Source: Nemertoderma westbladi (lineage: Eukaryota > Animalia > Xenacoelomorpha). From it: a DNA stretch of 64,000 nucleotides. The DNA lies in assembly GCA_032718475.1 (NCBI GenBank), contig JAUCBJ010006660.1:41379-105378 (forward strand). The letters are read 5' to 3'. Shown piece after piece: positions 1 to 64,000 of the stretch. The notes below the pieces were generated by a model. That model worked only from the letters and a program-made list of their open reading frames with translations. It searched no databases and was not told the DNA's origin. The translations under genes and the position numbers were made by a program. The stretch's first letter is position 1. Each line of letters starts with the position of its first letter.

Positions 1-548
1 TGGACAGCCTTGAATAGGCTTTCCAGGATTTGGAAATCACCGAGAATTAATCGGAAACTTAAGGTCCGATTATTTAGAGCAGCAGTAGTTCAAGTACTCC
101 TCTACGGGAGTACATGCTGGGCTCTAACTGCTGAGGACACCAAATCTCTGGATGGCACATTCACAAGAATGCTACGCCGGGTTCATTGTGTCAAGTACAA
201 TGCACACATCTCCAACCAGACACTATATAACATTGGAGGTGTCTCATTGGTTCCCCCAAGCTTGACACTAGAACAAAATCGCCTCCGCTTTGCAGGACAT
301 TGCTTTCGCCGTGAGGACCAGCCAGTGCATAATCTTGTACTTTGGCAGCCTCATGGAGTGAATAAGCATGGTGGACAGCCCATGACTTTCTTGAGACGCA
401 TCTTAAAGGACACTGGCCTTAAAGATGCGGATGATCTAGCAAATGTCATGGGTGATAGGGAGTTGTGGCGGTGCAATTTTGTTGACAAGCCGGCACAGCA
501 TTCTTAAAAATGCAGCTGCAATACAGCATGCCGATCCTAGTAGTAGAG
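1..548 (+). mobile_element. RTE-like LINE, 3' end (C-terminal part of RT ORF, (TAG)n tail), cut by window edge
   Basis: ORF 10-507 (KLKVRLFRAAV..LLYGS..W, RLRFAGHCFR) is near-identical to the copies at 5865-7408 and 21804-22700; ends cctagtagtag. Confidence 0.85.
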
Positions 549-801
549 ACAGGCTGCCGGTCAGGAGATAACTGACGCCTGTGAGGCCGATTGTGTTCGG
601 TAAAACCACTGGCCTTTAGTGGCCGGACCTCCGCATTACTAATGTCATTAAGATCAGCTGGAGACAACACTTGACAAACTTTAATTACAGATAATACAAT
701 AACAGAGCAAACAATGGTGTAACAGTGACGGGTCATATTTTTATTGTATTTCATCTTAATTTTGAATTTCCCCACAGTAAGCTATTCTGGGTTTGGAAAC
801 A

Positions 802-2889
802 TCATCCAAAGCGAAATAGTTTTCTTTCCAAATTACTGAATTCCGTTTGAGGTCCTAATCCGTGAAACTCACGAAGGGTCCGCCTTGGAAAGTATTTCTG
901 TCGATGTCTGAGAACACAACATTGATGAGTGAAGATTTCTAAGATCGAAAGTAAAGGAATCCAGATGAGAGTAAATAAAGTCAATAATAGACATATAATA
1001 CATACATATGGCGGAGTTTCGCATTGTTCAACATTTTGAGTCTCAGTATTGAAACATGTGTATGTTGTACCTTCAGTGAAAGAGTAATGTATACCCAATG
1101 TTGCAAGAATAATATAAACAGGAACAGTAAGATAAACCATTGAGAATGATATAAAGATATTTATTTTAAATCCAACCATCGTCTCAAAATCGCTTATAAT
1201 CCGATGTATACCAACACTGTATAAAACTGATGTGTAAGAAATGCATCCAATCACCATCATACACATATTATACATAAATTTCTCAAATATTTCTTTAAGA
1301 AATGGCCCAATGTTTAGTGTAAATACCAAACTGAAAAGGAAAAGAAAAAGGCATATAAGACAAACACGATAAATCTCTGGAATTCTTAGAGTAAACTTGT
1401 GATCTTCGAGAGCATTTATAATACTTTGAATAAATCCAAACATTGAATCAATTCCTAATAATATTAATGTTACAAACAGAAGAAGTGACCACGATGAAGC
1501 ATGATCCGATATTTCTAAAATGACCCTGGTCATTGTAACAAAAGCCAAAGTAGGTCCATTTAGGTCACTCATTTTTTCAAGTGCGCCTTTTATACAATGG
1601 CTATGTTGTTCACCTTCTTCTGGGATTCCGTGGCATTCCTCTTCATAAGCATAGTGTCCAGCCATACTAAATACAACTACAGAAGCCATTATTGAAGTTA
1701 ACAGATCAACACCACATAATAAAATAGCATCTCGAAAAAAATTATTCTGTCTAGGTTGCGTTGCTCCCATCAATGTATGAAAACCAAGCCCGAGTCCCAG
1801 TGTGAATGCTACTTGCACTCCCGCAGCTTTCCACACTTTTAATGAGAATATCTCTTCTAAATTTCCAGGTGCGAAAGCATATTGCAACCCTTCATAACTT
1901 CCTGACATATCAACCGATAATATGAGTAAGCAAAACATGGTGAGATAAGGAATTGTAGCTGTGAAATACACAACCCTGGTAGACCCCATAGCTCCATGTG
2001 TCTGACTAGTAACGACCATTAACCAAGTTATGACAGTTGCTATAACGATGGGGTTACTAAAATATATAGATTCACTGATATTTTTTGGTAGGCTTAAGGT
2101 TTCATTGTACCAAAAGAAACTACCTGCCCCAAGTTCTTCACACGTTTGATTTTTGAACTCAATAACTAAATTGTTTCCCCCTAACATATTACATGAACTC
2201 CAAGGTAATTTATTTCTAAACGTCATAGCTGAGTAAAATATACAATAGGATATATCGATACAATAGGAAATAACGAGGAAGCCACAAAGAAGTACTTGGG
2301 AAACACCAATTCCAGCTAACCTTGGATGCAATGTTTCATATACATTCCACGGTCCTTGTCTCGTGAGTTGTCCAATACCTAACTCAAATGTTAGCACTGG
2401 TAGACCCACTATAAGAAGTAAAATTAAATAAGGTATGAGAAATACTCCACCGCCATTTTCCACCATCCTCTTTGGAAAGTACAAAATATTTCCCATACCG
2501 ACAACAAATCCGATGCAGCTTACAATATATTGAAACTTAGAATCCCAAATCGATTCCATTGTGTCTTCCTCTGGTCTCCAATGTTTAATTTTATAAAATG
2601 TATCTTTGTTCTTTGCAAATCCAAAGATTCTACGGTCCTCGACTTTTTTAAATTCACCAGTTTTCATACCATGTTCGAAAGTATCTGTTCGAGTATGATT
2701 TAGAATGAAGGATTTTCTTAATGTATGACGGAAGTTTTGCACTGATGTATTGCAGGAATAGAAACTAGTTTCCACTGACGAAACATCGATAGGTTCTTGT
2801 TCTTCTAACTGAAACTCTCGCAACGAATTCGCAGATTTCAAGCTAATTTCTTCACTTTCCATATCCTTCCCCCCAATTTTACTCTCCAT
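802..2889 (-). CDS. SLC6 / neurotransmitter:sodium symporter family transporter, 695 aa, intronless, divergent
   Basis: WDSKFQYIVSCIGFVVGMGN..FP..NGGGVFLIPY, GLPVLTFELGIGQ, LPWSSC, VVYFTATIPY, VWKAAGVQ, GPTLAFV and LGIDSMFG match NSS TM1-TM8 motifs; about 12 hydrophobic segments. Confidence 0.93.
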   Translation of the reverse strand: MESKIGGKDMESEEISLKSANSLREFQLEEQEPIDVSSVETSFYSCNTSVQNFRHTLRKSFILNHTRTDTFEHGMKTGEFKKVEDRRIFGFAKNKDTFYKIKHWRPEEDTMESIWDSKFQYIVSCIGFVVGMGNILYFPKRMVENGGGVFLIPYLILLLIVGLPVLTFELGIGQLTRQGPWNVYETLHPRLAGIGVSQVLLCGFLVISYCIDISYCIFYSAMTFRNKLPWSSCNMLGGNNLVIEFKNQTCEELGAGSFFWYNETLSLPKNISESIYFSNPIVIATVITWLMVVTSQTHGAMGSTRVVYFTATIPYLTMFCLLILSVDMSGSYEGLQYAFAPGNLEEIFSLKVWKAAGVQVAFTLGLGLGFHTLMGATQPRQNNFFRDAILLCGVDLLTSIMASVVVFSMAGHYAYEEECHGIPEEGEQHSHCIKGALEKMSDLNGPTLAFVTMTRVILEISDHASSWSLLLFVTLILLGIDSMFGFIQSIINALEDHKFTLRIPEIYRVCLICLFLFLFSLVFTLNIGPFLKEIFEKFMYNMCMMVIGCISYTSVLYSVGIHRIISDFETMVGFKINIFISFSMVYLTVPVYIILATLGIHYSFTEGTTYTCFNTETQNVEQCETPPYVCIICLLLTLFTLIWIPLLSILEIFTHQCCVLRHRQKYFPRRTLREFHGLGPQTEFSNLERKLFRFG

Positions 2890-3189
2890 TATAGCAATCT
2901 ATTGCTCAATCACCTTTTCGTTGCAAATTTTTTGTTCGCGTATTGTCTCTATGCAGTTTTGGCAAATACAGGCTTTGGGTGCATTTTTTTACTCAATACT
3001 CTTAATTTTGGTAGTAGATAATTTTGGCTACACTACTTTTAAAGAATATTAGTTAATAAAGAAAATAATTTTAAGTTTTAATTAATATTTCCCCTCCCCT
3101 CCCCCTCTTGCTCAAATTTTCAAATTGTTGTTTCTTTATTTCGTCTAGAGCAAATTTTAATGGGGATTACAAACCTGAAAAAGGCTTAA

Positions 3190-3960
3190 AAGGGGAGAGG
3201 GGTAGCACCCCCCTATTTTTTTTAATTTTTTAATTGTGCGGGGCCCTTTTCATAAAAAAGGCTCTTTTGGTACATATATGTATAAAAATTGCTAAAACGT
3301 TGTTTTACTAGTTATTTGTTTTGCAAGCATGAAAAATTTCGTTGAATTTTATTCATTTTTGACAAAGTTATTGACGAACATAGAAAATTGGTATTATCTA
3401 AAATAGCGGGAAGGTTTAAATTGTTCCTTAAACTTTAATCACCCATATCTTAGAATGACTTTTTTTTCATGAAAAAGGCTATCTCTCCGCCAATAAACTG
3501 AATTGAGTTGAAATTTGGTACATTTGTTTAGATTACCCTTCTCCATACTTCTTCTTATCAAATTTGGTTGGAAATGCCCTGGAGCCTTTTTATATCAAAA
3601 AGGCCCAAAAAAGCCCTTTTTGGGGCCTTTTTGTTCTAAAAAGGCTCCAGAGCATTTGAGGCAAAATTTGTTAAGAATAATTGGATGCAGGGTTTTTCTG
3701 AACCTATAATCCAAATTTCGACAATTTTCAATAAATATTGGTGGAGAAATAGCCCTTGGCGCAAAAAGGCCCTTTTGGCCATTACGGAGCCATTTTGGGG
3801 CCAATTTAAAAACTATTTGATTTGGCTATTCTCAGACAGTCCAGACAATGTTTAGTAGCACGAAAAATAACTTTCAATAATAAAAAAAATTTCATAATAA
3901 AAAAAACAATGACACAAAAATGTGAGGTTCAATTTGAGGGTGCTACCCCCCCCGCCCTCC
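3190..3960. repeat. Probable non-autonomous DNA-transposon relic with internal inverted repeats
   Basis: ggtagcacccc (~3201) is inverted relative to gggtgctacc (~3940); imperfect palindrome at 3577-3653 (ctggagccttttt...aaaaaggctccag). Confidence 0.35.
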
Positions 3961-4269
3961 TTAATGAGACCTCATTTAATTATCGAGTTATATCTGTTTT
4001 TCTGTAAGACGGTCAAATTGTAAGAATGACAGAAGACCGACAGACAGACTAGATTCCACCATACATTAAAATTGACATGGGAAATGGAATCAGCGACCCC
4101 AAAAACCCCCGCAATAAAAAATGTTAGCTCATTGGTGTGCATCCTTCGTGCCAGAAATAATTAACCAACCAGAACACAGCCAGCCAATTTAAACAATTTA
4201 CACTTTAAAGGGCATTTTCTCGGAATGACATTTTTCATTTTCAAATTACTACTTTTCCGCATGTACTTA

Positions 4270-4740
4270 CTCAACACTACTACAGAAACGGTTACGCATC
4301 CTCAGTAAGGCATATCCCCAATGTAACTTTACATTTATTTTCCGTTCCTCATACAGGCTTGGGGGAAGATTCCCGTACAAAGATAGACTCCCTAATGCCT
4401 ATGTGTCTTAGGTCTCTCACCATTTATAAATTTAAGTGCAGTAGCTGCAACGCTACTTACATTGGTAAATCCGAGCGTCATTATAAGGTGCGAGTCTTCG
4501 AACACTTAGGTAAATCTCCACGAACGGGGGCCACCTCTGCCTCTCCTTATTGTCACTCAGCTGTACGTGACCATGCATTCGAGTGTGATCACAAGGTATC
4601 ATATGATGATCTTACTTGCATTGGTAGGGCTCAAAATAATTACGAACTCTTGCTTAAGGAAAGTCTGTACTGTACATATCCCGTAAAAAACCCTCCCTGA
4701 ATATACAAGGAACCTCATTCCCATTGTACCTATTCTAATA
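4270..4740 (+). mobile_element. Penelope-like element 3' fragment, GIY-YIG endonuclease remnant
   Basis: IYKFKCSSCNATYIGKSERHYKVRVFEH...SAVRDH...LLLKESLY in ORF 4359-4700. Confidence 0.8.
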
Positions 4741-5132
4741 CTTTTAGGTTACTGTCAATTAGTTTTTAGTTAGGCCCTATTGTGTAATTACCGAAACGTA
4801 TCTACTGTACTTCAATACCGTACTTGCATTTAATCGATTAATTTTAGTAGTATTTATATATTAGATTTTTTGCAGTTCATACTATAATTATAATATTCAT
4901 GTTTATACTTCTATGTACTTACTTACTTACTTACTTAAGTTCTTATTGTACATACACTACCATGCCCTGGAATATAGTGTCGCTATTCTGGTACATGCCC
5001 CCACCCCCCCCCCCCCCCCCCTCAAATTTTTCTACAAATCTTAATGCGATTGCATCTGTTTCACTCAACTCCTCCTGGGTGGGTGAGCCAGAATTTTTAT
5101 TTTTGCTTTCATGCGACAAGCGTTTGAAAAGT

Positions 5133-5533
5133 TAGAAAGCTGGCCGTGCAAGGATTCCAAAAATGTAAAAACATTTGAATTTGGTTGGGAAATAGCTGAG
5201 ATATGAAGGTTCAAATGTTGCATGGCTTTGCATGGTTTTGTAACTGCACGGGGCTATTTTATTCTATCAAATAAAAACGCCATATTCTAGAACATTTTGT
5301 TTATGTATGAATAGCTACATAATAAATAGTATGATTAAAGAAGCAATTATTGCTGCCCAGCTATGTAAGGGATAAACAAAATGTTCCAGAATTTGATGTA
5401 TTTATTAAATAGAATAAATGGCCTGCAGTGAACGCAAAGACATGCAAAATTCGAATGCCCATATCTCGGCCATTTCCAAACCAAATTCAAATATTTTCAC
5501 ATTATTTGGGATCCTTTCACGGCCTGCTTTCCA
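5133..5533. mobile_element. Palindromic MITE-like element, about 400 bp
   Basis: Left arm gaaagctggccgtgcaaggattccaa..tttgaatttggttgggaaatagctgagatatg is an imperfect reverse complement of right arm catatctcggccatttccaaaccaaattcaaa..gggatcctttcacggcctgctttc. Confidence 0.6.
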
Positions 5534-5681
5534 AGATCAATGAGATTCCCCGAAAAGAACCATAGAGTGTTAGGTTGCCCTTCTTGGGAATTGGCACCAA
5601 CTTATTTGTTTTCATTTCTTGTGGGACTCTTGTTGTTCGGTACATGTCTACTATGATGGGATAGATGAGCTTTAAACACTG
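5534..5681 (-). mobile_element. Short RTE-like LINE fragment
   Basis: Near-identical to 7129-7272 (CLKLIYPIIVDMYRTTRVPQEMKT..LVPIPKKGNL). Confidence 0.75.
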
Positions 5682-5864
5682 GTAAATGGGTACCCAATGT
5701 GTATTAATTCCATTTACTTGCACTTGCACTGTTGTAACCCATGTACTGCAATATTATCCCATAATTCTAAATAAAATGCTCACGCAAAATACAATATTTT
5801 TAATCTCGATATTTTTCAAAACTCGATATTTTTACTCTCGATATCTTTCAACACTCGATATTTT

Positions 5865-7408
5865 CGCCACAACTCCCTATCACCCATGTCATTTGCTAGA
5901 TCATCTGCATCTTCAAGGCCAGTGTCCTTTAAGATGCGTCTCAAGAAAGTCATGGGCTGTGCACTATGCTTATTCACTCCATGAGGCTGCCAAAGTACAA
6001 GATTATGCACTGGCTGGTCCTCACGGCGAAAGCAATGTCCTGCAAAGCGGAGGCGATTTTGTTCTAGTGTCAAGCTTGGGGGAACCAATGAGACACCTCC
6101 AATGTTATATAGTGTCTGGTTGGAGATGTGTGCATTGAACTTGACACAATGAACCCGGCGTAGCATTCTTGTGAATGTGCCGTCCAGAGATTTGGTGTCC
6201 TCAGCAGTTAGAGCCCAGCATGGACTCCCATAGAGGAGTACTGGAACGACTGCTGCTCTAAATAACCGGACCTTAAGTTTCCGATTAATTCTCGGTGACT
6301 TCCAAATCCTGGAAAGCCTATTCAAGGCTGCCCATGCCTTTCCCTCACGTATTCGAAGGTCCTCACCTGACTTCCGGATCCATGATCCCAGGTAACAGAA
6401 GTCATCCACATGCTCAAGCATACCATCTTTTGAGCTTATGCTCATCCGATCAGAGACTTGCTGAGGACTTTCAAAGTTAACTGTCAAAATTTTGGTCTTT
6501 CTGGAGTTAATAAAAAGACCAACACTAGAAGCAGCATGTTCTAATGAGCTGAGGAGCCGTTGGGCTCCCTCTAGTGATTCTGAGAGTACTCCTAAGTCAT
6601 CAGCAAAGTCTAGATCAGTTAGGTACTTGGCAGGATTTCCTCGACTTCAAGAGCCAGTAGGTGGAGTTATCATCACCCCATCATCATTATTATGATCTAA
6701 AGACATGCGTAGAACATAGTCAACAACAATTATGAACAAGAATGGTGCAAGGGTGTCTCCCTGGAGGACGTCCCATAACACTTCAAATGGTTCTGTGTCA
6801 CCGTCAACAGTAGACACAAATGTTGTCGAACCATCGTATACTGATCTGATTGCTGCAATAATTTCATCAGGAATCCCATATAATGAAAGTATGCTGAACA
6901 TACGTGAGCGAGAGACTGAATCAAAGGCCTTGAAGAAGTCAACAAAGATAACAGCCAGATGCCTGTCTTTCTTTTTTTATAACTCTTCAATTATCCTTCT
7001 AAGTGCCAAAATGGGCTCCATGGTCCCACGACCTTTATGGAACCCATTCTGATTTCCACGGAGCAGTCTCTCAATGGGATCCCTGATGTGATTTAATAGA
7101 ATTCTATTGTATAGCTTTGCAGCAATCGAGATCAATGAGATTCCCCGAAAAGAACCATAGTGTTAGGTTGCCCTTCTTGGGAATGGCACCAATTTTTTTG
7201 TTTTCATTTCTTGTGGGACTCTTGTTGTACGGTACATGTCTACTATGATGGGATAGATGAGCTTTAAACACTCAGGTATTTTAAAGACCTCAGGGGGAAC
7301 ACCATCTATTCCACTGGCACGATTGGTCTTAATGCTCTTTGCAGCAGCCTTCACTTCTGCAAAGGTGATATCACCAATGGGAATATCTGGGAGTACAGAC
7401 TCAGACAC
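5865..7408 (-). mobile_element. RTE-like LINE, degenerate RT region, truncated at both ends
   Basis: Frameshifted pieces RASGIDGVPPE, FVDFFKAFDS, LQGDTLAPFLF, DLDFADD, FCYLGS, RLRFAGHC. Confidence 0.88.
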
Positions 7409-7459
7409 TTTTAATAATAAAGGTTAATAAACAAAGAAAGTAAAACGTACAGCGATATA

Positions 7460-8720
7460 CAGTCCATATCTCATTCTGAATATTATTTCTCAAACTGGGT
7501 ATCATTTCTCAAACCTTTTACTAATGATAGTCAACGGAGAATTTCAGTAGGTAAGACTGGGGTAAGAGTTGAGAAATCAGAAAGATGCAGCCAGCTCAAT
7601 CTAACTCAAACTAGAGTCTGGCGCCATGGTTTGAGTTAGGTTGACTTCCAACTGTGCCATACTCAGCATTACTCTTCCTGTACGGGATGGATAATTACTC
7701 TGGTTGAGTGAGGCACCACATGGGGAAGGGGCCTCTGTCTGTTGCTTGGGCTCTTGAGTTAATGGGTTGAATTACATAAGCTGGGCAGGCCGGCTTGCGT
7801 GTGTCTCATAAAAGACATGTCAATCACGCAGTTCCTTTGTGGGCTTTACTAAATGTATGTTGTTAACTAAACCACACTGGCTCGGTCTGTTTGTAGAGAA
7901 AGTTTTAATTCTGGGAATATTGTTGTGGGAAATTGGTGCTCTGTTGTCTGTCTGTTTGATGTCAATTGGTGCCTTACAAGACATATCAGTTTAAAAATCT
8001 AATGGTTAATTAAGAATTATTAGTGCATATGGGACCTCGCAACACCCCCCCCCCCCCCCCCCTCCCATAAATATGGCCCTGTCTATAATTACAGAGGTTT
8101 CCTCTGGCCCCTTTGCCCGGTATACCCACCCCACACCCGGATGTATTGCGAATAATTGTGTTGACGATGTACAGTAATAGAGAATTAAACATTAGTAAAA
8201 CATTAAAGTTAAACATTAGAAACATTAGCGAAATATACGCAACATTAAAATAAATTTATAAAATTGGTTGGTTATATTATATGGTTATATTTTAATGTAA
8301 AATAACGTTAAAATGTTATGAGTCATACATACTTAATAAATGTAATAAAAATTAATAAATCTTCAGTTTAATAATTTTTTAGCATATAATTTTTTTATTC
8401 TGAAATTTAAAAATAAATTGAGTCACTGAGTCTGCAACTTAATTCTCACTGTCTACTGGAGTTAATTACACACAAACAAATCAAGTTTAGGGAATGTTAT
8501 AACAGCAGGAGACCATCAATCCCGTAGGCAGAGTATAACAGAAGCGAGTGGGCCATTAAACACAGACAGCTTGTTGTATGACTGCTACACAGTGCACAGT
8601 GGGTGGTTACGCGAGTTTGAGTTGGGTTTGAGTAAACCAGACAGGTTTGAGTTAGTAAGAGTGAGGTAAGAGAAAAGGTACCTAGTTTGAGAAACGGTAT
8701 CTAGAATGAGATAGGGACTG
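7460..8720. mobile_element. Tc1/mariner-type non-autonomous element with about 50-bp imperfect TIRs and TA TSD
   Basis: TA|cagtccatatctcattct..tttctcaaactgggta versus tacctagtttgagaaa..agaatgagatagggactg|TA. Confidence 0.65.
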
Positions 8721-9456
8721 TAGAGTTACAAAATAAATTTAACTGCAGTATTTTACTATATTGCTTCCATAGTTACTGCGATTAATATTATTGTACTCTT
8801 CAACTCCCGATGCTGCCTTACTCAATGTTAAATAATTTAGTGTTCTCGAATATTTATTACGTAACTAGAGAGCCGCTTAACAACATAAACCAAAATTGGA
8901 TATTGAGTTCCGTTTGTTTTGGAGTACGCCACACAGACACAAAATTTGCTATAACTTTCGAGTGCGTTCATGAATTTTGCTCAAATTACGTGCAAACCTT
9001 TTCTACGTAAATGCTCTTTGAACTAATTTAATAAAATTTAAGAAATTCCACCAAAAATATTTTGTTTTACTTTTTTCGCCAGGAAAAAAGTAAAATCCAT
9101 GCAATTCTATGGGTTACTTTTTTCCCTAAGGAAAAAAGAGCAACTTTTTCTCCCGATTTTGATCTAATTTTGAGCGAAAAAGTAACAATTTAAGAATAAA
9201 ATTCATTACGACAAATTAAGTTAGTGTACAACAACATTAGTTACCATAAAAATCGTGATACAGTAGGTTGGGAATGGGTAGGGAGGGTAGGGTAGGGTAG
9301 GCCAAGTCATGTAGTGATATTTTACTTAAAATTATTTACTTATTATTTATTATTTTACTTTCGTAACCGGTAGATATTCACCTGTCCATTCTTGTTCATA
9401 ATTGTTGTTGACTATGTTCTACGCATGTCCTTAGATCATCATAATGATGATGGGGT

Positions 9457-10684
9457 TGTAAAAGCTTTTGTGGGATGTAACTGGCCCTTTTGCTTTGCAA
9501 TCCAGTTCCCTCCCAGGCGCTGGAATACTCTAAAAAGCTCTCTAACGCGAATGATGCAAAGCGACCGGCTGATTGGCTGATTTGTTATACGAGGGGCTCT
9601 TTGCTATGTTCTATCGGCCAACCAGAGCTATAGCAGCAGAGTATGCAACCAGGGCAACCGAGCGGAGTGACTCATTTTGTGTGTTGGCCAAGGGCTGCAA
9701 AATTCCTGATATTTCGGCATTTAGATATTCGTGGAACCTGTGGAATCTGGTGTTCTGCCAATGAGAGCTATCCCTCTCTGTGTAAAAAGATACCTGCAAC
9801 GGTGTTAGAGTCAGAGAGTGTTTTTGTTACTGTTGTGTTGTTTCTATCTAGGCCAAGAACACCGGCTCTGGAGTCAATTGTTTCAGACTTTAGAAGAAAC
9901 ATTAGTAGGCTTAGATTATAGAACGTATAACTGTTATCTCGCCATAATTATCAACTAACCAAACAATCATATCATATCTTAACCTACCGTCTTAATGCTT
10001 TTACTGTTGTTATTATTTGTATTAGTTGGTTGAATATTATTTGGAGAACATCTATAAAGAACCCAAATTTCCCAATTTTCTTGATACACTACAGGTTAGA
10101 GAGACAGGATACATATAACAATTGCGACTTATGTTATCGTGGTTTGTAGTGAATCTAATGCTATTTGATAGGCACTACATGAGTCAATTGCTGTTCTCTT
10201 TATATATGATAAAATTCATTGACGGTCGGCAGATTAGTGTGCAGTATTGTGCGTTATCGGTAGTGTGCATGATTGTGGCTGATAACTAAGCATTTCCTAA
10301 AGAATGCGCCTCATACGTGAATCATAAGCCTTACCGACTTACCGTTGTGTTTAGTATAAGTCATATCTCTGTTTACCTAGATAGAGCGCCACGTCCTAAA
10401 GGAACTGTTTATATTTCCCGAAAGTGAATAATATTGGTCAGAAATTATTTATTAACGATCAATCGAATAATACAGTAAGCTTACACTGCAATAACAATCT
10501 AAGCCCTCAGAATCCAGTCTCCCGGGTATATCCAGCGGGTGAATGGACGCGCACTAGGCTGGCTTCTGCTAATGTTGTGTTTATTGGTATTAAATATTTG
10601 TCAATTTCTAAAGTCTATTTATAAACCAAAAGACATATAAATTTTGGCAGGTTAAACTGCTAAAGGTCTTCAAAAGCGCGTACA
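9457..10684 (+). repeat. A1 5' LTR
   Basis: tgtaaaagcttttg...aaaagcgcgtaca; direct repeat of 20571-21798. Confidence 0.95.
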
Positions 10685-10695
10685 ATAACAGTTAT
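10685..10695 (+). promoter_or_regulatory. Putative self-complementary primer-binding site of A1 (pairs with 9927-9937)
   Basis: ataacagttat directly follows the LTR, with no TGG; exact reverse complement of ataactgttat in the LTR. Confidence 0.6.
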
Positions 10696-10753
10696 TGTCT
10701 TTATTGCAGTAAGCAATAAAGTTGAAAGTACCGGTCGACCGGTAAACCTAAAC

Positions 10754-10905
10754 CGGTACTGCTGTAGGTCCGTAGGCCCAACTGCCAGAATCGGTACTGC
10801 TGTAGGTCCGTAGGCCCAACTGCCAGAATCGGTACTGCTGTAGGTCCGTAGGCCCAACTGCCAGAATCGGTACTGCTGTAGGTCTGTAGGCCCAACTGTC
10901 CTAAC
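10754..10905 (+). repeat. 38-bp tandem repeat in A1 leader, 4 copies
   Basis: Unit cggtactgctgtaggtccgtaggcccaactgccagaat. Confidence 0.9.
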
Positions 10906-11145
10906 CGGTACTTCCAGTATAAGTACATTAGTATTATTCGATTTTGATTATTGTATACCGGTAGGTCTCGATATTAAATCGGGGACGCATGGTTTTTATT
11001 GGGATTTTACTTAGGTCTATTTCTGTCAGTTTTATTTCCTAGTAAGTTAATATTGAGCTGAAGACGTGTAAGTCTGCTCAGATTGTTCAGATAACTGTAG
11101 GCCGGACTGTTGTCGGATTGTTGTTGGGTTTGGAGAGATTACGGC

Positions 11146-11630
11146 GTGTGTAGAGTTTGTCTGATAAAGTGCCAGTTAGTAAGTTGGGGCAGCCAGAGCT
11201 GTAAGGTCAATCCCCTCTTAAAGAATAAGCCGTACTACCGTGTTAGAACGCATACTAACTAACCATTTTGGAATCTGCACATACTGTAGTTTATTTAGGC
11301 TTGACAGTATTCTGCCGGCGTTTTGGCCTGTGTTTGTTTGTGTGGTCTGTTCAGGTACCGTAATAGTTATTACTCAGATATTTTGTAGGCTGGATTGTTG
11401 TCTAGCTATTATTAGGTCTGAAGAGATTGCTGCGTGTGTAGAGTTTGTCTGATAAAGTGCCAGTTAGTAAGTTGGGGCAGCCAGAGCTGTAAGGTCAATC
11501 CCCTCTTAAAGAATAAGTCGTACTACCGTGTTAGAACGCATACTAACTAACCATTTTGGAATCTGCACATACTGTAGTTTATTTAGGCTTGATGGTAGTC
11601 TGCCAGCGTTTGGTTTGTATTTGTTTGAGT
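11146..11630 (+). repeat. Direct duplication in A1 leader, period about 290 bp
   Basis: cgtgtgtagagtttgtctgataaagtgccag...ttaggcttga occurs at ~11146 and ~11434; the same duplication is present in A2. Confidence 0.85.
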
Positions 11631-12971
11631 ATTCTGTACGGGTAGCGTAATATTTATTATTCAGAGTTTATGCGATTATTCGCAACATTCATGTCCCCAA
11701 GTTTATTCCTACAGTAATTGTGCTTGTTACTCATACCGTTATAGTTAAATTAACCCCGGTACTACACGGGCTGCTTGGCGTAGGTAAAGACTGGTGATTT
11801 TGTGCACCGGTCACTCCAGCAGATGCCGTGGTTCTTTTAGCTGTTCAAGTATTTTTAACTGCTAGTTATCTGTTTTATAAGTACTTGTACCTAATTTAGG
11901 GTTTGGTGTACAGTGTTTTCCGAAAGTAATTAGTGTGTGGGCAGTGTATTGTGTTGTAAAGTGGTTAATAGGCACGTTGGATCTGGTAGTCCGCGGTAAT
12001 TAACTACTAGGTAGGGACACTCCGTGATACATAACGTAGTACCTATAGCGATACGGCTATAGGTCGTCAGGCGGTGGTATTTTCCTATCTGGACAACACA
12101 GTGTATTTACTACTACTTATTATTTTAAAATACCGTAGTATCCTGTCCGATGTAATAACCAGAAAATCTAACACTCTGTTAGACTGGTTTGTAGTTCCTT
12201 GTAAAATTACCCTAAAATTTCGTACGTAATATTTTTGTTGTGTTTAATTAGAGATTTAATCTCACCCGTATCGTAAGTAATTTGTAGATAAGTAACTTAG
12301 GAAGTAGAATTATCTGTTTTAGTGTCTAATAAGTAGCACTTCACTGAGAGCGCACAGCTTTTGTGTAGTGATTACTTCCCAGAAATAATAACATCTATTT
12401 CAATATTGTAACAAAACCCCTCATACGGGTACATATAAATCCACTAAATCTATTAATAAAATAGTAGGCCTGTCATACAATCCTTAGGTCTTAATATCAG
12501 TTGGACTACTGCTTGAATAACGGTAATAGAGTAAGTAAAGTAACCAGGTAACCCCTAACATTCAATTATTTTAAAATAATTGACATACCGGTATTTACAA
12601 TAGGCTTATTATATTTATTCTATAAATTTAGGCTGAAATCATACCGGTATTCTGTAATTAATTCTAGTCTGTAATAATTATACTTATATATACTATAAGT
12701 GTCAGCTGTATACCGGTATTCACGATAGGCCTATTATATATTTATATATATTTGTGCTAAATTTATATACCGGTACTCTGTGACAAATCTAGTCTGTAAT
12801 AATACTTATATATATACTATAAGCATACCGGTATTCTAATATATTATATATATATCACGCTACACTGAGTAGCAGTATCGGTAATTAATTATTAGGCTAA
12901 CAGTGATACTGAATTACTAGACTTACTTTAACCGTATTTATAGCCGTAGGCGTTCAACTGTGTAAACAAAC

Positions 12972-15900
12972 ATGTCAGACGCAACCAAATCACTGTCAGA
13001 TAGTCTCTTAGAAAGTGTTAGAATGAGTATTAGACTTAGACAGCGTATTAAAAGGATCTGTGACCAAGATCCAAGTATAGAACATCCTAGATCCAAGTCT
13101 AAGTCACATACTATTGCAAGAAAGGCCATCCCTACAGTAGTAGTGTCAGACCCTAGGCTAGTAGAACAGCGTAGGTCTATCATTGGCACTCGGGCCCAAG
13201 TCAAGCGGGATCAAGAAGCAGCTATCAAACAGCAGCAACATCCTAGCCAAGAACCTAGTTCTCAGCGGCCCGATAGCTCCAGTAGTTCGGATACTGTTGA
13301 GCGGACGCCCGAATGCGGAGCGAAGATGGCGGATACGGTTTATGATGAACGGCCAACCTATGAAGAATCAACCGACGCCACTTCTTCTCAAGTGGAAAGC
13401 GAATTGGAAAGCGAAGTGGAAAGCGAATTAACAGCAGCAGAGAAACCGCGAACTAGAGACGCCATTGACATCTATCTGTCAGACTATCAGCGATTCCTAG
13501 GAGACGAAGAGTTGAGGAGATGACTGTCTGGACTTCGCCCTAATAGTGAAGGAACCAAGCTTGTGTTGGACGCAATCGATGCGGAAATGTTAGCTGCGAA
13601 CCAAGCTAAATTTGATGAACGACTCCGCCTCATTAGAGTCCAAGAAGAACAAGTAAAGAAAAAACGGATAGAGGACAGAAAGGCAGTGGCAGTGGAAGCG
13701 GCAGAAGCAAAAGCGGCAGCGGCAGTGGAAGCAGCCAAAGCAGAGGCAGCAAAGGCAGTGGCAGAAGCAGAACGGAGAGCATCTCAGGAGACTACCCAAC
13801 TGGAGTTGGAAAATCTGCAAGAGACGCAAGACTGCATAAATAAACAGTTAACTGCTAATCAAATGCAGATGATGAGTCGATCTACTCCCAAACGCCAGGA
13901 ATACACATCATCGGGGGAAGGCGAGACTACAGATCCTGAAGGCGGAGGAAATAGATCTCGTCTAAGCAGGCGTAGAAAAACATCTCACCGTCACAAATTG
14001 CCTGATTTGCCCCCAGCGGTTAGAAGACAACTAGCTAGCACAGACTTAGGTAGTACAGAACCCACAGACCAAATTATTGAGGTCAAAAGACTCCCTACTA
14101 TAGTTGATGAGCCTGAAATAATTAGGCCTGTCGTTCCCAAAGCCACTCCTGTGCTAGAGACCCCTATACTTCCAGAGCTTAACTCTAAATTCCCTCTACA
14201 CAGTACTACACTGCCTGTACCCGGTAGAACAGTCCATACGAATATCCCTGTCTTGGACACTGAGAGAGAAATCAAAGATTTGTCTCCCGTCGTCCAGCGT
14301 CGACCCGCTACAATGTTAGCGACTCCCGCTTCGGCGGTCGAGTGGGTAGAGGAGGGACGGCGGGGGATGAATCTCCTGCTCGGGCAGATGCAGGAGACTG
14401 TCCACCAACTCAAGGGAACATTAAGGGAAAGTAGGGTAGAATTGCAAGAAGTGCAGCAAAGTATCGCGCTAGAACGCGACAACTTAGTCAATATACAAAA
14501 GGGTATACCAATACCCCCTGTAACATTGTGTCAACCTGTTAGGTCTGAAGTATTACATGCGCAAGGTGTGGAGCCTACACGCATCTATACTGCTAGTGAA
14601 GTAGAAACTCCTATAGCAAACCCTATTAAGGGTGATTATAAACCTGTTGTTAATGATATTCCCTATAGACCTGATAATAATCCGATAAATTTATATACCG
14701 ATAATTCGATATTAAATAATACGATGGCCCAAGAAAGCTTTACGCGTCAGATGGCTAGAACAGAAGCCCGCCAAGCAGTCAAAGTGGGAGAGATCGTCAA
14801 ATTCAATGGAGATGAGATGAAATGGTTACCTTTCAATGAATATTACAAAGATAGCATACAGAACTCTGTACTATCTAATGGAGAGAAACTTAGATTCCTC
14901 ATCAAGTGCTTGGAAGGACCTCCCAAGTTAATGGCGTTAAAGTTCATTGGACATCCAGATGGATTAAGACAAGTTTGGGATACATTAAACATCAGGTATG
15001 GTAACAAGGATAACATAGCTAAGTATTTGTATGCAAAATTAGTAGCCCCCCGAAACTTTCTTAGTAGCGGGATTATAGAGTTTTCCGATGAGATTCAGGA
15101 GATCTGTAGACAATTGGACTGGTTAGGTAAGTCTCATGAATATCAGAGTTCCATGGTTATTGGAGCCGTAGTCTCTACTTTACCAAAGGGTGGAGTATGT
15201 ACACGCTGGGACAAGAAAGTGTTGTATATGAATGAGCAGCAACGACGAGGCCCTACCATGGCTGATCTCATGTCTTTCTTAGATAGTGAAGTAAAATTAC
15301 AACTCATAAAGCAGTCCAGAGAGAAAACATCGGAAAATAAGGTAAGTGAGAAACCCGTTTCTAGGAGAAGGGTAATACCAGTGTGTTATACTGACGACGG
15401 CGAAAGCCAAGCTTCTCAAGAAGAGGACAGCGGGAAAGACACAGCAAAATCTTACTATGACAACAAGACCTATAAAGACGTAAGTAAATATAAGTCTCGA
15501 ACCAGTGACAGGAGAGAACAGGTAACAACAACTCCTCCTACGTCTCCTAAGAGAATTCACGGAAGAAAGCCCGAAGAAAGAACTAGAGTGCATCAAGTTA
15601 CCCAAGGTAAAGTGAGTAACATCAAACCAAAATGTGCGCTGTGCGACGGGCCCCACCGTTTGAGTGTGTGTGCTGAATTCCTAAAGAAATCCCTGGTAGA
15701 CAGACGTGAAGTCATGTGGGATAAGCGGTTATGCTATAATTGCCTCAGACAAGGACACCAACGGCGAACCTGTTACTCCGACGTAAGGTGTGCAAAGTGC
15801 GGTGCGAAACATCACATCTTGTTACACAGTGAATTCGAACGAAACAACCCGAGTCAGGTAAGTGAGCCCGAACTACATGTCCAATTCAGTGATGTAAATG

Positions 15901-17066
15901 ACACTGATCAAGAGTCTGAGATGGAAGGATTCTATACTGACGAATTCTCCGACGCCAACGAATCCTGTTACCTAATCAATACCGCGGTGTATCGAGCACT
16001 TACTTACGAAAAGGACACCGACAATGAGTTCCCCCCAACTACCTTTGACAGACAACCATCTTGGAAAGCTCCAACTTCCAACGTAGGAATCAGAGAATTT
16101 CCTGTAGTGCAGGTAAGAGTTCACGGTCCTACCAAAAGTTACATAGTGAACGCCCTCCTTGACTCCGGCAGCACAGGAACATTCATCGATCAAGAACTAG
16201 CCGAAGATATCTTTGCTGGACAACCCAAATTCCAAACTAAGTTGAATATGTCCGGAATTATGCAGGTTTGGAAATCTACCATAACGGCAGATTACTATGT
16301 AGGTGCGTTGTCCACCCCCCAGGATAAATTAGGAGCACAAAGTATAAGGTCAGTAAAAATGGTGGCTATAAAGAACTTCGCTACTACCCAAGTAGAACCT
16401 TATAACTGGGACGAGGACGAGAGCATCCAACAGCTTAAGATACCTCGATTCCAGACAGATTATCCTGGAGTGCAAATACTCATCGGCCAAAACGCGCATG
16501 AGGCGCTCGAGACATTGGAGAAACGGCCTGCTCAACCGCAGCCACTACAAACCTATGCGGTAAGAACTAGAGTAGGTTGGTACTTCACTGGCCCTTCCCG
16601 TAGAACTCTCAAAGAGAGATTACCTCAACAACAGGTATACCAAGTAAAGGAATGGGAAGTGGAGAGCAGTGATGTGGACGATCCAACTGAGGGAACACCA
16701 TACTCCTCAGATAATGACGATATTAACTCCAATGTAGATCAATGGAGACATTGCCTTGGGACGATTAATCCAGCCGACATCGCTTCCAGAGGAGCAACTC
16801 CTCAAGAACTGATAGATACTCCAGGCTGGTTAGGTGGATCCGACTTCTTAAGTAAAGAAGAAGAAGAATGGCCTCCTCATCTTACCACGGCGGAGATTAG
16901 ACAGGCCAAGGGAGCGGAGAAAGTAACACAACAACTCAATCGCCCAGCTGGTCGTTTATGTTTACTGGAAAGAGACCGAAAACTGTCCGGAAACTATGGA
17001 AGGCAAGATACTCTTCCTACGACCACTTCCCTAATCCGACAAATATCTAGGGACTCCATAACGTAA
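12972..17066 (+). CDS. gag: A1 Gag-protease polyprotein ending in an RNase H C-terminal remnant; one in-frame TGA at 13521-13523
   Basis: DUF1759-like KFNGDEMKWLPF..EKLRFLIKCLEG; three BEL Cys motifs CALCDGPHRLSVC, CYNCLRQGHQRRTC, CAKCGAKHHILLH; protease ALLDSGS..ILIGQN..AVRTRVGW; QWRH..NPADIASRG. The TGA aligns with CGG in A2. Confidence 0.9.
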
Positions 17067-18695
17067 TAACATATGGAGTGGGCGTGTGACTATATCATTT
17101 TATATTTGTTTTTATTTTATATTTATGTATGTATTATTATGTAATTTTATTATAATCGTTTCCTTTAATTTTATTTAGTAGAATGTTATTTTAGTGATTA
17201 TTTAGTAGATTAGTGCAATATATTAGTGTTTATTACGTACGTAATTACTTATAATATATATTTAGTGCGACGGCGAGAAATAATTATTTTTTCTCTTTCC
17301 TTACTGTCCGTATCATATTATAAATACGTGACTACAGTAAGATGAAATGTCCGTACTTATTAAAGTACAATAAAGCCACTACTATATTAAAGTATTATTG
17401 GTAGGCAGAGTATTAGGAATGCAAAGTTCAGATCCTCGTGTCTCGGCTAAACCAAGCTCTGGGTAGACCTTGGAAACGACTTGCCTCTTCACACTGACAT
17501 TGCTTCGTGCGATATTGCTCTTCTACTTTATATTAAATAATACATATAGTAGCGTGATGTCCCTATAACAGTAGCGTAAAACGCAAATAAATCTGTTAAA
17601 CCTTTTGACCATCTGTAATTCTAGTCGATTAAGATATCGCGGCACCCACCGATATACTTGAAAGACAAATTCTAGAATCAGTGGTTAACGTCCCCAGACA
17701 AGTTCTGGAATAAATCGGTGCCCATCTTAAATATTAATTTAATATTTATTAAAATCTGTAAAATTCAGATCCTTTAAAATTTCTAGTCAATTAAGATATC
17801 GCAGCACTTACCGATACTCTTAAAAGACAATTTTATAGAATTAAAGATCCTAGGTCCCCAGACATGCTCTGGAATAAAATTGTGTCAATTTTACCATCAA
17901 ATAATAAAATTCACGGGAATAAATTTAAATTCATATTTTTAATGAATTTGATAAATTGTCATTTTATACAATTTATAACATTCCCAAAATTCCATTAATT
18001 AATAGATCATGGGAGCGGAGATTCATCCTATTGAGTGTATTAGAGTGCGAGAATCTCCAACTTAGTCAATAGCCGATAAAAATTAATAAAATCATGCATA
18101 AAGAGGATATTGACAATTAAAGAATTACTATTAAATAGCATTCCAGATCTGTATGCATGAGAATTACCCTAATTCTACCGCTAGCTTTCCATAATGTCAC
18201 CATAGCAACACCCACGCTAGAATTAGAAGCAAGTTAAAAGAACAATAGAAAGCTTGTCCCATTGCATAGCATAGAGAATACATAGCACACTGTTAGTATC
18301 CAAGGATACACAATAATAATGTGACATTCTGGAAGGCACTGACTAATGGACAAATGGCCCGTATGTGTACAATTGGTGACAGTTGTGTGGAATTTGTGCG
18401 TTTGTAGGTGAATGTTACTGCTAAGGTGTGTTTACAGTAGCTAGTCACAATTGTGAAAGTAGCCCAACTCTCCTATAGAAAGAACCTAAAGTGGATTCAA
18501 GCCTTTGGGACGGACAGTGGAGTGACTTGTGCCGGTTATCGTTGTCGTGCTGTTGCTACATGTTGGCGTAAACACCGCGACGACGGTACATCGGCGCTGA
18601 GAATCCCACTGTCCGGGGGCAACGAGAGGTAGGCAGCGACGCCCGCAAGCCTAAACCTAAACTCATTTTGATATTAATAAGCTCAGATAGCAGAT

Positions 18696-19678
18696 ATGAC
18701 GGAGTTGATAGAAGATGATCTTGGTATCAGGGAGCGATATACTCTACCTTTACAAGCATTTGTGGATAGCTTGATACGCGGTGAAGCCGATCCAACCATT
18801 ACGGAGGACGGTGGTCGTTATATCGAACCGCCGATGTCCCGAGAGCAACTTACGCGTGAATTGGACTATCGAAAATTCACCGCTCGCTATACGCATCGTA
18901 ATGGTACGTATATGGACTTCTTAACTACCGGCCATCCTATCGACTTGCATGATACGGACGATGTAGACACCGAAAGGGAAATGGTTCTATTTAAATATCA
19001 TACCCAGCGGAGTCGTAACGATAAACCGAGAATAGAACACGTAACAGACTGGAAAGAGAAAACGTTGAAGAACCGGATAAATGCATCGACTTCAACGACT
19101 ACATGGAATTTTTGAGAGAAACTTATCTCAACATCTCCAGTCAGCAGAACCTCGAGACTCTATATCCTCAAGGTATACATCATGACCCCATGGTAGAACT
19201 CAAACGGCTCTATCTCACTATGATGTATCTTACCGCCGATCGTCCACTACCTGTTATCCCGGATAGTTTTGAACAAATGGAAGAATATTGCAAAACTGGA
19301 GAACGATCACCCGCGTTTCCTCTACAGGACGTACGTCTTTGGTATTGTTGTGATGAGTGCCCTAGACCCAACCAACAAACTGAAAGACATAAACATCCGC
19401 GGAGACGTTGCGCTAAACACAGTTTTACGCGTTATACTTACGGGAGTTTCGAGCGAAACCTGTTCGACGTATCACCTACGATCGCTCGTCTTAAACGATC
19501 ACTAAATAAACCCATGATCAGAGTTCCGGAATACTCGGTCAGGCCTCCTCATTCCCCAGTGAGACCTCGGACTCTTGGTCCTGGCAGTATCACTGATCCT
19601 CCCGAACTATATTCGCTGTTCCTATTTCCACGAAAAAACGGCGATGGAAATTTATTGTGCATATTGCAGACTCAATAA
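18696..19678 (+). pseudogene. A1 accessory ORF2, frameshifted by a 13-nt deletion relative to A2
   Basis: ORFs 18696-19115 and 19103-19678 together match intact 52575-53570; aaaattctatttg is missing near 19041. Confidence 0.8.
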
Positions 19679-20492
19679 CTTGCACATTTTTGCGGTTTGC
19701 CCTCAATTTATGACTCAATGTCACCATTGTCAACTAAAGGGACACGCCAGTTTCGATTGCCCTTTTAATCACGATTTGGAAAGCGTAGATGAAATGATTA
19801 CACTACGTTACATCAGAGCTTGGGAAGCGAACGCTGATTTACATTGTGATTCGCGCCATCGTTATTATCCTGGACGCGCTTACGAAGGAGTTTATGCGTT
19901 CCATCCTTATCTATTCGCTTCTGTCGAACAGAAATCACGCTTATCAAGTTACGAACTACTGAAGCGCGTCGGAGAATGTATTTCAACCAAATTTGTACGC
20001 AAATTTCTCAGGAGTGTTAATCCTAGCGACATTCATTCCTATAACTTAATCAATTTTATCCGTCAAGATCCGGACTATGGAGACTTATTTGTTAACTCAC
20101 ACCCCGAGTTACAGGAAGTATATCGACGGCCTTACGAATACCGAGCCCGCGAACGCGAGTTGGAAAGAACCATTAAACCCAGGAAGTTTCTAACTGCCTA
20201 TGGTCCACCTACGGCTCTCGTTCAGACCACTAGTAAAGGACCCGTAAGAGCGGCTGTCCTAAAACGCGCTCTAAAGGCCGTTAGACCCCTCTCCCCCGAC
20301 GTTGATGTCAACCAACCCGGCACTTCGACCGGCGGATACACCGACCATAATCCTACATCCTCTGATGCAATCATATTGCACCCTTCACCCAGGAGTTATA
20401 GCCCTCCTTGTAAAGTGGCTCGCCCCAAAGAGAAAAAGACTCTGGCTAGCTTTAAAAAGCTGCGTAAACACCCTCCGCGTAAGAAAGACTAA
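19644..20492 (+). CDS. A1 accessory ORF3, 282 aa: tandem CCHC zinc knuckles and basic C-terminus, function unknown
   Basis: ATG in strong context gcgATGg; CAYCRLNNLHIFAVC and CHHCQLKGHASFDC; KKLRKHPPRKKD; intact in both A copies. Confidence 0.75.
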   Translation: MEIYCAYCRLNNLHIFAVCPQFMTQCHHCQLKGHASFDCPFNHDLESVDEMITLRYIRAWEANADLHCDSRHRYYPGRAYEGVYAFHPYLFASVEQKSRLSSYELLKRVGECISTKFVRKFLRSVNPSDIHSYNLINFIRQDPDYGDLFVNSHPELQEVYRRPYEYRARERELERTIKPRKFLTAYGPPTALVQTTSKGPVRAAVLKRALKAVRPLSPDVDVNQPGTSTGGYTDHNPTSSDAIILHPSPRSYSPPCKVARPKEKKTLASFKKLRKHPPRKKD

Positions 20493-20570
20493 CTGTTTAG
20501 AGTATTTACATATATTAGAAACTGTGATTTTGTATATTTTATAGACTCAAATCCCATTTTCTGGGAGCGG

Positions 20571-21798
20571 TGTAAAAGCTTTTGTGGGATGTAACTGGCC
20601 CTTTTGCTTTGCAATCCAGTTCCCTCCCAGGCGCTGGAATACTCTAAAAAGCTCTCTAACGCGAATGATGCAAAGCGACCGGCTGATTGGCTGATTTGTT
20701 ATACGAGGGGCTCTTTGCTATGTTCTATCGGCCAACCAGAGCTATAGCAGCAGAGTATGCAACCAGGGCAACCGAGCGGAGTGACTCATTTTGTGTGTTG
20801 GCCAAGGGCTGCAAAATTCCTGATAGTTCGGCATTTAGATATTCGTGGAACCTGTGGAATCTGGTGTTCTGCCAATGAGAGCTATTCCTCTCTGTGTAAA
20901 AAGATACCTGCAACGGTGTTAGAGTCAGAGAGTGTTTTTGTTACTGTTGTGTTGTTTCTATCTAGGCCAAGAACACCGGCTCTGGAGTCAATTGTTTCAG
21001 ACTTTAGAAGAAACATTAGTAGGCTTAGATTATAGAACGTATAACTGTTATCTCGCCATAATTATCAACTAACCAAACAATCATATCATATCTTAACCTA
21101 CCGTCTTAATGCTTTTACTGTTGTTATTATTTGTATTAGTTGGTTGAATATTATTTGGAGAACATCTATAAAGAACCCAAATTTCCCAATTTTCTTGATA
21201 CACTACAGGTTAGAGAGACAGGATACATATAACAATTGCGACTTATGTTATCGTGGTTTGTAGTGAATCTAATGCTATTTGATAGGCACTACATGAGTCA
21301 ATTGCTGTTCTCTTTATATATGATAAAATTCATTAACGGTCGGCAGATTAGTGTGCAGTATTGTGCGTTATCGGTAGTGTGCATGATTGTGGCTGATAAC
21401 TAAGCATTTCCTAAAGAATGCGCCTCATACGTGAATCATAAGCCTTACCGACTTACCGTTGTGTTTAGTATAAGTCATATCTCTGTTTACCTAGATAGAG
21501 CGCCACGTCCTAAAGGAACTGTTAATATTTCCCGAAAGTGAATAATATTGGTCAGAAATTATTTATTAACGATCAATCGAATAATACAGTAAGCTTACAC
21601 TGCAATAACAATCTAAGCCCTCAGAATCCAGTCTCCCGGGTATATCCAGCGGGTGAATGGACGCGCACTAGGCTGGCTTCTGCTAATGTTGTGTTTATTG
21701 GTATTAAATATTTGTCAATTTCTAAAGTCTATTTATAAACCAAAAGACATATAAATTTTGGCAGGTTAAACTGCTAAAGGTCTTCAAAAGCGCGTACA
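20571..21798 (+). repeat. A1 3' LTR
   Basis: Direct repeat of 9457-10684, followed by TSD ggggt. Confidence 0.95.
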
Positions 21799-22757
21799 GG
21801 GGTGATGATAACTCCACCTACTGGCTCCAGAAGTCGAGGAAATCCTGCCAAGTACCTAACTGATCTAGACTTTGCTGATGACTTAGAAGTACTCTCAGAA
21901 TCACTAGAGGGAGCCCAACGGCTCCTCAGCTCATTAGAACGGGCTGCTTCTAGTGTTGGTCTTTTTATTAACTCCAGAAAGACCAAAATTTTGACAGTTA
22001 ACTTTGAAAGTCATCAGCAAGTCTCTGATCGGATGAGCATAAGCTCAAAGGATGGTATGCTTGAGCATGTGGACGACTTCTGTTACCTGGGATCATGGAT
22101 CCGGAAGTCAGGTGAGGACCTTCGAATACATAAGGGAAAGGCATGGGCAGCCTTGAATAGGCTCTCCAGGATTTGGAAGTCACCGAGAATTAATCGGAAA
22201 CTTAAGGTCCGATTATTTAGAGCAGCAGTAGTTCCAGTACTCCTCTATGGGAGTCCATGCTGGGCTCTAACTGCTGAGGACACCAAATCTCTGGATGGAA
22301 CATTCACAAGAATGCCACGCCGGGTTCATTGTGTCAAGTACAATGCACACATCTCCAACCAGACACTATATAACATTGGAGGTGTCTCATTGGTTCCCCC
22401 AAGCTTGACACTAGAACAAAATCGCCTCCGCTTTGCAGGACATTGCTTTCGCCGTGAGGACCAGCCAGTACATCATCTTGTACTTTGGCAGCCTCATGGA
22501 GTGAATTAGCATGGTGGACAGCCCATGACTTTCTTGAGACGCATCTTAAAGGACACTGGCCTTGAAGATGCGGATGATCTAGCAAATGTCATGGGTGATA
22601 GGGAGTTGTGGCGGCGCAATTTTGTCGACGAGCCGGCACAGCATTCTTAAATATGCAGCTGCAATGCAGCATGCCGATCCTAGTAGTTGTAGTAGTAGTA
22701 GTAGATATTCAGGCTTTAAAACATAAGATTTAAAAAGGCTAGAGTTCCGTATAGAAC

Positions 22758-24060
22758 TGCATTTTTAAAACATATGTCATTGTTACTATGGCAACGTTGA
22801 AGAGCTCTAGAACAATATACATGTAATATATACTATTCTAGAACATAAATAAAATAAAAAATATTATGTTCTAGAACATATAGCTAGTTTTTTTTTTAAT
22901 TTAAAATAACTAGAAAATAAAAAAAAAAATTTAGATTTTAAGATCGCAAGTATACTAATATACAATAGAAACTTTTAGCAACTATCCAACGAAATACGGC
23001 GAACTCTCACGTAATTATATAATTCAACCTGTAGCTTTCGAATCACTGGGTGGTTTTGGTACCTCTAGGATAGCATCCCTCCGTGAGCTAGGGCACCGGC
23101 ACCGTATACAGAAGGTATCTGGCAACATAAAATCGATTGAACACCTTCGTCAACGTTTAGGGGTTTGTATCCAGGTCGGTAATGCTGCATGCGTCAAAGA
23201 GTCCTTTGCTGCACATTCCGAGTCTTTTAGAGAAATTTTATTTAAATATTAACTGCTTCTTTTTATACGTTTTTCTGTTTTAGTGTTTTTTTTTCAGGTT
23301 TTATTTGGATTTTTTTTATTGATGGAATCGTCATACTCATTGCGTGCACACTCCCCGCATCACTGTTAGTTTTTGTTTGTCGTACAGTGTTTTATTGTTT
23401 TTGTTTTAGATATAGATGAAATTATATATACTAATTAATTCACTAAAATTAATCATTCATTAAACTTTTAAATTTTAGAATACATATAAATAAGGTATTA
23501 ATTATTATAAAACAATTATTAAGAGTTAATTAAGCCAAAAAAAATATTCAATATAAATTATGTTAAAACAAATATTATACATTTAAATTGATATGAATAA
23601 AAGGTGTTTATAATTACAGAATATGTTTTTAATCAGTTTGTAAATCTATTGGGTAATTGCCTTTAATAATTCATTGAATCCATTCAAATTTCCCTTACGT
23701 ATCTGACGTCTCCACAAGTATTCGATAAGTTTTTCAGAGAATTTCTCTTGATAGGCATTGCACTTCTTGCACCATGCTCTTGCGTCATAAATTGTTATAA
23801 TTTTTAACCTTAACTTTCTTTTAATCTCTATGAGTTGACCTTTGTGCATTTCACCATACATTAAAAAAGAAATTTTATTACTAGCTATTTTAAATTTAAA
23901 AACTTTCTAGCTATATGTTCTAGAACAATAATTTTTTTATTTTATTTATTATATATATTATATATATATCTTATTTTATTGCACTAGAATAGTGTATATT
24001 TGTTGTTCTAGAACTCTTCACTGTTGCCATGGTAACAATGATTTATGTTATAAAAATGCA
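22758..24060. mobile_element. Foldback/MITE-like element with about 170-bp inverted arms rich in GTTCTAGAAC
   Basis: tgcatttttaaaacatatgtcattgttactatggcaac..ctagaacatatagctag is inverted relative to ctagctatatgttctag..gttgccatggtaacaatgatttatgttataaaaatgca. Confidence 0.6.
22991..23230 (+). mobile_element. CRE-like non-LTR retrotransposon 3' fragment (C-terminus of restriction-like endonuclease)
   Basis: Hand translation KYGELSRNYIIQPVAFESLGGFG...LRQRLGVCIQVGNAACV resembles the KY..F.P.AFETLG..G...LSxAIQRGNA pattern. Confidence 0.65.
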
Positions 24061-25379
24061 CTTTGAAAACTTTTCTATAACATAAATATTTTGCTATAGA
24101 ACACGAATATTTTTTTAGTAAATACTGCAGCTAACATGTAGGGCCTACTGTCATTACTACTGTAGTTCCTACAACTTATTGGGTAGGCCTACCCACTACC
24201 CATAAACCAGATTTTTTAAACCAGAGCACTACTGTAGTATGCCTATAGCTTGTGTGACCATTTCTGAAATTTTCAAAATTCTGTAATATTTTTGATTTTT
24301 TTATTGGTAAGTGTTCTAGAACATAAGTTGATATGTTTTTTATGGTTACTAGTGCTTTTTAATAGAATATATTTTTGGGAACAGTTCCGTATGCAGTTGT
24401 ATTTTCTAAAATGTTTTAAAGTGTTTTACAATTTGTCATTTGACTTTGACTCGGTAGTGTGAACGTGGCCTAAGAATGTTATTTGGAATTGATTCTTTTT
24501 TTTTTATTCAAGAACAAGTTCGCACCACCGGTATTATATAAAAAAAAATTTCTAGAAAATTGTTTCAGAACTTTTTTTTATATTTAATAACGAACATTGT
24601 GTAGGACCTACACAAAATATTAAAAATAGCAAAATCTAGCTACAGTACAGGCCACCAGAAAAAGCAGATTTCATCCAATGTGATCACATGTGAACACATT
24701 TGTTCAAGTCATCTGATTGGCAGATTATGGCGAGTTATCTAGCTAACTTGCTGGGACCGACAAAGGCTTAGTGTGCGGTGCGCCTGTCTGTCTGATATCA
24801 GGTAGATGAGAGAGCCCACAGGGCGTAACATTGCGAACATGGGCTGTATTGGTAGAGAGAGAACTACATACAAGACCACATGGAGGTTCATGGAGTGTAT
24901 CGGAGTGGATGGGTTATGGATGGACGAGCCTAGACCATTGAATAATTAATTTAGTGCAGGGAGATGTCGCGCCATTAGTCTGACACCGAGAGGGCACAGA
25001 GAAACACCAGAAGATGGCTTAACATCACTAACTATAGGCCTGCCTACTAGACACTATTAACCGCACACTATAAAGGTAAACAAAATCCTTATCGCATTTC
25101 CAGCTGCAGTGAGTGACAGTTTGCGGCAAACTACAGAGAGTTTCCAGATTACTAAGCGTTTCAAAAGTATTCAATTGTATCCTTTGGCGAAAAAATTTTG
25201 GTTGTTACCAATTCAATTATGTTCAATTATGTTCAATTGTCCCGTTCAACAACATTACATTACACTGGTACACATTTGATAAAATGTGTTCACAATTGTA
25301 CAAATCTGCGTTTTCTGGTGGCCTGTACTGTAGTATATCGTTTTTGTAATTTAAATCACGACTATTAAATCATTTATAT

Positions 25380-25920
25380 AGTTCCAAATCGAAAGCTCCT
25401 AACTCAACTTATCCTTTGAATCCATCTTTCAATATTGGTGATCTGATTTACCTTAAGGTTGACAAGTCAAAGGGTAAATCAAGTGATCGTTATATTGTCA
25501 CCTCCGATTGTGGTGATTGGTGTAATATTCAAAAATTTATAGGACGTCAACTACGCTCAACATCATATCGCGTTAAGAAGAATGACTGTATTACTATCCC
25601 TATACCAGTGCTAGAGATTCTTTCCATGTCTTCCGAAAAGTATAATGACCATGACGATAACGAGGATGATTTAGTGGCTTATATTCCTCCATCCACCCCA
25701 GACACTGCAATGGAAGGTTATCTACCAGAACCTCCCGATATACCATTGGCCATCTCGCAGCCAACGGACATTTCTCAACCAGCGGATATTTCTCAGCCAA
25801 TGGACGTTTCACATCCAATGGGCGTTTCTCTGCCAATGAACTCTCAGCCTGAACCAGAGAATAGCATCCTTCGTCGGTCAACCCGCGCGCCATCAAGTTC
25901 CTAAACGTTATGGAGTCAAT
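25380..25920 (+). mobile_element. Probable Ty3/gypsy integrase C-terminal fragment
   Basis: FNIGDLIYLKVDKSK..DRYIV..IQKF, then Pro/Ser-rich linker and LRRSTR; no catalytic core visible. Confidence 0.5.
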
Positions 25921-26316
25921 GATTAAATAATTGAACCTTTACATTCTATATACATTGTGATATACAAGTGACTCTGGGGCTGTTTTTGTTCTTATAAACC
26001 TCATTATATTATTGCCTGCTCTTTGTCTGATTCAAATACAATTAAATTAATTTCGACCTTATAGTACAATTTTTTTAGAAAGACGGAATAATGGCCATGA
26101 TCTTTGCATTATTATTTCTGTACTGGATAATACATTCTTTTAGACAGGAAGTAAAGACAGTTATTTGTCAGTTATTTTCATTAGTATTGGTCCGTTATTG
26201 GTGGTGTAATGCAATTATTACTTTTGTGTGATAATACATTTTGTTAGGCACGAAGTAAATATGGTTATATATATGCCCTTGCCCTATCAGTTAATTTCAG
26301 TAGCATTAGTCCGTAA

Positions 26317-29300
26317 AGGCCTGTTTACACGTGGCAACTTTTAGAGCAACTTTCTCGGCAACTTGTAGAGCTACCCAGGTTGCCGATCAAGTTGCTCCGT
26401 GTAAACACGTAAAAAAGTTGCTGTAAAAGTTGCTCAACTTTTACGGCAACTTGAAGGAATTTGCGTTGGCGAAGTAAAGCGGGATAATCAGATTTAATTA
26501 TCAAAAACTAGCTAGTAGATAAAATGACCCACTATTTTACAGTCAAACTAGCTAAGTTGCTCTAAAAGTTGCCGGCCAGTTGCTGGTAAAGTTGCCACGT
26601 GTAAACAGCGATTAAATTAAGTTGCTCTAAAAAAAGTTGCTAGGTGGGATAAATATTTCTCCATTTGACGCAACACCGCCGCGGCCGCTATGAGGGAGGT
26701 GAATACCGCGGCCGCTCCTAAAGCCGCAGGCCATCGCTAACTATATAGGTTAACTTGGGATTCTGGGGGACTTTTCGATGAAGGAACTGACCAAATTTTT
26801 TTATTTTCTCACCAGGGGAGCGGCTCGGAATTCTAAGATATTAGCAACTCTAACATTATTAAATCTAACCCTTCGACGGACACGGCGGACAAAAAACCGT
26901 CATTTTTTCGACAATTTTAAAATTTTTTTGAAAGGCGCTCTACAGTGGCTCGAAAAAACCCTAGGTTATTGCTTAGCCGACGCCGGGATACGATAGAAGG
27001 GATTAATTAGTGAATTCGTTTTTTTTTTTCAAAAAAGATTACCACGCCTTTTTTCCGAAAATGTCCGTCAAAGTTGAAAAAACGGACAAAATGACTTTGC
27101 GGGATCCGCTATAACTCGGCTAATATTAATCGTACGGGGACGAAAGTAACGCGGTTGGAAAGGGGAAGAGTGGTACTACCTTCGTATCGAATGGGGGTAA
27201 GATATTTATTAAAATTTCGGGTGGAAAAAGGGGCTGTAAATTTGTACGTATTTGTCCGTCTTTTTTGGAAAACTTATTTCCGAAATGTTTAATTCGACAA
27301 CGCGGGTAGGAATCCACTAATTCTTTTATGAAACTCGTAGAAGACCATTGGGGCTACGTTCCTATCGAATGGGGGTACAAAGAATATGTCGGCAATAGGG
27401 GCCAAAAAGGGCCAGAATTTGTAAAGTAGTTTTTATCGAATAATTTTTTATTTTTAACTTTAGTTGGTTAAGGTACATTCTATACAGTCAATATCCATAC
27501 GGGGAATTCAAATATGCTATCGGTTTTGCTCCAAGGATGATATTAAAAAAATGAGGGCCAAAATTATAATTTCGCGCTTCAAACTCGCTTCGCGGGAAAT
27601 CGTCTAGCTCGAAAACTACTTAACTTACGGGAGATTTGTTTACACAGACTTATAGTGCGTTAAATTATCTATCTAACAGCGTTAATCACAGCGCCGGAGA
27701 CCACAAATCGCTATTCCATTATAATTTAGCGTATTGCGCCAAAAGTACCTGTAAATAGTATAAAATTAACTCCGCTGTCTTTTATCTTAACATATATAAT
27801 TAAAATTACGAATTTTAAGGGTCGAAAAATATCGCGTTATTTTGGCCCTTTTTTTTAATTTTTTTGGGGCCAAAAATAACCCCTTCTCAAACGATTAAGA
27901 AAAAAATTACGGCAAAGAATATACCAATTTTATTGAATTTGAACCACCAGAACCGAAGTTAGAGCGATTTTAGTGAAAAAATAAAAATAATTTTTTTTGC
28001 AAAAAAATTAAGAATGGTCAGGTCAATATTGGATTTCGAACCCGCGAACTTAGGTTTCATTAACGTGATTGATAACCACTAGACTATGTGACCAAGAGAA
28101 TTTGAAATTTTCGAGTGACTATTTTTAAACTTAAATAACTTCGGTTCTACAGGGCCGTTTAATCTGAAACTTTTTTCATTGGATAGAGGATAGATTGTAG
28201 TGTGAGAAATAGGATAAAACTTGGGAAAATACTTATGTGCACTTAGTGCAAAATGCACTTAAATAGTGAACATTTTTTCGATATTTCAAACACTATTATT
28301 TCCAGTTCTATTCATCGTAGAATGTTATTTTTTGGATTAAAATGTAGTTTGGAATGATTTCTAACTATAATCGTAACATTTGTTTAACTTTTTATGTCTA
28401 TAAAGTGACTTAAAATGTCCATGAATATGGTCCAAAATCGCAAATCCAGATTTATTAAATTGGATTTTTGACACTTTTAGCGACTGACACTTGATCATGC
28501 ACCATCGTAGATCGGTAGAGGATAAACATAAGTTTGTTAAATAAGAGCCACCATTACGATCTGCTAAAGTGCATTTGTACAAATAAGTGTGCAAAAGTGC
28601 AAATTTTTTAATAAGGTCAAATTATATAGTATTGGGTTATTTTCTTTGCAGATACTTTATTTTCATATTAATATGTTGTTTGAACCTTACTGAGCGCATT
28701 AGGGGATATGCGTACAAATAACCGGCCCTTATGAGGCTTCGATTGGGTAAATTTATAAAACATAAGGTTGTATAGTATAATATTCTAAAAACCAGTGTGA
28801 TATTAAATGCACTTTAAATAATAAATAGAAATCAAATAACAATTGGACCACACAATTAAAAACTCGCACAATTTTGTACTTATTATATCGCTTCAAATTA
28901 ATTCAACAGTGGATATTTGGGGGAAGAGGGAAGTTACAGTGTGCATTCGGGGGAAGTTTGGTGAACTGCATTTATGCAGTGAATCCAAACTTCCCCCTTT
29001 GATATATCATATACTTAAGACATGCTAGGGTGACGGGGAAATATTTGTTACTGTCACACTTTGCTTCCATTTATCCTATCCTTTATTATTACCCCAGTCA
29101 GATAAGAGATAATAAATCAGTAAAAACTAAACTAAACTGTCTTTCATGCAAACAAATTTCTAACTAAAGACGGGTGAATGACCATGACCATGGAAATAAT
29201 TTTAAATATAATTGTATATCAACTATTTGGGGAGGCTTCCAAGTTAAACCCGAAAACAATTATTTTGTTACATAGTAAATAACGTTGTATGTTCTTCTTC

Positions 29301-29640
29301 CTCTCATAATAAAATATAAATGAAATATCTCAGATCGCTATGCCCTGTAACATTTCACAACCAAAATATTTAAGTGTGAAAAGTGTAGGCCTACCACACT
29401 CCGCCCAAACAACCGCAAACGCATAGCCAACAAATTTAACAAAAGGTTACATACATGTTGGGTTCATGACGAGATGAGTGAAAATTGATCGCGTAATATA
29501 AAGTAAAAAATTAAGAGACGGGCTGGCTCTCCTCCACTTTCTTACCCAATGGATATGTTGTTGTAATAATCTAATATTGGGGCGGCTTTCTCTCGTTGCC
29601 AAGAAAGTTGCTCTAAAAGTTGCCACGTGTCAACAGGCCT
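26317..29640. mobile_element. PIF/Harbinger-type non-autonomous element with about 45-bp TIRs, containing other repeat fragments
   Basis: aggcctgtttacacgtggcaacttttagagcaactttctcggcaac versus gttgccaagaaagttgctctaaaagttgccacgtgtcaacaggcct; flanks taa/tta; subterminal gttgc repeats to ~26640. Confidence 0.7.
28021..28093 (-). pseudogene. Degenerate tRNA-like sequence (tRNA pseudogene or SINE head)
   Basis: Minus strand ggtcaca-tagtctagtgg (A box)...gggttcgaaatcc (B box)...tgacc; anticodon arm does not pair. Confidence 0.45.
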
Positions 29641-29738
29641 TTAGTGGTGTAATGGAATTATTTGACACGGAAGAAAAGTGGTTACGCCACACTACCTACA
29701 GTATATATAGTAGGCCATGTACCAACCTACCGGTAACC

Positions 29739-31136
29739 AGGGGTGGGTTGCTGGACGCCCTACTTAACCCCTATTAGTTAAAAGCGCTTTTAAAAAACTT
29801 TATATAACGCTATTAGCTTAATAAGGTTGCTTGACACCCTTTTAACCTAAAAGCACTTTTAGTCTGCTAAAAGCGCTTTTAGTAAGACAACTATTTTCTA
29901 TGGAACCACTAATAGGGGTTAAAAATTACATCGAAGCACCTTTTAGTTGCTATTAAAGGCTATAACAATAATGCATTATATATTTTTGTACCATAACATT
30001 ATTAATATCGTGTCATTTTTTGTGGCCACATTTGCCTCCATGGCGATATAATACCCTAATTAGATTCTAGAAATATATTATTTCGTATTATTTAATGTTT
30101 TTATTTCGGTATCTTACACATGTAAGTTTATTTTTTATTATGTCAGTGCATTTGATGTTGATGCTTGACAACATAACGCAAATGTAGTTAAATCGTGAGC
30201 GCGTATTAAGAAGTAAAGACAACCCATTTGAGGTTTTCAGAGACAAAGAACTGATCCAAAGGTTTCGGTTTGATAAATCAGCTATTATAGACATTTCAGA
30301 TATCATTCGCGATAATTTTAAGAGATATGATTAATTAATACATAATTAATATTTATTTATTAATTCAACTTTTTACTTTTATTATATTATTTATTGACGC
30401 GGGGGTGGTCTAACGCATTCCACTAGACAGGCTCGTTCTTTGTCATTCCATGCTGGCTTTCTATTTCTTTTCGCCATCTTAATGTCTAAGTTAGTAGGGT
30501 ATGTAGTATAATGAGAGTCTCATTCGTATATTTAGGCAAGTCAATCTATCATAAGACCCAAAATATATTTCCTTCCTATCATAAATTTTAGTGACAGAAA
30601 AATTTATTTTCTAATCATATTTTCTACATTTCTATTCTCGAACGCAGATCGAATACTGTAGGACCGTAATACATACAGTACATATAATTTGTATGAAATT
30701 ATGTAAATAAATAAATCAATTTATAAACGCAAAAGTATATCTCTGTCATTGCGTTATAAAAGTTTTAGTTTTAAGTTAAGGAGTTTAGTTTTACCAATTT
30801 TTGTTTACACGTTTTCCCCTTCTTTTCCTTGATTGAATGGACTAATTGTGGGCCTTTATTATTTTTTACAAATAATATTTAATACTCAAACTTGAATTCT
30901 AGAAATAGTGATAGAGCTATAGTGATGAGATGGTATTATTTATTATTTAATTAATTACTAATAGCGCTATTAAAGCCCTATTAGCTCTAATAATCCTATT
31001 AGTAAAAAGGGCTGTTAATAATGTTTCAGGCAACGCTTTTTAAAGTCGCTATTTACTAACAGCACTATTAGTGCTAATAGCCCTTTTAATCCTAATAGCG
31101 CTTTTCCACTAATAGCGCGTCCAGCAACCCACCCCT
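29739..31136. mobile_element. Internally deleted Harbinger transposon
   Basis: 20-bp TIR aggggtgggttgctggacgc; plus-strand 30194-30330 RERVLRSKDNPFEVFRDKELIQRFRFDKSAIIDISDIIRD (HARBI1-like N-terminus); minus-strand from 30477 MAKRNRKPAWNDKERACLVECV (Myb/SANT-like start). Confidence 0.8.
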
Positions 31137-31499
31137 TTGAATTATTAATTATTATATTCTTGAATTTTGTATTTCCGCGATATACTTTACTTGAATATTG
31201 GTTTTATATCGCGGTCAATATGATTAAACCAGGATCCTCACCACTAAGCCATAACTGGCACTTATAATTAATTTCAATATACAGTAGGTGGGGTGAAGAC
31301 CAATACTAGTGACATATAAAATAAAATAATTAAGTTTGTTGCGATATTTTGGCCAACAGGCTATTATTCAAGCAACTAGACTGTACTACCACAGTACTGA
31401 AACTATACGCACTACTTCCTATGAACTACTGCTACTGCTATACTGATTATTGCACCAATTGGTATACTGTAGATATTCAGGTGGCACGGCCTATTATTA

Positions 31500-33700
31500 A
31501 CACATAAATTTAAAAGCACAATAAATATTTACCAACCGGTGTCGAACTCGTCCTTGTACTAAATATTCATGGAGGGACTTTCGCGAATAATTAGCGTTTT
31601 CTCAGTTAACTTACGGTGTACCAGTCTTAACAATGTTTACGGATGCGGATTTTAAAGGGTTGCGGGGAGTTGGTGTCGTGTGGGTGCTTATCTTTGAATT
31701 GTTGACCTACTGTGCTGTTCTTGAATTTATTTTATTACGTATGGAGTTGCGGTATTTTGCTATTCGTTCTCTCACTGGTCCTACCGTCTCACCAATATAA
31801 TCTTCTTTATATTTATTGCTTCTATGTGGTAAACTACGTTTTTGGCTGTACATATCTTGATGCCGTGATGGCATGTGTAACAGATTGTTGATACTCTTGT
31901 TGCTGGACACTTAAGTTTACTAGTGTTGGACCTAATTAGTATGTTACGGAGTTTTGGTCCGGTAGTGGATGCAACCCGCGTGGCATCGGCGAATGGCGAC
32001 TCTCGTGTGGCTGTGTTAACTTTGCGCAGGATGTTTTCGTCAAGATAAGGAAGTACGAGTGGAAACTTACGCGTGTTGTGTGTGTTTACATGTGTGTTTG
32101 GTGTTTTGGTTGTCGTAACTTTCTTTTTTTAATTTATCAATGACCGGGGGTGGGTAGTCATTATTAATTAAATTGGTTCTAACTTTACTAATGCTCCGTG
32201 TTTTAGTTTGGGGGGTGGAGCGATTCCTAATAGCTCGCTTGATGGCGCTACGAGCAATGTTGTTAATTATAGATCGAGGGTGCCTACTATTGTAGTTTAA
32301 TTAAGGATATACCTGCACTAGCTGGTTTCTGATACAGTTCGAACTCAATATAACCCTGGTTATTAACTGTAGTTAAAACATCAAGGAAGGCTAAACTGGA
32401 ATATGAATATTCCATTGTAAATTTAAGCGACGGGTGGCACGTGTTTAGGTAATCTAAAAATGCATTCAGTTCATCCTCTCCATGCCGCCAGATGGCCCAT
32501 CCGTCGTCATAGAAACGGTACCAACATTGAGCTGTTAAACGGTAATTCTCTAAGTACTCAGTTTCCTTAACGTGAACGTATACTATAGCTATCGGGGCCG
32601 CTGATCTGTCCCCCATACCTAAACCCGACCGCTGTTTGTAAAACTTATTATTAAACTGAAAGTAACTATTTTCTAACGTCAGTTGGAGTAAACCATATAA
32701 TTCTGTTATTTCTAGTCCAAACATGTTTATCTCCTTAACGTGTTGTGACAGAAATCCTGTAACGACCTCGACTTCTTCTTCCACAGGTATATTTGTATAC
32801 ATGGCCACTATATCAGTACTGAATATAATATCTCCAGGTTCCATCGGATCTAATGTACGAACCCGAGAGATAAAATCGGCCGTATTTTTTGAACGTTCTG
32901 GAATGAATTGTAAGAGTTGTTGCATGATTTGACGGACAAACCATGCCGGTTTCTCCGCCGCAGACCCAGTTCTCGCAGAGATTGGTCGCATCGGATTATT
33001 AGGTTTATGCGTTTTAGGATTGCAATAAAGCTGGGGTGGACGGGGTTTAGTGGTGAGCATACCGTGTATAACTGTTGGCGGTTGAGTGCGGTCTAATAGA
33101 TTCCTAATACCGGCCTTTATTCGCCCAGAATCCTTGTTGGTGGGGTCTCGCGTGAGTTCCTCATAAGCGTTTGTGTCACTTAGTATATCCGTGTTTACCT
33201 TATCGATATAGGTGTTGTAATCGAACACCGCCAGTCCACCGCTTTTATCAGTTTTCTTAATTACAATGTCATTATCTTTATGTAGGATCTTTAGAGCGTT
33301 CTGTTCTTCCGAGGTTAGGTTCGCTGTTGATCGGTTCGATTTGAGTGCGAAGTTTTGGTAAATCCCTAGGATGCGTTCTTGTAAATTCTCTAATTCTTGC
33401 TCCATAAGTGGTGGTCCTGGAGGGGCTTTAGGTCTCATCGTATCTGGAAATGGGATTCTCGGGAGTGATGTAGTTCTATGGTTGGGTGTTGTACTGCTAG
33501 TTGGTGCTGTTACATGTTGTACAGACGTTGTCGTAGTGGCGGGTTGGACCGCCGTCGCCGGAGTGGCGGGTTGGTCAGCTGTCGCTGGAGTGGCGTGTTG
33601 TACAGCTGGCGCCGGAGTGGCGGGATGGACCCGTCCGTTACTTTTATTATGTTCTAGAATCTTTTACTTACTGTTACCATAATTTGTCAGATTTACTTCT
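31500..33700 (-). mobile_element. Penelope-like element: RT plus degenerate GIY-YIG
   Basis: ORF 32287-33438 IVIKKTDKSG, PKTHKPNNPMRPI, STDIVAMYTNIP, YKQRSGLGMG, WYRFYDD, LAFLDV; DYIGET..RERI in 31707-31910. Confidence 0.88.
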
Positions 33701-34084
33701 AATATTATTTTATTTTCTATTAGTATGCTATTATCGCTTATGGTGGGTTATTTTACTTAGATAACCCCTATAGTTTGTATACAGGGTAGACTAGCTATTC
33801 TCTACTGTGCTAGTTTGTACCAGGCAACCTATTGTCCCTGTATCAAACACCCTAAACTTACTCTATGGGCTGTGCAGTACAGTAGTCTGTCTCGTGCGGC
33901 CTACACGGTCTATCCTGCTGTACCCACGTGCCCCCCCCCCCCCCCCCCCTCTCCCATTCGTGACGCTCTCTATGCCCACAACCTCTACGGTACTACGTAC
34001 CCTACTTACTCTTATGGTATATCTATATACCATACTCTATACTCTCTCTTACTACAAACTTTTACTAACTCTACTAACACTAAC

Positions 34085-34655
34085 TTCTAACTCTAATGGT
34101 ACTATGTACCCTGCTACTACTCTCGTGGTATGTTTATATACCACACTCCCTAACTTCTAACTTCTACCAGCGGTACTACGTACCCTGCCACTACTCTCGT
34201 GGTATGTCAATATACCACACTCCCTAACTTCTAACTTCTACCAGCGGTACTACGTACCCTGCCACTACTCTCGTGGTATGTCAATATACCACACTCCCTA
34301 ACTTCTAACTTCTACCAGCGGTACTATGTACCCTGCCACTACTCTCGTGGTATGTCAATATACCACACTCCCTATCTTCTAACTTCTACCAGTGGTACTA
34401 TGTAACCTGCCACTACTCTCGTGGTATGTCAATATACCACACTCCCTATCTTCTAACTTCTACCAGCGGTACTATGTACCCTACTACTCTCGTGATACGT
34501 CAATGTACCACACTCCCTAACTTCTGCCTACGGTACTATGTACCCTACTACTCTCATGGTACGTCAATGTACCACGCTCCCTAACTCCTGCCTACGGTAC
34601 TATGTACCCTACTACTCTCGTGGTACGTCAATGTACCACACTCCCTAACTTCTAA
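34085..34655. repeat. Tandem array in the 3' noncoding region of C, unit about 63-74 bp
   Basis: Unit ccacactccctaacttctaacttctaccagcggtactacgtaccctgccactactctcgtggtatgtcaatata, about 8 copies. Confidence 0.9.
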
Positions 34656-36024
34656 CTACTTACTTAGTGCTACGTACTATCTACTACTATTACTTTCTAA
34701 CTTTCTACTATCTCACTTCTTATTTTTATTATTTTATTATTATTTTTTATATTTTGTGCAGGAAGGGCGTCTCGCCCTCATTCCCACCCCCCTCAGTCCA
34801 ACATTTTGGACGACTAAACTCGAGGTGCCCCTTCTAATAGGCAGCACTTTCCTACAGCCCCCCTGTAGGTCTTCCTATCTTTCTTCCAATTCTCACTTCT
34901 ACGGATCTGACTCTTCCATCATCGCCCCCCCTTCAGTCCAACTTATTGGACGACTCAATAACCCAAGGGTGATTCTTCCAGCAGGCAACTCTCCCACTGT
35001 CCCCCTGTAGGTCCTCTAATTCTTCGCCCCCACTCTCCTTGTCATTTCCAACTCTCTTGGAATTGACCTTCCCTTCTCTTCCCTCCTTAAATCCGGTCAT
35101 TCTGTTATGTCACTGATATCCTCGTGGTCGTCCCCTGGCGGCAAAGTGCCACCCTTCATCTTGTCATTTGGCGGTAGAATGCCGCCCCTCATGTCATCCT
35201 TACTGGTACATGCCACCCCTGCTTGCCTCCCCCTTAATATGTGCGCTGGCATTTAAGCCCACGGTGACCCCCAGTCATCCTACGGTACACGTAATGGCTT
35301 ACCATTTAATGCCCCTTCACACTCCGCCACCTCCTTATGTGTTTGCAACACGCCCTCTCCTACTTTCCTGCCTCCTTTGTCACGTTTCATCATGGGCTTA
35401 TCTGCCCCTGGTCTAATCTTCCCACATCCTCTCCCTTTCCACCTTGTCTTCTTACTCTACCTCCCCCTTTTCGGTATACCTCTCAACCGGACCGGCGTCT
35501 CCTCCGGACACTCTTCCAGACACTCCTCCGGACACTCCTCCAGACACTCCTCCGGACATCTCGCCGTCTACTCTTCTACACCCTCATACCGATACTTGCC
35601 AGGAACATCCTTGTTCCATCCCATCGCCTCTAGATCTTCTGCGTCCAACCCATTCTCCTCCGCCCACTCTCTTGGTGTTGCTTCCACTCCTAGCTCATCT
35701 ACTGGTGGTATTTCTCTGGAAATATCCTCTATCCTTTCACCATGCCCCACTATGCATGGTTCCAGATCCATACCCAACTCCTGGTATCCTTCCCCGGGCC
35801 GCTTCTTGCAAGGGGCCTCCCCATCGCCCGTCTTTGGTTTCTCCTCTACGTCCTCAACAGTGCCTGATAGCAAGCACCCTGATGTCTCCGACATCCTGAA
35901 TGGAATCTTGGTTTTGATTGAGCCGCTAAGCGTCCATCCGAACGGCGTGAGAATTGCCATTGGATCGCTCTATCTGTCCGCTCCGAAAATTGTTCGTACT
36001 CTCTCGTGGGCTGTCAGACAGTCC

Positions 36025-37250
36025 TGTAAAAGCTTTTGTGGGATGTAACTGGTCCTTTAGCTTTGCAATCCAGTTCCCCCCCCCAGGCGCTGGAATACTC
36101 TAAAAAGCTCTCTAACTCGAATGATGCAAAGCGACCGGCTGATTGGCTGATTTGTTATACGAGGGGCTCTTTGCTATGTTCTATCGGCCAACCAGAGCTA
36201 TAGCAGCAGAGTATGCAACTAGGGCAACCGAGCGGAGTGACTCATTTTGTGTGTTGGCCAAGGGCTGCAAAAATCCTGATAGTTCGGCATTTAGATATTC
36301 GTGGAACCTGTGGAATCTGGTGTTCTGCCAATGAGAGCTATCCCTCTCTGTGTAAAAAGATACCTGCAACGGTGTTAGAGTCAGAGAGTGTTTTTGTTAC
36401 TGTTGTGTTGTTTCTATCTAGGCCAGGAACACCGGCTCTAGAGTCAATTCGTTTCAGACTTTAGAAGAAACATTAGTAGGCTTAGATTATAGAGCGTATA
36501 ACTGTTATCGGCTCAATCGGCACATACATTGTCATATCATATCTTAACCTACCGTCTTAATGCTTTTACTGTTGTTATTATTTTGTATCAGTTGGTTGAA
36601 TATTATTTGGAGAACATCTATAAAGAACCCAAATTTCCCAATTTTCTTGATACACTACAGGTTAGAGAGACAGGTTACATATAGCGATTGCGACTTATAT
36701 TATCGTGGTTTGTAGTGAGTTTAATGCTATTTGATAGGCACTACATGAGTCAATTGCTGTTCTCTTTATGTATGATAAAATTCATTGACGGTCGGCAGAT
36801 TAGTGTGCAGTATTGTGTGTTACCGGTAGTGTGCATGATTGTGGCTGATAACTAAGCATTTCCTAAAGAATGCGCCTCATACGTGAATCATAAGCCTTAC
36901 CGACTTACCGTTGTGTTTAGTATAAGTCATATCTCTGTTTACCTAGATAGAGCGCCACGTCCTAAAGGAACTGTTAATATTTCCCGAAAGTGAATAATAT
37001 TGGTCAGAAATTATTTATTAACGATCAATCGAATAATACAGTAAGCTTACACTGCAATAACAATCTAAGCCCTCCGAATCCAGTCTCCCGGGTATATCCA
37101 GCGGGTGAATGGACGCGCACTAGGCTGGCTTCGGCTAATGTTGTGTTTATTGGTATTAAATACTTGTCATTTTCTAAAGTCTATTTATAAACCAAAAGAC
37201 ATATAAATTTTGGCAGGTTAAACTGCTAAAGGTCTTCAAAAGCGCGTACA
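36025..37250 (+). repeat. A2 5' LTR
   Basis: tgtaaaagc...gcgcgtaca, followed by ataacagttat as in A1. Confidence 0.95.
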
Positions 37251-37319
37251 ATAACAGTTATTGTCTTTATTGCAGTAAGCAATAAAGTTGAAAGTACCGG
37301 TCGACCGGTAAACCTGAAC

Positions 37320-37548
37320 CGGTACTGCTGTAGGTCCGTAGGCCCAACTGCCAGAATCGGTACTGCTGTAGGTCCGTAGGCCCAACTGCCAGAATCGGTA
37401 CTGCTGTAGGTCCGTAGGCCCAACTGCTTGAACCGGTACTGCTGTAGGTCCGTAGGCCCAACTGCCAGAATCGGTACTGCTGTAGGTCTGTAGGCCTAAC
37501 TGCCTGAACCGGTACTGCTGTAGGTCTGTAGGCCCAACTGTCCTAACC
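37320..37548 (+). repeat. 38-bp tandem repeat in A2 leader, 6 copies
   Basis: Same unit as 10754-10905. Confidence 0.9.
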
Positions 37549-39631
37549 GGTACTTCCAGTACAAGTACATTAGTATTATTTCGATTGTGATCTATAGTAT
37601 ATTGTAGGCTGCCAGGGGAATAGGGATTGATCACCCCTCATTCTTTTGTATAGTTTACTTATTTCTGTCAGTTTTATTTCCTAGTAAGTTAATATTGAGC
37701 AGAAGGCGTGTAACCCTGCTCAGATTGTTCAGATAACTGTAGGCCGGACTGTTGTCGGATTGTTGTTGGGTTTGGAGGAATTGCGGCGTGTGTAGAGTTT
37801 GTCTGATAAAGTGCCAGTTAGTAAGTTGGGGCAGCCATAGCTGTAAGGTCAATCCCCTCTTAAAGAATAAGTCGTACTACCATGTTAGAACGCATACTAA
37901 CTAACCATTTTGGAATCTGCACATACTGTAGTTTATTTAGGCTTGACAGTATTCTGCCAGCGTTTTGGCCTGTGTTTGTTTGTGTGGTCTGTTCAGGTAC
38001 CGTAATAGTTATTACTCAGATATTTTGTAGGCTGGATTGTTGTCTAGCTATTATTAGGTCTGAAGAGATTGCTGCGTGTGTAGAGTTTGTCTGATAAAGT
38101 GCCAGTTAGTAAGTTGGGGCAGCCAGAGCTGTAAGGTCAATCCCCTCTTAAAGAATAAGTCGTACTACCGTGTTAGAACGCATACTAACTAACCATTTTG
38201 GAATCTGCACATCTGTAGTTTATTTAGGCTTGATGGTAGTCTGCCAGCGTTTGGTTTGTATTTTGTTTGAGTATTCTGTACGGGTAGCGTAATATTTATT
38301 ATTCAGAGTTTATGCGATTATTCGCAACATTCATGTCCCCAAGTTTATTCCTACAGTAATTGTGCTTGTTATACATACCGTTATAGTTAAATTAACCCCG
38401 GTACTACACGGGCTGCTTGGCGTAGGTAAAGACTGGTGACTTTGTGCTCCGGTCACTCCAGCAGATGCCGTGGTTCTTTTAACTGTTCAAGTATATTTAA
38501 CTACTGATTATTTGTTGTACCAGTACTTGTACCTAATTTAGGGTTTAGTGTACAGTGCTTTCCGAAGGTAATTAGTGTATAGGCAGTATATTTGTGTTTT
38601 AAAGTGGTTAATAGGCACGTTGGATCTGGTAGTCCGCGGTAATTAACTTCCAGGTAGGAACACTCCGTGATACATAACGTAGTACCTATAGCGATACGGC
38701 TATAGGTCGTCAGGCGGTGGTATTTTCCTATCTGGACAGTGCAATATATTTACTACTACTTATTATTTTCAAATACCGTAGTACCCTGTCCGTTGTAATA
38801 ACCAGAAGTTCTAACCCTTTGTTAGACTGGTTTGTAGACTTCCTGTAAAATTACCCTAAAATTTCGTACGTAATATTTTTGTTGTGTTTAATTAGAGATT
38901 TAATCTCACCCGTATCGTAAGTAATTTGTAGTATTAAGTAACTTAGGTAAATTAGAATAATCTGTTTTAGTGTCCCATAAGTAGCACTTCACTGAGAGCG
39001 TACAGCTTCTGTGTAGTGACCCCCCAGAAATAATAACATTTATTTCAAATATTGACAAAACCCATTTTAAACGGGTATATATATATTATAAATCAACTCA
39101 AACGATTTATGAATAGTAGGCCTGCCATACAACACTTAGGTCTTAATATCAGTTGGACTGCTGCTCAAATAACGGTAATAAAGTAAGTAAAGTAACCAAG
39201 TAACCCCTAACATTCAGAAATTCAGTTATTTTTAAAATAATTGACATACCGGTATTTACAATAGGCTTATTATATTTATTCTATAAATTTAGGCTGAAAT
39301 CATACCGGTATTCTGTAATTAATTCTAGTCTGTAATAATTATACTTATATATACTATAAGTGTCAGCTGTATACCGGTATTCACGATAGGCCTATTATAT
39401 ATTTATATATATTTGTGCTAAATTTATATACCGGTACTCTGTGACAAATCTAGTCTGTAATAATACTTATATATATACTATAAGCATACCGGTATTCTAA
39501 TATATTATATATATATCACGCTACACTGAGTAGCAGTATCGGTAATTAATTATTAGGCTAACAGTGATACTGAATTACTAGACTTGCTTTAACTGTAATA
39601 TAGCAGTAGGCATTCAACTGTACAATCAAAC

Positions 39632-42600
39632 ATGGCTGACACAAGGCAAACTCTGTCAGATAGTCTCCTAGAAACAACAGCCTGTTTCTCAGATCAAAGT
39701 GTAGAGAATCCCAGACCGAGGTCTGAAACCCCTCATACTGTAAGAAGGGCAACCCCTGCAGTGGTTGTGTCAGAACCTAGGTTGGTAGAAGCTATTTCGC
39801 AATTTGTGAAGTCAGTGAAGCGCCGTTGGTCTGCCATAGGCACTCGGGCCCAAGTCAAGCGGGATCAAGAAGAAGCTATAAAACAGCAGCAACCTCCTAG
39901 CCAAGAACCTAGTTCTCAGCGGCCCGATAGCTACAGTAGTTCGGATACTGTTGAGCGGACGCCCGAACGCGGAGCGAAGATGGCGGATACGGTTTATGAT
40001 GAGCGGCCAACCTATGAAGAATCAACCGACGCCACTTCTTCTCAAGTGGAAAGCGAGGTGGAAAGCGAAGTGGAAAGCGAATTAACAGCAGCAGAGAAGC
40101 CGCGAACTAGAGACGCCATTGACATCTATCTGTCAGACTATCAGCGATTCATAGGAGACGAAGAGTTGAGGAGACGGCTGTCTGGACTTTCCCCTAATAG
40201 TGAAGGAACCAAGCTTGTGTTGGACTCAATCGATGCTGAAATGTTAGCTGCAAACCAAGCTAAATTTGATGAAAAACTTCGCCTCGCTAGAGTCCAGGAA
40301 GAAGAAGTAAAGAAAAGGCGGATAGAGGACCGAAAAGCAGCGGTAATGGCAGAAGCAGAAGCAGAAAGAAAGGCGGCAAAGGCAATCGCAGAAGCAGAAG
40401 CGGAAAGAAAGGAGGCAGCGGCAATGGCAGAAGCAGAAGCAGAAAGAAAGGCGGCAAAGGAAGTAGCAGAAGCAGAACGGAGAGCGTCTGAGGAGACCAC
40501 ACAACTGGAGTTGGAAAATCTTCAAGAGATGCAAGACAACATAAATAAACAGTTAACTGCTAGTCACATGCAGATGATGAGAAGATCTACTCCCAAACGC
40601 CAGGGATACACATCATCGGAGGAAAGCGAAACCACCGATCCTGAAGGCGGAGGAAATAGATCTCGTCTAAGCAGGCGTAGAAAAACATCTCACCGTCACA
40701 AATTGCCTGAATTGCCCCCAGCGGTTAGAAGACAACTAGCTAGCACAGACTTAGGTAGTACAGAACCCACAGAACAAATTATTCAGGTCAAAGGACTCCC
40801 TACAATAGTTGATGAGCCTGAAATAATTGGGCCTGTCGTTCCCAAAGCCACTCCTGTGCTAGAGACCCCTGTACTTCCAGAGCTTAACTCTAAATTCCCT
40901 TTACACAGTACTACACTGCCTGTACCCGGTAGAACAGTCCATGAGAATATCCCTGTCCTGGAAGCTGAGAGAGAAATCAAAGATTTGTCTCCCGTCGTCC
41001 CACGTCAGCCCGCTACAATGTTGGCGACTCCCGCTTCGGCGGTCGAGTGGGTAGAGGAGGGACGGCGGGGGATGAATCTCCTGCTCGGACAGATGCAGGA
41101 GACTGTCTACCAACTTAAGGGAACAGTAAGGGAAGGTAGGGCAGAATTGCAAGAAGTGCAGCAAAGTATCGCGCTGGAACGCGACAAATTAGTCAATATA
41201 CAAAAGGGTATACCAATATCCCCAGTAACATTGTGTCAACCTGTTAGGTCTGAAGTATTACATGCGCAAGGTGTGGAGCCTACACGCATCTATACTGCTA
41301 GTGAAGTAGAAACTCCTATAGCAAACCCTATTAAGGGTGATTATAAACCTGTTGTAAATGATATTCCCTATAGACCTGATAATAATCCGAGAAATTTATA
41401 TACCGATAATTCGATATTAAATAACACGATGGCCCAAGAAAGCTTTACGCGTCAGATGGCTAGAACAGAAGCCCGCCAAGCGGTCAAAGTGGGAGAGATC
41501 GTCAAATTCAATGGAGATGAGATGAAATGGTTACCTTTCAATGAATATTACAAAGATAGTATACAGAACTCTGTACTATCTAATGGAGAGAAACTTAGAT
41601 TCCTCATCAAGTGCTTGGAAGGACCTCCCAAGTTAATGGCGTTAAAGTTTATTGGACATCCAGAAGGATTAAGACAAGTTTGGGATACATTAAACATCAG
41701 GTATGGTAACAAGGATAACATAGCTAAGTATTTGTATGCAAAATTAGTAGCCCCCCGAAACTTCCTTAGTAGCGGGATTATAGAGTTTTCCGATGAGATT
41801 CAGGAGATCTGTAGACAATTGGACTGGTTAGGTAAGTCTCATGAATATCAGAGTTCCATGGTTATTGGAGCCGTAGTCTCTACTTTGCCAAAGGGTGGAG
41901 TATGTACACGCTGGGACAAGAAAGTGTTGTATATGAATGAGCAGCAACGACGAAGCCCTACCATGGCTGATCTCATGTCCTTCTTAGATAGTGAAGTAAA
42001 ATTACAACTCATAAAGCAGTCCAGAGAGAAAACATCGGAAAGTAAGGTAAGCGAGAAACCCGTTTCTAGGAGAAGGATAATACCAGTGTGTTATACTGAC
42101 GACGGCGAAAGCCAAGCTTCTCAAGAAGAGGACAGCGGGAAAGACACAGCAAAATCTTACTATGACAACAAGACCTATAAAGACGTAAGTAAATATAAGT
42201 CTCGAACCAGTGACAGGAGAGAACAGGTAACAACAACTCCTCCTACGTCTCCTAAGAGAATTCACGGAAGAAAGCCCGAAGAAAGAACGAGAGTGCATCA
42301 AGTTACCCAAGGTAAAGTGAGTAACATCAAACCAAACTGTGCGCTGTGCGACGGGCCCCACCGTTTGAGTGCGTGTGCTGAATTTCTAAAGAAATCCCTT
42401 GTAGACAGACGTGCAGTCATGTGGGATAAGCGGTTATGCTATAATTGCCTCAGACAAGGACACCAACGGCAAACCTGTTACTCCGACGTAAGGTGTGCAA
42501 AGTGCGGTGCGAAACATCACATCTTGTTACACAGTGAATTCGAACGAAACAACCCGAGTCAGGTAAGTGAGCCCGAACTACATGTCCAATTCAGTGATGT

Positions 42601-42919
42601 AAATGACACTGATCAAGAGTCTGAGATGGAAGGATTCTATACTGACGAATTCTCCGACGCCAACGAATCCTGTTACCTAATCAATACCGCGGTGTATCGA
42701 GCACTTACTTACGAAAAGGACACCGACAATGAGTTCCCCCCAACTACCTTTGACAGACAACCATCTTGGAAACCTCCAACTTCCAACGTAGGAATCAGAG
42801 AATTTCCTGTAGTGCAGGTAAGAGTTCACGGTCCTACCAAAAGTTACATAGTGAACGCCCTCCTTGACTCCGGCAGCACAGGAACATTCATCGATCAAGA
42901 ACTAGCCGAAGACATCTTT
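39632..42919 (+). CDS. gag: A2 Gag and N-terminal protease, open up to the B insertion
   Basis: 1118-aa ORF highly similar to A1; breaks at ELAEDIF shortly after the DSG catalytic motif. Confidence 0.9.
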
Positions 42920-44939
42920 TGTGACGGGATCTACGGATCCCGGTTTATCCGTTGGGTTTTCTATCCACGCGTCCCCGCCGTTGTGTGAAAGGTAAAATAG
43001 TTCTGGTGTCCGGTTATATGTATAAGGTATAATAGTCTGATATATATATAGTATAGTATGGCACAGTCACCGGTAGATAAGTATGATGGCGGTAGCGGAC
43101 AGTGATAGAAGTCACCGTTCCACCCTACTGAACTAACTGAGTAAACTGAATGAATATGATTACAGGTTACTGGTTATATTGCACGGTGGCCTTATTGCTA
43201 CTCAATCGATGCCTTTCCCCCCTCTGATTGGTTAATACCCCTGTTGGCACCCTTTGGAGTGTTTCCCTTCACTCCCTGTGTTCTCTCTCGGTTAGGGGTT
43301 TGGCCCCTGACCCCTATTGTGTGTGTCTCCTTTGGGGCCTATTGTCCCCGTTTACTGGGCTGACACGAGGTTGATTGGTAATCAACCTCGTGCTCCCAAT
43401 ATTGCTTTATGGCTCACTCTATGGGTTTGTGTTAGCGGAATTGGATAAGCTAACACTCCCCCCCATGCTATCTTCCCGGTGAGAAGATAGCATCCAACCA
43501 AAGTGCGCTACAATTCCGCTGGATCCCGATCTAACATCGGGTGTGGGGTGGGTATATTTTTTCGGAGTCGGCTTTCCAGGCCGCTCCCTATGGGTATGAT
43601 GTCACTACCCTCTGGCGTCTCGTGTCGGGCCGATCGTGCGCTTCTCTCACACAATTTTTGTTTCCCCAACACTCTCACCACTCTACTCCAACTCTCGCAT
43701 ACTCCCGGACCTCCTCGTCCCACACTCTTCCTCTCACTTCTCCTCCCCCACACTTGAATTGCGCCCACGCTCTCTTCGCACTCCGCACTATTACTCCATC
43801 CCTCCTTGACTACCTTATCCCTTCTGACGAATCTCACCCCCCCTCCGTGCCGTCGCACTCAGGAAATGTGAAATCGTCTGGCGTCTTGTCCCTAGTGCCA
43901 TAGTCACTTAGCCCCCCAGTCCCAGTAGCTAATTGAGAAAGGTTGTATGACTATAGTACTTACACCACTATCTCCGCACTCCGCACTATCACCTCTCCAC
44001 TCTCTTGTCACTCCCTAAGGCTTTAATCTCTAATGCTACCCCTGTGCTATCATACTATCTACCTACTGCTTACTAACTCTAACTATCTAACTAACTCTGC
44101 TAACTACTAACTCTTACTACTTCTAGCTCTAACTGAGAGCCTCTAACTTTCTACTGACTCTAACTCTCTACTAAGTCTAACTAACTCCTACTAACTTTCT
44201 ACTTCTACTAACTCTACTTGACTCCTCTGAGTCTACCAACTCTGCTAACTAGCTCTACTAACTCTACTCCACTAGCTCTGCTAACTCTACTCCACTAGCT
44301 CTGCTAACTCTACTAACTAGCTCTACTAACTCTACTCCACTCTTCTAACTACGTGGCGCTTGCGGTGCCCACAACCACTCTACTATATGGCACCCTATGT
44401 GCCCTCTCTGCTCTACTCTACTACCTGGCACCCTATGTGCCCTCTCTACTACACTACTACCTCTCTACCTCTACTACCTGGCACCCTATGTGCCCTCTCT
44501 ACTCTTCTACTACCTGGCACCCAATGTGCCCGTCTCTACTGCTCTACTCCCCCTTTACGTCTCATCGCCTACACGTGACGCTCTGAGTGCCGGCAGAGTG
44601 GGTACGTTAATTATGTGAACTACTACTGACTCTACTAACTCTACTAACTCTCTTCTAACTCTACTAACTCTTTTTGTGTCCGGCACCTCTTGTGCCCGGC
44701 ACCTTCTAACTCTACTAACTCTTTTTGTGCCCGGCACCTCTTGTGCCCGGCACCTTCTAACTCTACTAACCTCCTTTTGTGCCCGGCACCTCTTGTGCCC
44801 GGCACCCACCCTAATTAACATACCCTGCTCTTACATCAAACACCTCATCACGCCCGTGCCCCACTAAGTTCAGCGCATTCCCTACTAACTCTAACTACGT
44901 GGCGCTTCCGGTGCCCACAACCCTTCTACTGCTACTACT

Positions 44940-45675
44940 AACACTCCTAACTAGCGGTACTACGTACCCTCTTACTACTCTAGCTCTCTCTACTAGCTAG
45001 CGGTACAACGTACCCTCTTACTACTCTAGCTCTCTCTACTAGCTAGCGGTACTACGTACCCTCTTACTCTTACTCTTACTAACTCTCTCTACTCTTACTA
45101 ACCGGTACTACGTACCTTCTAACTCTTACTCTTACTAACTCTCTAACGGTACTGCGTACCCTCTAACTCTAACTCTAACTAGCGGTACTACGTACCCTCT
45201 AACTCTAACTCTAACTAGCGGTACTACGTACCCTCTAACTCTAACTAACTCTAGGTACTACGTACCCTCTAACTCTTACTCTAACTAGCGGTATTACGTA
45301 CCCTCTAACTCTTACTCTAACTAGCGGTACTACGTACCCTCTCACTACTCCAACTCCACTAACTGACGCTACTACGTACCCTCTAACTCTTACTCGAACT
45401 AGCGGTACTTACGTACCCTCTAACTCTAACTAACTAGCGGTACTCACGTACCCTCTAACTCTCTTCTACTAACGGTACTACACGTACCCTCCTACTAACT
45501 CTTCTACTAACGGTACTACACGTACCCTCCTACTAACTCTTCTACTAACGGTACTACACGTACCCTCCTACTAACCCTTCTACTAACGGTACTACACGTA
45601 CCCTCCTACTAACTCTTCTACTAACGGTACTACGTACCCTCTAACTCTTGCTCTCTAACGGTACTACGTACCACC
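44940..45675. repeat. Tandem array of ggtactacgtacc cores separated by ctaact-type spacers in the 3' region of B
   Basis: About 19 units of 30-45 bp such as ctagcggtactacgtaccctctaactctaact. Confidence 0.9.
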
Positions 45676-45741
45676 CTTTAACTAACTAACTAACTCTTAC
45701 TACCTAACTTCTACCTACTCTATTATTTAATTATTTTTTAA

Positions 45742-47526
45742 TTAAATAATTATTTTATATTTTGTGCGTGGGAAGGGCGTCTCGCCCTCATTCCCACCCC
45801 CCTCAGTCCAAAACTTTGGACGACTAAAAACTCTCAGGTGCCCCTTCTTCCAGTAGGCACTCTCCTGCTGCCCTCCTATACGTCCTCTAACTCTTCGCCA
45901 CACTCTCTTCGGTGCCACCTTTGCTGGCCTCCCCCTTCGTATGTGCGCTGGCATTAGAGCCCTCGACGACCCCCGCTCGTCCCTCGGTATACGCGGTGTC
46001 TGCCCATGTAATGCCCCCTCGCACTGTGTCCGTCCTGCGTGTGTATGCAACACGCCTCCTTCTACTTTCCCGACTCCTTTATGTTTGCTAATGGGCTTCT
46101 CTGCCCCTGGTTTAGTCCTTTCATATCCTCTCCCTTTCCAACACTCTCCGGATCTGTGTCCTTTTACCACACATCGATGACATAGTCCGTTTGCGTCTGT
46201 GTAGGCTACACGATCTCGTTTGGGCAACGCTTGCCAGTACTTGCAACTCCTGGTCTTATGGGTTCCGTCCCGATGTAATTGACATTGGAATCCTGGATTA
46301 TAGCGTTTCCTGTATAGTCCTTCACGTATCGCGCTTAGGTTTATATGTACCGATTTAATGTTTTGGTTGTCTAGACTCGGCCTACTGGGTATATTGGGAT
46401 TGTGTTTATTTTTGGTGTTATTTTCTTTCTGTTCCTGCCACGGTGTGGCCCTGCTACCAGCTAACTGTGGACTAGCAGTCCCCTGTATGGCCGCGTGTGG
46501 TATCGACTGTCCGCACGACCTTCTCTCGTCCAAGGGGTCCGATGTTCTTGCTCCTATTGGGGTATATTGTTGATATTGTGATGGGGGAATGTCACCCTGT
46601 CCCCCCCCAGCCGGTATGTTTGGTACTGGGGTTGATGTTAATGTATTGGGGCCCATACATCTATCTCCAATAACTCTCCCCTCCCCTGGATATATGTTAT
46701 GTCCCTGTGTATTATAGTCATGCTGCTGTACCGATATAGGCCTACCCACTTCTTGCCTACCTACCGGTATGTACTCCGCGGCTCCTGGGTTTAACCCCGT
46801 CGCTCGCGCTACCCCATCGCCTACTCTATCCCTCCCAGCATGGCCTATAATAGTATGTGCAGTAAGGCCTACAGTATGTCCTGCAGTCTGCATGTGCCCT
46901 TTCGAACCGAAGTTTAATCTTCGCGAATCTCGAATCTCCCGGCGACTACCGCACTCTCGATCGGCAGCTATATCCCGTCGGGAAGCTTCTCTCCGATCCC
47001 CTCTCCTGTTCTCGACTCTGTATTGGTACGTCTTGTACCCCTCTCTTGGCGTCCGGTGCGTTTCTCCGGGGCGACGGCAATCTCCCGAAGTTCGACCCCA
47101 CTGGCTCCCTGACTCCATCTCTACTATCGACGGTTCGTTATCCGTCCTCGCACTCCTATCATTCGTGGCGACACTTCTTCTACTATCTTCTCTTCTTCTC
47201 TTTTCTGTGTAGTATTCCGGCTCGTGAGGTCTCTCGTCGACCTCCCGGTTAAACTCCACTCTTCTTCCTCCCTCTTCTAATCGGGCTCGACGCTTCGTCT
47301 GCCCTCTCGCGACGTCAACCTGCCTCTCTCTACTCGATCGCACGCCGCTGGGGATACTCGCAATCCCCCTATTACTCTCCGTCGCCGGGTGTTGCGGTTT
47401 ACCTAGCTCGGCCCGCGCATTATCCGCTGACGGCTGTGGGACACTCTCTGCCCCCCCCTCTCTCTCCACTAACTTCTCGCGGTGGGGTGTCGGTAGCCCC
47501 CCCCCACCCGCCACTTCTAACTTCAC
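45742..47526 (-). CDS. B gag-derived ORF, C-terminal part with zinc-knuckle-like motifs
   Basis: CQLHRDGTHKTRSC and CHRCVVKGHRSGEC; homologous to C gag pieces. Confidence 0.6.
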   Translation of the reverse strand: MKLEVAGGGGLPTPHREKLVEREGGAESVPQPSADNARAELGKPQHPATESNRGIASIPSGVRSSRERQVDVARGQTKRRARLEEGGRRVEFNREVDERPHEPEYYTEKRRREDSRRSVATNDRSARTDNEPSIVEMESGSQWGRTSGDCRRPGETHRTPREGYKTYQYRVENRRGDRREASRRDIAADRECGSRREIRDSRRLNFGSKGHMQTAGHTVGLTAHTIIGHAGRDRVGDGVARATGLNPGAAEYIPVGRQEVGRPISVQQHDYNTQGHNIYPGEGRVIGDRCMGPNTLTSTPVPNIPAGGGQGDIPPSQYQQYTPIGARTSDPLDERRSCGQSIPHAAIQGTASPQLAGSRATPWQEQKENNTKNKHNPNIPSRPSLDNQNIKSVHINLSAIREGLYRKRYNPGFQCQLHRDGTHKTRSCKYWQALPKRDRVAYTDANGLCHRCVVKGHRSGECWKGRGYERTKPGAEKPISKHKGVGKVEGGVLHTHAGRTQCEGALHGQTPRIPRDERGSSRALMPAHIRRGRPAKVAPKRVWRRVRGRIGGQQESAYWKKGHLRVFSRPKFWTEGGGNEGETPFPRTKYKIII

Positions 47527-49423
47527 TATTTCTTACTATACCCCTCTTGTGGGGCATTCTCTGCCCCCCCTCTCTCGCCACTAATCTTATGTGGTGGGGC
47601 GCCGGCAGCCCCCCCCCCCACTCGCCACATCTAACTTCACTATCTCTCACTTCGTCTCTACACCCCTCTCTAGTCGACGCACTGTCTCTACTACGGCTGG
47701 GTCTATTCACCCCCGCCTCTCTCTCTACTACTGCGTGGCCCATCAGGCCTACTTCGGGTTGGCTCAACCCCGCTTCCCCCTGCCTACCAACTACGTGGCC
47801 TACCAGGCCGCCGTGGGGTTGGCTCAACCCTGCCACCTCCTGCCTACTAACTACGTGGCCTACCAGGCCACCGTCTGCCGGGTTATGTACGTCCGACACG
47901 CTCATATTAATAGCACCATTCCCAATATTATTTGTTAAATCAATTAAATTATTAGAATTTGAAACGGGATTATTATTTAAATTATTTAAATTACTTAGAT
48001 CACTACTATTCTCTAAACTTAAATTATTATTCGAATTATTTTTCGGGTTTGAATTGAAATTATTATTTAGAGTATTTGTATTTAAATTTAAATTACTACT
48101 ACCCGGTAAAATATTATTTCCTGTAATAAAGGGATTAGGGTTATTTACTACGGTACTATTAACATTAACTGTCTCTAACGTACTACTACTACACCCCCCG
48201 CCCGTACGGCTACACCAGTTCTGGCTCTCTCGCCCGGTGCCTGTAAGTGGGGGCTCCCTCTCTGATATTTTCAACCGCGACAGTTCTAGTCGGCGCTGTT
48301 TTAGTTTGGCCCGATATTGCACAAACTTCCCTATCCGGGCACACAAATCATCCCGCTCACGCTCACCCTCTATTTCTCTCTCTCTGCACTCTCGTATGTT
48401 TCGCTCGGCCGTCTCTCTCGCAAGCATCTCAGATCGACTCGCCGCCCAATCTCTACGCTCCTCGGCTCCCTTTCTATCCTCCCTTGTCCGCTCTAAAGAT
48501 GCGATTTTATCCCTCAGTCGCCACTCTAACTGTCTCTGCTCCCACGCCGCCTCTTCTATTTTAAACATCAGTTTTACCTTCCACACCCCTCTTTCTTTTG
48601 CGGAGGATGTAGCAGACTTATCGGTTGCGACGGACTCCCGTCGCCCCTCCGTCCTACCAACTTTCCCCCGCCTCCCGGAACTTCCTCCGACCGACGAGAC
48701 CGAATCCTCGGGTTTAGCCTCGGATTCGCCCTCCTCAGGTCTCTTCCAACCCACTAATTTTGCTCCCCGGGCATCGACTAAGTATGGCCCTATGTACACT
48801 ACACTAGGCTCCATACCCCCACATTCCCATAGTTCAAACAGTCCGAAGGCAACTCCCCACGCCCTCTCCTCGGCTAGTTCTCTCTGCCCAGAACACACTA
48901 GGTGATCAAGGTATCTGTTCGACTCACCTAGTCGTCTCCTCAGTCTCACCTCGTCTATCTTCGCCCCCTCCTTGGCCTCCTTTAGTAGTTCCCGGGTTGC
49001 GTTGTAGGCCCGTCGAAGTCGATCAGAAACCCCGACGTCCTCGTCGCCGACCTCTCCTCTGTCTCTCCGGGTCCGACGTCGTACCGGCGGCTCCACCGTT
49101 GCCGTTCCGGTGGGCCGTCCGTCGCCCTCGGCCTGTGGCGGGCCAGCGACATCGGTACGTCGACCCTCGCTCCGCGTCGACTCGTCTTTCTCTTCTCCTC
49201 TCGACTCGATCTCTCTACTCGACTCGCTCTCTCCTGGTAGACGACCCCCCACATCTTGGTTCGCCGTGTTGCTCGTTATCGACGTGGCGTCAACCTGCGT
49301 CGACGTGGTCGGCGTAGCATCGACCGGCGTCGTGGGTTCGTATCGTCTCGCCGTGGCCTCGCGGATCGTTAGGTCTCCGTCCGGGGTGCGCGGCGGTGTC
49401 GTTCCTCTCTCTCGACTCATCAT
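47420..49423 (-). CDS. B gag-derived ORF, N-terminal part (charged coiled-coil, Asn-rich tract)
   Basis: 667-aa ORF homologous to C 62968-63396 (SDRLRRAYNAT..LLKEAKEG); overlaps the next ORF across poly-G runs. Confidence 0.6.
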   Translation of the reverse strand: MMSRERGTTPPRTPDGDLTIREATARRYEPTTPVDATPTTSTQVDATSITSNTANQDVGGRLPGESESSREIESRGEEKDESTRSEGRRTDVAGPPQAEGDGRPTGTATVEPPVRRRTRRDRGEVGDEDVGVSDRLRRAYNATRELLKEAKEGAKIDEVRLRRRLGESNRYLDHLVCSGQRELAEERAWGVAFGLFELWECGGMEPSVVYIGPYLVDARGAKLVGWKRPEEGESEAKPEDSVSSVGGSSGRRGKVGRTEGRRESVATDKSATSSAKERGVWKVKLMFKIEEAAWEQRQLEWRLRDKIASLERTREDRKGAEERRDWAASRSEMLARETAERNIRECREREIEGERERDDLCARIGKFVQYRAKLKQRRLELSRLKISEREPPLTGTGRESQNWCSRTGGGCSSSTLETVNVNSTVVNNPNPFITGNNILPGSSNLNLNTNTLNNNFNSNPKNNSNNNLSLENSSDLSNLNNLNNNPVSNSNNLIDLTNNIGNGAINMSVSDVHNPADGGLVGHVVSRQEVAGLSQPHGGLVGHVVGRQGEAGLSQPEVGLMGHAVVEREAGVNRPSRSRDSASTREGCRDEVRDSEVRCGEWGGGLPAPHHIRLVAREGGQRMPHKRGIVRNSEVRSGGWGGATDTPPREVSGERGGGRECPTAVSG

Positions 49424-50086
49424 CGTCTTTGGTGTCTGGCAGCCACAGTCTGTCAGTTGGTTCGATCTAGTTCTATCACTGTCAGACTGTTAGGGCAGCT
49501 GCTAGGATTCTATCTCTGTCAGGGCAGCTGGGCGGATCTGATTCTATCACTGTGACGGGATCTACGGATCCCGGTTTATCCGTTGGGTTTTCTATCCACG
49601 CGTCCCCGCCGTTGTGTGAAAGGTAAAATAGTTCTGGTGTCCGGTTATATGTATAAGGTATAATAGTCTGATATATATATAGTATAGTATGGCACAGTCA
49701 CCGGTAGATAAGTATGATGGCGGTAGCGGACGGTGATAGAAGTCACCGTTCCACCCTACTGAACTAACTGAGTAAACTGAATGAATATGATTACAGGTTA
49801 CTGGTTATATTGCACAGTGGCCTTATTGCTACTCAATCGATGCCTTTCCCCCCTCTGATTGGTTAATACCCCTGTTGGCACCCTTTGGAGTGTTTCCCTT
49901 CACTCCCTGTGTTCTCTCTCGGTTAGGGGTTTGGCCCCTGACCCCTATTGTGTGTGTCTCCTTTGGGGCCTATTGTCCCCGTTTACTGGGCTGACACGAG
50001 GTTGATTGGTAATCAACCTCGTGCTCCCAATATTGCTTTATGGCTCACTCTATGGGTTAGTGTTAGCGGAATTGGATAAGCTAACA

Positions 50087-50945
50087 TCTTTGCTGGACAA
50101 CCCAAATTCCAAACTAAGTTGAATATGTCCGGAATTATGCAGGTTTGGAAATCTACCATAACGGCAGATTACTATGTAGCTGTGCGTTGTCCACCCCCCA
50201 GGATAAATCAGGAGCACAAAGTATAAGGTCAGTAAAAATGGTGGCTATAAAGAACTTCGCTACTACCCAAGTAGAACCTTATAACTGGGACGAGGACGAG
50301 AGCATCCAACAGCTTAAGATACCTCGATTCCAGACAGATTATCCTGGAGTGCAAATACTCATCGGCCAAAACGCGCATGAGGCGCTCGAGACATTGGAGA
50401 AACGGCCTGCTCAACCGCAGCCACTACAAACCTATGCGGTAAGAACTAGAGTAGGTTGGTACTTCACTGGCCCTTCCCGTAGAACTCTCAAAGAGAGATT
50501 ACCTCAACAACAGGTATACCAAGTAAAGGAATGGGAAGTGGAGAGCAGTGATGTGGACGATCCAACTGAGGGAACACCATACTCCTCAGATAATGACGAT
50601 ATTAACTCCAATGTAGATCAATGGAGACATTGCCTTGGGACGATTAATCCAGCCGACATCGCTTCCAGAGGAGCAACTCCTCAAGAACTGATAGATACTC
50701 CAGGCTGGTTAGGTGGATCCGACTTCTTAAGTAAAGAAGAAGAAGAATGGCCTCCTCATCTTACCACGGTGGAGATTAGACAGGCCAAGGGAGCGGAGAA
50801 AGTAACACAACAACTCAATCGCCCCGCTAGTCGTTTATGTTTACTGGAAAGAGACCGAAAACTGTCCGGAAACTATGGAAGGCAAGATACTCTTCCTACG
50901 AACACTTCCCTAATCCGACAAATATCTAGGGACTCCATAACGTAA
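50087..50945 (+). pseudogene. A2 protease C-terminus plus RNase H remnant, after the B insertion
   Basis: Matches A1 16210-17066; extra frameshift near 50180. Confidence 0.85.
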
Positions 50946-52574
50946 TAACATATGGAGTGGGCGTGTGACTATATCATTTTATATTTGTTTTTATTTTATA
51001 TTTATGTATGTATTATTATGTAATTTTATTATAATCGTTTCCTTTAATTTTATTTAGTAGAATGTTATTTTAGTGATTATTTAGTAGATTAGTGCAATAT
51101 ATTAGTGTTTATTACGTACGTAATTACTTATAATATATTTAGTGCGACGGCGAGAAATAATTATTTTTTCTCTTTCCTTACTGTCCATATCATATTATAA
51201 ATACGTGACTACAGTAAGATGAAATGTCCGTACTTATTAAAGTACAATAAAGCTCCTACTATACTTAAGTATTATTGGTAGGCAGAGTATTAGGAATGCA
51301 AAGTTCAGATCCTCGTGTCTCGGCTAAACCAAGCTCTGGGTAGACCTTGGAAACGACTTGCCTCTTCACACTGACATTGCTTCGTGCGATATTGCTCTTC
51401 TACGTTATATTAAATAATACATATAGTAGCGTGATGTCCCTATAACAGTAGCGTAAAACGCAAATAAATCTGTTAAACCTTTTGACCATCTGTAATTCTA
51501 GTCGATTAAGATATCGCGGCACCCACCGATATACTTGAAAGACAAATTCTAGAATCAGTGGTTAACGTCCCCAGACAAGTTCTGGAATAAATCGGTGCCC
51601 ATCTTAAATATTAATTTAATATTTATTAAAATCTGTAAAATTCAGATCCTTTAAAATTTCTAGTCAATTAAGATATCGCAGCACTTACCGATACTCTTAA
51701 AGGACAATTTTATAGAATTAAGGATCCTCAGTCCCCAGACATGCTCTGGAATAAAAATTGTGTCAATTTTAACATCAAATAATAAAATTCACAGGAATAA
51801 ATTTAAATTCATATTTTAAATGAATTTATTAAACTGTCATTTTTATACAATTTATAACATTCCCAAAATTCCATTAATTAATAGATCATGGGAGCGGAGA
51901 TTCATCCTATTGAGTGTATTAGAGTGCGAGAATCTCCAACATATAGTCAATAGCCGATAAAATTAATAAAATCATGCATAAAGAGGATATTGACAATTAA
52001 AGAATTACTATTAAATAGCATTCCAGATCTGTATGCATGAGAATTACCCTAATTCTACCGCTAGCTTTCCATAATGTCACCATAGCAACACCCACGCTAG
52101 AATTAGAAGCAAGTTAAAAGAACAATAGAAAGCTTGTCCCATTGCATAGCATAGAGAATACATAGCACACTGTTAGTATCCAAGGATACACAATAATAAC
52201 GTGACATTCTGGAAGGCACTGACTAACGGACAAATGGCTTGTATGTGTACAATTGGTGACAGTTGTGTGGAATTTGTGCGTTTACAGGTGAATGTTACTG
52301 CTAAAGTATGTTTACAGTAGCTAGTCGCAATTGTGAAAGTAGCCCAACTCTCCTATAGAAAGAACCTAAAGTGGATTCAAGCCTTTGGGACGGACAGTGG
52401 AGTGACTTGTGCCGGTTATCGTTGTCGTGCTGTTGCTACATGTTGGCGTAAACACCGCGACGACGATACATCGGCGCTGAGAATCCCACTGTCCGGGGGC
52501 AAAGAAGGTAGGCAGCGACGCCCGCTCGCCTAAACATAAACTCATTATAATATTAATCAACCCAAATAGCAGAT

Positions 52575-53570
52575 ATGACGGAGTTGATAGAAGATGATCT
52601 TGGTATCAGGGAGCGATATACTCTAACTTTACAAGCATTTGTGGATAGCTTGATACGCGGTGAAGCCGATCCAACCATTACGGAGGACGATGGTCGTTAT
52701 ATCGAACCGCCGCTGTCCCAAGAGCAACTTACGCGTGAATTGGACTATCGAAAATTCACCGCTCGCTATACGCATCGTAATGGTACGTATATGGACTTCT
52801 TAACTACCGGCCATCCTATCGATTTACATGATACGGACGATGTAGACACCGAAAGGGAAATGGTTCTATTTGGATATCATACCCGGCGGAGTCGTAACGA
52901 TAGGCCGAGAATAGAACACGAAAATTCTATTTGTAATAGACTGGAAAGAGAAAACGTTGAAGAACCGGATAAACGCATCGACTTCAACAAATACCTAGAA
53001 TTTTTGAGAGAAACCTATCTCAACATCGCCAGTCAGCAGAACCTAGAGACTCGATATCCTCAAGGTATACATCATGACCCTATGGTAGAACTCAAACGGC
53101 TCTATTTCACTATGATGTATCTTACCGCCGCTCGTCCACTACCTGTTATCCCGGATAGTTTTGAACAAATGGAAGAATATTGCGGAGCTGGAGAACGATC
53201 ACCCGCGTTTCCTCTACAGGACGTACGTCTTTGGCATTGTTGTGACGAATGCCCTAGACCCAACCAACAAACTGAAAGACATAAACATCCGCGGAGACGT
53301 TGCGCTAAACATAATTTTACGCGTTATACTTACGGGAGTTTCGAGCGAAACCTGTTCGACCTATCACCTACGATCGCTCGTCTTAAACGATCACTAAATA
53401 AACCCATGATCAGAGTTCCGGAATACTCGGTCAGGCCTCCTCGTTTCCCAGTGAGACTTCGGACTCTTGGTCCTGGCAGTATCACTGATCCTCCCGAACT
53501 ATATTCGCTGTTCCTATTTCCACGAAAAACCGGCGATGGAAATTTATTGTGCATATTGCAGACTCAATAA
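52575..53570 (+). CDS. A2 accessory ORF2, 331 aa, function unknown
   Basis: Intact ORF; acidic N-terminal half; WHCCDECPRP..HKHPRRRCAKH Cys/His cluster; no transmembrane segment. Confidence 0.7.
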   Translation: MTELIEDDLGIRERYTLTLQAFVDSLIRGEADPTITEDDGRYIEPPLSQEQLTRELDYRKFTARYTHRNGTYMDFLTTGHPIDLHDTDDVDTEREMVLFGYHTRRSRNDRPRIEHENSICNRLERENVEEPDKRIDFNKYLEFLRETYLNIASQQNLETRYPQGIHHDPMVELKRLYFTMMYLTAARPLPVIPDSFEQMEEYCGAGERSPAFPLQDVRLWHCCDECPRPNQQTERHKHPRRRCAKHNFTRYTYGSFERNLFDLSPTIARLKRSLNKPMIRVPEYSVRPPRFPVRLRTLGPGSITDPPELYSLFLFPRKTGDGNLLCILQTQ

Positions 53571-54384
53571 CTTGCACATTTTTGCGGTTTGCCCTCAATT
53601 TATGACTCAATGTCACCATTGTCAACTAAAGGGACACGCCAGTTTCGATTGCCCTTTTAATCACGATTTGGAAAGCGTAGATGAAATGATTACACTACGT
53701 TACATCAGAGCTTGGGAAGCGAACACTGATTTACATTGTGATTCGCGCCATCGTTATTATCCTGGACGCGCTTACGAAGGAGTTTATGCGTTCCATCCTT
53801 ATCTATTAGCTTCTGTCGAACAGAAATCACGCATATCGAGTTACGAGCTACTGAAGCGCGTTGGAGAATGTATTTCAACCAAGTTCGTACGCAAATTTCT
53901 CAGGAGTGTTAATCCTAGCGACCTTCATTCCTATAACTTAATCAATTATATCCGTCAGGATCCGGACTATGGAGACTTATTTGTTAACTCACACCCCGAG
54001 TTACAGGAAGTGTATCGACGACCTTACGAATACCGAGCCCACGAACGCGAGTTGGAAAGAACCATTAAACCCAGGAGGTTTCTGACTGCCTATGGTCCAC
54101 CCACGGCTCTCGTTCAGACCACTCGTAAAGGACCCGTCAGAGCGGCTGTCCTAAAACGTGCTCTCAAGGCCGTTAGACCCCTCTCCCCAGACGTTGATGT
54201 CAATCAACCCGGCACTTCGACTGGCGGATACACCGACCATAATCCTACACCCTCTGATGCAATCATATTGCACCCTTCACCCATGAGTTATAGCCCTCCT
54301 TGTAAAGTGGCTCGCCCCAAAGAGAAAAAGACTCTGGCCAGCTTTAAAAAACTGCGTAAACGCCGTCCGCGCAAGAAAGACTAA
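53536..54384 (+). CDS. A2 accessory ORF3, 282 aa, zinc knuckles and basic tail
   Basis: Same length as the A1 copy with many synonymous differences; KKLRKRRPRKKD. Confidence 0.75.
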   Translation: MEIYCAYCRLNNLHIFAVCPQFMTQCHHCQLKGHASFDCPFNHDLESVDEMITLRYIRAWEANTDLHCDSRHRYYPGRAYEGVYAFHPYLLASVEQKSRISSYELLKRVGECISTKFVRKFLRSVNPSDLHSYNLINYIRQDPDYGDLFVNSHPELQEVYRRPYEYRAHERELERTIKPRRFLTAYGPPTALVQTTRKGPVRAAVLKRALKAVRPLSPDVDVNQPGTSTGGYTDHNPTPSDAIILHPSPMSYSPPCKVARPKEKKTLASFKKLRKRRPRKKD

Positions 54385-54462
54385 CTGTTTAGAGTATTTA
54401 CGTATATTAGAAACTGTGATTTTTGTATATTTATAGACTCAAATCCCATTTTCTGGGAGCGG

Positions 54463-55690
54463 TGTAAAAGCTTTTGTGGGATGTAACTGGTCCTTTTGCT
54501 TTGCAATCCAGTTCCCCCCCCCCCAGGCGCTGGAATACTCTAAAAAGCTCTCTAACTCGAATGATGCAAAGCGACCGGCTGATTGGCTGATTTGTTATAC
54601 GAGGGGCTCTTTGCTATGTTCTATCGGCCAACCAGAGCTATAGCAGCAGAGTATGCAACCAGGGCAACCGAGCGGAGTGACTCATTTTGTGTGTTGGCCA
54701 AGGGCTGCAAAAATCCTGATAGTTCGGCATTTAGATATTCGTGGAACCTGTGGAATCTGGTGTTCTGCCAATGAGAGCTATCCCTCTCTGTGTAAAAAGA
54801 TACCTGCAACGGTGTTAGAGTCAGAGAGTGTTTTTGTTACTGTTGTGTTGTTTCTATCTAGGCCAGGAACACCGGCTCTAGAGTCAATTCGTTTCAGACT
54901 TTAGAAGAAACATTAGTAGGCTTAGATTATAGAGCGTATAACTGTTATCGGCTCAATCGGCACATACATTGTCATATCATATCTTAACCTACCGTCTTAA
55001 TGCTTTTACTGTTGTTATTATTTTGTATCAGTTGGTTGAATATTATTTGGAGAACATCTATAAAGAACCCAAATTTCCCAATTTTCTTGATACACTACAG
55101 GTTAGAGAGACAGGTTACATATAGCGATTGCGACTTATATTATCGTGGTTTGTAGTGAGTTTAATGCTATTTGATAGGCACTACATGAGTCAATTGCTGT
55201 TCTCTTTATGTATGATAAAATTCATTGACGGTCGGCAGATTAGTGAGCAGTATTGTGTGTTACCGGTAGTGTGCATGATTGTGGCTGATAACTAAGCATT
55301 TCCTAAAGAATGCGCCTCATACGTGAATCATAAGCCTTACCAACTTACCGTTGTGTTTAGTACAAGTCATATCTCTGTTTACCTAGATAGAGCGCCACGT
55401 CCTAAAGGAACTGTTAATATTTCCCGAAAGTGAATAATATTGGTCAGAAATTATTTATTAACGGTCAATCGAATAATACAGTAAGCTTACACTGCAATAA
55501 CAATCTAAGCCCTCCGAATCCAGTCTCCCGGGTATATCCAGCGGGTGAATGGACGCGCACTAGGCTGGCTTCGGCTAATGTTGTGTTTATTGGTATTAAA
55601 TACTTGTCATTTTCTAAAGTCTATTTATAAACCAAAAGACATATAAATTTTGGCAGGTTAAACTGCTAAAGGTCTTCAAAAGCGCGTACA
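54463..55690 (+). repeat. A2 3' LTR
   Basis: Direct repeat of 36025-37250, followed by TSD agtcc. Confidence 0.95.
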
Positions 55691-55695
55691 AGTCC

Positions 55696-56090
55696 ATTCC
55701 CACTATGATGGATACCTTCCGGACGTCCACTTCCGGTATCGAGAAATCGATCTCGTCCAGGAATCTGTATTGCTTGACCTCGATGTTAGTGGGTCGCCTG
55801 GCATTTATATTAATCGATTCTATAATCTGAATGGGGTCGATGGTCGCCCCATAGTTACATCCCGGTGCTATTGCTGATATCTCGCACCGTCCCGTCCTCA
55901 CCTCCAGGATCTCATCCGTGCTGGAGATAGTAGTTACCGCCATCCTGCTCGGCCTCGCCTGTAACCTTATATCCTCGGCCACCCAATTCTCCACCAATGT
56001 GAAGGCTGCTCCGCTGTCGACCAGCATCAACGTCGTAACTGATCAACCACTTTCTCCCATCACCCTCACCGGTACCACCCCGAGTAGTAC
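55696..56090 (-). pseudogene. Aspartic protease of element C, interrupted by A2
   Basis: LVDSGAAFTLV...VSIIVGMD; continues below 36024. Confidence 0.8.
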
Positions 56091-56967
56091 CGTTCCCCTT
56101 CTCTTCGCTCCTACGGTGCTTGTCGCCATCGTTTGGCCTTTGCCTTGACCGAATTTTGTGTCTCCTTACATTGCTTAGCCTTGTGTCCGCCCGCCACACA
56201 TCAATGACAGATTCCACTTTTATTCGCGTATTCTACCTGGTCTTGTTTGGGTAATGCTTGCCAATATCTGCAGTTCATGGTCTGAGGAAGTGCGTTCGAG
56301 TGTAGTTGGCATTTGTTTCTCGGATTATAGCCTTCCCTATACAGCGCGCTGCGTATCGCACGTATATTCATACTTAGCTCTCTACTGTTCTTATTATTTG
56401 GGTTTGGTCTACTGGGCGTGTTGGGGTTATATTTATTTGTGTTGTTAATTTTTCCCTGTCCATGCCATGGTGTGGCCCTACCCCTGGCTATCTGTGGACT
56501 AGCAGTCCCCTGTGTCGTCGCGTATGGTAGCGATTGTCTCAGCTTTGGTAATGCATTTGCCGCACTATGTTCTGGTTTTGGCCTGTTATATTCGGTCTTC
56601 AGTGCCCTCCCCAGACTATCCTCGCTGTAGACTGGGTCCGTGATCAACTCTGCTTCATAATTGAGGAAGTTCGACATTTCCTCTAGGCCCGGTTCCGCAC
56701 CTTTCTTCTCCCGGGTGGAGAAGGCGATCTTCCTCCATTTGTTCCTTAGCCAGATTGGCAGTGCCTGCGCTATCGTGGTAATGTTATTCGATGCATTGAG
56801 TTCGTATGGCGCATCCAAGGTCTTTAGCACGATCAGCGCCTTCTCGACCTTATTCGCGAAAGTCTTTATACTAACTAACTAACTATACTATCTTTATACT
56901 AACAGGGTTATCCTGTAGGCCACCCGATGTTATTCCCCTCAAGGTCTGCCGGATGATCTTGGCTGGG

Positions 56968-58151
56968 TGTTTGCGCGTTTAGACCTTTAGCAGTTTAACC
57001 TGCCAATTTTAGTTGTCCTTTTGTTTATAAATCGACTTTAGCCTTTTACCAATTACTTAGTGTCCTGAAGTTACATCAGCCGAAGCCAGTCCGTATGCGG
57101 CGTATGACCCACGGTGTGGGAGACTGGATTCGGATTCCTTGGGAAGTATTGCAGTGTAGACCTACTGTATTATTCGATTGATTGCTACTATATAATCTCT
57201 GACAACTATATTTACTTTCGGGGAAATATTAACAGTTCCTTTAGGACATGGCGCTTTAAGTATAAAAACAGAGTTATGACTTATACTAATCACAACTAGA
57301 TGGCCACAGAGTTTCGTAAATAGCGCATTCTTTAGCAGATGCTTTATTAACCTTCACACTACTTCACACGACTTCACACTACTTCACACTACTTTACACT
57401 AGTTTGCACTAATCTGCCGACCATCACTGAATTTGATCATATATAAGGAGGATCGCAACTGACACATGTAGGGATTATGAAATAGCATTTAATTCACACA
57501 AAACCACTATATTTTAAGTCGCAGTTGCTACCGGTAAACTCTATTCCTCTTACCTCAGTAATCAAGAAGATTGAGGGGTTTATGATTATTTATCGATATT
57601 CTCCAAATATAACATCAATATCCATTAATATAACAACAATTAATACTATAAAACAGAAGTAAAATAATGCGGTGAACAGTCAGCATGTGTTACTTATGCA
57701 GTTATGAAATGTGCAAAATGTTCAGTAATATGCAATCAGTGATTCAGAGTGTATCCAGTCATATGAGTTGATGTTACGATGCGGTGATTCAGTTAATAGT
57801 TTTACGTTCTTATAACCAAGGCTATCTGATGTTCCTAGGCCAAAGTCTGAAACTTCCGCACAGAAGCACAGAAATTCTGAGTTGGTTCTGATGCTCAGAA
57901 AATAGTAAACAAAGACCGTAATGCATTGCGCGAGTTTCTATAGGTTTCTATTAGCCGTAAAGTGAAAATTGCTCTGATTGGCTGAATAAGACAGAACAAA
58001 GAACTTCCACGTCCACAAAGAATCAGCTGACAGATTTCGTCATCTTGGTTCTAATTCCTTCCCGTCGCGTAATTGGATAAATTTAGGGCTATTTTAGAGT
58101 ATTCTGCGCATTGCGTAAAAATGACTTGTTATGTCCGCAAAAGCTTTTACA
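56968..58151 (-). mobile_element. Solo LTR D, 1184 bp, diverged relative of the A LTR, inserted in C gag
   Basis: Minus strand tgtaaaagcttttgc...ggcaggttaaactgctaaaggtc..aaaca; TSD ctggg on both sides; splits EYGHP|AKIIRQ. Confidence 0.9.
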
Positions 58152-59585
58152 CTGGGTGTCCGTATTCCTTGTCTAGGGCCCGCCATGCAGTCGTGAATCC
58201 ACCCTCGATGCCTTGATCCTGCCTCACGATATCGTACGCTGGGCCCCCTGTGTGAACCTGTAAATATTTTAGGCACTCCGCCTGCGTCAGATTCTTAGTT
58301 AATATTTCATTACTGTACATGTGTCGGAATTGCAGGTATTCTTCCGGTCTGCTTCCATCGAATTTAAATGGCTCCACTGGTGGCAGCTCGATCCTGGTCT
58401 TAAGCGCATCTATGAGTGTTGCCATTCCCATCGCCTGTGCTTCCAATGGGTTCGACGGATGCTGTACAGACTCTCCCGTTGTTGGGTGCGGTTCGCCTGT
58501 CGGGCCTGTCGATCTTTTCTGTTTCGGATATATCATTGGGGGTAACGGCCCCCTCCATATCTCTGTATCGCATGATCTATTCTGGTCCGAGGGGTTTGGG
58601 GTTTTTGTTCTCGGTAGAGTGTATTGCTGATATTGTAATGAGGGAATGTCACCCTGCCCCCCCCCCCCCCCTCCCCACTGGTGTTATATTTGGTACTGGG
58701 GTTGATGTTAATATATTGGGGCCCACACACCTATCTGCAATAACTCCCCCCTCCCCTGGGGTATATGTTATATCCCTGCATATTACAGTATTATAGTCAT
58801 ACTGGTGTGCAGGTACCGGTATAGGCCTATCTACTTCTTGCCTACCTACCGGTATGTACGCCGCGACTTCCAGATCTAATCCCATTGTTCGCGCTACCCT
58901 ATTGCCTACACCATCTCTTCCAACATGGCCTATAGTATGTGCAGTAAGGCCTACAGTATGTCCTGCAGTCTGCCTGTGTCCCTCTGGACCGGAGTTTAAT
59001 CTTCTCGAATATTCCAAGAAGTCCTCCCCTCGCCCACCGTACTCTCGATCGGCAGCTATATCCTGTCGGGAAGTTTCTCTTCAATCCCCTCTTCTGTCCT
59101 CGTCCTCGTACCGGTACATCCTGTACTCTTCTCCCGGTGTGCGGTATATCTCACCAGGCTGCGTCTCTCCGGGGCGACAGCAATCTCCCGGAGTTCGACC
59201 CCACTGACTCTCTAACTCCATCTCTGCCACCGACGGTTCGCTGTCCATCCTCGCTCTCCGGTTGCTCGTAGCAACGCTTATTCTATTCTCTTCACTTCTT
59301 CTCTCTTCAGTGTAGCGATTCTGCTCATGAGATCTCTCTTCGACCTCCCGGTTAAACTCCACTGTTCTTCTTCCGTCTTCCGACTGGGCTCGTCGCTCGC
59401 CCACTCACGGCGTCAACCTCTCTCTCTCTACCCGGTTGGACGCTCCTGGGGATAATCGCAATCCCCCTACTATTCACCGTCGTTGGGTGCCACGGTTCAC
59501 CTAACTCACCCCGCGCACCATCCACCGACGCCTGTTGGACATTCTCTGCCCCCCCCCCCCCCCCTCGCCACTAATCTCTCACGAA

Positions 59586-61371
59586 TTCCGACTTCTAATA
59601 GTGAAAAAAAGTTGTGGACCAATGAAATAAGACTCTAGTACAAAAAAAATTAAAAAAAAAATTTCATCTTTAGGTTCCCCCAGCTCCTTCAAATTTCAAA
59701 AATTTCCAAAATTTCGAAAAAAATCACAATCTTAAAAAATTAAATTTTCCGACTTCTAATAGTGAAAAAAAGTTGTGGACCAATGAAATAAGACTCTAGT
59801 ACAAAAGAAATTAAAAAAAAATTTCTTCTTTAGGTTCCCCCAGCTCCTTCAAATTTAAAAAAATTCCAAAATTTCGAAAAAATTCACAATGTTAAAAAAT
59901 TAAATTTTATTTCTTGTAATACTGTAATAGCTGTTAAAAGTGCTGCTGAAACACAAAATAAATTGTAACAATAAATTTGGACAATCAGTGAGTGTCTATG
60001 AGCTTCCCACAATGCTGTCAATGTTTAGCAAAATGTCAATTATTTCATAGATTAAAATCTATTTAGTTTAGCTAGGAAGCGATTGAGTTATCTGTTTAAT
60101 TGTAGTGCGGGATCTTGATGACCATTCATCCTTTATAACACCTTAAAGTCAGATTTCTTGTTGAATTCTTTCATTGTTGCTCTCGCAACGTTTCTGGACC
60201 GGATAAATCGGTCTCGCTCCTGAGGACCACAAACAGATGAAGAAGCTTCTGTGACGTGTTTCACACAGCGCTCAACCGCTTGTGTATGACATGGAAGTGA
60301 CGAGAACTTCTCCTTTGTAATGATATGGAGTTCTGATTCTGGAATATCTTTGGTGAGAGGCGGCTCTGTCCGAAATTCGTTGCCCAAACTTGTCCAATAA
60401 ACAATTTCCGTGTAGTCCATTGCCGCAAAGTTGACTGGTGGAACAATAAACTCACGAATCCCAGATTTATGAGACTCTTGTACTCTTCGAGCTTTGAGAA
60501 TGCGACGGACAGCCAGTTCTTTAATATGAATTCGTTCATCGACAAGCATTGAAACTAATACATATTTTCTGGATGACAGAAGTAGGTATTGCGTTGGACA
60601 GTAGAGTGAATCACATTCTTATAGTCTGTAGGAAGATAGGCTGAGCGTTGTATGATATTAAATATGTGCTTTGGTCCATCCAGAATCGAATTATTTGTCT
60701 TTATATGAAACCAGGTTGTTGCGTAAACATTTATTACAAATGTTGCTAAGACAGAAAGGTTCTCATCTGTATTGATACAGTAGTAGTAGAAACATTATTC
60801 TATTGGCAGTGGTGAGCCACCTGGAGTGAACTAGTTTGCCTGGATTAGATTCAGACAATGCAGCAGATACTTAACCAGATACAACAGATTTGCACATCTG
60901 CAAAAGGTATTTCTGATCAGAACTGAGATCCTTCGAATCAACCTCACTGAGTCTGTGTGAGATTAAACCATTTTAATTTAAAGACCGAATTTATATCAAA
61001 AGTCTTAAAAATATTAACAAATGAGACAATTTGTTTACATTTAAATTTCACTTACTTTCTTTTATTTGTCTATAAATATTATTAATCAATATTAATAAAA
61101 AAAATCAGACATAATCCAGCCTATATGGTGTATTCTCACATTTGGAAAGTCATTCTCATTGAACATTTCTATTGGAATATAATTTAACAACAGGTTTCAA
61201 CTGGCAATCTGCAAGAGCCCGCCCAATTGGTCCACTATAACTCTTGGGTCCAGTTGTGGGACCATCTATAAACTCAAATAAATGCCGTAGCAACAGCTCA
61301 TTGCCATGCAGCAAACAAATTACCCATTGGAGAGGATGGTGTAGCCGCTCCTCGCAACACCGAACACCCTA
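59586..61371 (-). mobile_element. hAT-superfamily (hATm-like) transposon fragment inserted in C gag; one end missing
   Basis: Minus-strand end tagggtgttcgg; PGKLVHSRWLTTANRI and PCHTQAVERCVKHVTEAS..RDRFIR; 161-bp tandem duplication 59586-59907. Confidence 0.65.
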
Positions 61372-61381
61372 GTGTCCGTAG

Positions 61382-61412
<31 letters not shown>

Positions 61413-63503
61413 ATTCGCCACTTCTTACTTCACTACCTCCTACTTCGCTTCTACGCCCCTCTCTAGTCGACGCACTATCTCTACTCCGGCTGGGTCTGCT
61501 CACCCCTGCCTCTCCCTGTGTGACTGCGTGGCCTGTGCAGGCTCCCGTTCGGGTTGACTCACCCCCGCTACTCCCTGCCTAACTACTTGGCCTTGCAGGC
61601 TCCCGTTGGGGTGACTCACCCCCGCTGCTCCCTGCATAACTGCGTGACCTTGCAGGCTCTCGCTGGTCTGACCACCTGTGTCCCCTACATTCGTATTAAT
61701 AGCACCGTTATCAATAATATTGTTATCTAAATTATTTAAATTATTTTGTTCAGAGTTAGGGCTATTATTTGGAATATTTTGTATAATTAAATTAGAATTA
61801 TTTGGATTATTTTGTCCGTTCAAATTAATATTATTTGGATTATTTTGTACGTTTAAATTAATATTATCTGGATTATTTCTATACGTTTAAATTGGTATTA
61901 TTTGGATTATTTTGTACATTTGAATCAAAATTATTATCACCGGGTAAAATATTATTTCCTGCAACAAAAGTTTGATTAGGGTTGTCTACTACGGTACTAT
62001 TAATATTAATCCCTTCTAACGTACTATTATTACCCCCCCCCCCCCCCCCCACCCTTACGGTTACACCAGTCCTGGGTCTGTCGTCCGGTGCCTGTAAGTG
62101 GGGTGTTAACAAACATTTCCATTACTTCTGGCTCCTCGTAAACACTACCCGAACCAGCCTCACTCTCCGATAATCCCAACTTCGCCAGTTCTAACCGGCG
62201 CTTTTGCTTCGCCTGGTATTGCATAAGCCCCCTCAGCCGGGTATGCATATCATCCCGCATACGCTTTCCCGCTCTCTCTCTGTCCTCTCTCAAACTCTGG
62301 TTGACCAATTCTGCCTCCCTCGCCTCCCGCTCTCTATGCTCGTTCGTTTCTCTCTCGACCCTCGCTACCTCTCTCGCCCCTTGCTCTCTACGCTCGCTCT
62401 CTACTTTCGCCTCTCGCTCTTTGCGCTCGTTCTCCACTTTCGCCTCTCGCTCTTTGCGCTCGTTCTCCACTTTCGCCTGTTGCTCTTTGCGCTCGTTCTC
62501 TATTTTCGCCTCCCGCTCCTCGCGCTCTTTCTCTACTTTCGCCTCCCGCTCCTCGCGCTCTTTCTCTACTTTCGCCTCCCGCTCCTCGCGCTCTTTACGC
62601 TCACTCATCTCTCTTTCTTCCCGCTCCCTGCAGTTTCTCGCCACCTTCTCGGCTCTCCCTCTACATTCCCTCGCTAACTCTCTCTCTTTCTCTAATAACG
62701 CGGTTCCCTCGTCCAGTTGCCTCTCCAACTCCTGCTGATCCAGCGCCACAAGGTCTAGTTGACACGCCAGATCTATCTCTAACACCCTTCTTGCTTTTGC
62801 GGAGGATGTAGCGGACTTATCGGTTCTCGACGGACTCCCGTCGCCTCTCTGTCCTACTAACTTTCCCCCGCTTTCTGGGGTTCTCGCTGACCGACGACAC
62901 CGAATCCTCGGGGTTAACCTCGGGTTCGCCGTCGTGCGGGTCCGCCCAACCCACTAACTTAATTCCCCTAGCATCCACTAAGTAAGGCCCTACCTACGTA
63001 CACTACCTCAGGCTCCATTACCCCGGACCGCCACAATTCAAACAGTTCCGTGGCGACCCCCCTCGCTCTCTCACTCGCCAGTTCTCCCTGTCCAAAACGG
63101 ACTAAATATCGAAATTGTTTATTCGACTCACCTAGCCTCTGATGTAGTTTAGGCTGGTCTACCTTTCTCCCTTCCTTGGCCTCCTTAAGCAGTTTCTTGG
63201 TGGCGTTGTAGGCCCGTCGTAGCCGATCACTCGTCCCGACATCCTCTTCACCGACTCTGCCTCCTGTCCTCGTCCGGCGTCGTACCAGCGGCCCCACCGT
63301 CGCCGTTCCGGTGGGCCGTCCGTCGCCCTCGGCCTGTGGCTGGCCGGCGACTTTGGTATTGCGTGTCGTACCGTCTCCCCGTGCGGCGTCGCTCATCTCT
63401 CCCTCGTGGATCCGGCGCCCTCCTGTGATCGGCCGCTCATTTTCTTTCTCGCTGTTTTGTCTGCAGTCACAGTTTATTTAGTTGGCAGGTGGAAGTTAAT
63501 GAC

Positions 63504-64000
63504 TGTGACGGGATCGGAGATCCCGACCGGGTTAGAAATGTACTCGTCACCATTCTGCTGAGCAGGCGTGTCACTCGCTTTGGCCGAAGGCCGTTGGGGA
63601 AAACAATAAGAGTTTGGGTTGTTTCTCGTTATTGATTAACATGGGCGATAATAACACGTTGATACTGATAAATGAATATAGCAGAAAATACAAGTTAATT
63701 GTTACCGGTATAGCGGTGGCGGTCATTAACTATGACCGGTCTGCACTGACTGAATAACTCAACTGACCGGTAAAACCAGTAATGTAGGATAATATATGAT
63801 TGATCACACATTGAATATTGGTTTCACCTCCTACTGTACTTTGGCCCTCTACCCAATGGATGCTTTCCTGCTCCTTATCACGTGCTTCCCTCCCCACTAT
63901 TGGCTAATATACTAATTGTCACTTTGGCACTCCCTGCGAGTGTTTCCCCTCCGACTGCTAGCCTCTACTAGCTGTCTTCCCTCCGAGGTGGTTTGACCTC
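63504..64000 (-). repeat. 5' LTR of element C, runs off the window
   Basis: Starts tgtgacgggatc like the B LTR and shares gatgc(c/t)ttc and gagtgtttccc blocks. Confidence 0.8.

Follow-up and report, generated by a model that had tools for sequence, protein, structure and literature searches.

Self-complementary primer-binding positions in BEL/Pao-derived elements of Nemertoderma westbladi: candidates for Tf1-like self-priming

What primes reverse transcription in a BEL/Pao-type element whose 5' LTR is not followed by TGG? The ICTV profile of the Belpaoviridae describes priming by host tRNA at an 18-nt site for tRNA-Arg or tRNA-Gly (PMC8742986). The question arises from an element, A1, in a 64,000-nt stretch of Nemertoderma westbladi DNA (contig JAUCBJ010006660.1, positions 41,379 to 105,378 of the forward strand), which we call the window and whose own numbering we use throughout. 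A sequence-only reading of this DNA had claimed that the 11 nt following the A1 5' LTR have their exact reverse complement inside that LTR, and had proposed a self-priming BEL/Pao lineage.

The post-LTR site and its complement in four LTR families

Self-comparison of the window delimited two related elements, A1 and A2, with the following features.

9457-10684, forward strand: A1 5' LTR, 1,228 bp, TG...CA
20571-21798, forward strand: A1 3' LTR, with a motif copy at 21041-21051 and a purine-rich tract immediately 5'
36025-37250, forward strand: A2 5' LTR, with the motif at 36498-36508
54463-55690, forward strand: A2 3' LTR, with a motif copy at 54938-54948
9927-9937, forward strand: A1 LTR motif, the predicted self-primer, exact complement of the A1 post-LTR site
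10685-10695, forward strand: A1 primer-binding position, abutting the LTR and without TGG
37251-37261, forward strand: A2 primer-binding position, identical to that of A1
9939-9966, forward strand: block replaced between A1 and A2, beginning one base past the motif (A2 counterpart 36510-36531)

Both elements are flanked by 5-bp target duplications (GGGGT at A1, AGTCC at A2). Their 5' and 3' LTRs show 4 differences in A1 and 8 differing columns in A2, and because the LTRs of the two elements are 96% alike, we counted A1 and A2 once, as family A. The sequence ATAACAGTTAT occurs in the window at 10685 and 37251 only, both times abutting a 5' LTR that ends in CA, and ATAACTGTTAT at 9927, 21041, 36498 and 54938 only, which is one copy per family A LTR (n = 4). 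These occurrences bear out the complementarity claimed for A1 and the retention of both motifs in A2. The self-match is exactly 11 nt long, reaches its greatest length at offset 0 and does not run on into the LTR end, so that pairing does stop precisely at the terminal CA, as had been stated. The A2 LTR had also been said to diverge immediately after the motif; the divergence starts at the second base after it. A near-perfect palindrome of 17 bases spans the LTR end (10682-10698) and has the A primer site at its centre; a 9-bp hairpin (10699-10721) lies directly 3' of this palindrome.

As a control for chance, we found the 11-mer in 24 of 20,000 dinucleotide-shuffled LTRs. Across the window, the 1,228 nt before a position contain the complement of its 11-mer at 356 of 125,522 positions, and at 125 of 17,723 for AT-rich 11-mers. 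Taken alone, the self-complementarity of family A would be suggestive, not decisive.

Two further elements have the same layout with other letters.

49551-50086, reverse strand: element C 5' LTR, 536 bp, unrelated to the A LTR; C is nested in A2
42920-43455, reverse strand: element C 3' LTR, the pair of the C 5' LTR
49733-49741, reverse strand: element C LTR motif TTCTATCAC, exact complement of the C post-LTR site
49542-49550, reverse strand: element C primer-binding position GTGATAGAA, directly past the C 5' LTR
63504-64000, reverse strand: element D 5' LTR, truncated at the edge of the window, its end resembling the C LTR
63722-63731, reverse strand: element D LTR motif AGTTAATGAC, exact complement of the D post-LTR site
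63494-63503, reverse strand: element D primer-binding position GTCATTAACT, directly past the D LTR end at 63504

The end of the D LTR was set by its likeness to C, since no second D LTR lies within the window. The self-match covers 9 nt in C and 10 nt in D, each at offset 0, and is reached by 39 and 9 of 20,000 shuffles, respectively. The C and D sites differ at 4 of their first 9 positions, yet each pairs with its own LTR. The motif lies 182 nt from the LTR end in C and 218 nt in D; the LTR ends are identical and the motif flanks similar, and we judged the motifs homologous by eye from position and flanks because MAFFT left them unaligned. Despite their differing letters, the core duplexes of A, C and D have near-equal predicted energies (-10.1, -10.0 and -10.6 kcal/mol). 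TGG is absent within 30 nt past the LTR in A1, A2, C and D, in agreement with what had been noted for A1. The same reading had cautioned that the 11-mer is AT-rich and nearly palindromic; the caveat about the palindrome holds for family A only, the sites of B, C and D being non-palindromic.

The C LTR pair shows 3 differences, and the base right after the C motif (LTR position 355; 49732 versus 43101) is one of them. The elements are nested at 33988-64000, where D hosts A2 and a solo LTR of family B, and A2 hosts C. Element D also carries an extra stretch at about 59584-61400.

Family B allowed the post-LTR site to be predicted from the LTR.

56968-58151, reverse strand: family B solo LTR, 1,184 bp, with a 5-bp target duplication, sister of A
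57793-57803, reverse strand: family B motif AAAACTATTAA, in the position that corresponds by homology to the A motif

The B LTR is about 72% alike to the A LTR over the 3' half of B. Its motif differs from the A motif at positions 2, 7 and 11; the flanks upstream of the two motifs are clearly homologous by local comparison, and global MAFFT alignment missed this homology. We predicted the B post-LTR site from the B motif ahead of reading it out from contigs. The majority sequence at the loose ends of 14 contigs in run X1 agreed with the prediction at 10 of 11 positions (agreement 0.58; the contigs leaving the B LTR end are probably mixed with insertion flanks), and the matching positions include motif positions 2 and 7, both internal differences between B and A. 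For the solo copy, the sole mismatch is the pair adjoining the LTR, and one contig of run X2 has a B-type LTR with a pairing base at this LTR-adjacent position (joint 57670-57794). The 6 contigs of run X3 agreed with the prediction over the first 5 bases only, and the 2 contigs of run X5 showed no agreement with it. As motif and site were read from different molecules, the co-variation in B holds at the level of the family. The B LTR has 48 joints, of which 15 were displayed; 8 of these 15 have their end at 57791 or 57792, immediately 3' of the motif.

The complementarity ends at the LTR boundary and changes in a matched manner from family to family. On these alignments and read-outs, all four LTR families of the window (A-D) have the self-complementary layout, which we regard as a real, co-varying feature.

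BEL/Pao origin and relatives in metagenome contigs

The coding remains of the elements are as follows.

13524-17066, forward strand: A1 main reading frame, with gag (DUF1759, zinc knuckle), protease and a short RNase H end piece
55692-58683, reverse strand: element D gag and protease pieces, matching the BEL/Pao profile and interrupted by the B solo LTR

The A1 frame matched DUF1759 with an E value of 2.6e-12. Against a profile built from 20 relatives, it aligned over positions 96-620 (gag, protease; E 1e-67) and again over 1166-1230 (RNase H end), skipping from 620 to 1166. Reverse transcriptase and integrase are deleted in all copies in the window; the elements are non-autonomous, and no autonomous partner turned up. 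In element D, three gag/protease pieces matched the BEL/Pao profile (E 1e-7 to 6e-9), and DUF1759 was found with an E value of 8e-05, below the curated cut-off. Element C retains the zinc-knuckle part only (E 4e-06), and its DNA is about 70-77% like that of D. TG...CA LTRs and target-site duplications are present in A1, A2, C and the B solo LTR. All 22 relatives that we found are long polyproteins with PF05380, most of them also with PF03564 and reverse transcriptase. We take PF05380 to be the Pao peptidase family and polyproteins with PF05380 and PF03564 to mark BEL/Pao. Hence, the relatives are BEL/Pao-type polyproteins rather than Ty3/gypsy chromovirus proteins, and on this protein likeness the elements derive from BEL/Pao. 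The representatives searched include no close protein relative; the best matches were about 24-36% identical over local stretches. In gag-protease trees, A1 sat on a long, unreliable branch outside the self-complementary metagenome loci described below (D, too short, was left out of one tree), and we therefore assigned no clade name. The few differences between paired LTRs (4 in A1, 8 in A2, 3 in C) suggest that the elements, though defective, have been mobile in recent times and were served in trans by enzymes from elsewhere.

The window has further features but contains no tRNA gene. Frames with cysteine-histidine knuckle-like motifs and no Pfam family occur at 18681-20492 (forward strand) and also at 52557-54384; in family A they sit between the pol remains and the 3' LTR. 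A single long frame at 802-2898 (reverse strand) encodes a divergent SLC6 protein (sodium:neurotransmitter symporter; best matches about 31% identical). Other reverse-transcriptase remains lie at 32287-33663 and 5816-6646 (reverse strand) and at 21778-22509 (forward strand), and A1 is inserted beside one of them. They include LINE-like pieces with DUF6451 and a weak RVT_1 match, which looks Penelope-like.

We then turned to relatives in public data. We scanned metagenome contigs with an alignment of ten BEL/Pao-type proteins and obtained 79 loci, from which 54 were hand-picked for an LTR search: 9 had too little flank, 19 had no repeat and 26 had a repeat on both sides. LTR ends were readable in 9 of these 26 and guessed in 13, with 4 others (in L050 the 3' LTR copy stops at the contig end, and the L049 LTR ends in TA). 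With our first settings, which allowed offsets 0-3, 6 of the 9 loci with readable ends matched their own LTR over 10-15 bases, a result reached by 0-2 of 300 shuffles. The match was direct in L025; in L003, L017, L043, L050 and L052 it appeared only across a GT-AG intron of 71-175 bases. After matches at offset 4 had been sighted by eye, we widened the offsets to 0-6, and 8 of the 9 loci were then self-complementary. The two additions were L049, which matched across an intron (3 of 500 shuffles), and L068, whose direct match is weak (21 of 500 shuffles). The ninth locus, L056, has a tRNA-type TGG site. Among the loci with guessed ends, 3 of 12 were positive; a thirteenth without a purine tract was left out. 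As a cross control we compared 132 non-self pairs, of which 11 reached at least 9 bases, so the permissive offset test is noisy; every self-match topped its row, with one tie.

The self-match thus spans a GT-AG intron in six relatives (L003, L017, L043, L049, L050 and L052), which argues that the motif is transcribed in those elements. With L045 and L047, whose ends were guessed, the intron splitting the complement of the primer site measures 71-185 bases, and a primer built by splicing is likely in all eight, judging by these matches. In L025, the motif is whole in the 3' LTR and an acceptor-like sequence lies mid-motif on the 5' side; this contig holds either intron-free and intron-bearing forms or an assembly mix. 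In a tree of RT-RNase H, a branch supported at 0.998 separated 10 of 11 self-complementary loci from L043 and L056; with a query drawn from the self-complementary group and loci that may share hosts, this tree is no survey of BEL/Pao. A search of metagenome contigs with the LTR-end pattern gave no matches, and two scans of viral contigs found no relative.

A proposed self-priming route and its alternatives

We consider it probable that the motifs of families A-D are self-primers and that BEL/Pao-derived elements use Tf1-like self-priming. Support for the lineage proposed at the outset comes from elements C and D, from the B prediction and from intact BEL/Pao elements in public contigs. In Tf1, the RNA's initial 11 bases anneal to the primer site and RNase H cleaves after base 11, before base 12, according to the accessible parts of PMC7175516 and PMC5341516. 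A corresponding route in the window elements would have five steps. The transcript would begin upstream of the motif; its probable starts are initiator-like sites that precede the motif by 16-42 nt. Folding back, the motif would then pair with the primer-binding position (duplex energy about -10 kcal/mol), and the RNA would be cut just 3' of the motif, probably by RNase H by analogy to Tf1, freeing a 3' hydroxyl. Reverse transcriptase, supplied in trans since the window elements have none of their own, would copy U5 and R up to the cut and jump to the 3' R region. Errors at this jump would account for the variable block that starts right after the motif.

The features that bear on the start of the transcript and on the U5 end are these.

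9883-9888, forward strand: initiator-like TCAGAC, candidate transcription start, 42 nt upstream of the A1 motif and also present in B
10642-10665, forward strand: predicted hairpin near the U5 end, its stem kept in family B

In C and D, initiator-like words, called with a pattern that we take to be the initiator, precede the motif by 16-37 nt; in A and B, the distance is 42 nt. Pairing beyond the core was better than in shuffles for C, where only 4 of 2,000 reached it, and no better elsewhere (232, 109 and 1,607 of 2,000 in A1, A2 and D). We rejected an extended 5' duplex as a general feature, as C alone shows it against shuffles. The upstream initiator-like words and the upstream pairing in C suggest that the primer may carry a leader, and it is perhaps wrong to equate the motif with the RNA's first 11 nt, which is the arrangement in Tf1. 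In folds of whole transcripts, the helix had a probability of 0.85-0.86 in C when the start was placed 16-45 nt upstream and of 0.08 when it was placed at the motif. The value varied with the assumed start in D (0-0.92) and in an 800-nt A transcript (0-0.16). A local hairpin between the A site and the LTR end is possible, and we counted it against self-priming. Tf1-type self-priming has been described as a three-duplex 'pretzel' in the accessible part of bioRxiv 10.1101/2022.12.06.519325; a clear counterpart was not seen here, the leader-to-LTR duplex being matched in 17, 40 and 216 of 300 shuffles for A1, C and D, respectively. Hairpins at the U5 end are predicted in all four families, and those of C and D (49551-49580 and 63504-63530, reverse strand) are kept between the two.

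The A and B LTRs may also contain an intron, at 10095-10650 (forward strand) in A1, with a donor-like AG|GT at 10095 and an acceptor-like site before 10651. The homologous donor in the B solo LTR is a canonical GTAAG. Excision would shorten the distance from motif to site from 747 to about 190 nt, near the values of C (182) and D (218).

Alternatively, the primer could come from the 3' LTR copy, perhaps on the second RNA of a dimer. Transcription would then start just after the motif, the motif would be the end of U3, carried by the RNA near its 3' end alone, and the primer would be cut at the U3/R border. The variable block also fits the end of strong-stop DNA in this case, and the A motif has TATA-like words overlapping it or just 5' of it (TATAA at 9926). 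We nevertheless consider this origin unlikely, given the initiator-like words that precede the motif in A, C and D, the pairing of C further upstream than shuffles allow and the intron that splits the motif in six relatives, which requires an upstream exon.

It is also quite unlikely that a host RNA, such as a tRNA half or another small RNA, primes these elements and that the LTR motif is a switch covering the site or has a role in packaging or dimer formation. Such priming would demand a separate host RNA for each of the four sites in the window and of eight more in relatives, and in A, C and D the pairing halts at the LTR edge, as the 3' end of a primer would. Half-tRNA priming without TGG is, on the other hand, known in some copia lineages (PMC6317226, accessible part).

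We give very little credence to a spliced primer in family A, in which a donor after 9932, within the motif, would be joined to an acceptor at 10094/10095 and the variable block would be intronic. It would explain the variability of the block, the spliced joint would yield a 10-nt match at offset 1, and splice-built matches are the commonest form among relatives. However, the motif gives a longer match without splicing (11 nt at offset 0), and B lacks a GT at this place and has a site that follows the unspliced motif. Chance, helped by the near-palindromic A site and by the background of complements among AT-rich 11-mers (125 of 17,723 positions), is hardly credible and largely refuted by the read-out of the predicted B site and by C and D, given that three separate sites pass at 24, 39 and 9 of 20,000 and that B, C and D are non-palindromic.

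Returning to self-priming from the element's own RNA, we lean towards a wider reading, somewhat better than even: a broad animal branch of BEL/Pao may have swapped tRNA priming for a self-encoded RNA primer that is often spliced by the host from an LTR intron, and the four families of the window would be the intron-free form, with a primer that has a 5' leader and is cut inside R.

Implications and relation to known systems

If BEL/Pao elements self-prime, this mode would be present in all three LTR superfamilies, and the ICTV description of the Belpaoviridae as tRNA-primed would need correcting. It would also bear on whether hairpin priming or self-priming preceded tRNA priming, a question raised in the accessible part of PMC3601003. 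Such elements may escape control by tRNA-derived small RNAs, and annotation tools that require a tRNA site may miss them. Natural pairs of families give exact predicted cut positions, which makes the idea testable on host RNA.

We found no report of self-priming in BEL/Pao in the openly searchable literature, that is, outside subscription papers, Repbase, GyDB and supplements, and the accessible parts of PMC3118150, PMC554778, PMC8220671, PMC9094657 and PMC5443660 gave no word matches for BEL/Pao priming. The Tf1/sushi group is described as self-priming, and for Tcn1 and the copia TAR lineage the same has been predicted, as far as the accessible parts of PMC6317226, PMC4600332 and bioRxiv 10.1101/2022.12.06.519325 go.

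Cer7 of Caenorhabditis elegans is a BEL/Pao element for which a self-supplied tRNA-like primer has been proposed. That primer would be an internal tRNA mimic and not an LTR motif. Our literature search found no paper on the self-supplied tRNA-like primer of Cer7.

Compared with the Belpaoviridae (Semotivirus), the window elements agree in having LTRs, target duplications of 5 bp, a gag that contains DUF1759 and zinc knuckles, and a protease. Unlike the ICTV description, A1, A2, C and D have no 18-nt site for tRNA-Arg or tRNA-Gly, as TGG is missing, and unlike members of the family the window copies lack reverse transcriptase and integrase. With the TAR lineage of plant Ty1/copia and the Tcn1 clade they share that self-priming is predicted from sequence alone (PMC6317226, accessible part), but they belong to another superfamily and to other hosts. 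As in Tf1, Tf2, Tj1 and the Tf1/sushi group, a site abutting the 5' LTR is complementary to a short stretch of the LTR (PMC7175516, PMC4600332 and PMC5341516, in their accessible parts). Unlike Tf1/sushi elements, which are Ty3/gypsy chromoviruses, the window elements have BEL/Pao gag and protease. Their RNA may start 16-42 nt upstream of the motif, whereas the Tf1 primer is the first 11 nt of the RNA, and many of their BEL/Pao relatives, again unlike Tf1, have a motif split by an intron. The window elements would work like Tf1 in their proposed priming but fall outside the Tf1/sushi group.

Follow-up and report, generated by a model that had tools for sequence, protein, structure and literature searches.

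A putative hairpin-masked self-primer in BEL/Pao-derived LTR retrotransposons of Nemertoderma westbladi

Organization and affiliation of the elements

A stretch of 64,000 nucleotides from Nemertoderma westbladi (GCA_032718475.1, JAUCBJ010006660.1:41379-105378), hereafter the window, contains two copies of an LTR retrotransposon A (A1 and A2), two related elements B and C, and a solo LTR (A') (Table 1). The insertions are nested, A2 sitting in C and B in A2, and C resumes beyond the A2 insertion, from 36024 down to about 33930. A1, A2 and B have LTR pairs that are more than 99% identical (533 of 536 bases in B), 5-bp target duplications (50087-50091 and 42915-42919 in B) and a purine tract before the 3' LTR. 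For C, the paired-LTR features within the window are limited to the 5' LTR end, and its 3' LTR was not found within these 64 kb.

The coding content places these elements near BEL/Pao. Indeed, (i) A1 contains a DUF1759 gag, a protease-like region and an RNase H tail remnant, (ii) Pfam searches returned DUF1759 with an E-value of about 2e-12 in A and of 8e-5, below the curated cut-off, in C, (iii) the Gag and protease pieces of C match BEL/Pao loci with E-values, obtained on small local sets, reaching 2e-10 and 5e-17, respectively, and (iv) B matches P0027 in its zinc-knuckle region only (E 4e-6, also on a small local set), its Gag sharing 53% identity with the Gag piece of C. All four protein matches carry the BEL/Pao domain Peptidase_A17 (PF05380). 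The Gag and protease of the window elements share only 20-30% identity with those of their relatives, and no BEL/Pao relatives were found in the viral sequence collection searched. Among the ORFs scanned in the three elements, none gave a Pfam match to a reverse transcriptase (RT) or integrase; the internal ORFs of B gave no Pfam match at all, and neither RT, RNase H nor integrase was found in them, while the RNase H tail motif is all that persists of pol in A. A, B and C resemble the Belpaoviridae in their LTRs of 0.5-1.2 kb, polypurine tract, BEL/Pao-type Gag, protease and RNase H tail, but differ from them in the absence of a tRNA-Arg or tRNA-Gly primer-binding site (PBS), of RT and of integrase. 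With a DUF1759 Gag and protein matches carrying PF05380, they are not members of the Ty3/gypsy chromoviruses. A, B and C are thus defective, non-autonomous BEL/Pao-derived LTR retrotransposons, without the status of full members, and lie outside the RT tree presented below because their RT is missing.

Table 1. Coordinates of the elements and of their predicted priming features in the window (anti-PBS, stretch of the LTR complementary to the PBS).
Feature	Position	Strand	Remarks
Element A1	9457..21798	+	LTRs 9457-10684 and 20571-21798; target duplication GGGGT
A1 PBS	10685..10695	+	11 nt
A1 anti-PBS	9927..9937	+	11 nt, then C
Element A2	36025..55690	+	LTRs 36025-37250 and 54463-55690; target duplication AGTCC
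A2 PBS and anti-PBS	37251-37261 and 36498-36508	+	11 nt
B 5' LTR	49551..50086	-	536 bp, TG...CA
B 3' LTR	42920..43455	-	
B polypurine tract	43456..43464	-	
B internal ORFs	45742..49489	-	degenerate gag-like, related to C; zinc-knuckle region resembles BEL/Pao Gag
B PBS GTGATAGAA	49550-49542	-	adjoins LTR end, without TGG
B anti-PBS TTCTATCAC	49741-49733	-	predicted primer 3' end; 9 nt
B 3' LTR anti-PBS	43110-43102	-	next base T, not C
B 7-bp hairpin	49730..49749	-	predicted; anti-PBS in loop and 3' arm
B TATA-like (from 49809) and TCAGTT initiator-like (A at 49778)	49775..49809	-	spacing 31; putative promoter
B U5 hairpin	49556..49573	-	7-bp stem, just before LTR end
B leader stretch complementary to LTR end	49442..49449	-	possible U5-leader stem; putative function
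C 5' LTR	63504..64000	-	extends past window edge
C gag (weak DUF1759) and protease-like pieces	55692..58683	-	split by solo LTR A'
C PBS GTCATTAACT	63503-63494	-	adjoins LTR end, without TGG
C anti-PBS AGTTAATGAC	63731-63722	-	predicted primer 3' end; 10 nt
C 7-bp hairpin	63720..63738	-	predicted; anti-PBS in loop and 3' arm
C TATA-like (from 63796) and TCAGTT initiator-like (A at 63764)	63761..63796	-	spacing 32; putative promoter
C U5 hairpin	63509..63525	-	7-bp stem
C leader stretch complementary to LTR end	63466..63473	-	U5-leader stem in predicted fold
Solo LTR A'	56968..58151	-	related to A, inserted in C; target duplication CCCAG

Complementarity between the PBS and the LTR

In A, B and C, pairing of the PBS with the anti-PBS starts immediately downstream of the LTR, the position that LTR formation imposes on the end of the primer. 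The sequences and coordinates given for B and C in the original prediction all proved correct. Its statement that pairing ends at the LTR boundary and is followed by C holds for the 5' LTR of B but not for the 3' LTR, in which a T at the site matching 49732 lets pairing run 3 nt into the LTR end. The anti-PBS of A is also present in both 3' LTRs (A1 and A2); A' has diverged at this position, and its PBS lies outside the window. The PBS of A is nearly palindromic.

The PBSs of B and C differ at four of their first nine positions and all four differences are compensated in the anti-PBS, whereas crossed comparisons (PBS of B against the LTR of C, and the reverse) match over 4 nt only; the claim that each PBS fits its own LTR is thereby upheld. 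At least one of these changes is tracked by the 5' arm of the hairpin. B and C are related and so do not represent two independent origins. The homologous position ascribed to the two anti-PBSs is recovered from local anchors in a weak alignment, but the global alignment of the LTRs is uninformative and misregisters them.

Dinucleotide shuffles of the LTR reached the observed match length in 3 of 2000 cases for the 5' LTR of B, 4 of 2000 for its 3' LTR, 2 of 2000 for C, 2 of 2000 for A1 and 3 of 400 for A2 (11 nt). The empirical null over arbitrary window positions lies somewhat above these values, at about 0.007-0.008 for at least 9 nt and 0.003 for at least 10 nt.

TGG is missing from the 40 nt that follow the LTR in each of A, B and C, and the 18-nt tRNA-complementary PBS of the ICTV profile (PMC8742986) is absent from all three. 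ARAGORN and Rfam searches of the window identified neither a tRNA nor any other RNA family, and an element-encoded tRNA was set aside accordingly. A splice-built primer was also rejected for A, B and C, in which the contiguous match is at least as good as any GT-AG junction.

Contigs of the B family depart from the window sequence at position 5 of the PBS (49546), for about 70% of the summed depth in two runs, and at 49745 of the hairpin arm, for about 65-68%; site 49737, where the compensating change would lie, does not figure among the 40 of 78 variant rows listed. The majority variant of the family may therefore lack compensation. PBS-like words are repeated in the leader of B (49514-49508 and 49477-49471), and such repeats could misplace B-family contigs. 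Among public runs, none of RNA was listed as carrying the sequence, which speaks neither for nor against the model.

Self-complementarity in BEL/Pao relatives

The search for PBS complements in other BEL/Pao LTRs that had been suggested with the original prediction gave matches of 10-15 nt in five of the six full-pol relatives whose end is fixed by an LTR pair (reached by 0, 0, 0, 1 and 2 of 400 shuffles), but in these five the complementarity to the own LTR exists only once a predicted GT-AG intron is spliced out (hereafter splice form), and the sixth (L054) contains TGG and is tRNA-like. The splice form was found at 22 of the 53 loci scanned, representing 18 families, and 29 loci received no form call; in most relatives the PBS position was located after the fact, and unanchored scans are weak, many true-looking matches being reached by 1-18 of 30-40 shuffles. 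In a cross-control, 22 of 23 PBSs had a match of 9-15 nt in their own LTR, against matches of at least 9 nt in 7 of 506 foreign pairs. Of the 18 splice-form families, 16 have a PBS beginning with GT and 12 have, like B and C, a C right after the primer end.

One relative (L034) has the form of the window elements, namely a contiguous 11-nt match followed by C within a 7-bp hairpin. When the trait was mapped on the RT tree, as had been proposed, this contiguous locus grouped with the splice-form loci L043 and L044 (support 0.985). L018, whose 3' LTR copy runs off the contig like that of L034, is of the splice form (13 nt, 423-nt intron). L075 was rejected by the strict splice filter (90 of 400 shuffles) and accepted by a relaxed one (13 nt, 0 of 40). 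In L022 and L029, TATATAAG lies 142 and 169 nt upstream of the splice donor, so that the primer end would lie far from the cap. Candidates of 10-13 nt in L037, L039, L061, L073 and L074, and second matches in L018, L043 and L049, were set aside by eye as likely due to chance.

Hairpins and promoter-like motifs

The placement of the anti-PBS in the loop and 3' arm of a 7-bp hairpin was confirmed in B and C. The predicted energies of the masking hairpins of B, C and L034 range from -9.3 to -10.7 kcal/mol, the best hairpin among the 18 splice-form families reaching -7.1 kcal/mol, spliced or unspliced; shuffle tests are modest in each case (28, 10 and 16 of 300 for B, C and L034), and nothing similar is seen in A (221 and 37 of 300). 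Isolated PBS/anti-PBS duplexes are weak, at about -10 kcal/mol.

The TATA-like and TCAGTT motifs announced upstream were also recovered, the initiator A preceding the predicted primer end by 46 nt in B and 43 nt in C. These motifs were called by their resemblance to the consensus. Furthermore, the stem of the U5 hairpin is common to B and C and its loop differs; lying close to the LTR end, this stem is a possible counterpart of the U5-IR-like structure that Lin and Levin (1998) reportedly name in their title. The leader stem shares bases with the PBS and, in the predicted fold of C, competes with the PBS/anti-PBS duplex.

Proposed priming mechanism and alternatives

On sequence grounds, self-priming is likely in A, B and C, and we hold this with considerable confidence: the tRNA independence claimed earlier is well supported by the missing TGG, the specificity for the own LTR and the recurrence of the pattern, with other letters, in relatives. 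Our preferred reading, to which we give a probability of roughly 0.55, is that these elements take a 5' fragment of their own RNA as primer, with a predicted length of 43-46 nt in B and C, and that the hairpin acts as a mask. In brief, transcription would start at the TCAGTT motif; in a particle provided with the Pol of a helper element, the local hairpin would open and the anti-PBS would pair with the PBS; the helper RNase H would then cleave just past the anti-PBS, as in Tf1, and the new 3' end would be extended from the LTR boundary. The primer would later be copied back into the PBS, which could explain why the two stay matched in each lineage. The hairpin would probably do the job that falls to the LTR intron in most relatives, by keeping the anti-PBS off the PBS when priming is unwanted, above all in the 3' LTR copy, where cleavage would destroy the landing site for strand transfer, and the contiguous form was probably derived by loss of this intron. 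The hairpin recurs independently in L034, and could act either as the switch in the primer originally suggested or as a mask on the 3' LTR copy.

The strongest competitor, although unlikely, is a Tf1-like arrangement in which transcription starts at or next to the anti-PBS and the primer consists of the first 9-11 nt, so that the 5' arm of the hairpin belongs to U3 and is transcribed in the 3' LTR copy alone, which it masks. This would neatly explain a hairpin acting on a single copy, and the matches, of 9-11 nt, are as long as the primer of Tf1 (PMC7175516). Predicted folding divides the elements: with a start at the anti-PBS rather than a long 5' end, the probability of the PBS/anti-PBS duplex is 0.94 against 0.04 in C, and 1.0 against 0.0-0.77 for the other starts in L034, but 0.19 against 0.86 in B; in A, none of three RNA starts yields a predicted duplex. 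The TATA-like and initiator-like motifs, 31-32 nt apart, lie well upstream in B and C, and the first exon of the splice-form relatives would be reduced to 4-9 nt, both of which argue against a start at the anti-PBS. The primer of about 40 nt initially proposed is supported only by motif spacing and by analogy with the splice form, with folding on its side in B and against it in C; its length of 43-46 nt remains a prediction from motif spacing.

It is more doubtful that the pairing is structural, serving packaging, dimerisation or translation, and that priming at this site is due to a host RNA, for instance a tRNA fragment lacking the CCA end. The Belpaoviridae are tRNA-primed according to their ICTV profile (PMC8742986), half-tRNA primers are known in Ty1/copia lineages (PMC6317226) and other conserved stems exist in the same region. 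However, the letters of the PBS vary freely over about 20 families, tracking the own LTR and not a few host RNAs, and pairing begins at or within a few bases of the LTR end, a position that would not be required of a purely structural stem. Even less credit is given to a primer acting in trans, in which a separate short LTR transcript (from a solo LTR, or an aborted or spliced RNA) would end at the anti-PBS and anneal to another genomic RNA, the template staying uncut: a solo LTR (A') is present, intron retention in the splice-form relatives would be explained and a hairpin suits a small stable RNA, but an exact 3' end would be required where no termination signal is visible, and cis pairing over 180-220 nt is simpler and has a precedent in Tf1. 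Chance or local repeats are excluded for practical purposes since, although a single 9-nt match occurs at about 0.7% of arbitrary window positions and the PBS of A is nearly palindromic, all three window families and five of six fixed-end relatives are complementary to their own LTR, against 7 of 506 foreign pairs.

Relation to known systems and significance

Tf1 and Tf2 of Schizosaccharomyces pombe, Tj1 and the Tf1/sushi group of Ty3/gypsy are described as self-primed without tRNA (PMC7175516, PMC4600332, PMC5341516), the Tf1 primer being the first 11 nt of the RNA, released by an RNase H cut between bases 11 and 12 (PMC7175516). As in A (11 nt), B (9 nt) and C (10 nt), the PBS of this group directly follows the 5' LTR and is complementary to the own LTR RNA, over about 11 nt. 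Unlike that group, A, B and C belong to BEL/Pao, with a DUF1759 Gag, and need a helper Pol; the primer end of B and C is predicted 43-46 nt past the start instead of at nucleotide 11, and their primer is covered by a predicted hairpin, whereas a hairpin or intron over the primer goes unmentioned in the accessible text on Tf1/sushi. According to the available portion of PMC6317226, self-priming is predicted by an LTR/PBS complementarity of at least 10 bp starting 0-5 bp after the LTR and arose more than once; its elements are from plant hosts and other superfamilies, and that portion mentions neither a masking hairpin nor a splice-built primer. The ICTV profile assigns the Belpaoviridae an 18-nt PBS for tRNA-Arg or tRNA-Gly, with host-tRNA priming, and considers their replication poorly understood (PMC8742986). 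A term search of individual BEL/Pao papers returned no mention of PBS, priming or tRNA, and no paper on BEL/Pao self-priming was found, in a search that lay outside subscription journals, Repbase Reports and supplements, where an earlier mention is possible. The replacement of an intron by a hairpin as mask may be new here.

More tentatively, and at somewhat less than even odds, a large BEL/Pao branch could have given up tRNA priming in favour of a gated self-primer released from within its 5' RNA, with interchangeable gates, either an LTR intron whose splicing builds the primer or, after intron loss, a 7-bp hairpin, each of which would stop the 3' LTR copy from priming; the window elements would represent the intron-less hairpin form. 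If true, self-priming by many BEL/Pao elements would add one more independent origin to those of Tf1/sushi, Tcn1 and TAR, with a different design in which an intron or a hairpin conceals an internal primer. Such a scheme would link the onset of reverse transcription to host splicing or RNA refolding, explain how an LTR intron survives copying through RNA, and show why tools that require a tRNA site misjudge such elements.

Nested BEL/Pao-derived elements

Elements A (copies A1 and A2), B and C are defective LTR retrotransposons, and A' is a solo LTR related to A. The region 33930-64000 is nested to four levels, with B inside A2, A2 inside C and A' also inside C. The two LTRs of A1, A2 and B differ at 4, 6 and 3 bases, respectively, so these insertions are young. 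A encodes a DUF1759 Gag, with a weaker DUF1759 match in C; all four protein matches of A are full BEL/Pao polyproteins, and the Gag and protease pieces of C and the zinc-knuckle region of B match BEL/Pao loci or proteins. Scans of ORFs in A, B and C detected neither reverse transcriptase (RT) nor integrase, so all three would need a helper. A carries extra ORFs in place of pol, one with Cys/His clusters, and two scanned A2 ORFs of the pol-position region had no Pfam match. The tandem arrays of B and C have a common short palindromic core, and the repeats in the A leader are a candidate dimerisation or packaging signal. The remaining features include an ORF that we take to resemble a Penelope-type RT, for which Pfam gave no match.

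Features of the nested elements and of the rest of the window
Feature	Coordinates	Strand	Remarks
A1	9457-21798	+	LTR element; 5-bp target duplication
C	beyond 64000 down to ~33930	-	carries A' and A2
A' solo LTR	58151-56968	-	inside C; 5-bp target duplication
A2	36025-55690	+	inside C, holds B; 5-bp target duplication
B	50086-42920	-	inside A2; 5-bp target duplication
B PBS; anti-PBS	49550-49542; 49741-49733	-	
C PBS; anti-PBS	63503-63494; 63731-63722	-	
A PBS start	10685-10689	+	ATAAC
A leader	10685-10760	+	14-bp palindrome and 38-bp tandem repeats
B leader	49550-49470	-	PBS-like word three times
Putative very short GT...AG introns	B 49701-49668; C 63705-63665	-	34 nt; 41 nt
Extra ORFs of A	19025-20492; 52557-54384	+	
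Long tandem arrays, C and B 3' non-coding	33988-34660; 44930-45720		AT/purine-rich
ORF	32287-33663	-	Penelope-RT-like candidate; adjoins point where C-to-B similarity stops
Symporter ORF	802-2898	-	698 aa, unbroken; sodium:neurotransmitter symporter (Pfam SNF, E 1e-96); animal-type host gene
LINE-like RT element	5816-6646	-	three pieces, ~97% identical mutually
	1-544; 21799-22687		

Pairing of the primer-binding site with the element's own LTR

The bases following the 5' LTR (the primer-binding site, PBS) are complementary to a stretch of the element's own LTR (the anti-PBS, predicted 3' end of the primer) over 9 nt in B, 10 nt in C and 11 nt in A; the B and C sequences and positions of the original prediction were correct on re-examination. 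As had been claimed, the PBSs of B and C are not identical: over the first 9 positions they disagree at 4, the first two bases being common to both. The last 14 LTR bases of B and C are identical, and crossed pairing between B and C reaches 4 nt only. The C noted after the match is present in the B 5' LTR but is a T in its 3' LTR, possibly through CpG decay. The third copy of the PBS-like word in the B leader is unpaired with the anti-PBS in folding. In both B and C, the putative intron comes shortly past the anti-PBS on its downstream side, preceded by a TACCG that the two elements have in common. The A PBS begins with the same five bases as that of Tf1, the self-primed Schizosaccharomyces pombe element (PMC11042837, as far as available), which is probably a coincidence.

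Variation at PBS position 5 among B-family contigs is the main risk to the co-variation predicted within the B family. Contigs from four public runs were placed on the B LTR and leader (1788 from X1, 694 from X3); in X1 and X3, contigs that make up about 70% of the summed depth have another base than the window at this position, and the figure for one base of the hairpin arm is 65-68%. Depth does not equal copy number, and PBS-like leader repeats may have led to misplaced contigs. The site predicted to compensate, 49737, is absent among the variant rows listed (40 of 78).

Self-pairing in BEL/Pao relatives

A BEL/Pao alignment used as query gave, on metagenome contigs, at least 552 confirmed loci, of which the best 76 were analysed. 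LTR-pair evidence was present near the 3' end of nine, the end being fixed by divergence between the two copies in six. Five of these six have a splice form, in which 10-15 nt pair across a predicted GT-AG junction (reached in 0, 0, 0, 1 and 2 of 400 shuffles), and the sixth, L054, has a TGG. Where LTR ends were estimated, L018 and L075 are splice-form and L034 is contiguous, pairing with no splice junction. Requiring at least 500 nt upstream left 53 loci; 22 of them are splice-form (18 families after merging near-identical pairs), one contiguous, one tRNA-like and 29 in no class, many of the latter having little LTR on the contig. In most relatives the PBS was located after the fact. In a cross-test, 22 of 23 PBSs pair with their own LTR over 9-15 nt, and 7 of 506 foreign pairs come to 9 nt. 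The PBS starts with GT in 16 of the 18 splice-form families, and C follows the primer end in 12, which is the signature of B and C.

In a tree of RT-RNase H (73 of the 76 loci and three proteins), splice-form loci are scattered; A, B and C are unplaceable because they have no RT. The LTRs of L029 and L036 seem to end in TA, not CA, with pairing beginning 2-4 nt past the end, and in L022 pairing begins 3 nt past CA. L044, L050, L067 and L075 are tandem elements or long direct repeats, possibly with a common LTR; Tf1 tandems arise through a retained PBS, according to the part of PMC11042837 available.

The 7-bp hairpins claimed for B and C are present, and L034 is built alike: its anti-PBS, 11 nt without interruption and with a C after it, makes up the end of the loop and the 3' arm of a hairpin that again has 7 bp. 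L034 clusters with L033 and splice-form L043/L044 (support 0.985), which have its PBS start. Folding energies over 38 nt are -9.3 to -10.7 kcal/mol for B, C and L034, and none of the 18 splice-form families goes beyond -7.1 kcal/mol in either form; shuffle support per element is modest (28, 10 and 16 of 300 for B, C and L034). A has no such hairpin. As B and C are related, the predicted folds give two independent cases for the idea of a hairpin form (B/C, L034) and one against it (A).

Origin of the primer

We consider self-priming in some form, all variants together, to have a probability of about 0.85. A long cis primer starting upstream of the anti-PBS is somewhat favoured. TATA-like and TCAGTT motifs, called by promoter consensus, are 31 (B) and 32 (C) nt apart and lie 46 (B) and 43 (C) nt before the predicted primer end; TATATAAG occurs in L022 and L029, 142 and 169 nt before the splice donor, and these motifs together argue for the long primer. 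The B duplex, with a probability of 0.86 for the long 5' end vs 0.19 for a start at the anti-PBS, agrees with it. The C duplex (0.94 for a start at the anti-PBS vs 0.04) instead fits a Tf1-like primer, Tf1 using the first 11 nt of its RNA; such a start is rather unlikely, as the motifs and the B fold point to the long primer. The A duplex was predicted in none of the folds. The tRNA-independence of the original interpretation is supported by own-LTR pairing and by the absence of TGG within 40 nt past any LTR end of A, B and C, a host primer being improbable, and its primer of about 40 nt has the motif spacing and the B fold in its favour and the C fold against it. A primer acting in trans is still less probable. 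Chance can practically be dismissed. The observed match length was attained by 2-4 of 2000 shuffles for B, C and A1; among arbitrary window positions the rate is about 0.7% for 9 nt and 0.3% for 10 nt, slightly above the 0.002 or less first estimated.

Comparison with known systems and proposed mechanism

The priming mode proposed for A, B and C resembles that of Tf1, yet they are not members of the Tf1/sushi group; although BEL/Pao-derived, they lack the tRNA-PBS and pol of the ICTV profile (PMC8742986) and are therefore classed as non-autonomous derivatives. Tf1/sushi, Tj1, Tcn1 and TAR are known or predicted self-primers according to the available parts of PMC4600332, PMC6934838, PMC6317226 and PMC5341516. 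For BEL/Pao, no report of self-priming was found in the accessible literature outside subscription journals, Repbase Reports and supplements, nor in the available parts of PMC13524379, PMC8220671, PMC4558846 and PMC3601003; a term search for PBS, priming and tRNA found none in PMC554778 and PMC3118150. New here are the recurrence of self-pairing across many metagenome records, the GT and C signature common to splice-form families and B/C, and a hairpin form adjoining an intron form on the RT-RNase H tree.

By analogy with Tf1 (PMC7175516, as far as available), the anti-PBS would pair with the PBS, RNase H would cut after the anti-PBS, and from the LTR boundary the freshly cut RNA end would prime the minus strand. 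The cDNA of Tf1 often keeps the copied PBS (PMC11042837, in the part available), and this may keep PBS and primer complementary to each other. The first DNA strand would cover only what lies downstream of the cut, so that the anti-PBS and all upstream of it in the new LTR would come from the 3' copy. An LTR intron could thus persist if splicing hits the 5' copy only; if a 3' copy were spliced and then copied, the contiguous form would result. Within the 3' copy, such an uninterrupted anti-PBS could misprime, and this would give the hairpin a reason.
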